Assembly (NCBI GenBank): GCA_037917685.1
Contig: JAVCBU010000022.1
Span: forward strand, 1-45,118
Direction of reading: 5' to 3'
Source of the DNA: Thermoproteota archaeon
Lineage (GTDB): Archaea > Korarchaeota > Korarchaeia > Korarchaeales > JAOZGB01
DNA length: 45,118 bases
The stretch's first letter is position 1; every line of letters starts with the position of its first letter. Positions 1 through 45,118 of the stretch are shown one piece after another. A program made the translations under genes and the position numbers. The notes under the pieces were generated by a model. That model was not told the origin of the DNA. It searched no databases and saw only the letters and a list, made by a program, of their open reading frames with translations.

Positions 1-1377
1 CTCCACGACTACTGGCTGCTCCCTGGAAAGGGAATAAACGTACTCCACGCAGCCGTTCAAGGAGCCTCTAGTAAATACCCTTATCCCCAAGCCCTCCGTC
101 CCGTAGTCCGGCTTAACCACAACCTTCTGGTGCCTGGAGAGGAAGCTGGATATTACCCGCTTTATGCCGCTTAGGGGGGAGCCAAGGCCCACGTACACGT
201 ATTCGGGCATGAGGATCCCTTCTCCCCCGAGGCTATTGTATAGCTCGACGAACCTGTGCGTCAGGTATTTGCTGTCACAGCGCCTGGAGGCGCTGTACGA
301 GTTCAGAACCTCGCACCCCTTAGCCTCCAGCCTTTCGGACAGCGCCTCATGCATCCTTCTCTCGTCTTCCACCCTGAAATTCAGCAGGAGCACCTTCCCG
401 GGATTCGAGGGATATACGGGCGCCTCTACGATGAACCCCCCCTCCCAGAGAATAGCCCTGTGTATCCTAGAATCCCTCCCAAGCCAGCCGATGTACACCC
501 CCTCCACAATCCTTCCGGCGTACTGAAGCTTGAGAAACTCCGCGTCTTTAAACATTTGCCACAGCGCGTTCTTGAAATAGCCGCTGAAGCCCCCAAACAC
601 TACTGTGAGCCTGTCACCCTCGAGGGGGGGCCTGGGGGTCGTCGCCAGCTTGAGGAAGGGCTCCGACAAAACTCCCTGGTGGAGCCTCTCCGCTATGAGC
701 CACCCAAGCCTCTCCCTGTATGTGAATGAAAAGAGGGTCCTGAGAAGCTCGATGCCTGGAACGATCCTCGATGCCGCATGAAAAAGAGAAAAAGCAGCCA
801 TATCCAGGTCCTCGAGGACTCTGCGCAGGGTCTCGGCGAAGCTCCTCCCCTTCAGGAAGCCTCTTTCCAGGATGTAATAGCCCTCCATCAGGAGGTTAAG
901 GTTTTCCTCGTCGATGGCCTCCCCTATCATCGACTCCACGCAGCGCTTAACCTCCCTAAGGCGGAAAATCGCTCGGGCCGGGCAGGCCTCAATTCCGAGC
1001 CACCCCACGTCCGATGACTCGAGGGAAGGTAAGTTTTTGAGAGCTAGATACCTCGCCACCCAGGAGCACCTCCCCGAGAATGCGGAGGCATTTTCCCTTA
1101 CCAGGGCTAATGCCTCGGAGCCCGCCCTGCCCTCGAACAGCCTCCTAGTGGGGCTACTCAGGCCTATCAGCCTGTCCACGTAGTCCACGACCGTATTCAC
1201 ATCCCTCCGAGCTTCCATCATCTCGTAAACAGCCCTCACAGGTCCCCTCCCCTCCCTTCTCGGAAAGCCGTCGATGAAGTTGGCGCGGTAGTATTCCATC
1301 AGATGGACCATGCCCCTCAGATCGTCCTCGGCTACCTCCCTGAGTATCGATGCCAGCGTTCGTCTCGTGGGAATCAT
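1..1377 (-). CDS. ATP-grasp (RimK-like) ligase with a long N-terminal extension; 3' end lies outside the window (at least 459 aa)
   Basis: Not in the ORF track because it has no stop in the window. I translated it by hand from ATG 1377, which overlaps the upstream stop as ATGA. It is open to position 1: MIPTRRTLASILREVAEDDL...VLNSYSASRRCDSKYLTHRFV...MPEYVYV...VVKPDYGTEGLGIRVF...QPVVVE. This matches the ATP-grasp pattern N..(D/N)K...P...VVKP..G..G.G...VVE. Confidence 0.8.
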   Translation of the reverse strand, partial: MIPTRRTLASILREVAEDDLRGMVHLMEYYRANFIDGFPRREGRGPVRAVYEMMEARRDVNTVVDYVDRLIGLSSPTRRLFEGRAGSEALALVRENASAFSGRCSWVARYLALKNLPSLESSDVGWLGIEACPARAIFRLREVKRCVESMIGEAIDEENLNLLMEGYYILERGFLKGRSFAETLRRVLEDLDMAAFSLFHAASRIVPGIELLRTLFSFTYRERLGWLIAERLHQGVLSEPFLKLATTPRPPLEGDRLTVVFGGFSGYFKNALWQMFKDAEFLKLQYAGRIVEGVYIGWLGRDSRIHRAILWEGGFIVEAPVYPSNPGKVLLLNFRVEDERRMHEALSERLEAKGCEVLNSYSASRRCDSKYLTHRFVELYNSLGGEGILMPEYVYVGLGSPLSGIKRVISSFLSRHQKVVVKPDYGTEGLGIRVFTRGSLNGCVEYVYSLSREQPVVVE

Positions 1378-4300
1378 CTGGCTCCCTTACCCGATTCAAG
1401 CAGTCTCTTGTATCTCAGCCCCACTAGGGCCAGGTTCCTAAGTATCGGATCCACAGACTCCCCAGCCCTCCCCCTCCTTTCCAGCTCCCTCTCATATGGG
1501 TAGAACAAGCCCATCCCTATGTTCTCCTCTATGGGCACTACAATCCAGTCCACCAACTTCCCATCCTCGTAGATCGGCTTCAGCATCAGATCCGACAGGT
1601 TCGTCATCGGGAATGAGTAGGGAGTCCCTGTGGCGTCCCTGCCCACCCTGATGCCAAGCCTCTCGGCCAGGATGGGGGCGTAGAGCTCCATCATCTTCAT
1701 CGTGGCCTTCGAGATCCTCTCCATCTCGTCTACCAGGTGCCTGTACTCTTCCCTAAACATTTCCCTCTCGAGGACGAAGAGCTGGCCTCCCTGGCCGAAG
1801 TTGGCGATGCTCTTCACGTGTATGAGCATGATGCGCCCGGTTATCTCCGGCTCCCCCCCGGGCGCCTGGGTGACGTAGTTCCGGAAGTTCCAGTAGAGCT
1901 TAGTGTCGTCTCGGACGCTGATCCCCAGCTTCTCGAACCTCTTTATGACCTCCCCGAGAGCCTTGTCCGTCAGTATCTCCCTAGGCCTGGACTCTATGAA
2001 CTCCTGCACCACCGCGTCGTCCCGGGGCAATATGTCCTCCACTATGAACCTTACGGCATCATCGAAGTTGTGCACCTCGACCGAGCCGTCGATCCCCCTC
2101 GCCCTTTCCAGGTTTTTGGTGCCGTCCGGCCTCCTGAGCAGCGCGACTATCGTCCCCCTGCCTCCCGACTCCGTGCTGGTCTTTATTATCACCTTAGGGT
2201 GCCTCAGGGAGAAATCGTATAATATCTCCTCCACGATCCTTCTACGTTCGCCCTCGGCTTTGTCCCTGAGATCTTCCCGGTATATGTTTACCTGGTCGAC
2301 GAGGGGGACTCTCTCCCTCTCTTCCACCAGCGAGTTGTAGTACTCTATCATCTCGGGCAGCACGGTCTTCATGTATGTGACCCTGTCGATTATCCTCGAC
2401 TGGCTAACGGGCACCCCCATGTCCTCTAGGACCTGCCCCTTGAACCATGGGTGGGTAAAGTGGGGAAACACTACGTGCGCCACTATGGGCCTCTTGAACC
2501 TTACGAACACGAACCTGCCCTCGGGCCCCACGCTCCTGTACCTTTCGCGGAGGACGGGGTCGAGTATATAGCTGGCTATCTTGTTCTTCCCGCCAGCCTT
2601 CTCGTACTCCTCCCTAGTCAGGTACATAAACCCGTAATCGACTAGCGCCACCTCCCTGCCGCTCGCCGGGTCTCTTCCCTTCCTGAGGAAGTTCGTCATG
2701 ACGATGTTCTTGTCCGGACCCCTACCGGAGTGGTGGTAGGGGGCTCTCCTCAGGAAGACCATCGCCGTAGTGTTGCCCAGGTTGTACATTAAGACTACGT
2801 TCACCCTCTCCGAGGCCCTTATCGCCTCCGGGTCCACGCCGTCGAGGACCTCGGGCAGGTAGAAGCCGTCATGGTACAGGGTGGCTAGGTCCCTCAGGCG
2901 GGCGTAGCTGAAGACAAACCTTGACGCCTCGGCGTATCCGTCCCTAGCGGCTATGTCGTCCCCGTCCACGCCCCAGGTCATCAGCCTCTCAACGTCCTCC
3001 CTATCCCACAGCTTCAGCTCAGTCCTCTCCTCCATCAGCCCCCTCAGGTACCTGTAGAGCCACTCGTGCCTGCGGGCTACGAGCTCGAACATCTCCCTCC
3101 TTGTAAACAGGTCCCTGAACTCCCTATCCTTGGAGAAGGCGGCCCGGGTATACAGGTACGGAGCATAGTCGAAAATGTGGTTGTTTAGAGTCCTGTCGAA
3201 GAACCTTGCGATAGCCGTCCACATCTCCCTCCAGCTCGAGGCATCGGAGGTGAGCTCTACCGCGAGGGCGGAATCCAGCAGCTCGGCAACGAGGGCTATG
3301 CGCTCTATCCTCTCCTTCTGCCCCTGAACCCTGAATGCCAGCCGAGAGAGGTGGTCCACGAGCCTCCTATGCTCGTCTATAGTCAAGCCGCCGACCTTGA
3401 GAACCCTCTCAGCGACTTCACGATATATCTTAAGAGACTCCTCCGCTCCAGCGATCTCCCTGGTGATCGCCCTGATCGCCGAGGCGAGAAGTACCAGAAA
3501 CTCCGAGTATGACTGGTCCGAGAAGCCGGATACATTTTCCTCCATCAGCCTCCTAGCCTCCCCATAGATGGAGTCTAGATCCTTATCTAAGCTCCTCCCA
3601 GCCAGTGAGCTTATGATCCTAGCCCTCCTTTGCCTCCTGCGGATCATCCTCAGCTGCATAACCTCCCACTCCTCCCTCGTCTCTCCCTTGAGTGACCCGC
3701 CCAGAACTCTCTCCATCCTGGCGATCCTGCCTTCCCTGAGGAGGAAGGTGGCAACTATCTCATCCACCTTCTCCTTGGGAAGGAGACCCCTCATGGGCGG
3801 CGCATGCCTTAAATCGGGCGGTGCGCGCCCGATCCGCTCCTCGAACTTCTCCCTCAGGCCGGCTACGTAGTCCCTAAACTCCTCGTACGTAGGAATTTTT
3901 CCAGCATTGCCGGCGATCACGTAGCGCCCCCCTATCAGGAGGAACGTCCCAAAGTCCAGGTCGGCAACGTTAAGCCCCTCGGCCATCCTCGAAAGGACCT
4001 CGAGCAACAGTCCATACCTCTTCCCGTAGTCGCTGTAGGTTCTCGGGTCGTCGCCCAGCTCCACGCCCGAGTACAGCCTGTAGTATCTATCTAGCTTCCC
4101 GTTTCTCAGCTCCGCCGATATCCGGTTGAGGAGCTCCTGGGCCTCCTCGTACCTTCCATCCATTATGCTCCTTAGGAGGGCTTCAGCCAGCTCCCGCTCC
4201 CTCTCGACCTCCCTCCTCCACTCATCTATGACAGCATCGGAAATTCCTATGCTGACGTAGGTGCCTCTGAACGCCAGCCACATCTTCGCCATGTCGCGGT

Positions 4301-7300
4301 CCCACACAGGCCCCCGTGCGCCGGCAGTACCGTCTACGATGGCTAAGGCGCTGTCCGGATTCCCATCCCTCATTAGGTAGTACAGCCTAGCCTGGTCGTA
4401 AGCCAGCTGGACTATGCTAGGATGGGGGACCCCGAGACTGAGCACATCTAGCCCTCTTACTCCCGCCACGGGATCCTCGTAGAAGCCCTTATAGTACGTT
4501 ATCAGCCAAGTTATCCTACCCCTAATCTTGTTTTCGATGACCCTCTCGACGTCCTCCGCCCCTCTTAGCCCAGGCCACTGTCCGAAGTTCAGCCCATACT
4601 CTTCCAAGGACCTATCTATCTCCCCGTCGGTGAGCCCCAGCTCGCGCAGATCCTCCCTTATCAGCTCTATCACGGCCCTAGGCCTGTCCTTAACCTTAAT
4701 CAGCCCCCCTCCCTCCTTCACGCCCACGATCCATTCCAGGAAGTTGTTTCCGAAGCTCTCTATGTTGAGTAGTATGTCATCCTCCCCGAACCCCTCTATG
4801 TTGTCCAGCAGCGCCAGCTTAACCTCGCTGGCGAGCTTTCTGAGGGTTAGCTCCCCGTCGAACAGCCAGGAGTCCCTATCTATCAGGGGGTCTATGACGC
4901 GTACCTCCCTGGGAACGCCGTACCTGCCTACCCCACGTGAGATCAGATCCTGTAGCCACCCCCACCTCAGCCTCTTCAGCCTTCTGCCGGAGTGCGTCAG
5001 GCCGAGGAACACGTCGAACTCGGTCGTGAGCCTGCTGTCCTGGACACCCGGCTTGTAGGATGCCTGGATCCCCACAGAGCACTCCTCCAGCCTCTTATCT
5101 GTTCTCCCATGCTTCCGTGCTAGATCCACAGCATGCCCTATTAGGGCAGCCGCGTGGTAGGCCATGAATATGTTGACGGCCCTGGAAGGTAGGTACCTTC
5201 TCTCGTAGAGCTCCCTAGAAGCGGTCCTAAGATACTCAGCCCACTCGTCCCGGGGCTGGCCCAACTTCTCGAGAACCTGTAGCGCTTGGGGGAGGCTGCC
5301 CAGGTAGATAGATTTCGCCGACGCCCCCTCCAACACGGGCCTGAGGAGGCTGTAGGATTCCTCCAGCCACTCGAGTGGATCCTCGTGCTCCACCCTGCTC
5401 TCTAGTATCCTGTTCGCTAAGTCCCTGACGAGGCCGTGAAGGTGGGATGGGATTCCGATCTTCTCTAGAACCTCAGAATCCCTGAGGGACAGAACATAGC
5501 TTACGAAGAGGCCGTCCTTAGGGACGCAGAAGCCCCCATAGCCCCTGCCGGGCCACAGGATGAGGTGGGTAGGCCTGAAGTTGATGTTGGCTATCATGGA
5601 GTAGGCGTTGGCGTCCATCGCCTCGGAGCTTAGGGCCACCAAGTTGGCGAAGGCGTAGTTGTCGTCCCTCGATGCGTTCTCCAGGGTCTTCTGGCCCTCG
5701 GCGTGGGGGGGATTGATATACGCGTGCACCCCCTCCTCCGAGACGTTTATCTTCTCGAACAGCTCCCTGGCTGCCGCGCCCGCCTCCTCGTCGAAGGGGC
5801 CCAGCTGCTGGCCAAGGGCTATCACGGAGTCTATCTCGCGAGGCCCTAGGTCCACCCTACTGGGGGCGTACACCAGGTTGTACCTCTTTCCTGGCTCCGT
5901 GGCCGAGAACCAGTAGTCTTTAACCTTCTCCTGCAGCCCGTGCCTAGCTATAACCTCCTTCCTCGCCGTGGATCGGGAAAGGTAGATCCTCCTGTAAATG
6001 TACCTGTCTATTTCCCCGGCGAGCGACTCCTCCCTGGCCGAAGTCCTAGATAGGGAGAAGTCCTTCTCGAGCTTGTAGCTCTCAAGAACTCTCTCGCGTG
6101 CCTCTCCGGGGGGAACTCCCTGGGCCATCAGGCGGCTGGCCTCTCCCTCCAATCCATGCTCCTCGATCAGACACAGCTTGGCCACCTCCCGGGAGAAGGC
6201 GGGATCTTTGGAGATCATGCTCATCAGCGCCCTCTCCCTGCTGAGCCCCCTACCCATCTCCACCCTCACTGCCTCTTCTAGCCTCTGCTCCTCCACTATT
6301 TTCTCAGCACAGCTCACTATCCGCTCCCTGTAGGACAGGGCCAACTCCTCGACCTCGCCCTCCAGGCCGAAGGCCTTTACCACGTTATAGTTGGCCATCT
6401 CCTCCTCCAGCCAGAACCTTACGAGGCTGGTCATGTTGTAGCTCTGGGTGGTTACAACTATGAACGTCGGCCTCTTCCGTCCTTCTTTCTCGGCCAGAGC
6501 GATGTTCTCGGCCCAGTAGGGCGCCATAGACCTTATAGCGGACTCCATGTTCTCGTAGTCAATTTCGTATCTCCCGTCGCCGGTCTCGTGGATGAAGAGG
6601 GGCAGGGCCTCAACCCAGTAGTCCACGTACTTTAGAGCCTCGAGGCTGGGAGTGGCGTAGACCTGGGGGCTCCCCTCCAGGATGTATTTTTCTAGCCCGA
6701 AGGAGGGGCCCGCAAAGGCCTTCATTACCTCGTTGACGTAGGCCACCTTCGATGCCCCAATGGGAGATAGGCGCTGGCCGAAGAATACGAAGGCCCCCCT
6801 CTTAGACCCCGACCCCCTCGCCTCTTTCCTCACCTTCAGCAATATCTCGTACGCTCCTAAAATCTTCTCGTGGAGCCCCCTCAGCACGCCTAACCTCCTC
6901 TCCCCATCCTCCGGCGCCTCCCTCCATAACTCTTCCTCGCTCCCCCTCAAATAGTCGCCTAGGGCCTTGAGGACGCTCCTCTCGAGCCGGATGAGTTGCG
7001 CATCCGGGATGTACCTATTGAGAAGGCGGGCCTTGAATATCAGGGCCCGGTAGTAGGCCCTGCCGCCGAGATCCTCCAGGAAATCAACGAGATCCTCCAC
7101 GCTCCTCTTCAGGGAATCCGTGACTTCGCAACATCTCGAGGAGGCGAGCACGTAACCCATCACCATGGAGGCCCTGCCGAGGCGCATGTACACTAGGTCC
7201 ATACCGGCCCTCCTAGCACTCTCTGCCAGGTACCTCACGTTTTCGGCATCTATATCCTCCCTGTATGTTTCTCTCAATGCCCTGTAGAGCTCCAGTCTGC

Positions 7301-7961
7301 ACTCCGACCCGTACTTGGCATCGCCGTACTCCTCCAGTATCCTCCTGGTCCTCGCCACGTCGTAGGGATACTCCCTCCCGGAGCAGGACAATATCCAAGA
7401 GACCCATCTTTCCCTCTCATACCCCTCCGACTTGCTCCCCCTCTCCAGGAAGGTTAGAAGATTATTGCCCCAGTCAACTTCCTTCCTCGAGAGAATGCTC
7501 CTCAACTCTCTCCTTCGAGCCTCGCCAATCTTCGAATATACATGTAGGATCTTCGAGCATATCTCCCTTAAAGAGAGGCCGAGCCCGTGGAGAACCAGGC
7601 TAGCCAGGACGAGAGCGTATAGGAGGCCCATCTCCTTCCCATCCTCTTTTAGGAGGGTCACGTCGATGAAGTATTCATGGCCTATCTTCTCCGCGATGCA
7701 TCTGTTGTTCTCTAGCAGAATAGCAGAGGCTCTGCCGCTATAGTCTATGGAGAATGCTCTCGCTAACCGGTTATACTCACGTATCGCCCCCTCCAGCCGT
7801 TCTCCACATCTCTTAGAGCTCGAAGGAGAGTATTCATACCCAGCTATGACGCCCTTGGTAAAGAACAGTTCAAGCCTGCCGACCTCCTTACCCCTGTCCC
7901 TTTTCAGCCTCCCATTCTCTCCGAAATATAGGGGGAATATGCACGTGCCTTCGAGTGGCAT
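1374..7961 (-). CDS. 2195-aa fusion: NDP-sugar (UDP-glucose/GDP-mannose) dehydrogenase-like core plus C-terminal ATP-grasp ligase
   Basis: Dehydrogenase motifs occur in order: YAPSRV (cf. PER), AEGQKTLENASRD..AFAN, WPGRGYGGFCVPKD, YKPGVQDSR, VRVIDP, AIVDG. ATP-grasp motifs occur near the C-terminus: VIIKTSTESGGRG, VVQEFIE, NFRNYV, IANFGQGG, DLM, IEENIG. Confidence 0.8.
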   Translation of the reverse strand: MPLEGTCIFPLYFGENGRLKRDRGKEVGRLELFFTKGVIAGYEYSPSSSKRCGERLEGAIREYNRLARAFSIDYSGRASAILLENNRCIAEKIGHEYFIDVTLLKEDGKEMGLLYALVLASLVLHGLGLSLREICSKILHVYSKIGEARRRELRSILSRKEVDWGNNLLTFLERGSKSEGYERERWVSWILSCSGREYPYDVARTRRILEEYGDAKYGSECRLELYRALRETYREDIDAENVRYLAESARRAGMDLVYMRLGRASMVMGYVLASSRCCEVTDSLKRSVEDLVDFLEDLGGRAYYRALIFKARLLNRYIPDAQLIRLERSVLKALGDYLRGSEEELWREAPEDGERRLGVLRGLHEKILGAYEILLKVRKEARGSGSKRGAFVFFGQRLSPIGASKVAYVNEVMKAFAGPSFGLEKYILEGSPQVYATPSLEALKYVDYWVEALPLFIHETGDGRYEIDYENMESAIRSMAPYWAENIALAEKEGRKRPTFIVVTTQSYNMTSLVRFWLEEEMANYNVVKAFGLEGEVEELALSYRERIVSCAEKIVEEQRLEEAVRVEMGRGLSRERALMSMISKDPAFSREVAKLCLIEEHGLEGEASRLMAQGVPPGEARERVLESYKLEKDFSLSRTSAREESLAGEIDRYIYRRIYLSRSTARKEVIARHGLQEKVKDYWFSATEPGKRYNLVYAPSRVDLGPREIDSVIALGQQLGPFDEEAGAAARELFEKINVSEEGVHAYINPPHAEGQKTLENASRDDNYAFANLVALSSEAMDANAYSMIANINFRPTHLILWPGRGYGGFCVPKDGLFVSYVLSLRDSEVLEKIGIPSHLHGLVRDLANRILESRVEHEDPLEWLEESYSLLRPVLEGASAKSIYLGSLPQALQVLEKLGQPRDEWAEYLRTASRELYERRYLPSRAVNIFMAYHAAALIGHAVDLARKHGRTDKRLEECSVGIQASYKPGVQDSRLTTEFDVFLGLTHSGRRLKRLRWGWLQDLISRGVGRYGVPREVRVIDPLIDRDSWLFDGELTLRKLASEVKLALLDNIEGFGEDDILLNIESFGNNFLEWIVGVKEGGGLIKVKDRPRAVIELIREDLRELGLTDGEIDRSLEEYGLNFGQWPGLRGAEDVERVIENKIRGRITWLITYYKGFYEDPVAGVRGLDVLSLGVPHPSIVQLAYDQARLYYLMRDGNPDSALAIVDGTAGARGPVWDRDMAKMWLAFRGTYVSIGISDAVIDEWRREVERERELAEALLRSIMDGRYEEAQELLNRISAELRNGKLDRYYRLYSGVELGDDPRTYSDYGKRYGLLLEVLSRMAEGLNVADLDFGTFLLIGGRYVIAGNAGKIPTYEEFRDYVAGLREKFEERIGRAPPDLRHAPPMRGLLPKEKVDEIVATFLLREGRIARMERVLGGSLKGETREEWEVMQLRMIRRRQRRARIISSLAGRSLDKDLDSIYGEARRLMEENVSGFSDQSYSEFLVLLASAIRAITREIAGAEESLKIYREVAERVLKVGGLTIDEHRRLVDHLSRLAFRVQGQKERIERIALVAELLDSALAVELTSDASSWREMWTAIARFFDRTLNNHIFDYAPYLYTRAAFSKDREFRDLFTRREMFELVARRHEWLYRYLRGLMEERTELKLWDREDVERLMTWGVDGDDIAARDGYAEASRFVFSYARLRDLATLYHDGFYLPEVLDGVDPEAIRASERVNVVLMYNLGNTTAMVFLRRAPYHHSGRGPDKNIVMTNFLRKGRDPASGREVALVDYGFMYLTREEYEKAGGKNKIASYILDPVLRERYRSVGPEGRFVFVRFKRPIVAHVVFPHFTHPWFKGQVLEDMGVPVSQSRIIDRVTYMKTVLPEMIEYYNSLVEERERVPLVDQVNIYREDLRDKAEGERRRIVEEILYDFSLRHPKVIIKTSTESGGRGTIVALLRRPDGTKNLERARGIDGSVEVHNFDDAVRFIVEDILPRDDAVVQEFIESRPREILTDKALGEVIKRFEKLGISVRDDTKLYWNFRNYVTQAPGGEPEITGRIMLIHVKSIANFGQGGQLFVLEREMFREEYRHLVDEMERISKATMKMMELYAPILAERLGIRVGRDATGTPYSFPMTNLSDLMLKPIYEDGKLVDWIVVPIEENIGMGLFYPYERELERRGRAGESVDPILRNLALVGLRYKRLLESGKGAR

Positions 7962-8208
7962 CCCTATTTACCTCTAGTAGCCCTCATAAAAACCTCCCGA
8001 TTGCATCATATCACCTACTACTCCCCTAGGGATATCTTATATCCCGGTCAATTAAATTGATTATTAGCCCCGTCATCCTTAACCAAAGTTTGGGAGCGCC
8101 CCGCCATTAAGCAGGAGGGTGCCCGGCAGGGGACAAAGCATGGCAGAATGGATAGGGGCTGGAAGTCCATAAGTTTAAATAGGGCTTGAATATCCATGGG
8201 GATGGGGA

Positions 8209-8451
8209 GTGGGAGAGAGGGTGAAAATCGATGAGCGATGGAGGATAGTAATCCCTTCGAGGTTCAGGGAGGGGCTGAGGCCGAGGGACGAGTTGGTGGT
8301 TGAAAGGAGGGGGGCGGAGATAGTCCTAAAAAAGGCCTCCCGAGAGGACCTCCTGAAAGAGTTTAATGAGATAAAACTGTTCGTAAATGAGAACCTGAGA
8401 ACCTTGAGCGCTGAGAAGGGCAAGCATATGTACGGGGGGCGCAAGGAATGA
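8209..8451 (+). CDS. AbrB/MazE/SpoVT-family antitoxin (VapB-type)
   Basis: 80 aa with KIDERWRIVIPSRFREGLRPRDEL (AbrB pattern); ATGA overlap with the downstream PIN gene. Confidence 0.85.
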   Translation: MGERVKIDERWRIVIPSRFREGLRPRDELVVERRGAEIVLKKASREDLLKEFNEIKLFVNENLRTLSAEKGKHMYGGRKE

Positions 8452-8876
8452 GAATTCTGGACGCAGACGTACTTTCCTACGGCCTTCTGGAGAATCATGT
8501 GGCAACTCCATACACGAGGCCTTTAATCGAGAGGGGGATCAAGGGCGAGCTGGAGATATATGTGACGGCAACCACCCTCCTAGAGGCCTACAATACTCTT
8601 TTCTGGCACTATAAGGTCAGGCCTCGGGTAGATGTGGCCCGCAAGATACGGTTAGTGGCGGAGGGGCTGGAGCTCATCCCTCCCTCGAACATGGGTTTCA
8701 GGATGAGCGTCGCCGATGATGTTCCTCTGGGAGATGCCATACTCGTCGCCACGGCCCTAGATAATAGGATCCCCGTAATCGTCTCTAATGACAGGCACAT
8801 CGAAAAATTAGCTGAGAAATACGGGCTGCTGTATGAGAACCCCCTGCCGGAGGAGGTTAGATCCCAGATAAAATGA
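8448..8876 (+). CDS. vapC: PIN-domain (VapC-type) toxin
   Basis: ILDADV at the N-terminus, TLLE, DAILVATA and SNDRH supply the PIN acidic residues; paired with an AbrB antitoxin. Confidence 0.85.
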   Translation: MRILDADVLSYGLLENHVATPYTRPLIERGIKGELEIYVTATTLLEAYNTLFWHYKVRPRVDVARKIRLVAEGLELIPPSNMGFRMSVADDVPLGDAILVATALDNRIPVIVSNDRHIEKLAEKYGLLYENPLPEEVRSQIK

Positions 8877-8912
8877 GATAGCTTATGCCTATCTAGACAG
8901 GTAACTATCGCC

Positions 8913-8970
8913 CGAGACGAGCTAGTAGTTGAGAGGGGGGCCGGAGGTGGTCCTAAAGGTCCCGAGGGGA
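8913..8970 (+). pseudogene. Decayed fragment of a second AbrB antitoxin copy
   Basis: cgagacgagctagtagttgagaggggggccggaggtggtcctaaaggtcccgagg resembles 8281-8348 (ccgagggacgagttggtggttgaaaggaggggggcggagatagtcctaaaaaaggcctcccgagagg) with indels. Both read RDELVVER. Confidence 0.55.
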
Positions 8971-9021
8971 CTCTTAGGTCCTCCAATCGTCTGATGCTTA
9001 CCAAAAGCTCTCCGGCTACGC

Positions 9022-9041
9022 TAGAGGCCCGTGGGCCTCTA
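9022..9041. repeat. GC-rich inverted repeat (TAGAGGCCC-GT-GGGCCTCTA) between convergent genes
   Basis: Perfect 9-bp arms read directly from the sequence; function not established. Confidence 0.5.
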
Positions 9042-9292
9042 TGCTTTACGTACCTCCGCTTCGTTTCGAAAACTAAAGCATCTAGTTAAGCTTTGATGGC
9101 CTTCCATGATAGGATCTCTGAAAGTTCCTCGTTTTCAGATTCTCGGGGATCCGTTCCCCAATCCCCCTAAGCCGCTTGTGCGGCACGGATGCTCCCCAGC
9201 ATTGGGCAGGGTGCCGAGATATGCTGCATACCGGCTGAGCTGTAAGGTCGGCGGTTGTATAGCTCCGATGATCCCTAGAGGATGGATGAAGG

Positions 9293-11167
9293 TTAGAGAA
9301 CAGTGCCCAGATCCGTCTGCCAGCAGGAGTATCGGGGCCTCTTTTCCCTGTTGGGGACATACACGTCGAAGCTGAGCTTTGGCCTCTCTACCTTCTTAGC
9401 GTATTTTAGCACTATCCTGTTCTCGCCGCGCTTTAGATGTGCACCAAACCTGTACATCCTTGGATTCCAGATAGTTTTTCCAGAGCCGCGTCCCACGAGC
9501 CTCCCGTTAACCCACACCTTGACATCGCCAGCGGCTCCGACCACCACGGAAACGTTCCTATCGTCCGGCGAATACATTCGATGTAGAAGGTAAACGCAGC
9601 ACTCCCCCCTGAATCCAAGGATGCTCTCCAGAGGTATCGTGCTCTCTGGGGACTCCAGCACCACACAATCACTAAATAGCTCAGGCTCCCTCCCATCCTC
9701 TATCAGCCTCTCGTCCACGTAGGCCACGTCCACGTCCGCGGAATCCTCGATCCACGACTTAGCCTCATAGTACGGGCCTATGACCCCCCAAATCCTAGAG
9801 CCACACATACCGAACCGCCTGCTCCAACTTCTGCCCGACGAATCTGTAAACTCCACTCTAAAAATGTTCGTGTTCCACAGGATGCCCTTTGAGGGTGCCT
9901 CTAACGTAAGCTCGAAGACCTGGGTAGAATGGGGCATCACGCTTATCCTCGACGGCCCCGACGTTTTCCAGCCCTTCGGCACATCTAGACTCAGGGTTCC
10001 CTCAATAGCAACAGCAAGGCCATTTTCCAAACAGATGGTTATTTTCCTAGTCTCTCCACGCCCCATAGCGGGGGGCCCGTTGTAGCCCACCGAGAGCTCG
10101 ACGCCCGGCTCGGGCCTTAATGAGGCTATTTTCTCAGCCATGGTGCCAATCTCTTCGGGCACGTCGAGTACTTCCACCCTGTAGTTGAGGGTCTTCGAGA
10201 GGGCCACGCCCACGGCGCAGGTCTCGTGGGCAAGGTCGGATATCCTGTTGCTTCTTCTTGGTAGAGGGAAGCCCATCTCAAACTCGTCTCCTATCGGCTC
10301 CCTCCACTTGCAGGGTATCGCGTCTGCGCCTAGGAGGGCCCCGAGCAGGGCGCCTGCGGTAGCGCACGTGCAGTCCGTGTCATATCCGCAGTTCAGTGCT
10401 ATCAGCATGGTTTTTCCGAAGTCGAGCTCCCCCCACAAGAGGGCGATCAGTATGAAGCCGATGTTCTGGAAGACGGAAGTGAAATCGGGGCTACCAAACT
10501 TCCTCAGTACTACGCTCCGGGCGTCAACCCAGCTGAGCCCTCTCAGGTAGCAGCTCCTCACGGTGCTGACAACACTACCCAGCCTGGATGCGGGCGGCAC
10601 GAACCTCAGGCCCGCATCGACGAGCTCTTCCATGCCATCAGCGTTAAATGCCGACGACTCCATTGCCGCTAGGAACTGCTCAGCCCAGATGGAGTTCTTC
10701 CAATGGTCTAGGCATGCATCCATGCTGGCGTAGCGCGCCGCTAGCGACGGATTGTTTGGGCAGATGAAGCCCCATATCTCGGACCTTATGGGGGAGCCCA
10801 TGGACTCCCTAAAGTACTCGTTGTCGAACCAACCGGAGGTGGGAGGATCTATGCCACGTGAGAAGTTCTTTAGGAACCTCCCATACTCGTTGAAGTCGTA
10901 CCAGCAGTGCTCCCACCACTCCTCCGCGAGATCCATGCTGGATATATTTAAGCCCCGCTCCTGGAGGGTGTGGAGCCACAGCACCTGCAGGTCGAGGTCG
11001 TCATTCGGGGGCCACTCTTCCGGGAATGCGTCTTCCTCGGTGAAGCTGTGCATCCTCTTCTGCCCCTCCACCCTGGCTCCCACAGCCCCTCCTATGCACT
11101 TTCCAAGCCAGCCCCCGTAAACTCTCCTGTAATACTCGCCGTAACTTAGCCCCAGTTTCTCGCTCAT
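9293..11167 (-). CDS. ADP-ribosylglycohydrolase-family protein with C-terminal NEW3/Ig-like and PA14-like beta domains
   Basis: ARH motifs GGWLGKCIGGAVG, PPNDDLD, IRSEIWG and GYDTDCTCATAGALLG. The tail has LDVPKGWK (NEW3-like) and DVKVWVNG...LKRGENRIVLK (PA14/galactose-binding-like). Confidence 0.85.
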   Translation of the reverse strand: MSEKLGLSYGEYYRRVYGGWLGKCIGGAVGARVEGQKRMHSFTEEDAFPEEWPPNDDLDLQVLWLHTLQERGLNISSMDLAEEWWEHCWYDFNEYGRFLKNFSRGIDPPTSGWFDNEYFRESMGSPIRSEIWGFICPNNPSLAARYASMDACLDHWKNSIWAEQFLAAMESSAFNADGMEELVDAGLRFVPPASRLGSVVSTVRSCYLRGLSWVDARSVVLRKFGSPDFTSVFQNIGFILIALLWGELDFGKTMLIALNCGYDTDCTCATAGALLGALLGADAIPCKWREPIGDEFEMGFPLPRRSNRISDLAHETCAVGVALSKTLNYRVEVLDVPEEIGTMAEKIASLRPEPGVELSVGYNGPPAMGRGETRKITICLENGLAVAIEGTLSLDVPKGWKTSGPSRISVMPHSTQVFELTLEAPSKGILWNTNIFRVEFTDSSGRSWSRRFGMCGSRIWGVIGPYYEAKSWIEDSADVDVAYVDERLIEDGREPELFSDCVVLESPESTIPLESILGFRGECCVYLLHRMYSPDDRNVSVVVGAAGDVKVWVNGRLVGRGSGKTIWNPRMYRFGAHLKRGENRIVLKYAKKVERPKLSFDVYVPNREKRPRYSCWQTDLGTVL

Positions 11168-11249
11168 GTCATCCTCAACCCATACTTCTAGATCTATCTA
11201 TTTCTAAGGTGCGCTCTCCTAAAATATCCTCCATACCCCCCAGCCTCAA

Positions 11250-11345
11250 ACAAAGCCGAGGAGCAGTTAGTTCCAATAAATACTCCTCCAAGCTCGAGCT
11301 ATGCCTCCTAGCTTCTTCGCTAAGAAGTCCGGCGGCTACCCCATT
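11250..11345 (-). pseudogene. Possible remnant of a PaREP1-like gene N-terminus
   Basis: The minus strand reads AGLLSEEARRHSSSLEEYLLEL, which resembles the helical N-terminus of archaeal PaREP1-type proteins. No intact ORF. Confidence 0.3.
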
Positions 11346-11629
11346 TAGCTGATACGGCCTCCGCAGTTCCTAGCACGTTTATATTCTATCTCTTTAAAAC
11401 TATGAAAATCAAAGTCGCTTCTTAACATTTATGGGATAGCTCCTCTCACACGCCTCCTAAGCTGGGTAGCAGTGCTTGAGACGGCATTCCGAACAGAAGA
11501 CAATGTTCTGGATCCCTACTACTCAGAAAAGCTAGCCCCCGTGTAGGTTCATGCATCCTTAAGAAGCTTCTAGAGGCGGAGGGTCTTAGCATTGCTATTT
11601 AATTATTTTGCTGGAGGGCAAAGACTATA

Positions 11630-12070
11630 ATGATATTTAGGAGGGTAGAGGAATATGGTCTAGGTGTCTATTTGAAGCTGCCAGCGGAATGGGTCGAGAA
11701 AGCCGATTTCCTTATCAGAGATGCGGAGAGACATTTAGAAGAAGAAATATACTGGATGGTGTGCTTCGAATCGCAGCAAGCCGCCGAGCTCTACCTAAAA
11801 GGATTAAACCTGGCTCTAACAGGGCTTCACCCATACACCCATGACCTTGTGGAGCTTCTCGAGACTCTTAAAGAACTGGACCTAAATCCTCCGGAAGACC
11901 TGTACGTATATGCTGACGCGTTAACTCCCCACTACACCATGTCGAGGTACCCCGGGAGGAAGCCCGTAATATATAATAAGGGCCTGGCCGAGAGGTGCAT
12001 TAAGTATGCGAGGAGAATCATCGAGTGGGTTAAGGAGGAAGCTCTTAAGATCGAATGCCAGAAAGGTTAG
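11630..12070 (+). CDS. HEPN-domain protein
   Basis: CFESQQAAELYLKG, PYTHDL, YTMSRYP. The true start may be TTG 11672, after AGGTG. Confidence 0.88.
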   Translation: MIFRRVEEYGLGVYLKLPAEWVEKADFLIRDAERHLEEEIYWMVCFESQQAAELYLKGLNLALTGLHPYTHDLVELLETLKELDLNPPEDLYVYADALTPHYTMSRYPGRKPVIYNKGLAERCIKYARRIIEWVKEEALKIECQKG

Positions 12071-12407
12071 AGAAGGTAAAAAATTTCTACGCGAGTACGT
12101 CGAGGAGATATCAAGGAGATATCCTCGATCCACAGTGATACTGTTTGGTTCTAGGTCCGCAGAGAGCCACCTGCCCTATAGCGACTATGATGTCATGGTG
12201 ATCCTCGAAGAAGTGAGCGACAAACTCGCAACCATAGAAGAACTCAGAAGGATGAAGCCCAGGGGGCTACCGTTGGACCTCCTGGTGTTCCAGATGGACG
12301 AATTGTCGGATCCTTTGGTATCCAACATGCTGGAGAAGTGCAAGGTTCTGTACGATGGACTTGAAGCATCGAGACGCCTACAGGCTATTCGCCTAGCAGG
12401 TGAATAG
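12006..12407 (+). CDS. Minimal nucleotidyltransferase (MNT), partner of the HEPN gene
   Basis: ILFGSRS...YSDYDVMVI...LDLLV (GS..DxD..D); overlaps the HEPN 3' end. Start uncertain. Confidence 0.88.
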   Translation: MRGESSSGLRRKLLRSNARKVREGKKFLREYVEEISRRYPRSTVILFGSRSAESHLPYSDYDVMVILEEVSDKLATIEELRRMKPRGLPLDLLVFQMDELSDPLVSNMLEKCKVLYDGLEASRRLQAIRLAGE

Positions 12408-12629
12408 AAGCAACTAGGGAATCCAGGGCTCTACGGCCTTAGAAGGTCGTGAAAGGAGGCTTGGTACCTCGAGATAAGGCATAGCTGCGATCTACTCCCT
12501 CCCACATGAATAAAGGTGGGTAGAGCAAAATCTCCAGGTCCCCGACAGCGGGCTTGGGGGAATGCTTCCTCACCCCTGAGAGCCTGCTCGGCTACAATCC
12601 AGGAGCGTGTGCGAGGGAGGAAGCCGTAG

Positions 12630-13028
12630 TTAGATGGAAATGAACATGCTTTTAGCCTGCTGTATGCCGCGTATCCCCCTTATCCTCCCTATCAGGGAGA
12701 GGATTCTCCGAGCCCCACCCTCAGCGATTACTATCTCGAGGCAGTGCCTCCTCCCCAGGTGCCTATGGATGTTCTCTATGATTATATCGTCGAAGGAGTG
12801 CCTGATCTGAGCGACCCTCCTATCGACGTCGCCCCTCCCATACTCGTACGTCATCATTATCGTTGTTGCCACCTCCCCATCCTCTAGCCTAGCGATCTCA
12901 GCCTCGGCTATGAGGCTCCTGATGGCGTCGCGGACTGCCTCAGACCTGCTGTAATATCCCCTAGATTCCACGAACCTGTCGAACCTCTCCAGGAGATCGT
13001 CTGGGATTGTTATGCTTATTACCCCCAC
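12630..13028 (-). CDS. nikR: NikR-family ribbon-helix-helix metal-responsive regulator
   Basis: ISITIPDDLLERFD...YYSRSEAVRDAIR (RHH) plus C-terminal RH...HRHLGRRHCLE, the NikR His/His/His/Cys ligand pattern. Confidence 0.85.
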   Translation of the reverse strand: MGVISITIPDDLLERFDRFVESRGYYSRSEAVRDAIRSLIAEAEIARLEDGEVATTIMMTYEYGRGDVDRRVAQIRHSFDDIIIENIHRHLGRRHCLEIVIAEGGARRILSLIGRIRGIRGIQQAKSMFISI

Positions 13029-13040
13029 ATAACCACCGGC

Positions 13041-13112
13041 ATATTATAATGTAGTGTAAATCATAGTACTATGCTATTAGTTTTTCTCCAGAAAGTAGCA
13101 TTAAATTAATAT
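13041..13112. promoter_or_regulatory. AT-rich divergent promoter region with palindromes (candidate NikR-like operator)
   Basis: Perfect palindrome CATAGTACTATG at 13062-13073 and inverted pair ATGCTA-N19-TAGCAT at 13071-13101. TATA-like TTAATATA lies upstream of the ATPase. Confidence 0.45.
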
Positions 13113-13147
13113 ACACCTAGGGTAGTCCTTGGAGAAGGAGCTGCCAG

Positions 13148-15031
13148 ATGGCCTACAACGACGGGGAAGAGGGAAGGACGTCTTGGCTATACATGTCGCT
13201 GGGGCTGGGCGCCGCCACAGCCGGAGTGCTCCTCTCCAGCCACCTGCTCGGAGGCGTGCCCGGGATCCTGGAGATATCCTACCATGCGATGGTTGTGGGG
13301 GTAGGTGCCTATGTAGGATACCTCGGCCTTAGGGAGCTTATCTCCGAGAAGAGGTTCTCGGTGGAGTTCCTCATGGCGGTGGCGGCCCTCGGCGCCATAT
13401 ACCTAGACCTGCACTTCGAGGGAGCGACAGTGCTGGCACTGTACTCGCTGGCGGAATACCTCGAGGATTACATAGAGGACAGGGCCAGGAGAACCGTGCA
13501 GGAGCTCTCGCAGTACATGCCGGAGGGGGCTAGGGTAGTAGATCGAGGAAGTGAGAGGATGGTGGAGGTAGGGAGCGTCAAGCCCGGCACCACAATCCTA
13601 GTTAGGCCGGGGGAGAGGATACCGCTGGACGGGGTAGTCCTGGACGGATCATCTTACGTTGATCAGTCTCCTGTGACAGGCGAGTCTATGCCCGTGTTCA
13701 AGAAGAGGGGGGATGAGGTCTTCGGGGGGACGCTTAACCTCGACGGCGTTCTCAGGATCAGGGTCGCTAGAGAGGCTAGCGAGAGCCTCGTATCCAAGAT
13801 CGTTGGGCTTGTGGTCGAGTCGAAGAGAAGGAAGGCCCGCATAGAGAGGCTCGTGGACAGGGTTGCCAAGTTCTATGTGCCCGCGGTGATCACCTCGGCC
13901 GTAGCGACGGCCACACTCGTTCCTACGGTCGTGGGAGGATCGTTCAAGATGTGGCTCTATAGGTCGCTGATACTGCTCGTTGCGTCATGCCCCAGCGCCT
14001 TCGTGGTCTCAGTCCCTGCGACGTTCTTCACCGCGATGACCGCCGCCGCCAGGAGGGGGGTCATAATAAAGGGCGGCGTCTACATCGAGAAGATGGCTAG
14101 GGTGAGAACGGTAGTTTTCGACAAGACCGGCACGCTCACGCTCGGAGCCCCCAGGGTAGTCGAAGAATGCCCCTTTACCCAGATAGATGATGAGACCCTG
14201 AGATACGCGGCAGCTCTCGAGAGATACTCGAACCATCCGATAGCGAGGGCCATAGTCAGGAGGGCCGTTGAGGCGGGATTAGATGTTCGGGGCTTGAAGG
14301 TGGAAGATGTAAGGGAGGAGCCGGGTATGGGAGTGGTCGGAGTCGTGGAGGGGGTGAGGGTTTCCGTTGGCAAGCCGGTTTCCCTTGGAGGCGCGGGGTA
14401 CGGCGACGGCCATACAAGGGTGCAGATTACTGTGGGAGAATCTAGGAAAGCTTCTCTGTGCCTGGCCGATCAGGCAAGGTCGGATGCGCGAGGATCCTTG
14501 AGTGAGCTGAGGAGGATGGGGCTGTACACCGTAATGCTGACCGGGGACAAGTGGGAGGTTGCGAAGAGGCTGGCGGAGACCATGGGTATGGACGAAGTAT
14601 ATGCTGAGCTGCTGCCGGAGGATAAGCTGAGGATCGTGTCACGGTTAAGATCTGAGAGGGGCATGGTGGCGATGGTAGGAGACGGGGTGAACGACGCTCC
14701 CGCGCTGGCGGCAGCTGATGTCGGAATAGCCATGGGAGGCAGGGGGGTGGATGTAGCTCTCGAGTCGGCAGACGTTGTTCTTGTGAGAGATCAGCTGAGC
14801 CAGATTCCCTACATATATGGCCTGAGCAGGGCGGCCATGAAAATCGCAAAGCAGAACATCGCCATTTCGCTCGGAACGAAGCTTCTCTTGGGCATGTTGG
14901 GGTTCATGGGGTTCCTTCCCCTATGGTTCGCCGTCGCTGTTGGCGATGATGGGATAACCATGCTCCTCATACTAAACACCCTGCGCATCACGAGACAAGG
15001 GAAAGCTGGAAGCCAGCTAAAGGAGGTATAG
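13148..15031 (+). CDS. Heavy-metal-translocating P1B-type ATPase (ZntA/CadA-like, no N-terminal metal-binding domain)
   Basis: PGERIPLDG, TGES, SCPSA, DKTGTLT, SNHP, MLTGD and GDGVNDAPAL; Lys and DDG in the last two helices. Confidence 0.93.
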   Translation: MAYNDGEEGRTSWLYMSLGLGAATAGVLLSSHLLGGVPGILEISYHAMVVGVGAYVGYLGLRELISEKRFSVEFLMAVAALGAIYLDLHFEGATVLALYSLAEYLEDYIEDRARRTVQELSQYMPEGARVVDRGSERMVEVGSVKPGTTILVRPGERIPLDGVVLDGSSYVDQSPVTGESMPVFKKRGDEVFGGTLNLDGVLRIRVAREASESLVSKIVGLVVESKRRKARIERLVDRVAKFYVPAVITSAVATATLVPTVVGGSFKMWLYRSLILLVASCPSAFVVSVPATFFTAMTAAARRGVIIKGGVYIEKMARVRTVVFDKTGTLTLGAPRVVEECPFTQIDDETLRYAAALERYSNHPIARAIVRRAVEAGLDVRGLKVEDVREEPGMGVVGVVEGVRVSVGKPVSLGGAGYGDGHTRVQITVGESRKASLCLADQARSDARGSLSELRRMGLYTVMLTGDKWEVAKRLAETMGMDEVYAELLPEDKLRIVSRLRSERGMVAMVGDGVNDAPALAAADVGIAMGGRGVDVALESADVVLVRDQLSQIPYIYGLSRAAMKIAKQNIAISLGTKLLLGMLGFMGFLPLWFAVAVGDDGITMLLILNTLRITRQGKAGSQLKEV

Positions 15032-15189
15032 ATACTCTAATCGCTCCGAAAATCCCACATCAGTAACTCTCTTTCTCAGATGAAGATTGAAGAAGCTTAA
15101 GTACCAAGAGTGCGGAACATAATGTAAGGTGAATGCGGAGAAGCCTACCCGAACTCCCTCATCGAATCCCGGCCGCCGGGGGAAGATCC

Positions 15190-16647
15190 ATGAAGTATGA
15201 TGTCGGGGGTGACGGAGACAGGAAAGCTGCTCTGTTCGTCGCGGTGCTTACCTCCTTTCTCACGACCTTCATGGGCTCCGCGGTAAACATAGCACTTCCA
15301 TCTATCGGAAGGGAGTTTCGAATGGACGCCGTTCTCCTCGGCTGGGTTGCCTCCTCCTACCTTTTGGCCGCCGCCGTGTTTCTGGTTCCCTTCGGGAGGA
15401 TAGCCGACATACACGGAAGGAGGAAGGCGTTATTGTGGGGCGTCCTGATCTACACTCTCTCCTCCCTGCTTTCCTCCTCCTCGACATCCCCCATCTCGCT
15501 CATATGTTTTCGAACGTTACAGGGAGTAGGAGGCGCCATGATTTTCGCGACGAGCGTGGCGATACTGACCTCCGTATATCCTCTGGGGGAGAGGGGCAAA
15601 GTCCTGGGTATGAACGCCGCCTCGGTTTATCTGGGGCTGACATCGGGGCCCATTCTCGGAGGATTTCTAGTCCAGCTTTTTGGCTGGAGAAACGTCTTCC
15701 TTACGGGTGTTCCCATGGGCCTGGCGGTAATTGCCCTGATCCTCTCGAGGCTGCGGGGCGAGTGGGCCGAGGCAGAGGGTGAGAGGTTCGACTTAGCAGG
15801 CTCGCTGATCTACGGCCTCTCACTCGTGCTAGCCATGTACGGTTTCACCATGCTGCCAGCGAGATATAGCCTATGGCTAGTCCTGACGGGCGGTCTAGGA
15901 ATTTTGGCATTCATCAAGTGGGAGACCAGGATCGAAGATCCCGTGTTAGAAATAAGACTCTTCAGAGACAACAGGGTCTTTGCGCTCTCCAACCTGTCGG
16001 CGCTGATCAGCTATAGCGCGACATTTGCGACCGGCTTCCTTCTGAGCCTCTACCTGCAATACGTTAGGGGGGTTAGCCCCCAATTAGCCGGGTTGACTTT
16101 AATGTTCCGGCCGGTGGTGCAGGCCTCCTTTTCGCCGCTCGCCGGCAAGCTATCGGACAGGTCCGAGCCTCGGATAATAGCCTCTGCCGGCATGGCGCTG
16201 ATAGCTTTAGGCCTCCTGCTCCTAACCCTTTTAAGCTGGGGAACCTCTCTGGGATTCGTCGGAGGTGTACTGGCCATCCTTGGCCTCGGCTTCGCCCTCT
16301 TCTCCTCCCCAAACACGAATGCGGCCATGAGCTCAGTCGAAAGGAGATTCTACGGGGTAGCATCGGCAACCCTTGGAACCATGCGGCTGGTCGGGCAGAT
16401 ATTCAGCATGGGAATAGCAACAATGGTAATCAACATGTATGTGGGGCAGGTACAGATAACGCCCCAACGGTACCCGGACCTTTTAGCCAGCATAAGGGCG
16501 GCCTTCCTCGCGTTCTTTATTCTAAGCCTATGCGGCATACCTGCTTCCCTGGCGAGGGGCAGTATTAGGCGGGCAGAATTCTCCCAACCCTCCACGGCAT
16601 TCGGGCAAGCTTGCAGGGGGGCGCTGAGTGGAGAAAGTGAGGTTTAA
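15190..16647 (+). CDS. MFS drug:H+ antiporter (DHA2/EmrB-QacA-like, 14 TM)
   Basis: MGSAVNIALPSI, GRIADIHGRR, RTLQGVGGA, GPILGG, FSSPNT. Start placed at ATG 15190 rather than 15133 in the track. Confidence 0.88.
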   Translation: MKYDVGGDGDRKAALFVAVLTSFLTTFMGSAVNIALPSIGREFRMDAVLLGWVASSYLLAAAVFLVPFGRIADIHGRRKALLWGVLIYTLSSLLSSSSTSPISLICFRTLQGVGGAMIFATSVAILTSVYPLGERGKVLGMNAASVYLGLTSGPILGGFLVQLFGWRNVFLTGVPMGLAVIALILSRLRGEWAEAEGERFDLAGSLIYGLSLVLAMYGFTMLPARYSLWLVLTGGLGILAFIKWETRIEDPVLEIRLFRDNRVFALSNLSALISYSATFATGFLLSLYLQYVRGVSPQLAGLTLMFRPVVQASFSPLAGKLSDRSEPRIIASAGMALIALGLLLLTLLSWGTSLGFVGGVLAILGLGFALFSSPNTNAAMSSVERRFYGVASATLGTMRLVGQIFSMGIATMVINMYVGQVQITPQRYPDLLASIRAAFLAFFILSLCGIPASLARGSIRRAEFSQPSTAFGQACRGALSGESEV

Positions 16648-16686
16648 ATGGCTCGAAGCTGAGTTTTTAGCTGAGGTGAATCCACG

Positions 16687-17706
16687 ATCAAGTACGTCAA
16701 GCTCGGGACTAGTGGGATAAAGGTCTCCCAGCTGTGCATAGGGACGTGGCACCTGCCCAGATCCCCGGAGCTGGATGAATATGGGATACCCAGGGTGGAC
16801 ATGGATGAGCTGAGGAAGGCTTTCAAGGTGGCAGTGGACAGCGGGATAAATTTCATCGACACGGCCAACAGGTACCATGGGGCGATGACGCCTGTGGACC
16901 TCAACCACGTGGGCAACGCGGAGAAGGTTCTCGGGAAGATACTGAAGGAGTACGACAGGGAGATGTTCGTGATAGCCACCAAGGTCAGGGGCAGGATGGC
17001 CCCGTGGCCGAACGGGGAGGGGCTGTCCAGGAAGCACATCATGTGGCAGGTCAGGGAGAGCCTGAGGAGGCTGGACACCGACTACATAGATGTATACCTG
17101 ACCCACGCCCCGGACCCCGAAACGCCCAAGCTCGAGACGTTGAGGGCGTTGAACGATCTTGTCGTGCAGGGGAAGGTGCACTACATCGGCTCCTCAAACG
17201 AGCCTCCTGAGGGGATAATAGAGTCGATGGAGCTGTCCAAGCTCTACGGGCTCCACTCCTACGTAACGCTCCAGGAGCCGTACAGCCTCCTGAGGAGGGA
17301 GATCGAGCAGGCGAAGGTTCCCGTGGCCAGGCGGTACGGCCTGGCAATAATGGCCTACTCGCCCCTAGCCCAGGGCCTCCTGACGGAGAAGTATCTGAGG
17401 GGGATCCCTCCATTATCAAGAGCCGCCTACTCCAAGGGGTTCAGGAAACTGTTGACCAGGGAAAACTTGGGAGTGGTTAGGGAGCTGGCCGAGTTCGCCA
17501 GGGAGAAGGGGGCCTCGCTTCCGCAGCTGGCGATAGCTTGGATACTCCATAAGCAGGAGGCGCTGGGCGTGACCGTGATCCCCATAATCGGGTTTTCAAA
17601 AGTGGAGCATCTGGAGGATAACCTGGGAGCCCTCGACGTAAAGCTATCGGAGGACGACGTGAGGAGGCTCGAGGAGATATCCTCCAAGTTTAGCCGTGGT
17701 GGCTGA
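16687..17706 (+). CDS. Aldo/keto reductase (Tas/YajO-like)
   Basis: KYVKLGTSGIKVSQLCIGT, FIDTANRY, IATK, SLRRLDTDYIDVY, YIGSSN, YSPLAQG. The frame extends upstream of the track start (16795) to an ATC codon. Confidence 0.9.
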   Translation: MKYVKLGTSGIKVSQLCIGTWHLPRSPELDEYGIPRVDMDELRKAFKVAVDSGINFIDTANRYHGAMTPVDLNHVGNAEKVLGKILKEYDREMFVIATKVRGRMAPWPNGEGLSRKHIMWQVRESLRRLDTDYIDVYLTHAPDPETPKLETLRALNDLVVQGKVHYIGSSNEPPEGIIESMELSKLYGLHSYVTLQEPYSLLRREIEQAKVPVARRYGLAIMAYSPLAQGLLTEKYLRGIPPLSRAAYSKGFRKLLTRENLGVVRELAEFAREKGASLPQLAIAWILHKQEALGVTVIPIIGFSKVEHLEDNLGALDVKLSEDDVRRLEEISSKFSRGG

Positions 17707-17799
17707 TGGGGATAACTCCCATTTTTTACAACTAGCATCACGCGACCTCAACTATGTAGGCAACACTTATACATAGTTACGAGCCTTATACTCCTTGGA

Positions 17800-18885
17800 A
17801 TGAACCACAGGGAAAGGTTGCTCAGGGTCTTCAAGTTCGAGGAGGTGGACAGGGTCCCCGACTACGAGTTCGGCTACTGGAGGGAGACTATAGACAGGTG
17901 GCACGCGGAGGGCCTGCCGCTACACCTCCACACGAACAGGGACCTGGAGGGCTACTTCGGGCTGGAGGGCTGGGAGTCCATAGAGTTCGTTCCGGTCGTG
18001 ACGGGAATTTGGCCGAGCCCCCCATCGAGGATATTGAGGGAGTATGGAGATAAGGAGGTGGTCAGCGACGGGCTCGGAGGAATATATGTGAGGAAGAAGT
18101 GGACGTCCACCATACCCCATTACATCAGGTACCCGCTGAGGAGCAGGGATAACTGGGAGAGGATAAGGCCGTTCTTCGACCCCGACACCCCCGGGAGGAT
18201 GCCCCTAAACTGGGAGGAGGTCGCCGAAGGTTACAGGGAGAGGGACTACCCCCTGGGGATGCGCATCGGCAGCCTCTACGGATGGCTGCGGAACCTAATG
18301 GGGGTGGAGGGCATCGCCAGGGCCTTCTACAGGGACCCGGATTGGATAGCCGAGATGATGGACGCCCTGGTGGAGCTCTGGATAAGCCTCATCCGGAGGA
18401 CCCTCAGGGACGTCAGGGTGGACTTCGCCACCTGGTGGGAGGACATGTGCTACAGCCGCGGCCCTCTGATCTCGGTGAGGCTATTCGAGGAGTTCATGGT
18501 CCCACGCTACAGGAGGGTGACGAACGTTCTCAAGGAGTATGGGGTGGAAGTTAACATTCTAGACTGCGACGGGAAGATAGACGCCCTCGTGCCCGGATGG
18601 CTGGAGGCCGGGATAAACTGCATGCTCCCGATAGAGGCCAGGTACACGAGCCCAATAGAGCTTAGGAGGAAGTACGGGAGGAGGATACTGCTGATGGGCG
18701 GAGTCAACAAGCTGGCGCTGATAAGGGGAAGAAAGGCCATAGAGAGGGAGATCCAAAGGCTGGCACCTCTAGTTGAAGAAGGAGGCTACATACCGATGGT
18801 CGACCACAGGGTTCCCCCCGATGTCTCCCTCGACAACTACCTTTACTATTTAAAGACTAAGAGAAAAATCATCGGAAAAGAATGA
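17800..18885 (+). CDS. Uroporphyrinogen decarboxylase/MtaA-CmuA superfamily (URO-D fold) protein, function unknown
   Basis: MNHRER...VDRVP, WLRNLMG, WEDM, GPLIS, DCDG, LMGGV, GGYIPMVDH. Confidence 0.85.
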   Translation: MNHRERLLRVFKFEEVDRVPDYEFGYWRETIDRWHAEGLPLHLHTNRDLEGYFGLEGWESIEFVPVVTGIWPSPPSRILREYGDKEVVSDGLGGIYVRKKWTSTIPHYIRYPLRSRDNWERIRPFFDPDTPGRMPLNWEEVAEGYRERDYPLGMRIGSLYGWLRNLMGVEGIARAFYRDPDWIAEMMDALVELWISLIRRTLRDVRVDFATWWEDMCYSRGPLISVRLFEEFMVPRYRRVTNVLKEYGVEVNILDCDGKIDALVPGWLEAGINCMLPIEARYTSPIELRRKYGRRILLMGGVNKLALIRGRKAIEREIQRLAPLVEEGGYIPMVDHRVPPDVSLDNYLYYLKTKRKIIGKE

Positions 18886-18894
18886 CGCTATTCT

Positions 18895-19620
18895 CTAGTT
18901 TTCTATATCTATAACGGGCCTTAAGGTCCATAGCTGAAGCCTTGCCCTAATCATTTCTATTCTAAAATCCGTGTTTCTAGGGAGACAGGGGCCAGGAATA
19001 GCTTATAGAGAGCTCTCTAGCAGAATCGGGCAATGTTGCCCTCCCAGTAAAGGATATGACCTTGGGAAGTTCTTCACCTCTTATGGCGCTTAAGACTACC
19101 TTTGCAGCTAAATACAACACATCCGATGGACCTAAAGTAAGAACACCCACTCTAACCTCGGAAGGTATTATTCCTCGCTCCTCTGTTTGTGTAACAGCCA
19201 GGAAAATATATCCTTAAGCTGAGAAGCACCTACGGTAAGATTCTTCCCCTTATTGGTATAATATTCTATAGGCCCCAGAATCAAACGATCTGATCCACTT
19301 ATCATTAGGGTAGCAGGTATCTCGCCGTTTTTAATAAATCCATAAGCGGCTCTTAGAAGGATTACGTACGCCTCGGCTAGAGAAAGAAAGCTTCCATCCT
19401 CTATCCGAAGGTATGGGGGAACATTCCCCGAGGAGACAAGTAGCTCTGCTATAAGCTTTAGGTCACGTATAGATAGCTCTTTTGCCAGATCATCTCCGAG
19501 AAGATCTAACAAGTCTTCAGAAGTTACTATACCTATGTTATTGATCCTAACTATATTTCCTATCACCTTCTAGGGACTATTTCGAAGATTATGCTATAGC
19601 AATGCCCCAAAATCAGTGGA
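18895..19620 (-). pseudogene. Frameshifted remnant (C-terminal part) of an uncharacterised protein
   Basis: ORF 19168-19566 (IEDGSFLSLAEAY...ILGP) stops, but protein-like sequence continues in other frames (GIIPSEVRVGVLTLGPSDVLYLAAKVV...IRARLQLWTLRPVIDIEN*, stop at 18895). Confidence 0.55.
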
Positions 19621-19858
19621 AGACTCTCAATGATTACATCTCTCACTAAGTATTAGTCTCGGAGTAGTTTTAGAAAAAAGACTCTGTTCTTTTTAGCTAC
19701 CTTATAAAATGAGATATATAGTTCTTGACTGGAAATATAATGAAAAATATCAAAGGAATATGACGATTAAGGTGAATATCGATTAAGGAATTGCCAAATT
19801 AAAAAGAAGAACTTACGGCTTGCTCTAAGAAATAAATCTAAGTTTCGAGATGCTTTAC

Positions 19859-21823
19859 CTAGAATGGCTTTATCCATGCTGATTTAGACATCAAAGTTAT
19901 CGAACCTATTATACCTGTTGTCACGCCGACCCCGCATGCTATTCCAGCTACTATCACCGTCTTGTAATTGATCCATATCTCCCGGCCAACATATTTCTCC
20001 ACTATTTTGCCCACTAATCCCCCGAGGAACATCGCCATAGGATATGGAACGACAGTGGTAGTGCCTGTCACTAGACCTACGAAGCTAAAAGGTAAGCTAA
20101 GGTACCTATTCAGGAGAATTCCTACTACACCGATTAGTAGCATCCCTACAAATGAATTCACTACAGCAGTTATATTAGCAGCTATTTCACGGGATATCCA
20201 AATGCTCTGAGAAATTATTTGGACAGGCCACGCAGCCATTGTGTAAGGATACTGAGACGAAGGTATAGGGGCTATGGACCAGAAGAAAGATACATAAACA
20301 AAGCTGAACACTTGGTAAAGTAGCACAGTTAAGGCATATGCTTTAAAGAAATCTATAGGCTTAGTCTCAGTCAAGTATGCAGTCTTTATACCCTCTACCC
20401 AGAGAGGCGCAGAAGTACCTCCGATATTAGGGCTAAAAAACCAAGCATCTACTTTAGGATAATCCGAGAATAATACTAAGATATTCCACATATAGGGTAC
20501 ATTTATGATAAGCCCTGTTTCGCCCCTAGCTCTAGTGCTAGCGATTGCCATAACAAAGCTAAGAGGTATAACTAAAGCCGCCACCCAGATAGGAAAGTCT
20601 GGTACAAGTAGCCCGAAAAAGATCAAAGAGCCTATAGCACCTGTTAAATATATGGCTAAAACCTTGCTAAGCGAGGGGAAGCCCGTCGCTGATGTAGCAG
20701 ATGAGAAGGTAAGCTTTGCGAGCGCTTTAAAGGCTGCCACGAACGACCTCCATCCTCTTACAATCGTTATAAAGGCTAAGGCAAATATAAAACCCACACT
20801 TGGAAAGACCCAAACCCTCAAGTATGATCGTTGCCAGACTAATGAAAGATTCATACCCCTCCGCCACTCGGCAACCCACTGAGGAAAAAAGTCCCTGAAA
20901 TATGTAAGAGAAAGCCAGTTACCGAAAGTCCATATGGCTAAAGAACCTATTAACATATAAGCCAGTGTATCCAGTGGAAGAAGGAGGCCTACAGCCCAAG
21001 AAAGTGGATCTGTAGCTATACCGAATAGCGCCCCAGGCATGAATTGCTCTATACCATAGAAGCCTGAGGTAAAGTCTACCCAAGGTATCGGGATTATTTG
21101 CATAGGCACGTTAAACATACCTAAGGTTAGTGTAGGAAGACCATATACAACTATCGAATACGCCCCTCCGGCGATAGCCGCCACGGTAAAGTACTTCATT
21201 CTCTTGACATCTCTCTCGCTAAGTGTGGTGATAAGTTGAGCATTAACTTGGGCTAGCGGAAATTGGAGAGGTTGGGCCTCGATAAATATTTGTGAACATA
21301 TAATAGCAAGACCCACCTCCTGGAGTATCCAGAAAAGACCTAACTGCATGTTTGCCACTATCATTGGAATAAACCAATCCCAGTGAAAGAAAGTTCTCAT
21401 GTATGCCGCATCAGAGTAGTACGGTGGAGCCCACCATGGTGGTATCAACTCAGGCAGAGGTTTGCCAGTATAAGGATCCTTGAAGGACCATGTTAAGAAG
21501 GAAGTAGCAAAGTATTGGCGGAAAACCATGCCGAGGTACACGGCTGAGCCTGCAGCGGCACCTGCAAGCACAAAGACTATAGTTATTTCCTGCTTCGTCA
21601 TCCGAACCCCTATGAATGTCGCCAGCTCAGTGAATAGGATGACCAGAATATATACAGCAGCACCTGAGATAGTAGCTCCTGAGACCAGAACAAGGTAGGT
21701 GTCTATAGGAAGGAATACAGCTGAAGCTATGATCAATGCCAAGGCACTTTTCCATGTGAAGCCTTGCTTGAACTCCATAGTATATCCTTTCGTTGACCCA
21801 TTCGTCGAGATCTCAAACTCCAT
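19859..21823 (-). CDS. OPT-superfamily (oligopeptide-transporter-like) membrane protein
   Basis: 654 aa, highly hydrophobic, with GFTWKS, MTKQE, LQFPLAQV and ARGETG; start overlaps the upstream M28-FtsX gene. Confidence 0.75.
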   Translation of the reverse strand: MEFEISTNGSTKGYTMEFKQGFTWKSALALIIASAVFLPIDTYLVLVSGATISGAAVYILVILFTELATFIGVRMTKQEITIVFVLAGAAAGSAVYLGMVFRQYFATSFLTWSFKDPYTGKPLPELIPPWWAPPYYSDAAYMRTFFHWDWFIPMIVANMQLGLFWILQEVGLAIICSQIFIEAQPLQFPLAQVNAQLITTLSERDVKRMKYFTVAAIAGGAYSIVVYGLPTLTLGMFNVPMQIIPIPWVDFTSGFYGIEQFMPGALFGIATDPLSWAVGLLLPLDTLAYMLIGSLAIWTFGNWLSLTYFRDFFPQWVAEWRRGMNLSLVWQRSYLRVWVFPSVGFIFALAFITIVRGWRSFVAAFKALAKLTFSSATSATGFPSLSKVLAIYLTGAIGSLIFFGLLVPDFPIWVAALVIPLSFVMAIASTRARGETGLIINVPYMWNILVLFSDYPKVDAWFFSPNIGGTSAPLWVEGIKTAYLTETKPIDFFKAYALTVLLYQVFSFVYVSFFWSIAPIPSSQYPYTMAAWPVQIISQSIWISREIAANITAVVNSFVGMLLIGVVGILLNRYLSLPFSFVGLVTGTTTVVPYPMAMFLGGLVGKIVEKYVGREIWINYKTVIVAGIACGVGVTTGIIGSITLMSKSAWIKPF

Positions 21824-24800
21824 GGTTCTTTACCCCCTCTTCTAAATATTTAGCCTTAACACTTGGACTTAAACTTCTCCACAGAAGTAGTTGCTTACGA
21901 ACAGCATCGACCACCCTATAGTTTGTCGAGAACCATATCTCCCTTACACCAGATAGGCGCTTGATGTGTACATTAAATGTCCAACGGCCACTTTCATCAG
22001 GCCTAGAGCTAATAGTAAATTCTTGTCTGACTCCGGCCTCGGCGGGCATTAATTGCATCACCACCTTGAGAGTTTTCTCCTTATGGAGGACTTCAATATC
22101 CTGTACGATAAATGGTTCTTCGCTCTCGACAGTCTTGGTACTAAAATATTCTTGCAGGTATCTAAATATGGCAATCACTTCTTCCTCTCTCTCTGCTGAG
22201 AATGGAAGTGGAATCTCCCATCTGTCTCTTCTAGGCTTGGTAGGAATCTTCCACTTCCGCTCTAAGGAAGGAGTTATCAATCTTGATGCCAAGTAAGACG
22301 GATATATAGATGCCAGAATAACACATAACATCGGGATCCCTATGCCAAGCACTGTGGAAAGAGAAGAAAAGTTGACCACATAGCTTTCGGGCAGGTAACC
22401 TATATCTACTAGCAATATATTTGTAACTATACCTGCAAGATATCCTATTATGCTCCCTATCACTGCATAAAGCATAGATTCAGAGATAAATATCAATGTT
22501 ATACCTTTTGGAGAGAGCCCTACTGCACTATATACTTCAATCTCCGTCACTCTTTCTTTAATCGAAGCTATAATAGTATTAAAGACTGTGAGACCAGCTA
22601 CTATAAGTGGTACTACTATGAAATTCCATCCCAGCATACTAAACCAGCCAACCGGACTTGGAACATAAACTCTCTCCCCATCCGAGACATATATTCTTAG
22701 GTCTCGAATAATTACAGCCAAAGTCTTCCCTATAGCCCTGAGACTCTCAGTATCCCCTATCAAGGTGACACTAGCCAAGTAACCCCCTTTATCTATAACA
22801 AAATTAAAGGGTACAACTATGACTTCATCCCATGATAATGGAATTACATTCATGGTCTGCTCTACTATAGGTCTTATCGATATAGCTTGAATATTGTCTG
22901 GGTTAGCAGGTGTAATTACATAGTTATCGAGATCCTTTAGCTCGTTCAGAACAGTGGAATCATAAATTCCTACCACTAAGAATTTGAAAGACAAAACTTC
23001 TATGATATCGCCTACGCTCACGCCTAGTCTGTCGGCCAAAGACTTAGATAACAGGCATACAGCGTAATCATATCTCTCAAACCATCTTCCTTGAACCAAA
23101 CTTTCTCTCACAAAATTTAGTTCCCGGTGGGATAAACCTAAGAAAGCTTTCACCCTATAAGTGCCCCTAGATCCAGAGACTTGAGCGAAGACACCTTCTC
23201 CGCCAACACTTGGGGGGTAGTACCAGGCACGAGGTATAATTGTGATATTTTCTTCTAAGTTAGCTATCATTTGTATGAGTTGGGGGCTTAATGCGTTGTC
23301 AGGAGTTAACTCAAGATCTTTTTTGACCAAGATGCCTTGATATAGTGGTGTGACGCCGCTGACGGGAGCCTCCTTCGCTTCTAATGTCGGTATTATTGAA
23401 GTCAGAGAAACCATGGAATATATTACTGTGACAATCGTAATTAAAACTAATAGAGATCTAACTGGGCGCTTCCTTAGATTTCTGGGTGCTTGGCTAAGGG
23501 CCATAGAAAATAGGGAGACTGTGGAAATCTTCTCTACAAAATGCATACCCATCAACCTCTCCTTAAATTCCTTCGACATGGTACGTACCCTGTCAGCGAA
23601 GAGAATTAGAGTAGCCAAAAACAATATAAATGCTGTTATGCTTAGGGGGCCAACCATAACATTTGCAGCTATCTTAGGAGCTGGGTGTACATTAATATAG
23701 ACTATGAAGGTCATCACGAATATGATAGTGGCTGTAAATATTACCTTGGGACCGCTACTTGAAAAAACTAATCTCTCAAAAAAGACAGAAAATAATATGG
23801 TTAAGAAAAATATGACCAAGCTTATGTTCACAGTATCATATATAAGATTCATGATCTCATCATATGCTCTTATGGAGTAACTCCATGCCAGTAAAGACAA
23901 TGAGTAGGCCTTATCGTATTCTCGCATAGCAAGGAACTTCTTTACTCTCATAAGGTAGCTCTTAGCTTTCTCTAAATATTCCCTTGCCACAGGATTTCTA
24001 ATGTAGAAACTCTCAAGGTTTGTATACCTGATTTCAGCTATGTTGAGGGTATCCAGAGCGAATCTGTAGGAGGTGAATATTATATGAAGCTCCTCGTTAG
24101 GGGAAGCCAGAAAACCTCTCCCTTCGGGGTAGGAGCTACTCGTGTTTGTCAGGAGACCCACTATTTTATAATTGGCTCCTGCCTTAAACACTACCATAGC
24201 TCTCGTGTTGGGGGGCACAAATATCATAGCGCAGTCCTCATAGCCAACTGCGAATTGACCCCACATAATATATTGGCTTATGTCCCTAGCATTGTATATG
24301 GTTAACAACCATGGCCTAGATGTCCACGCATGAAAACTTGCCTTATTCTGAAACCTTGGATCAAGGAACTCCCTCGGCCTATAAGACGATGCATCTACCA
24401 AGTCAAATATTACTATGCTTGATGACCTAAAAACTACGGTGGTTACGTTGTAGGGCTGCGAGTTTACTTGATAAGTAAATCTCACTTGCAATTGCCCATA
24501 TTGTCCATAGTCCGGGGCATAGTCTATCAGCCCTGTATCCTCATTAAGATGATAAGCCTCGAAATACCATTCATCCACTCTTCCATAGCCATGCCCATAA
24601 CCATAGCCGCTCACCCCATGGATCGTAAATTCTCCCTTCTTATTTGTTATAGTTATTATCCTGGAGAAAGGGTATGGTGTATAGTCCTCCCCCATTCGCA
24701 TCGCTACTACGAGAGCATCGGGCAGGGAGCTGTACCAACCCTTAGTTACGTTGTAGAACCAGACTTTGCCATTTACTGTCATGAAACCAGCTAAGTCGGC

Positions 24801-26351
24801 TGCAGCAGCTGTAAACAAGTAGCGAGCTGGAGCTACATCTGCGTAGTTCATCTCTATTTCCCTCTCATTGGCTAATCCATAGGCTATTGTCGCTATTACC
24901 TCTGCCTGCGACTTTAGGTTCTCTATATTCACTTTATCAAGCGTGTTGAAAGGATGGCCCCAATGGATCCTGAAGACTCCATCTGTCCTCACAGTGAAAG
25001 CGAGACCATGTGCTGTGGCCATTGGTTCGCTATCTATCATAAAGGGTATGGGTATAGAGGCCCACCAGCCATAGGTTCCTGAGATATGAAATCCGCTTCT
25101 AATATTGTACCTCCTCCCCATCTGAACCTCCAATCTCGGTAAATATTCTTTCAATATCTTGGGTTCAAGCCAGCGCGTCCACCTGATCATAGGGCCGCTT
25201 GAACCAAAGTCATACATATGACCCCTGTAGAGTAAAGCTAGGTTATTACCATCAGTAGAAATATCTATTCCCATAAACACCCACATTTTTTTCCTTCCAG
25301 ATTCAACCTCAGGGCTGAAGAAGTAGTGTTCTGTGAACTCCCGAGCACCTGCTAATGCCTGGTAATGTCCTGATAAAGCTACAAACCAGACAGTCCTTCT
25401 AGGTGGATTTTCGGAAAAGTATCTGGCGAGTTCCAATAAGAGAGAGACACTCGCAGCCTCATCAGCACCAGGCGCAAGAGAAGGAATAACAGACCACGTG
25501 TCATAATGAGCCATCACGACAATTATATCATCTGGGAATTCATAACCTCTCACTATACCAATTATATTTTCTGCCTTAACTATTTCATACTGCATATCCA
25601 CTTTTACGGATACTTCTATATTCCTATCAGCCAGCGCCCTTAACAGCTCGCCATCCTCATTAGAAACATAAAGCCTAGGAAAATGTATGGGAACCATGAT
25701 AAACTTACTCATAGCTTCAAAGTATGTCGTATCTGGAGGCTCTATAAATATGACAGCCTTAGCCCCAAGCTTAGCAGCATTAAGCCAGTTCTTTCCACTA
25801 TTAAAATCCATTAACACTATAGAATCCCTTACGACCTTGCCGTTAAAATCCTTGAGCTCTCCATCCTTCGCGTAGATGAGTTTTCCTGAAATCTCTTTGG
25901 GTGTCCTACAGGTTTGAATTAAATTTGGCCAGAGGCTGTATGCCTTGATGGTTTTTACAGTTCCTTCTTTCTCGTGTATAAATACTGTGGAACCTCTATC
26001 AATAGGACTGGCCAAGGTAAATGTCTGCACCGTTACGTTAAGCCCATAATTGTTCATTTTTTCCCTAATATAGTCCGCCGCAGCATAGCTACCGAGATAT
26101 CCAGTAACTCTTGACCCCAGAGCAGAAAGAGCGACCATATGCTGGAACACAGCCTCATAATTTATGGATTCTACTAGTCTTTTAAAGTCAAAGTCTTCCT
26201 GCGGATCTGTGCTAACTGGCATTATAGTTATATTAAGAGATGCAATTGCTAAAAGAAAAGTCATCAGCGGAACTTTCCAGGGAATATGGACCATGACCTC
26301 CCATCTCTGTGGGATATATATCCTATTGGCTATCCTCCTCATAAACTTCAT
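21813..26351 (-). CDS. Exported PA + M28-peptidase-like ectodomain fused to an FtsX/MacB-like permease (1512 aa)
   Basis: Signal-like N-terminus, SRVTGYLGS..AADYI, PA insert (AAKLGAKAVIFI), AHYD..PGADE, a TM bundle, RNLRKRPVRSLL, GRWF...VGDII...VVGI, and ERVTEIEVYSAVGLSP (FtsX motif). The start may be ATG 26294, after GGGAGGT. Confidence 0.85.
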   Translation of the reverse strand: MKFMRRIANRIYIPQRWEVMVHIPWKVPLMTFLLAIASLNITIMPVSTDPQEDFDFKRLVESINYEAVFQHMVALSALGSRVTGYLGSYAAADYIREKMNNYGLNVTVQTFTLASPIDRGSTVFIHEKEGTVKTIKAYSLWPNLIQTCRTPKEISGKLIYAKDGELKDFNGKVVRDSIVLMDFNSGKNWLNAAKLGAKAVIFIEPPDTTYFEAMSKFIMVPIHFPRLYVSNEDGELLRALADRNIEVSVKVDMQYEIVKAENIIGIVRGYEFPDDIIVVMAHYDTWSVIPSLAPGADEAASVSLLLELARYFSENPPRRTVWFVALSGHYQALAGAREFTEHYFFSPEVESGRKKMWVFMGIDISTDGNNLALLYRGHMYDFGSSGPMIRWTRWLEPKILKEYLPRLEVQMGRRYNIRSGFHISGTYGWWASIPIPFMIDSEPMATAHGLAFTVRTDGVFRIHWGHPFNTLDKVNIENLKSQAEVIATIAYGLANEREIEMNYADVAPARYLFTAAAADLAGFMTVNGKVWFYNVTKGWYSSLPDALVVAMRMGEDYTPYPFSRIITITNKKGEFTIHGVSGYGYGHGYGRVDEWYFEAYHLNEDTGLIDYAPDYGQYGQLQVRFTYQVNSQPYNVTTVVFRSSSIVIFDLVDASSYRPREFLDPRFQNKASFHAWTSRPWLLTIYNARDISQYIMWGQFAVGYEDCAMIFVPPNTRAMVVFKAGANYKIVGLLTNTSSSYPEGRGFLASPNEELHIIFTSYRFALDTLNIAEIRYTNLESFYIRNPVAREYLEKAKSYLMRVKKFLAMREYDKAYSLSLLAWSYSIRAYDEIMNLIYDTVNISLVIFFLTILFSVFFERLVFSSSGPKVIFTATIIFVMTFIVYINVHPAPKIAANVMVGPLSITAFILFLATLILFADRVRTMSKEFKERLMGMHFVEKISTVSLFSMALSQAPRNLRKRPVRSLLVLITIVTVIYSMVSLTSIIPTLEAKEAPVSGVTPLYQGILVKKDLELTPDNALSPQLIQMIANLEENITIIPRAWYYPPSVGGEGVFAQVSGSRGTYRVKAFLGLSHRELNFVRESLVQGRWFERYDYAVCLLSKSLADRLGVSVGDIIEVLSFKFLVVGIYDSTVLNELKDLDNYVITPANPDNIQAISIRPIVEQTMNVIPLSWDEVIVVPFNFVIDKGGYLASVTLIGDTESLRAIGKTLAVIIRDLRIYVSDGERVYVPSPVGWFSMLGWNFIVVPLIVAGLTVFNTIIASIKERVTEIEVYSAVGLSPKGITLIFISESMLYAVIGSIIGYLAGIVTNILLVDIGYLPESYVVNFSSLSTVLGIGIPMLCVILASIYPSYLASRLITPSLERKWKIPTKPRRDRWEIPLPFSAEREEEVIAIFRYLQEYFSTKTVESEEPFIVQDIEVLHKEKTLKVVMQLMPAEAGVRQEFTISSRPDESGRWTFNVHIKRLSGVREIWFSTNYRVVDAVRKQLLLWRSLSPSVKAKYLEEGVKNHGV

Positions 26352-26491
26352 GAATAATTCGTTTTCAAGCTGGCTATTAATTTTTTCGGCTTTCTTGCAA
26401 ATAATACTACCAACGAAGTATGTTTCCTCTCAAATCCTTGACGCTAACAACTCATCTGTGACTATATAACATAGGTAGCAATATTGTGTTT

Positions 26492-27658
26492 TCATATATG
26501 AAGATATCTAACCCTAGGGTATACACCAATCTTCTTTGGATATGTAACTAGAACTTTTATAGTCTCAAGCGTGCTCTCAACTATACCACCAGCCTCAGAC
26601 AATATATAGCCTCCGCCACATGCGCCTTCCCATAAGCATCTCTTTATCTCTTTTTTCACCTCTCTAGGAAGACCGCTTGCTATGGCATCATGATCAACAT
26701 TTCCTATCAGGCAGAGACGATCCCCCACTAAAGACTTAACATAGGCTAGATTCATCCCCGCTTTCTTGTCAATAGATTGATAACCATCAACACCAGCCTC
26801 GCACAGCATCTCAAGAAGCGGCGTTATATTACCGTCACTATGAACTATAAAGTATGCCCCTCTCCTCTTACAGATAGCCGAAATGTTCCTTAGCCAAGGC
26901 ATGATAAACTCCCTAAAATGCTTAGGAGATATCCATGGACCGCTACTATAACCATAATCTTCACATATCAAAACGCCATCCAGCCCGGTATCTAAGGCTA
27001 TTTTACAGGCGTCTACTGCCATCCTACCATACATACCTATTAGCTCGCGTACAACATAAGGCTTAGAATAAAACCAGGATAGAATCCTGGTAAGACCGTG
27101 CCTATCGCTGACTATGGGTCCCCAAATCCCTCCTATGTTCCCGAGCAGAAACATATCCTCATGATTCAGCTTTTTGAGTAACTTGATATTCTCCATCATA
27201 AGCTCGTCAACCTTAATTCCCCTATATTCCCTGGCAACCTCTCTTATCTTATCTTCACCCTGTAGTATCAGCGATGATCGGGGATCCGTATTCCAGAGAC
27301 TGTAGGACTCGTAGAGATAACGTTTGCCGTCTATAATCCAAATCCTATCACTTAGCCTTCTGATAGAGCTTGGGGGGCGAATGCTTGATAGAGGTACTCG
27401 AATAATGTCTAAACCTAACCTAGAATTCAGCAGATAGAGATCTTCTATAAATCTCCTATTTATTCTCTTTATTTTGGCGGGAGTTGGATCTTTCAATCTT
27501 AACCAGGTTTTTAACATTGGCAAAGGATCGAAACATAGTGGCTCTCTGCCCAGTATCTTTTTCATGACAGTATGAGGACCGAGATGAAATATGAAAATAG
27601 GCACACGATCTGGCTCCTCTAAGTTGAGAGCTAAGATCACTCTTTCCCTTGGATGCAT
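26492..27658 (-). CDS. URO-D fold protein, function unknown
   Basis: MHPRERV...EPDRVP, CEDYG..GPWISP, HSDGN, LIGNVD, GGYIL. Confidence 0.85.
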   Translation of the reverse strand: MHPRERVILALNLEEPDRVPIFIFHLGPHTVMKKILGREPLCFDPLPMLKTWLRLKDPTPAKIKRINRRFIEDLYLLNSRLGLDIIRVPLSSIRPPSSIRRLSDRIWIIDGKRYLYESYSLWNTDPRSSLILQGEDKIREVAREYRGIKVDELMMENIKLLKKLNHEDMFLLGNIGGIWGPIVSDRHGLTRILSWFYSKPYVVRELIGMYGRMAVDACKIALDTGLDGVLICEDYGYSSGPWISPKHFREFIMPWLRNISAICKRRGAYFIVHSDGNITPLLEMLCEAGVDGYQSIDKKAGMNLAYVKSLVGDRLCLIGNVDHDAIASGLPREVKKEIKRCLWEGACGGGYILSEAGGIVESTLETIKVLVTYPKKIGVYPRVRYLHI

Positions 27659-27685
27659 ATTTCACCAACATTAGAATGAATATCA

Positions 27686-27717
27686 TTGATAATAAAATAT
27701 TTTGATAATAAAATATT
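27686..27717. repeat. Perfect 16-bp tandem direct repeat (TTGATAATAAAATATT x2) in a divergent promoter region
   Basis: Copies at 27686-27701 and 27702-27717, inside the AT-rich gap 27659-27803. Confidence 0.75.
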
Positions 27718-27803
27718 ATTGAGTATTTACTTTGCATACGGTAAAAAATTTAAGACTCAATAGCAATATATATAAAGTAAAGAAGTTATAAAACGGTGGA
27801 AAA

Positions 27804-29828
27804 ATGACTGCACAGAGAGAGAGCGAAATTAGACCTTCAGGCTTAAAGCCTTGGATAATAGCAACAGCGTTGCTATTCCCTCCGATAAGTTTCTTTACAA
27901 ATCAGCTAATGATAACCATGGGAACCTGGTGGATTTGGCCCGCCTTGCTCCCATTTCCCGTGACATTTTATATATTGTTATTTTATGGCCTCTCCAAGGT
28001 CTCTACAAGATTTAAGCTTTCCCCACAAGAACTTGCATGCTTCCTCACGATAACTTGGCTAATCGCTGGCACAACATATACACAGAACAATGTACCATAC
28101 TGGACGATATGTCCTTTACCCACATATAACTTTGCCCGCTATATCCATGGGCTATATAACGATCCATATAAGGATGCCTTCTGGGAGAATGTGCCTCCTT
28201 ACATGGCTCCAAAGAACATGGAGGCATTGAAGGCTTTCTTTGAGGGAGGTATATATGATCCCGGTGTGTGGGCTACACCTATATTGTTCTGGATACTGTT
28301 TTCTATAGTGCTTTACTGTGGCAGTTATATAATGCTATATACTTTAAGAAAACCTATGATAGAGATGGAGAGACTACCCTTCCCCACAGTTCTGCCTTCC
28401 GCGTATGTTTTCTTATGGTATGCAGAGGAGGAAAAAGGTAAACCAAAAATATTTAACTTTAGACTTCCGCTGACTAAGTTTTTCTGGATCGGGCTTCTGA
28501 TAGGCATTTCAATATACGTGCCGAACGCCATATCGGCTCTAACTCCTATAACTTTCCCAACATATCTTAATGTTATTCCTTGCGACCTCGTCCCCTACAC
28601 CATGAGCTTCCTGCCCGGAGCAGAGATGAATTCTTATTATCCGTTGGCTGATGCTATAGCTTGGTCACTAATACCTTTAGATGTCCTCGCTACGGCAGTA
28701 CTCTATTGGGTTGTGTTTGGTATAATTTACCCGGTTATTGGTGTCAAAGCAGGGATCTTGCCTTATGTTCCCGGAGAATCGGAGTACGGGCAGTATGCAT
28801 GGAGCGTTGGGCCTTTTAAGCGAGGCTGGTTCGGCTTTTTCGGGGTAGTTTTCGGACTTGGTGTATGGTGTCTCTGGTATTATAGGGAAAGCTTCGTCAC
28901 TGTGTTTAAGTCTGGGCTATTTCCCAATAAGTACCCTACTTTGCCTAAGGAAGATGATGGTGTGTCCTTTAGGCTCGTAGCCTGGGGAACCATAGCGTTC
29001 CTAGTAGCACTGACCATGTTTTTTATGCTTGCGGGAGTCTCTTTGTTAATGTCTATAGTAGGTGTTTTGTTATGGATTATAGTAGCAGTAGGATGGGTCA
29101 GAGTATCCGCTTATGGCTTTAATTCCTATGCACCTAACTTCCACAATAATCTGAGGCTCTATTTCGACATTGGAACTCTAATGGGTCAGTGGGGGCCTCG
29201 CCCAGATCCTAAAGCCTTTAACGCTATGTTTATGTGGGCGAATACGGGTAGTGGGAGCAGAATGGCTTCCTATAATGTGCATGGACAGTTTGGGTCTTAT
29301 AAGATAGGAAATCTCTTAAATACTAGTGGAAAGGACATTCTGATAGTCTCTATACTGACTATGCTCTCGACAGCTATAACTGTTCAGTCCCTATGGCCTT
29401 GGTGGTATACACGCTTCGGAGGTTACAATAAGCTAGGTACAGTCGAATACCACGTCTGGGATATAGGAGGAGTATGGAGCCTTACGCACGGAACCCCACC
29501 TACAGATCTTACTGCTCCTGAAACACTAGCGTATGCAGTCGGAGGAACAATATTTGTTTTTGTCACTTACTTCCTGCGGCTGAGATATCCCTGGTTCTTT
29601 ATAAACCCTGTAGGCCTCCAACTAGGAGCACCAGCTTGGTGGGCAATACCTTTGACAGCACTCGTGATAAAAGCCCTAACCTTAAAACTCGGCGGCACTA
29701 AAGCTTGGGAGAATTATGTCATGCCATTTGCCATAGGAGTAGCTTTAGGCAATGGAGTAATATACATAATATCTGCCTTCATAGCGCTTCCGTCTAGGGT
29801 ATTGCCAACCCTGATGGCCCGACTTTAA
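27804..29828 (+). CDS. OPT-superfamily membrane protein (DUF6785-like)
   Basis: 674 aa polytopic protein with LSPQEL, ERLPFP, IPLDVL and LRLRYPWFFINPVG...IK...LKLGG...PFAIG, motifs I associate with DUF6785/DUF6784. Confidence 0.7.
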   Translation: MTAQRESEIRPSGLKPWIIATALLFPPISFFTNQLMITMGTWWIWPALLPFPVTFYILLFYGLSKVSTRFKLSPQELACFLTITWLIAGTTYTQNNVPYWTICPLPTYNFARYIHGLYNDPYKDAFWENVPPYMAPKNMEALKAFFEGGIYDPGVWATPILFWILFSIVLYCGSYIMLYTLRKPMIEMERLPFPTVLPSAYVFLWYAEEEKGKPKIFNFRLPLTKFFWIGLLIGISIYVPNAISALTPITFPTYLNVIPCDLVPYTMSFLPGAEMNSYYPLADAIAWSLIPLDVLATAVLYWVVFGIIYPVIGVKAGILPYVPGESEYGQYAWSVGPFKRGWFGFFGVVFGLGVWCLWYYRESFVTVFKSGLFPNKYPTLPKEDDGVSFRLVAWGTIAFLVALTMFFMLAGVSLLMSIVGVLLWIIVAVGWVRVSAYGFNSYAPNFHNNLRLYFDIGTLMGQWGPRPDPKAFNAMFMWANTGSGSRMASYNVHGQFGSYKIGNLLNTSGKDILIVSILTMLSTAITVQSLWPWWYTRFGGYNKLGTVEYHVWDIGGVWSLTHGTPPTDLTAPETLAYAVGGTIFVFVTYFLRLRYPWFFINPVGLQLGAPAWWAIPLTALVIKALTLKLGGTKAWENYVMPFAIGVALGNGVIYIISAFIALPSRVLPTLMARL

Positions 29829-29838
29829 CTCTTATTTT

Positions 29839-30915
29839 TTACTTACATCCATAATAATGCATATATTCTTCCATAGCTTGACAGAGTGCCTCGATATTTT
29901 TCAAAGGTACATCTGGATATATTCCAGCCAAAAGCATGAGTCCTCCTTTTCTGGAACCTAGCTTCACTACAACATTCTTTATGTGGCTTTTTATCTCCTT
30001 AGGTGTTCCGAAGGGTAGGAGATGTTGCCTATCTATATCTAAGTCTACACATACCTTCCCCTTGCACTTAGTCTTAATATTATCTATTCCATTTACCTTA
30101 TCCTGTATATTGAGCACCGTAACTCCGGCTTCTATTAGATCATCTATAATTTCTATCACATGCCCGTCACTATGTAAGTATACATGCACTCCAGCTTCCC
30201 TGACTCTACCGAATATCTTTGCATATGTTGGGAATATAAACTTGCGGAAAGTTCTATGACTTATGGGCATTCTATCCTGCATTCCGAGATCATCTCCAAA
30301 GTTTATGATATCAACACCTAACCTGAGTAATTTATTGACAAGCACCATGTTGTAATTCGTCACTATTTCTATCAGTTCAAATATTTCTGGAGGCTCCTTG
30401 ACAAGATCAGACATTAAATTAACGAAGCCACGGAGATAGTAAAGCCTCTGGAAGAAAAAGCCGTGTGGCATGCTTCCTATCACTAGCTCTCCCCGTTTTT
30501 TCATCTCTTTAATCGATTTCTCAATAACATCCCAGCTAACTAAAGGACCACCCTCATGGCAGATCCCAGCCTCGGGGTCAGGTGGATTATATTCTTTAAG
30601 GGCACTCCAGTCTTCTAGAGGATGTTTAATAACCTGCCCCTGCAAACCATCAAAATTAAAATACCAGACACATCCCCACGCATCAACATAAGTATTTCCT
30701 TTCCTTCTGTGGCCAAAATCATCAAAGTTTACACTTCCCTGTCTGAAACCTGGGAATATCATCGGATGTCTCAGCACTAGACATTCAAGCTTCTCTCTAT
30801 ATTTATGCCATGTAGCAGGTTGAATAGCCACCCTACAGGGGATCCATCCGCATCCCCTCATCTCGATTACTCGTAACATCTTCTCTCTCAGCTTAGATGT
30901 GGTCAAGTTAGTCAC
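29839..30915 (-). CDS. URO-D fold protein, function unknown
   Basis: YVDAWGCVW, HPLEDW, YLRGF.NL, FGDDLG, HSDG, DIDRQ..LPFGTP, GG..L...PDVPLKNI. Confidence 0.85.
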   Translation of the reverse strand: MTNLTTSKLREKMLRVIEMRGCGWIPCRVAIQPATWHKYREKLECLVLRHPMIFPGFRQGSVNFDDFGHRRKGNTYVDAWGCVWYFNFDGLQGQVIKHPLEDWSALKEYNPPDPEAGICHEGGPLVSWDVIEKSIKEMKKRGELVIGSMPHGFFFQRLYYLRGFVNLMSDLVKEPPEIFELIEIVTNYNMVLVNKLLRLGVDIINFGDDLGMQDRMPISHRTFRKFIFPTYAKIFGRVREAGVHVYLHSDGHVIEIIDDLIEAGVTVLNIQDKVNGIDNIKTKCKGKVCVDLDIDRQHLLPFGTPKEIKSHIKNVVVKLGSRKGGLMLLAGIYPDVPLKNIEALCQAMEEYMHYYGCK

Positions 30916-30949
30916 CTAAAATTTTGCTTCAAAAAATATAAATATATAT

Positions 30950-31384
30950 GTGTCGTTCTACTGGGCTATAGCGCCTATACCGTCTTCACAATATCCATAC
31001 ACGATGGCGTTCTGGCCGGTTCAGCTGATTTCTATGGGGATCTGGATCTCGAGAGAAATAGTGGCTAATGTTCAGACACTTCTCTTCTCATATCTAGGTA
31101 TGCTGTCCATAGGAGCCCTGGGCACCCTTCTCAATAGGTGGATAGGGGTACCCTTTAATTTCATAGCCCTTGTCACAGGAACCCAGACAATTGTGCCCTT
31201 CTCGATGGCTACTTTAATGGGAGGGTTCATAGGAAAGGTTATAGAATCGTGGGTTGGAAGAGAGACTATTGATAGATATAGAACCGTTGTGATTGCAGGG
31301 TTATCTGTCGGTCTAGGGGTTGTAACGGGGATAGCCGGCTCAATAACCCTAATTGCGAAGTCGACCTGGATAAAGCCATTTTAA
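30950..31384 (+). pseudogene. Truncated paralog (last 144 aa only) of the OPT transporter at 19859-21823
   Basis: Ungapped alignment to the last 144 aa of the 654-aa protein gives about 89/144 identities by hand count (IAPIPSSQYPYTMA...WIKPF). The N-terminal ~510 aa are absent. Confidence 0.85.
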
Positions 31385-31393
31385 ATTTTCTTG

Positions 31394-32517
31394 TCAGTAA
31401 TAGAGGGTGTATGCAAGCCCCACAGCTATCAGAGCTAAGCCTAGGAGCTTTTTGAGCATCCTACCCCTAGATATCAGCGTGTTGAGCTTATCCGAATAGC
31501 CTCCCCTATCTCCCTTAAGCTTTGACACCAGCTTGATCACGGAGAGGAGAGATGCGGAGAAGCCCAGCGAGTATGATATCATTATGATCGATCCCGCGGC
31601 TATGTCCCCAGAGGCCAGCGAGCTCAGGAGAGACAAGGCTATCAACGGTCCTATGCAGGGCGTCCACGAGACGCCCATTAGGATGCCTAATGTGAAGGCT
31701 CCCACAGCGTTTCCCTTGCTAAGTTTAAAAGCTGGAGTTATCGCAGAGGCTAATTTGTAGAAGAAACCCGATAGCTCGTCGCTGAGCAGTATAAGCCCTA
31801 GTAGAATTACTCCGAGGTTTAAGATCCCGCTTAGGATCTCCCTCACGTAGTATCCCATGGACCCCGCGAACATCCCCATGGAGGTGAATGACAGGACCAG
31901 CCCCGCGATAGCAGCGGCTATCTTCCTCCTATCGGCTCCCATGCCCAGCACGAATATCGCCGGTATTAGGGGAAGTATGCAGGGGGATAGCGTGCTTATG
32001 GCGCCGGTTGCCGCGGCGATCATTACCGATATAGCTAGCGAGCTGAAGCCGGCCAACGAGCTTGCCCCGTCCTCGCGGACTTGCCGGTATTCGGGGTAGG
32101 CTTCGCCCGTTAGCACCGTCACTTTCCGTAGGTACCCGACGAAGGAGTCCTTATCCACGTATCCCATGATATACCCTATTGGGGTGGAGTTGGGGTACAA
32201 GAAGTAGATGGTTGGCGTGCCGAACACTCCGTACATGGCGGCTATTCCGGGATGCTCCCTCGTGGACACGGCGACGCTGATAAACTTGGTGTTTAGCAAT
32301 TCCGTGACTTCCCTGTCACTGAGGGTGTATTTCTCGAAAATCGCACAGTAGGTGCATGCGCTGGAGTAGAAGTACAGGAATATGGGCTTGCCCTCAGTAG
32401 CCGCACGCCCCAGCGCGTCCCCATAGCTGTTGGCCCAGTTTACGTTTGGGGGAGTGCGGGGGTGATAGAGGCTAGGAGGGCAAGGAGGGCCATTATTAAC
32501 GTCAGCCTTCTCGACAT
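31394..32517 (-). CDS. Exported thioredoxin-fold (CTYC) domain fused to a CcdA/DsbD transmembrane domain; 5' end frameshifted
   Basis: CTYC and GTPT; LSPCILP and WTPCIGP (CcdA Cys pair). A signal peptide MSRRLTLIMALLALLASITPALP starting at ATG 32517 is one frame off the body. Confidence 0.8.
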
Positions 32518-32839
32518 GACGTTGGTATACTACGCCGGACAGCTTAAATATTTTCCGACCGCTGCAGGAGCTATAAGCCGATGGATCCTCCCCAATGGAA
32601 ATCGCAATCATGTGACCTTAGGGCGGCGGACTCGTAGCCATCTCCCTCTCAGGGGAGGAGGCTTCATGGTGCCGCCTATATATAGGGCACCTCAACCTGG
32701 CGCTGTTGCGATGGAGGAATTTTGGAGTGAAGGTGCGTGGAGGCAGGAGAACCCACTGCGCGGCGTATACCTGTCCGGAATAACCATGGAACCCAAGCTT
32801 GTAAGGGTTATAAGGGGACCTGTGAACGAACCCGTCCTC

Positions 32840-33020
32840 AGTTAGGGCTTCGATTCGGCCTATTTGCTTGTAGTGCGGATCGTCCTGATGACCAATTTTC
32901 CAGTAGGCGGAGGCTGCTATAAGTGCATCTGCTATTGGAACTTTATACTTATCCTTAAACTCTCCAGCCTTCACGGCTACGTCCTCGTCCACGTCGATCT
33001 TTCACAAGCATATGGCATCC
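32840..33020 (-). pseudogene. Remnant of a PIN/VapC toxin C-terminus
   Basis: VDEDVAVKAGEFKDKYKVPIADALIAASA...DDPHY; the N-terminal PIN Asp region is missing. Confidence 0.7.
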
Positions 33021-33303
33021 ATGAGAGCCGACTATTGCCTCAGCTAGGTCTGGCCTCCCGCCCTGCAGATACTTGCAGTAGATCTCCGTGTTACCACGCT
33101 TATAGCACCACCCATCCCCCAATACCTTGAGGGGCTAAAGCTATGAGGCGCATGTCCATTGTTTGTCTAGTGTAGCTGGATGGGATTATGGGAATACTAA
33201 GGTATGCTGAGATATGGAATCCCCGGATGTGCGGGAGGACTTGGGGATTGGCGGTAGACGTGAACTTAACTTACACTGGCTCTAGCGATTTCCGAAACTT
33301 CGC

Positions 33304-33747
33304 TCACATGCGAATCTCAAATAACTCATCTAGCAACTTCCTGCATAGTTCTACGTGATTCTTAGCCCTCTCATAGGCCCCCGGGGCATACTCCCTAAAA
33401 TACTCCGCATCTATCCCCCTCTCGTAGCCGTACCCAGCTAGGCCCCTCAGCTCCGCCAACTCAGCGATGTTCCTGGAGAGCTCGGGGGCAAGCGCCCTAA
33501 ACCACGCCGGGATATCTTTCCTCCCAGCCAGCTTAACGAATAGGTCGCTGACATCGTGTTCCCTAGGGTATTCTATGCCGAGAGCCACCAATACTCCCTT
33601 TGACGCCTGCTCCACGGCCATCTGGGACGAGTATACCGCATCGTCCCACCTCCCGTCTTCTAAGGCCCTGTACGCACCCTGTAGCCATCTGGAGGCCCTA
33701 TCTAGGGCCTTGTATGCCAGCTCCCTATTCGATACAGTATCCATCAT
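33304..33747 (-). CDS. HEPN-domain protein
   Basis: AVYSSQMAVEQASKG...YPREHDV...LRGLAGYG; ATGA overlap with the upstream MNT gene. Confidence 0.88.
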   Translation of the reverse strand: MMDTVSNRELAYKALDRASRWLQGAYRALEDGRWDDAVYSSQMAVEQASKGVLVALGIEYPREHDVSDLFVKLAGRKDIPAWFRALAPELSRNIAELAELRGLAGYGYERGIDAEYFREYAPGAYERAKNHVELCRKLLDELFEIRM

Positions 33748-34502
33748 AGAGTGAATATCTCTCCAGCTTTAACGCTCTTGATAACCCAGTAGTATCTGCC
33801 GCCGGGTTCGACTATCCTCCTCGCGCCATAGCTAGTTAACCTTTCTCTGACGAGGTCGACAATCTTTGAGATATAGTTGTTCCTTTCATAGATTATTTTC
33901 CCGTCCAGAACTATGTCGAGGTATATTCTGTGGAATGTTAGCGCCTCCCTGCTACCCAGAGGATAGTGCTGCAGTATGGGTATGTAGCCGGCCTCTACCG
34001 CGATCTTATACTCGCGGGTCTCCCTGAGCTTCTCCCTAACGCTATAAAGCTCCCTAGTCCGCTCCCACGTAGGCTTGCTATCCCAGCCGTCGACAACTAC
34101 CAGTATGTCTATGTCGCTATCCCTGCTCCAGTCCCCCCTAGCAATCGAGCCGAAGAGAGCGACACCTAAGAGCCTCTCGCCGAAGTGGTCTATCAGTAGC
34201 ATAGCGTATCTCTCGAGGAGCGGAGCATAGTATCTGTGAGGGATGCTGCCGGTATTCAGTATGATCTTCTCCTCTCCAAGCACGTCTAGGATCCTCTCCA
34301 TAAGGTCGAGAACTTCTACCCCCCTGCTAGTGATCCTGTAGCCAGCTCTATCTTTGGCCAGTAGCCCTTTGCTCAATAGTATGCCGATTTTCCTGCTCAG
34401 CGTCCTCGGGTTACTGATGACTGACTTGAGGTCACTGAACCTAATGTAGCTGTGGTTTCTCGCCTCTCTCAGGATCCTGTAGAGAGCCGCATCTATCATC
34501 AC
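33744..34502 (-). CDS. Winged-HTH plus minimal nucleotidyltransferase fusion
   Basis: N-terminal RFSDL...PRTLSRKI..L...GLL...YRITSRG (wHTH), then LFGSIARGD...SDIDILVV. Confidence 0.85.
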   Translation of the reverse strand: MMIDAALYRILREARNHSYIRFSDLKSVISNPRTLSRKIGILLSKGLLAKDRAGYRITSRGVEVLDLMERILDVLGEEKIILNTGSIPHRYYAPLLERYAMLLIDHFGERLLGVALFGSIARGDWSRDSDIDILVVVDGWDSKPTWERTRELYSVREKLRETREYKIAVEAGYIPILQHYPLGSREALTFHRIYLDIVLDGKIIYERNNYISKIVDLVRERLTSYGARRIVEPGGRYYWVIKSVKAGEIFTL

Positions 34503-34679
34503 CTATAGTATTCCAATGTATACTTAAGCTTTACTAAAGTATAAGATCGACCCTCGATTGCTACTCCATGGACCGATATACTCACCGGAAGTTAGGTCAC
34601 CGCCTCTCCCACAAGGGACATATGATGCTGCTCGTGGATAGCATCTACTCTAGTGGAAGATCTCAGCGCCACCTAGACA

Positions 34680-35326
34680 CCTATGGATGAAAGATGGCTA
34701 TATGATCTAGTCTTCCCCCTTATGGGAATTTCCAGAGGCTGATAGTGATACGCTAGCCCTGATAAAGCTTCTAGGCGAGGTCAGGTCCGCCGGCGGCCGT
34801 GAAGATTACTTTGAGGAGTACGACTACGAGGATGTAGGTGGCTAGTGGGTTGAATGTTTTCATCGATACACAGCTATGGATCTACGCCTTTAAGAGGCCG
34901 AGGGAGGAAAGTTTACGGGCGAGGAAGAATACAGGGAGGCGCTCCGGATGCGTAGCGGTGCTAATAGGCTCGTGAGAGATTCTCTGAAAGTTCACGAGAT
35001 ATGCCTTAACAACCCACCAGCTAGCTGAGATGTTTCATGCCCTAGCGTTCAGGGGAATTAGGATGGAGGGGGGAAGGCATTAGACATAGTCGAGAAAATG
35101 GTTAGGAGTTCGAAGACTGTTGTGGTAGAAGTCAAGAAGAGGCATTAAAGGAAGCTTTGAGGTTAAGCAACTCCTCTGGAATTCACGTATGGGACTACTT
35201 TGTATAATACCCTTGAGGGGGGAAGTAGATATCGTGTACACCAACGACGAGCACTTCCTCCACCCCACTCTAAAGCACCTAGTGCCTAAAGTAGACAACC
35301 CCATAGGAAGGTGGCTGGCCATCTGA
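34680..35326 (+). pseudogene. Multiply frameshifted antitoxin plus PIN toxin pair
   Basis: An acidic antitoxin-like tail ...EDYFEEYDYEDVGG* overlaps GTG 34838. Pieces VFIDTQLWIY, HQLAEMFH, SGIHVWDY and IVYTNDEHF...VDNP..* (35326) lie in different frames. Confidence 0.75.
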
Positions 35327-35352
35327 TTCCTCCCATATTTTGAGGGTGGAGC

Positions 35353-36060
35353 TTATTTATGACCGCTCCTGTAGGATGATTTGGGACAACCTCGCGATAG
35401 GCTGCTATCCCTGCTCCTTGGCAGGGAGAATTCTATTATCGGTATTAGGATTAAAAGGCTCCTAGAGTAGACGACCTTGTCAGCAACGTCTATCAGCTTC
35501 GGCGTTGACGGATTGAATGCTATCGAGAAACCTGCAACCTCCATCATGGACAGGTCCACCTCGCTATCCCCCACGGCTATCACCTCCCACGGCTCTATGC
35601 CGAATTGCCGGCATAGACTCCGGAGAACCTCTCCTTTGTTATCATATTCCACAAGGACTTCGACATCGCCGGTTATCACGCCTTTCCTAGCTATCAGCTT
35701 GTTCGCGACGGCTGCGTCCAAGCCGAGCTCTCTCGACACCCTATCGGCTAGTATGTCCAGGCCGGCGCTTATTGCGAACACCCTATACTCTCTCTTCTTC
35801 AGGTATCTCGACAGCTCCATAGCTCCCTCGCGGAGTGGGATGGAATGGACTATTTGGGATATGCGTTCCAGGGACACGCCCCTCCATAGGGAAACGTCCA
35901 GCTCTGCCCACCTCGAGTACGATATTCTGCCCTCGTAGAACAGCTCCGCATTCTTCCGCGCCTCACTCCACGTCCCGAGTGACTCGTGTATGTGGCGCCA
36001 GATATTGTCTATGCCCGTTAGGACCCCGTCGACGTCGAAGGCTACTGCCTTGAGGGCCAC
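35353..36060 (-). CDS. HAD-superfamily IB phosphatase (phosphoserine phosphatase-like)
   Basis: AFDVDGVL, ISAG, K, VGDSEVD, IAFNP. Confidence 0.88.
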   Translation of the reverse strand: MALKAVAFDVDGVLTGIDNIWRHIHESLGTWSEARKNAELFYEGRISYSRWAELDVSLWRGVSLERISQIVHSIPLREGAMELSRYLKKREYRVFAISAGLDILADRVSRELGLDAAVANKLIARKGVITGDVEVLVEYDNKGEVLRSLCRQFGIEPWEVIAVGDSEVDLSMMEVAGFSIAFNPSTPKLIDVADKVVYSRSLLILIPIIEFSLPRSRDSSLSRGCPKSSYRSGHK

Positions 36061-36114
36061 GGCACCTTCCCTCAGAGAATTTATAGCTGGAGGCCCTTAT
36101 TATTAGCGATTAGC

Positions 36115-36825
36115 ATGATTGTCGCCTCGGTCTCGGACATCCACTGGCCGAAGAACTCGGATATGTTCCGCCGAGCCGTGGAGGGGGTGGACTGGAGCAG
36201 CGTGGATGCCTTGATACTGGCCGGCGACGTGGTGTATAGGGGCGCGGTCGAGGCATGCGCAGAAGTGCTGGATCTTGTAAGGAGGAGATATGGAGGAATA
36301 ATCCTGGGAGTTTTGGGAAACGAGGAGTACGACGACCGCGTGGACCGCCTAGTTGAGCTCTGCAGCGACGTCCTATGGCTCATTGACGAATCGTACACCA
36401 TGGGAGGGATCTGCGTAGTGGGCTCCAGGGGATCGCTGGACAGGCCCACCTCATGGCAGCTGAGGAACATCCCCAACATCGTCGAGACCTACGCTGAGAG
36501 AATCAAAAATATCGAGAAACTCCTTAAAGAAGCTGGCAGGCGATGCTCCTCGACCGTGCTCGTGACCCACTATGCCCCTAGGTGTGAGACCCTTACGGGT
36601 GAGAACCCGAGAATATGGAGCCAGCTCTCCTCCTCGAGGCTGAGAAGGTTGATCGAGAGATACCGGCCCGACGTCGCCATCCACGGCCATGCACACAGAG
36701 GAAGGATACCTGTGACTAAGCTAGGATCCACCAGGGTTTATAACGTCGCCCTCCCCGCCACAGGGAGGATAACCACGATAGAGGTTTCCCCTGCACAGAG
36801 GAAGACTATACTGGACTACTTCTAG
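36115..36825 (+). CDS. Calcineurin-like metallophosphoesterase
   Basis: SDIH, AGD, GNEE, THY, HGHAH. Confidence 0.9.
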   Translation: MIVASVSDIHWPKNSDMFRRAVEGVDWSSVDALILAGDVVYRGAVEACAEVLDLVRRRYGGIILGVLGNEEYDDRVDRLVELCSDVLWLIDESYTMGGICVVGSRGSLDRPTSWQLRNIPNIVETYAERIKNIEKLLKEAGRRCSSTVLVTHYAPRCETLTGENPRIWSQLSSSRLRRLIERYRPDVAIHGHAHRGRIPVTKLGSTRVYNVALPATGRITTIEVSPAQRKTILDYF

Positions 36826-36948
36826 TAAAGGGGACATTTACGTTCCCGCCCTGAGACTGGGGCGGCATTTTTCGGATATCGCGGGTGGTCTGCCTGCCTT
36901 GTTCGCAGGTTCTAGGGTCCATGCCACTGGCAAAAGGATATATCTGTG

Positions 36949-36984
36949 ATATGACATTGGTATCATATGACCGCAATATCATGC
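36949..36984. promoter_or_regulatory. Two overlapping ArsR/SmtB-type inverted repeats (ATATGA-N8-TCATAT and ATATGA-N8-TCATGC)
   Basis: Read directly at 36949-36968 and 36965-36984, between a TATA-like GATATAT (about 36937-36943) and the regulator start. Confidence 0.65.
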
Positions 36985-37002
36985 TTAAAGGGGGACGAAA
37001 TA

Positions 37003-37305
37003 ATGGCATACACTCTCTTCTTTGAAGCACTGTCCAACTACACGAGAATGGCCATAATACATGCCTTGAGGAGGGGAGATAAGACGGTCTCGGAGCTCTC
37101 CAGGGAGCTAGGCTTCGAGCAGAGCAGGGTATCCCACGGCCTGAGGTGCTTAACCTTCTGCGGTTTTGTGAGCAGCAGGAGGGATGGGAGGAACAGGGTA
37201 TACTCCCTCAACAGGGGAACTGTTGAGCCCATATTGAGGGCGGCCGAGGTCCATATAGGGAGGCATGCGCAACATCTGCTGATCTGTGAAAGTTTAAGGA
37301 GGTGA
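37003..37305 (+). CDS. ArsR/SmtB-family metalloregulator
   Basis: FEALSNYTRMAII..L...TVSEL...EQSRVSHGLRCL..CGFV...RDGRNRVYSL with a His/Cys-rich C-terminus. Start placed at ATG 37003 (track: 36967). Confidence 0.88.
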   Translation: MAYTLFFEALSNYTRMAIIHALRRGDKTVSELSRELGFEQSRVSHGLRCLTFCGFVSSRRDGRNRVYSLNRGTVEPILRAAEVHIGRHAQHLLICESLRR

Positions 37306-37309
37306 GGTT

Positions 37310-37744
37310 GTGAGGAAGGCTTTCGTCGTAGTAGTCGGAATGATGGGGATGGCTGTGCTCCTCACCACCTACACGCTCAGCCTCCTGGGGGAGGCTTCCT
37401 CTAACAACGGGTCCGGAGGGAACAGCCCTCCAAAGTTGGTCCTCCTGTACCCGAAGGGCGGGGAGAGCCTATCTGGGGAGGTGGACATAAGATGGCTGGC
37501 TCAGGATCCCGACAACGACCCCATAGTGGTAAAGATCCAGTACACCTCGGATCCTCCCCCCTTCTGCCCCTCCTGCCCACCCCAAAGTTGGCAGGACATA
37601 GCCGATGGGATCCAGAATACGGGAAGCTACACCTGGAACACGGCCACGATACCTGACGGGAAGTACATCGTTAGAATAGTAGCCAGCGACGGCGTGAGCG
37701 AGACGAGCAAAGACACTGGATGGATATATGTCAGCAATGAGTGA
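37310..37744 (+). CDS. Membrane-anchored/secreted small Ig-like beta protein with an inserted CPSC motif
   Basis: Hydrophobic N-terminus; YPKGGE...IRW..DPD.D...NTGSYTWNT..PDGKY.VRIVASDG; PPPFCPSCPP loop. Confidence 0.65.
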   Translation: MRKAFVVVVGMMGMAVLLTTYTLSLLGEASSNNGSGGNSPPKLVLLYPKGGESLSGEVDIRWLAQDPDNDPIVVKIQYTSDPPPFCPSCPPQSWQDIADGIQNTGSYTWNTATIPDGKYIVRIVASDGVSETSKDTGWIYVSNE

Positions 37745-37750
37745 GCCGAT

Positions 37751-38308
37751 ATGGGGAGGGCGCGCATGCCGAATGTCCCCGGTTCTCTCAAGGGTAGTAT
37801 CGGAGCAGTGTTTTTCAACATAGCTTCCGTGTTGAGGATCAGGACATATGCTCTGATCGCCATAGCGGTATCCTCCGCGCTGGCCGTCCTAATACCGCTG
37901 GCCACCTTTTACATTGCAGGCATGTGGATCTACGCGGTGAGGGACGTCAGGGGGCTGCCGTCGGTCCTTGGGACGTTAACCTCGTATATTCTAGCGGGAA
38001 TATTCGTATCCCTACTAGCTTACTCTAGGAGGATGAGGGTCTCCTGCCGGGACGGCGTGTGCCTCGGAACCATCGGTGCCGCCCTGAGCATTGTGGGGTG
38101 CTGCTCGCCTATCATATACGTCCTCTTTCTAGCCGGAATGATCACTAGCTTCGTGATACCTTATCTCACCTTTATACCGGCACTAAGCATACTATTGCTC
38201 GCCGCTTCTATCTATATGCTGGCGTACAGGATCGGGCGTCCAGCAAAGCCACGCAGAAGGGAGATCAGGTTGGATCTGGGTAAAAAGTCGGCCACAGGCA
38301 GCTCATAA
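37751..38308 (+). CDS. Cys-rich four-TM membrane protein (MerT/MerC-like Cys pairs)
   Basis: About four hydrophobic segments, with SCRDGVC and GCCSP motifs. Confidence 0.6.
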   Translation: MGRARMPNVPGSLKGSIGAVFFNIASVLRIRTYALIAIAVSSALAVLIPLATFYIAGMWIYAVRDVRGLPSVLGTLTSYILAGIFVSLLAYSRRMRVSCRDGVCLGTIGAALSIVGCCSPIIYVLFLAGMITSFVIPYLTFIPALSILLLAASIYMLAYRIGRPAKPRRREIRLDLGKKSATGSS

Positions 38309-38353
38309 TATCCGAGTTCTAATCCATAAAGCGATGGAAGCAATCTGTTGCCC

Positions 38354-39148
38354 CTAGCTCCCCCGCCATCCCTCGTTAAGCTCGCCGAGAGCTTTAGAGA
38401 TCCTCTCAGCCAGCCTGTTGACTATCGCGTCGACCACCCTTTTCCCAAGTTCTCGGCTTGCAGCGCTCCTAGGATCCTCGTGTTCGATCCCGAGGAGATC
38501 GCCTAGCCTCTCCAGCTTCACTAGCTCTGGGAAGAGATACATCATGATAGAGGTCTCCCATTTGCCAGCGTGATCACCCCTGTAGCCTAAATCGAGGGCT
38601 AGCTCGTACTCAGCTATCCCTAACACCTTTATGGGCTTAGTACCCTTGGCCTGCACCGAGCGGGTGATGTCCTCGCATCTGGAGGCCACAGCTTTCACTG
38701 CGTACACCTGCTCCCGAGAGTAGTGCCCCGTAAAGAGCACTATTACCCTAAAGCCCTGCTTGGAGACCTTCCTAGCGATCTCACCTAAAAAGGCCAGGTA
38801 CTCTTCTAGTCCCACGTCTATGGTCCCATCGATCCTCCCGAGTGCCCTCAGCCTGACGCACTCCGTGCCGTAGTACAATGGAGGAAGCACGACTCCTCCC
38901 GTAATCCTTCTCGCCCTGCTGCATATGGCATATGCCTTTAGGCCGTCGGTTCCAACGGGCAAATGTTGCCCATGCCATTCGAGGCTTCCCAGAGGTAGGT
39001 ATGCGATCGGCCTACTTCGTACCTCCTCCTCCAGCTCTCTGAGCAGGAGAGACTCATACAAGACCTCCCACCTCGCGTCCCAGTGGTATAGTTCATACTT
39101 ACCTAATATTGTCAGCGGACATCCGTTTTCGTGCCTAGTAGATAGCAT
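38354..39148 (-). CDS. Creatininase/creatinine amidohydrolase-family protein
   Basis: PLGSLEWHGQHLPVGTD, TGH, DHAGKWETS. The start may be TTG 39061, after GGAGGT. Confidence 0.9.
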   Translation of the reverse strand: MLSTRHENGCPLTILGKYELYHWDARWEVLYESLLLRELEEEVRSRPIAYLPLGSLEWHGQHLPVGTDGLKAYAICSRARRITGGVVLPPLYYGTECVRLRALGRIDGTIDVGLEEYLAFLGEIARKVSKQGFRVIVLFTGHYSREQVYAVKAVASRCEDITRSVQAKGTKPIKVLGIAEYELALDLGYRGDHAGKWETSIMMYLFPELVKLERLGDLLGIEHEDPRSAASRELGKRVVDAIVNRLAERISKALGELNEGWRGS

Positions 39149-39175
39149 GCTACTTTAGTATTTTTAAAGCATCTT

Positions 39176-39660
39176 CTATATGAGAGTTACTTCTATGTCC
39201 GCTATTTTAGTTATCGTCCGGAAATCCTCGTCCTTTGTAATTATTTTGTTTACCCCGTCGGCCAGCATTATACCGCTTAACATCTAAAACACTAACGATC
39301 TCGCCTAGCTTCTCAAGCTTCATCCATATTTCGGAGGCCCTCCCAGCAACTAACAGGTTGAACGTATAAACCGTAGGTGTTAAATAGCTGGCTGAAGTAC
39401 GAAATTTCCCTTTTTGCCCATAAAGCGTCCTGTCCTGAAAATCTCAAAATGATATTGATAGGCATGCCCCCTCCTCGTCTATCAAATCCAAGTACTCCTT
39501 CACTCTACCAGGATTCCTAAACAGCTCGATGATGAAGGGGTGCCCAGCAAAATCATCGGCTCATCTTAATTTAACGCCACTTCTGAAATCAAGCCAAGTC
39601 TCTTCAAGATGCTCTAAAGCTTCACTATCCCCCAGCTTTCCAGCAAAGAATCTTATGCTA
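39176..39660 (-). pseudogene. Decayed VapBC pair
   Basis: An antitoxin-like tail (SIRFFAGKLGDSEALEHLEETWLDFRSGVKLR*) is followed by ATG 39556 MILLGT..., then broken frames and a PIN C-terminus GIMLADGVNKIITKDEDF...*. Confidence 0.7.
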
Positions 39661-39842
39661 ACTTTAGGCCCATGCGGGCATCTACCTTCTCGTTGCCCTT
39701 AGAGCCTCTACAAGCTTTCTCACACAACCTTCCATCTCTCCGTGTCACCACGCCTAAGAATCGCTATACACCTGCTCCTCCCCAATGCTGCAAGCAGAAG
39801 CTTATAGTGAAGATTATTAGCATGTAACAGGGTTAGATAAGC

Positions 39843-40472
39843 ATGGTCCTCCTGACGGGGTTTGGGCCGTTCAAGGATGTGAAAATTAACACGAGTTCTC
39901 TGATCGTCGAGAGGGTGGACGGCGGGACTGTGGCTGGATCAGCTATCAGGACTGCGATCCTACCCGTATCCTATAGGCGCGTCAAACCCTTGCTGGAGGA
40001 ACTAATTCGGGACGAGGGGGAGGCTGCAATCTTGACCGGCCTCGCCTCCACAGCACCGTGCATTAGGGTGGAGGCCGTGGCCCTAAACGTCGCGCACAGC
40101 ACTATTCCGGACAACGATGGTTACACGCCGTATAACAAACCCATATATCCGGGAGCGCCGCTGGCCCTAAAAACGAGGGTTTCCGTGGAGGAACTCGTAA
40201 ATAAGCTCCGAAGCGCAGGTATACCGGTCACCATCTCCTTCGATGGAGGAACGTACCTGTGCAACTATGCTTACTACATAGCTCTGTATAACGCTAGGTG
40301 CCCCGCGGTTTTCCTCCACGTGCCCAACGCCACAGAGGCGGTGATAGACGAGCCTAGCCATCCAAGCCTCCCCCTCGATATGCTCGTTCGAGCCGTAAAG
40401 ATCGTAGCCGAAGAGGTACTCAAGAGCTCCAGGCCCCACGAATGCCTTGCAGGGTCGGAGAAGGGCGGCTAG
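39843..40472 (+). CDS. pcp: Pyroglutamyl-peptidase I (C15)
   Basis: VLLTGFGPF, RVEAVALN (Glu), GTYLCN (Cys), FLHVP (His). Confidence 0.93.
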   Translation: MVLLTGFGPFKDVKINTSSLIVERVDGGTVAGSAIRTAILPVSYRRVKPLLEELIRDEGEAAILTGLASTAPCIRVEAVALNVAHSTIPDNDGYTPYNKPIYPGAPLALKTRVSVEELVNKLRSAGIPVTISFDGGTYLCNYAYYIALYNARCPAVFLHVPNATEAVIDEPSHPSLPLDMLVRAVKIVAEEVLKSSRPHECLAGSEKGG

Positions 40473-40629
40473 CTGAAGCTAAAGTAAGCAAATAACTTCT
40501 GGCCGAGAAAGAACTTAAGATCGACCTCCTAGTTCCTTGGAGCCATACAGCAGCTGGATCTTTGATCAATTTTCTTCAGTGCTCCGGCCAGCATACCACA
40601 TTATGGGCACCCTATTACCGTGGCTGGAG

Positions 40630-41961
40630 CTATGCCGTGAACCCAGCCTGCTTATTGACCCTCCGCCAATAGAGCAAGAATAGGGGATTAAGGCATACTC
40701 CCGGCTTAACTCTATTGGAGAGCTTCTCCTCTAAGGCCTCTGCCTTCTTGAATGCGCTCGTGCTCAGCTCTAGGAGAGAATTTTCGTCAAAGTCTCCCTC
40801 CAGGTATCTGGATCTAGCCTCCATAGCCCTCCTTTCTAGTTCCACCTCGATGGCCCTTATTTCCCTCATAAAACCCGGCGCATACCTTCGATAGCTACAT
40901 ACCATGCTCCTATACAGCCTCTCATGCCTCCACCACACCGTTCGTGGATCATACGTGCCCCCAGGCTTTGGCCCCAAATCTGGGAGCCCGGCCTCTATAA
41001 AGACAGGCTTGTAGATGCTTATGCAGGGGGTCGACGTTGCGGTAAACCAGTGTATCCCAACCTTGCCATAGAGGAGGCTAACCTGGGAGCCCACGGTCTG
41101 GCTGGGCCTCGTAAAGCCTCCGGCGTGCATGCAAACGTCCCTCATAGAGCCCCTAGGGGGCTCGAAGCCGGGGCCGCCGTGGTGGCTCCTCATGATTCTC
41201 ATCACGTATGCTAGATCTATGGAGCCAGCCCTCTCCTCCAGCATCCTCTGAGTGTACATCTGCCTCTCTCTGCCCCTGGCAATCCACGTGTAGAGCCTAT
41301 CCGAGTAGCATCTAGCAAAGCTGAAATCATCCTCCCCCCTACACCAACCCCTCTCGACCGCGTGGTCGATAACCTCTGGGTGAGCCAGATCCCATTCTCC
41401 GCTAATTGTTAGGGCATTCGATATACTCCCAGCGCCCCTAACCCTCCTAGCAACCCAGTATTCCCCGGCGGTCTCGAGAATCCATGCCTCCCTCGGATCC
41501 GCCATCAAGAAGCTGTTGTGGTAGTACATCTTGCGAGCATATCCGCAGTTACCTCCCTGGCCATAACTGGCCAGGAGCCCTACGATGAAGTTTACCGCCT
41601 CCCTGGCAGTCCGGCATCTCTCAAGGGCTAGCCTGAGCATGTCCATCCCCGTGAGCCCCGACTTCCTGTAAGGCTCTCTCGTGAACACAGCCTCGTTCCC
41701 TATGGCGAGGCCCCACTCGTTGACTCCCATCTCGGCTCCCCACATCCAGAAGGGCCTCGAGATAAGTACCGCGTAGGTCTCCTTAACCTGGGGCACCTCG
41801 ATGTAGGTGCACTTAACATATTCCTCATCATGCCTGAGCCGCGGGCGGAACTCGAGCACCTGTGCCTCGTTTGGCTCCCTATCGCTATTCTTAGCGAATA
41901 CCGTCACTCCGCCCCTGGTCGCTTCTGGTAATGCTACAACGGTATCGCACACATCCTTCAA
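40630..41961 (-). CDS. C69 dipeptidase/secernin-family Ntn hydrolase
   Basis: N-terminal CDT nucleophile, FAKNSDREPNEAQ, WGAEMGVNE, YHNSFL, VCMHAG, PCISIYKP. Confidence 0.9.
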   Translation of the reverse strand: MKDVCDTVVALPEATRGGVTVFAKNSDREPNEAQVLEFRPRLRHDEEYVKCTYIEVPQVKETYAVLISRPFWMWGAEMGVNEWGLAIGNEAVFTREPYRKSGLTGMDMLRLALERCRTAREAVNFIVGLLASYGQGGNCGYARKMYYHNSFLMADPREAWILETAGEYWVARRVRGAGSISNALTISGEWDLAHPEVIDHAVERGWCRGEDDFSFARCYSDRLYTWIARGRERQMYTQRMLEERAGSIDLAYVMRIMRSHHGGPGFEPPRGSMRDVCMHAGGFTRPSQTVGSQVSLLYGKVGIHWFTATSTPCISIYKPVFIEAGLPDLGPKPGGTYDPRTVWWRHERLYRSMVCSYRRYAPGFMREIRAIEVELERRAMEARSRYLEGDFDENSLLELSTSAFKKAEALEEKLSNRVKPGVCLNPLFLLYWRRVNKQAGFTA

Positions 41962-42063
41962 TACCGGTATGGACTAAAAATCTTTTAGATTTGTTGAGTG
42001 GAAAGGGGCGGGGCCAGGACACCGATAAGACTCAGTAATTTCCGAAAATATGGTCTCTGTCAT

Positions 42064-42363
42064 TTAAGGCTTCTGTGTTGCCCTCAATACCTCGACAAGC
42101 TTCTTTATGCAGCTCTCGACCCTATCAGGGTCGCCACACCTGAGAATAGTTAGGCCCGGCTTATCGCTGAACTCCAGAAGCAGCTTTTCAATCTCCGCCG
42201 GGCCCATCTGCAGTTTTACGCAAACTTCTAGTTCGCCTTTAGTAGCAACCAAGGTCACATCCTCCCCCTCTCGTCTAACCTCGACCCGGTATCCCTCCCC
42301 CCTCAAGGTTTCGTCGATCCTACCGATGATCTCCTCAAGCTTCGCGGCTTCCAACACACTCAC
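42064..42363 (-). CDS. Hypothetical protein, 99 aa
   Basis: Typical codon use and composition; fills the gap between same-strand genes; no family recognised. Confidence 0.6.
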   Translation of the reverse strand: MSVLEAAKLEEIIGRIDETLRGEGYRVEVRREGEDVTLVATKGELEVCVKLQMGPAEIEKLLLEFSDKPGLTILRCGDPDRVESCIKKLVEVLRATQKP

Positions 42364-42411
42364 CGATGTAAGGAAGTCGAAACCGGGTAAAAAACATATG
42401 CGCGAACGGGA

Positions 42412-43500
42412 CTATCGCTCTGTGGGGGGGCCGCTGTACGTTAGAAGGGGCAAGTACGTCGTTGCGAGTGACAGAACCATGGCGACAGGTATGGAAGCCG
42501 TCAAGGACGCCGTAGAGGCGATGCCCGCTACCACGGGGCCGGCCGCGTAGCCGAAGCCTATGAAGGACTCGAACAGGCCCGTGTATATCCCCCTCTTCTC
42601 CGGATTTGAGGAGAATGCTATTGAGAGGGCCTCACCGTATAGAGCTCCAGCCAGCAGGCCCAGCAGGGCGGATGAAAGTAGGACGCCCAGGGCATCCCTG
42701 AAGAAGGGGAGCAGGACGCCGAAGGCGAGGAGCGGTCCTAGATGATAGGAGGACCGGAGGGGCCTCGGCAGCCTATCCCTGAAGGAGAACATGATGGTTC
42801 TAGCGCACATCAGGGATAGGAAGCAGAGGGAAACGTACCAGATGGGCATGCCCTCCACCTCGACTATCACGGGGTAGAATGTGTAGACGGCCCCCTGCGA
42901 TGCGGCGTAAGAGAAGGCCCAGAGCCATGCTTTGGGAGCTCCAACTATACCCCTGCATACGTCCTTCAGGTCAGGCCCGCGATTAACTGTCGCTTTCGAA
43001 ATAAACGTTAAAGAGAACACTGCAAGGGAGGCAAAGGAGGCGGAGATTCCTGTGAATACCCCCGCCTTCGGAATCGGGAGTAGGGGGCTAACAAGGAGGG
43101 AGCCGAGTATCGAGCCGGAGCTCCACGCGGTCGAAAAGGCCGACACGGAGCCGCCCCCGTGCGAGATCAGGGACTCCATAGAGGGCCAGAAGGTGGCATA
43201 CGCTGCTAGTGAAAGGACGACAACGGCGATTAGCGACCAGAAATCCCTCGCAAAGTTTAGCAGAGAATACGAGAAGCCCAGGCCAGCGAGGGACAGGGTA
43301 ATCGCCCTCCTCTCCCCCACCCTGTTGGAGATGAAGCCCGTGAAGGGCGCTAAAAGTGCGTACATAAGAGCGCTCACTCCCCCTATGAGCCCTATCTCGT
43401 AGGGGCTCAAACCGATCTCCAGAGCATAGACTGAGATGAGGGGGATGTGCAGTATCTGGAGTATAGACGCAACGAGGCTCGTGGCGTAGGCCCTCAGCAT
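42412..43500 (-). CDS. MFS transporter
   Basis: About 12 TM segments, GFISNRVGERR motif A, RGIYTGLFESFIGFGYAAGP. Confidence 0.85.
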   Translation of the reverse strand: MLRAYATSLVASILQILHIPLISVYALEIGLSPYEIGLIGGVSALMYALLAPFTGFISNRVGERRAITLSLAGLGFSYSLLNFARDFWSLIAVVVLSLAAYATFWPSMESLISHGGGSVSAFSTAWSSGSILGSLLVSPLLPIPKAGVFTGISASFASLAVFSLTFISKATVNRGPDLKDVCRGIVGAPKAWLWAFSYAASQGAVYTFYPVIVEVEGMPIWYVSLCFLSLMCARTIMFSFRDRLPRPLRSSYHLGPLLAFGVLLPFFRDALGVLLSSALLGLLAGALYGEALSIAFSSNPEKRGIYTGLFESFIGFGYAAGPVVAGIASTASLTASIPVAMVLSLATTYLPLLTYSGPPTER

Positions 43501-43710
43501 CCCTTCCCACCAGGCTAGCCTTAAGCTACTACCACTCTTCTAAAATATTTTACTTCCCCATACTGGTGTGAGCCGCCCAAACAAGGGATCACGACTGGAC
43601 ATGGTGTGTGGAAGGCTTAGAATGCGTCCCCTCTAGTTTAGGTTCAAGAGGCCCAACCCCCAGCCATATCTAAGCCGTAGCACGGTCCAAGGAGTTAATA
43701 GATATTAAGG

Positions 43711-44108
43711 CTAGATATCTATCTCGTCTAGGGACGCGAAGTTCCTAAACTTTACCTGCTCGATCTCAGCTAGTTCGAGACACCTAGACCGGAGCTCCTC
43801 GGCTAGCCTCTCCGATTCGTAGAGCACCATCGGGTAGGGATACTTGTGCAACTCCGCAGGCCATGTCGAGGTTACATTCCTTACCGTTTCCAGTACGTTG
43901 CCCTAAGGCTCAAACTGTATGGTTATAGGGATGTCCCCTGTAAAACGAGGCACCTGGCTACCACGTACATGTCTATATTGGAGTGCTCCTCATCCTCTCC
44001 TCTAGCCACGGATCCGTATACCGCCACTAGGAGCGCCTCCCCAGGGGTATCCCCGACGATAACTTGCCCGATCTCCCCCGCTACCCCAACCTTTAACCTA
44101 CGGCGCAT
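43711..44108 (-). pseudogene. Decayed nucleotidyltransferase (MNT/KNTase-like)
   Basis: AVYGSVARGEDEEHSNIDM (first Asp of DxD is Asn) is followed by an early stop. A protein-like tail (MVLYESERLAEELRSRCLELAEIEQVKFRNFASLDEIDI*) lies downstream. Confidence 0.55.
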
Positions 44109-44115
44109 AACGCTG

Positions 44116-44168
44116 GAGGAGCCTTAAGCATATGCCTGAGGAGCCTTAAGCATATGCCTGAGGAGCCT
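44116..44168. repeat. 22-bp tandem repeat GAGGAGCCTTAAGCATATGCCT (2 full copies plus 9 bp)
   Basis: Copies at 44116-44137 and 44138-44159, partial at 44160-44168; no spacers. Confidence 0.9.
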
Positions 44169-44220
44169 CCTCAACGTATTAATTTAGAATTCTCTCGCGA
44201 TGGGCGAAGGGAAGCTCTCA

Positions 44221-45114
44221 TCACCGAGAGCCCTCGGTAAATCTCTTGTATCCTCTAGCCATTTCCCAGGAGGAGATGGTCACTGATGTGAGAATGAGCA
44301 AAGCGCCTATCGATTCGATCAGCCCCAGGTGCTCGCCCAGTACTACGAAGGAGAAAAAGGCCGCGAACATGGGCTCCATGGCGTAAATCAGTGATGCCTG
44401 TGTGGCGGTGGCGTACCTCTGGCCTAGTATCTGTAGTGCGCCGGTCAGCAGGGAGCACACGACGGCGAGATAAAGGAGTATGGGAAAAAGGATCCCCGTG
44501 GGCTCTGCGCTGCAGCTCTGCAACATTGGTAGGCTGAGAAGGGCGGTTACTGCGTACTGTACGAAGACCAGGTCTAAGATGCGGTACAGTCCCGCGAAGC
44601 TCGCGGTCGCCAAGACGTGTAGGGCCCAGAAGAACGCTCCCGCTAATACTATTAGGTCGCCGGCCCTAAGCACGTAGGATCCGCCGGCTATCAGGTAGGC
44701 CCCGGCAACGGATAAGATGACTGCCAGGGCGAGGCTGTAGCTACCCTTGGTCTTGCGTAGCAGAGTTTCGATGGCATAGACTATGGGTATGTAGAGGCTC
44801 GTCATGAAGCCCGCATTCGAGGCACTCGTGTACTCCATCCCGAGGCCCTGCAGCCATATGCCCGCGAAGTAGAGGAGGCCGAGGAGCCCTCCGGAGGCGA
44901 AGATGCCCCTAGCCTCGACCTTCCCGGAATAGACCCTATAAAGGAAGTAGGGTGTAAGTAGTATGGAGGCGAGGGCGAATCTGAGGGCGACGTAGGCCCC
45001 CGATCCTATGATGGAGACTACTATCTTGATGAGCGGGAAGGACGTCCCCCAGAAAAGGGATACTGATGTCAGTGACGCTAGGCCGATTGCGGCTCTCCGG
45101 TCGTGGCTACGCAT
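44221..45114 (-). CDS. EamA/DMT-family transporter
   Basis: FWGTSFPLIK, ALRF, YTSASNAGFMTSL, GD...A.FWA, QRY..AT.ASLIY..EP.FA; about 10 TM segments. Confidence 0.92.
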   Translation of the reverse strand: MRSHDRRAAIGLASLTSVSLFWGTSFPLIKIVVSIIGSGAYVALRFALASILLTPYFLYRVYSGKVEARGIFASGGLLGLLYFAGIWLQGLGMEYTSASNAGFMTSLYIPIVYAIETLLRKTKGSYSLALAVILSVAGAYLIAGGSYVLRAGDLIVLAGAFFWALHVLATASFAGLYRILDLVFVQYAVTALLSLPMLQSCSAEPTGILFPILLYLAVVCSLLTGALQILGQRYATATQASLIYAMEPMFAAFFSFVVLGEHLGLIESIGALLILTSVTISSWEMARGYKRFTEGSR

Positions 45115-45118
45115 AAGC

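Follow-up and report, generated by a model that had tools for sequence, protein, structure and literature searches.

The window, the whole 45,118 bp stretch of archaeal DNA that was analysed, begins with two minus-strand genes, the larger of which encodes a protein of 2195 aa in which an N domain is followed by a nucleotide-sugar-dehydrogenase-like module, an all-alpha M domain and an ATP-grasp ligase module. The ORF starts with ATG and includes zero internal stops. The second gene encodes a further ATP-grasp ligase, and its ATG overlaps the stop codon of the first (ATGA). The features are as follows.

1374..7961, minus strand, giant ORF, 2195 aa plus stop codon, uninterrupted
6807..7961, minus strand, N domain, residues 1–385
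4236..6806, minus strand, nucleotide-sugar-dehydrogenase-like module, residues 386–1242
5016..5894, minus strand, core aligning with canonical UGDH/WecC enzymes, residues 690–982
5676–5702, minus strand, AEGQKTLEN, residues 754–762, single occurrence
5514–5552, minus strand, PGRGYGGFCVPKD, residues 804–816, single occurrence
5031–5057, minus strand, YKPGVQDSR, residues 969–977, single occurrence
2814..4235, minus strand, M domain, all-alpha, residues 1243–1716
1377..2813, minus strand, ATP-grasp ligase module (C module), residues 1717–2195, the fold occupying ~1717–2187
2154–2183, minus strand, KTSTESGGRG, residues 1927–1936, single occurrence
1992–2006, minus strand, QEFIE, residues 1986–1990, single occurrence
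1785–1802, minus strand, NFGQGG, residues 2054–2059, single occurrence
1521–1535, minus strand, PIEEN, residues 2143–2147, single occurrence
1..1377, minus strand, partner gene (second ATP-grasp ligase), first 459 aa, cut by the contig end

The ORF and all of the motifs quoted in a preliminary description of this DNA are present, each motif once and within a few bases of where it had been placed. Conservation was counted in an alignment of 33 family members sharing 27–64 % identity. In the dehydrogenase-like module K758, N762, C812, K815, Y969, K970, D975 and R977 are invariant, as are K1927, S1932, G1933, G1934 and R1935 in the C module, and at least 90 % of the sequences share a further nine residues (D816, Q1986, E1987, N2054, G2056, G2058, G2059, E2145 and N2147). 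Hence, the motif matches go beyond chance. The start codon is supported because a homologue with 64 % identity aligns from residue 1.

An uninterrupted ORF of 2175–3744 aa was found in 60 of 81 distinct related loci, the remainder being cut by contig ends or split, and independent contigs carrying the fusion number in the dozens, their sources being Thermoproteales-type archaea and bacteria of several phyla. The survey of homologues proposed in the preliminary description thus revealed a fusion kept across archaea and bacteria, and 141 stretches of metagenome contigs encode members of the family. Though this is a draft genome of 22 contigs and the window begins at a contig end, the ORF has a negligible probability of being a chimera of the assembly or a fused pseudogene: the identical uninterrupted architecture occurs in independent assemblies, which effectively refutes an artefact, and conservation spans the whole length including the domain junctions. 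The 2195-aa ORF is therefore a real gene and an intact family member. Among the database entries found, family members are all named "hypothetical protein" or carry a generic Rossmann label. The literature searched contained no description of the architecture or of a function for it, in keeping with the earlier remark that no characterised protein of this kind was known, and the widespread family is best explained as one of conserved, giant cytoplasmic multi-enzyme proteins without prior characterisation.

At about 857 aa, the dehydrogenase-like module is about twice the canonical size owing to several insertions. The core within it (residues 690–982) runs from the last part of the N-domain through the central domain, which contains K758 and N762, and past C812 in GGFCVPKD into the UDP-binding domain, of which it includes the beginning (YKPGVQDSR). 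The dehydrogenase domain claimed in the preliminary description was recovered by several searches. PF00984 matches residues 754–822 (E 3.2e-9, 37.2 bits against a cut-off of 25.4), and TIGR03026 matches the whole giant protein with E 1.1e-16, although its 60.6 bits lie below the cut-off of 189.8. The WecC equivalogs reach 37–40 bits, with cut-offs of 459–750. In a PDB profile search the core matched 4r16 (E 6.5e-18), 3g79 (1.8e-17) and Cap5O (9e-11), and UGDHs followed behind these N-acetylhexosamine-type enzymes at 1.9e-7 or weaker. Alignment of the core to 14 canonical paralogues with hhalign (probability 99.1 %, E 1.1e-18, 194 columns) superimposed K758, C812 and the YK..D.R motif; K758 and N762 fall on the canonical AExxKxxEN, GYGGFCVPKD on GVGGxCLxKD, and Y969, K970, D975 and R977 on the UDP-binding-domain motif YK/FKxxxxDxR. 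The isolated C-domain of the module aligned with its canonical counterpart across a large insertion (probability 73 %, E 3e-5).

By sequence, the core is closest to the WecC/Cap5O type. What it has in common with WecC/Cap5O-type NDP-N-acetylhexosamine and UDP-glucose 6-dehydrogenases (4r16, 3g79, 3ojl) is the central domain and the first portion of the UDP-binding domain, and the giant protein has their catalytic residues Lys, Asn, Cys (in GGxCxPKD) and Asp as well as their YKxxxxDxR. However, the module has no GxGxxG, its Rossmann part is not alignable, and its scores lie far below the family cut-offs; it is embedded in a protein of 2195 aa, and its own ~857 aa compare with ~430–480 aa for these enzymes. 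The central domain, the nucleophilic Cys motif and the C-terminal UDP-binding domain of the 6-dehydrogenases are thus present, but the curated whole-protein cut-off is not reached and the size lies outside ~400–480 aa. The same genome also encodes two ordinary paralogues of 428 and 440 aa.

No GxGxxG NAD fingerprint or conserved glycine-rich loop was found in residues 264–397 of the 33-sequence alignment, and the Rossmann part alone gave no significant hhalign alignment with canonical enzymes (probability 3 %). In two weak alignments the conserved SQRxSPxG segment, FFGQRLSPIG at residues 393–402 in the window's protein, falls on the canonical beta2 region, and the invariant Q396-R397 occupy the position of the ribose-binding Asp of beta2. 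Hence, beta1 and the NAD loop are unaccounted for in the module. Because the fingerprint is absent and the Rossmann part cannot be aligned, NAD(P)-dependent oxidation is unproven, though a divergent nucleotide site is possible despite the missing sequence fingerprint.

The C-terminal ATP-grasp set proposed earlier was borne out by structure prediction. In the AF2 model (pLDDT 92.6) the module shows a pre-ATP-grasp, a central and a C-terminal domain, to which insertions add about 200 residues. Foldseek returned at least 386 ATP-grasp matches at E<=1e-3, all 36 of the matches listed being ATP-grasp enzymes. VIA gave 72 chains at Z of at least 8, of which the best 50 (Z 12.1–22.2) are all ATP-grasp enzymes. 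The closest was ArgX (3vpb, Z 22.2, rmsd 2.6 A over 267 residues), followed by LysX (5k2m, Z 22.1), RimK (4iwx, Z 21.6), GshB (1gsa, Z 20.9) and D-Ala-D-Ala ligase (6dgi, Z 20.0), and the top matches at Z 20–22 (ArgX, LysX, RimK, DcsG and GshB) are all carboxylate-amine ligases. By its predicted structure, the segment ~1717–2187 forms an entire ATP-grasp ligase whose closest matches are LysX/ArgX, RimK and GshB. The C module has the full three-domain fold in common with LysX/ArgX, RimK, GshB and D-Ala-D-Ala ligase, and likewise the motif residues, in which we see the Lys that binds ATP, a Gly-rich loop, the QE of the hinge and the ExN that binds Mg. Identity to these enzymes, however, is 9–17 %, and the module is ~480 aa long against ~280–310. 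LysX/ArgX and RimK act on protein or peptide carboxylates, not on sugars.

A PDB sequence-profile search with the C module gave no match. Its weak Pfam matches are to YheC/D-like, GSH-S and sugar-transfer-associated ATP-grasps, the commonest being YheC/YheD-like (PF14398), found in 13 of 52 C modules at E<=0.1 (best E 9e-5); with 17.3 bits, the window's own module stays below the cut-off of 26.8. We know of no biochemically defined reaction for the YheC/D family. The literature found describes it as a spore-coat protein family only.

About 860 residues (N domain plus M domain) have no assigned role. The N domain has no Pfam match, and the PDB profile search gave coiled-coil noise only; the family alignment shows conserved residues at L157, Y200, R260, R263 and A264, and there is one hydrophobic stretch at about residues 111–131. 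G1344, G1345, H1595, P1601, R1606 and R1690 are invariant in the M domain, which was modelled by AF2 with a pLDDT of 87.2 and has no clear fold match, with 0 Foldseek matches at E<=1e-3 and a best VIA Z of 7.9. A search of 1.84 billion cluster representatives with an M-domain profile yielded 109 (64 at E<=1e-30), all of them within the giant family.

The partner is homologous to the C module of the giant protein (hhalign 96.3 %, E 1.9e-9). No other contig was found to carry the C-terminal part that it lacks here, but a full-length orthologue (L008:12422-14260) has PF14398, ATPgrasp_YheCD, as its best Pfam match (E 1.6e-7, 31.3 bits against a cut-off of 26.8). Matches of the partner to RimK, MptN and GshB models are weak and sub-threshold in NCBIfam (e.g. 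rimK_fam, 26.7 bits against 143.4). Among the 65 distinct loci with at least 500 bp of downstream sequence, a partner lies downstream of the giant gene in 53, at +1 in 45 of them, and is absent nearby in 12. In 32 of the 65 there is also a gene for sugar activation. The neighbours include galactokinase-like, fucokinase-like or HddA-like GHMP kinases and GalU (353 bits, cut-off 326.8), and a galactokinase-like kinase often comes after the partner gene; a nucleotidyltransferase adjoins the giant gene in only seven loci. A search of this genome with one query found no galactokinase-like gene, the genome being 95 % complete and the contig ending inside the operon.

The same order is seen in fusions. 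Family proteins of 2700 aa or more number 23; in 21 the partner is fused after the ATP-grasp module, and 15 of these include the GHMP kinase too, always as N-DH-M-grasp-partner-kinase. Proteins with all three fused are 3,000–7,900 aa long, and the named ones are from Omnitrophota. With a second ATP-grasp ligase and fused kinase forms, this is a multi-enzyme system rather than the two-step fusion first envisaged. In some bacterial loci the neighbours are an S66 LD-carboxypeptidase, NlpC/P60-LysM peptidases and a DUF4432 protein, presumably mutarotase-like, and these fit a sugar-peptide product. No recurrent glycosyltransferase or export genes were found in the loci surveyed.

The gene context (galactokinase-like kinase and GalU) fits a sugar-nucleotide substrate, and the giant enzyme probably makes a sugar-acid/amino-acid compound. 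The pathway that we infer, including its substrates, the order of its steps, the use of NAD and the action of the ligase on a uronate, would begin with a GHMP kinase that phosphorylates a hexose or N-acetylhexosamine at C1, and a GalU/GlmU-type nucleotidyltransferase would then form the UDP-sugar. The dehydrogenase-like module would oxidise C6 to a carboxylate at the invariant Lys/Asn/Cys/Asp site, the C-terminal ATP-grasp would activate the carboxylate as an acyl phosphate and amidate it with an amino acid or amine, and the partner ATP-grasp would attach a second residue. As a whole this is the best explanation, and we put at about an even chance that the giant protein works in this pathway as a unit with its translationally coupled partner and, in most lineages, a galactokinase-like anomeric sugar kinase. 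From the original proposal that the protein oxidises a sugar and then ligates the product, both domains, their fusion and the sugar-nucleotide context stand; the oxidation itself is not secured, there being no GxGxxG and no alignable Rossmann part. Also weighing against the pathway are the TIGR03026 score below its cut-off, the protein or peptide substrates of the structurally nearest ATP-grasps, the lack of a TupA-like match, the 12 loci with no partner nearby, the few loci with an adjacent nucleotidyltransferase, the galactokinase-like gene not found in this genome with one query, and the ~860 residues to which no role is assigned.

A functional precedent is the C-terminal domain of Cj1438 from Campylobacter jejuni, described in PMC11800379 as a TupA-like ATP-grasp amidoligase whose substrate is glucuronate, at its C6 carboxylate; here an ATP-grasp amidates a uronic acid from a UDP-sugar dehydrogenase pathway. 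The domain is fused to a GT2 glycosyltransferase and lies in a capsule locus, whereas the ATP-grasp of the giant protein is fused to a dehydrogenase-like module. It probably belongs to a different ATP-grasp subfamily, and no TupA-like match is among the 12 Pfam families matched by 52 C modules of the giant family. The TupA-like family was also not among the matches listed in the Foldseek and VIA searches, but the C module may nonetheless belong to it.

The main competing explanation concerns the dehydrogenase-like module, which may no longer oxidise with NAD and may instead, with its sugar-nucleotide pocket and nucleophilic Cys retained, be a binding or acyl-transfer (thioester) station, the two ligases using a pre-existing carboxylate, for instance that of a uronate taken up or salvaged by the cell or of a different acid. 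The missing glycine-rich fingerprint, the invariant Q396-R397 where the beta2 Asp is expected, the doubled size with its large insertions, and a kinase and GalU context that equally suits salvage of a pre-formed sugar acid all favour it. However, a missing sequence fingerprint is no proof of a missing nucleotide site, and the full 6-dehydrogenase catalytic set (the PKD Asp nearly so) is kept across archaea and bacteria at 27 % identity, which would be difficult to account for if the original chemistry had been lost. We consider this explanation clearly less probable than the oxidative pathway. A more specific form, in which the invariant Cys holds a thioester without classical NAD binding and hands an acyl group (an ATP-grasp-activated sugar-acid carboxylate or a trapped half-oxidation thioester) directly to an amine, is unlikely.

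It is similarly unlikely that the two ATP-grasps behave like RimK, LysX or YheC/D and attach amino acids to the C-terminus or a side chain of a protein or peptide, with the sugar module providing a separate modification or one of the helical domains serving as a carrier. The best structural matches (ArgX/LysX and RimK, Z 21.6–22.2) and the weak family matches of the C module and the partner point that way, but no LysW-type small carrier gene or recurrent peptide gene was found in 85 loci, and the genes that constantly accompany the family encode sugar kinases instead of ribosomal proteins or peptides. The presence together of an ATP-grasp, a dehydrogenase-like site that depends on Cys, and structural neighbours such as LysX also recalls the logic of LysX-LysZ-LysY, raising the question of whether the system runs in reverse, from acyl phosphate to Cys thioester to NAD(P)H reduction, turning a uronate or other acid into an aldehyde or alcohol as do ArgC/LysY-like enzymes or carboxylate reductases. 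Two ligases and an anomeric kinase would be superfluous for a reduction, and the NAD fingerprint is missing here too, making this very improbable.

That the catalytic Cys/Lys site is intact while the NAD fingerprint next to it is missing is an enzymological puzzle in itself. The window's thermophilic archaeal version, at 2195 aa and free of additional extensions, lends itself to expression and structural study. If the Cys does act as a thioester station, these proteins of 2,200–7,900 aa would be an unrecognised ATP-grasp-driven, carrier-free assembly line. Thermoproteales-type archaea, Omnitrophota, Armatimonadota and further uncultivated phyla would use it to build a metabolite or polymer from sugar acids and amino acids, and the two new helical domains would provide a scaffold or channel the substrate. 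Members of the family occur in two domains of life. Known chemistries are combined in it in a constant order, namely those of a sugar 1-kinase, a core of sugar-nucleotide 6-dehydrogenase type and a pair of ATP-grasp ligases, which points towards an undiscovered sugar-acid/amino-acid compound; our guesses are that uncultivated lineages use it as a compatible solute, as a precursor for the cell envelope or as a polymer for storage.

The reading frame at 1374–7961 on the minus strand starts with ATG and runs for 2195 codons without a single internal stop, and each of the motifs earlier reported in it was found exactly once, at most a few bases from the place given. Its product (here, the giant) can be divided into an N domain (residues 1–385), a dehydrogenase-like module (386–1242), an M domain (1243–1716) and an ATP-grasp C module (1717–2195). 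The source genome is 95 % complete (1.81 Mb in 22 contigs) and the window comprises the opening 45 kb of one contig; since it begins at the contig start, the gene that follows the giant ORF (the partner) is cut by the contig end.

Searched by word index, a collection of 5.8 billion proteins gave 36 matches (E≤0.001). Full-length homologues of archaeal type (P0002–P0014) are 2175–2255 aa long and share 50–64 % identity with the giant, and approximately 18 of the matches are bacterial proteins of 2200–2500 aa sharing 26–28 % identity. Where a name is given at source, it is 'hypothetical protein' or, in one case, 'Rossmann-fold NAD(P)-binding domain-containing protein'; the named sources are MAGs assigned to Thermoproteales, Armatimonadota, Latescibacteria and Omnitrophota. 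The gene is present in four GTDB species genomes, all MAGs from Thermoproteales or Thermoprotei, and scanning of metagenome contigs turned up 141 stretches encoding homologues, 80 of which were retained. The fusion described in the preliminary description is conserved: across 85 loci with 81 distinct giant sequences, the same uninterrupted architecture of at least 2150 aa was found in 60 (median 2442 aa, range 2175–3744 aa) and is conserved over its full length, N and M domains included. This full-length conservation, together with the recurrence of the uninterrupted form, in practice therefore excludes an assembly chimera, and there is next to no chance that the ORF is an artefact. The other giants run off contig ends or, at loci L053 and L061, look split, consisting of two neighbouring ORFs, pointing either to a frameshift or to true separation into two genes. 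The distribution is patchy. The giant was absent from all 40 related genomes examined from the same genus, order, class or phylum, which contain only ordinary open frames, mostly of 430–520 aa, matching giant residues 685–830 or thereabouts.

The ATP-grasp assignment of the C-terminal module held up in structural comparisons. An AlphaFold2 model built from a 52-sequence alignment (mean pLDDT 92.6, pTM 0.91) had Foldseek matches (E≤0.001) to at least 386 PDB chains, and ATP-grasp enzymes made up 36 of the 36 matches listed, with D-Ala-D-Ala ligases at the top (3.4e-9). In VIA, an independent all-against-all structure-alignment search whose alignments cover model residues 28–498, the closest structures were ArgX (3vpb; Z 22.2, rmsd 2.6 Å over 267 residues) and LysX (5k2m; Z 22.1), followed by RimK (4iwx; Z 21.6), DcsG (Z 20.9), GshB (1gsa; Z 20.9) and Ddl (Z 20.0). 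The ATP-grasp motif residues are invariant or almost so in the family. In sequence, the module is remote from known ATP-grasps: a PDB sequence-profile search with the family alignment gave no matches, and Pfam matches were weak (YheC/D-like in 13 of the 52 sequences, lowest E 9e-5; GSH-S_ATP and sugar-transfer-associated ATP-grasp in five of 52 each).

The stop codon of the giant and the ATG of the partner overlap (ATGA). The partner, of which 459 aa lie inside the window, has orthologues in all four genome loci, and these are ATP-grasp proteins (PF14398, E 1.6e-7; RimK, MptN and GshB weakly). They align with the C module of the giant over 343 columns (hhalign probability 96.3 %, E 1.9e-9), of which they are distant paralogues; no relation was found to the N, M or dehydrogenase-like parts (hhalign 0.1–0.3 %). 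A predicted complex of the ATP-grasp module and partner from locus L008 scored 0.00, which gives no answer either way. Of the 65 distinct loci where 500 bp or more follow the giant, 53 contain the partner as a neighbour or as a fused part, 45 of them at +1; it is not nearby in the remaining 12, where the downstream genes are unrelated. In the source genome, the remainder of the partner gene was not found, nor, with one query, was a galactokinase-like gene. The contig ends within the operon.

Larger members of the family join these genes in one protein. The partner is fused directly behind the ATP-grasp module in 21 of the 23 family proteins that reach 2700 aa or more, 15 of these 21 also include a GHMP kinase, and the order (N, dehydrogenase-like, M, ATP-grasp, partner, kinase) is invariable. 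Large named forms of up to 5707 aa are hypothetical proteins from Omnitrophota, and the largest of all is 7944 aa. The extended members P0064 (7944 aa), P0073 (6162 aa), P0066 (5597 aa), P0054 (5085 aa) and P0063 (4426 aa) carry 1100–3400 extra residues ahead of the N domain, or about 1500 beyond the partner or kinase. Family HMMs assigned none of these extra residues and Pfam, applied to those of P0063 and P0070, found nothing but a 24-residue CsrA-like match in P0063.

The M and N domains of the giant are unassigned. The model of the M domain (residues 1240–1700; pLDDT 87.2) is helical throughout and had no Foldseek match at E≤1e-3, and its top VIA Z of 7.9 is in the background range for helical models and is no proof of a new fold. 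Gly-Gly, His, Pro and Arg residues are invariant in it. The M-domain profile found 109 proteins among 1.84 billion representatives (93 at E≤1e-10, 64 at E≤1e-30); all long matches have the domain at the equivalent place within a giant, and the short ones look like fragments. Conservation is lowest in the N domain, where five residues are invariant and Pfam gave no match. PDB profile searches with either domain gave just coiled-coil or G-beta noise (E≥0.02), and ESM Atlas look-ups of the M domain and of residues 1–2046 returned nothing usable. Residues 111–131 of the N domain (nt 7569–7631, approximately) form the sole strongly hydrophobic stretch of 19–21 residues (Kyte-Doolittle mean 2.07), which might anchor the protein in a membrane or form a buried helix.

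Other genes in the window are as follows.

8448–8876, plus strand: PIN-domain gene
9293–11167, minus strand: ADP-ribosylglycohydrolase protein of 624 aa (domain at residues 18–286, E 5e-40)
11630–12407, plus strand: HEPN and nucleotidyltransferase pair, overlapping ORFs
12630–16647: NikR-like regulator, divergent, adjoining a P-type ATPase and an MFS transporter
17800–18885, 26492–27658 and 29839–30915: three URO-D-like paralogues
21813–26351, minus strand: 1512-aa ORF with PA domain, M28 peptidase, MacB-like periplasmic core and FtsX-like permease

The 624-aa protein is encoded on the strand of the giant, upstream of it, includes about 340 C-terminal residues without a Pfam match, and does not recur in related loci. 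The PIN gene and the HEPN/nucleotidyltransferase pair, which sit between the giant and the metal-related genes, look like toxin-antitoxin modules; a defence-system reading was rejected, as these upstream genes do not recur next to the giant at any of the other 84 loci. The arrangement around the NikR-like regulator suggests a metal homeostasis unit. The G+C content falls from about 0.57 to 0.40–0.45 between about 18000 and 32000, a stretch that holds, besides the three URO-D-like paralogues, genes for an OPT transporter, a thioredoxin/DsbD-like protein and a DUF6785 protein; it may represent a methyltransferase cluster or an island of foreign origin. The 1512-aa ORF is an unusual peptidase-permease fusion.

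The preliminary description had recognized a nucleotide-sugar dehydrogenase in the giant, and Pfam agrees, finding the central domain PF00984 at residues 754–822 (E 3.2e-9) as the sole Pfam domain in the module. In NCBIfam, the matches to TIGR03026 (E 1.1e-16) and to a pair of WecC-type equivalogs lie far under the respective cut-offs. The best PDB chains for the module profile are of N-acetylhexosamine type (4r16, 6.5e-18; 3g79, 1.8e-17; Cap5O, 9.4e-11), with UDP-glucose and GDP-mannose dehydrogenase structures at 1.9e-7 or weaker. Compared with 14 canonical paralogues of 428–474 aa from the source genome and its relatives, giant residues 690–982 align with canonical residues 153–346, spanning an insertion of roughly 90 residues (hhalign probability 99.1 %, E 1.1e-18), and AEGQK(758)TLEN, GGFC(812)VPKD and YK(970)PGVQDSR align with the canonical enzymes. 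All of 33 aligned sequences share K758, N762, C812, K815, Y969, K970, D975 and R977, and nearly all of them D816. The remainder of the UDP-binding domain, compared alone, aligns across a large insertion (73 %, E 3e-5).

The N-terminal part of the module compared alone gave an insignificant 3 % probability in hhalign against the canonical enzymes, and no conserved glycine-rich fingerprint was found anywhere in residues 264–397 of the 33-sequence alignment. Two weak alignments, the hhalign one and an HMMER stretch to 3g79, put the segment SQRxSPxG...NE...P..GK on canonical beta2 and the next helix; with this segment on beta2 and the glycine-rich loop not seen, beta1 and the GxGxxG loop are replaced or unrecognisable. 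The invariant Q396-R397 would, on these weak alignments, occupy the position of the canonical ribose-binding Asp. The main rival to an oxidative role, that the module does not use NAD and is now a binding or thioester station, is a possibility to which we give real but minor weight.

We consider the chances about even that the giant system is a cytoplasmic pathway of sugar activation, C6 oxidation and two-step ATP-grasp amidation. A hexose or N-acetylhexosamine would be phosphorylated at C1 and then converted to the UDP-sugar, the dehydrogenase-like module would oxidise C6 at its Lys/Cys site, and the resulting carboxylate would be amidated in two ATP-grasp steps. According to passages of PMC11800379, the C-terminal domain of C. 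jejuni Cj1438 is a precedent for a uronate C6 carboxylate as ATP-grasp substrate. A sugar-activating gene was found in 32 of the 65 loci; such genes include galactokinase-like GHMP kinases with the galactose-binding signature (scores under the galactokinase cut-offs), a GalU over its cut-off (353 bits vs 326.8), and fucokinase-like and HddA-like GHMP kinases. At locus L025, one frame (2–4627, plus strand), open at the contig end and upstream of a fused giant of 3744 aa, encodes the C-terminal end of a WecB-like UDP-GlcNAc 2-epimerase, a galactokinase-like kinase and a GlmU-like nucleotidyltransferase region. Bacterial loci have sigma-54 activator, histidine-kinase and HDOD genes upstream of the giant, and some include SDR, DUF4432, S66 LD-carboxypeptidase or NlpC/P60-LysM genes. 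That the ligases act instead on a protein or peptide seems improbable, and we think it very doubtful that the system runs reductively.

A full-text literature search found no description of this architecture. The components of the giant are of known kinds; what sets it apart is that they are combined in a fixed way, that the dehydrogenase module is remodelled, and that the N and M domains are unassigned.
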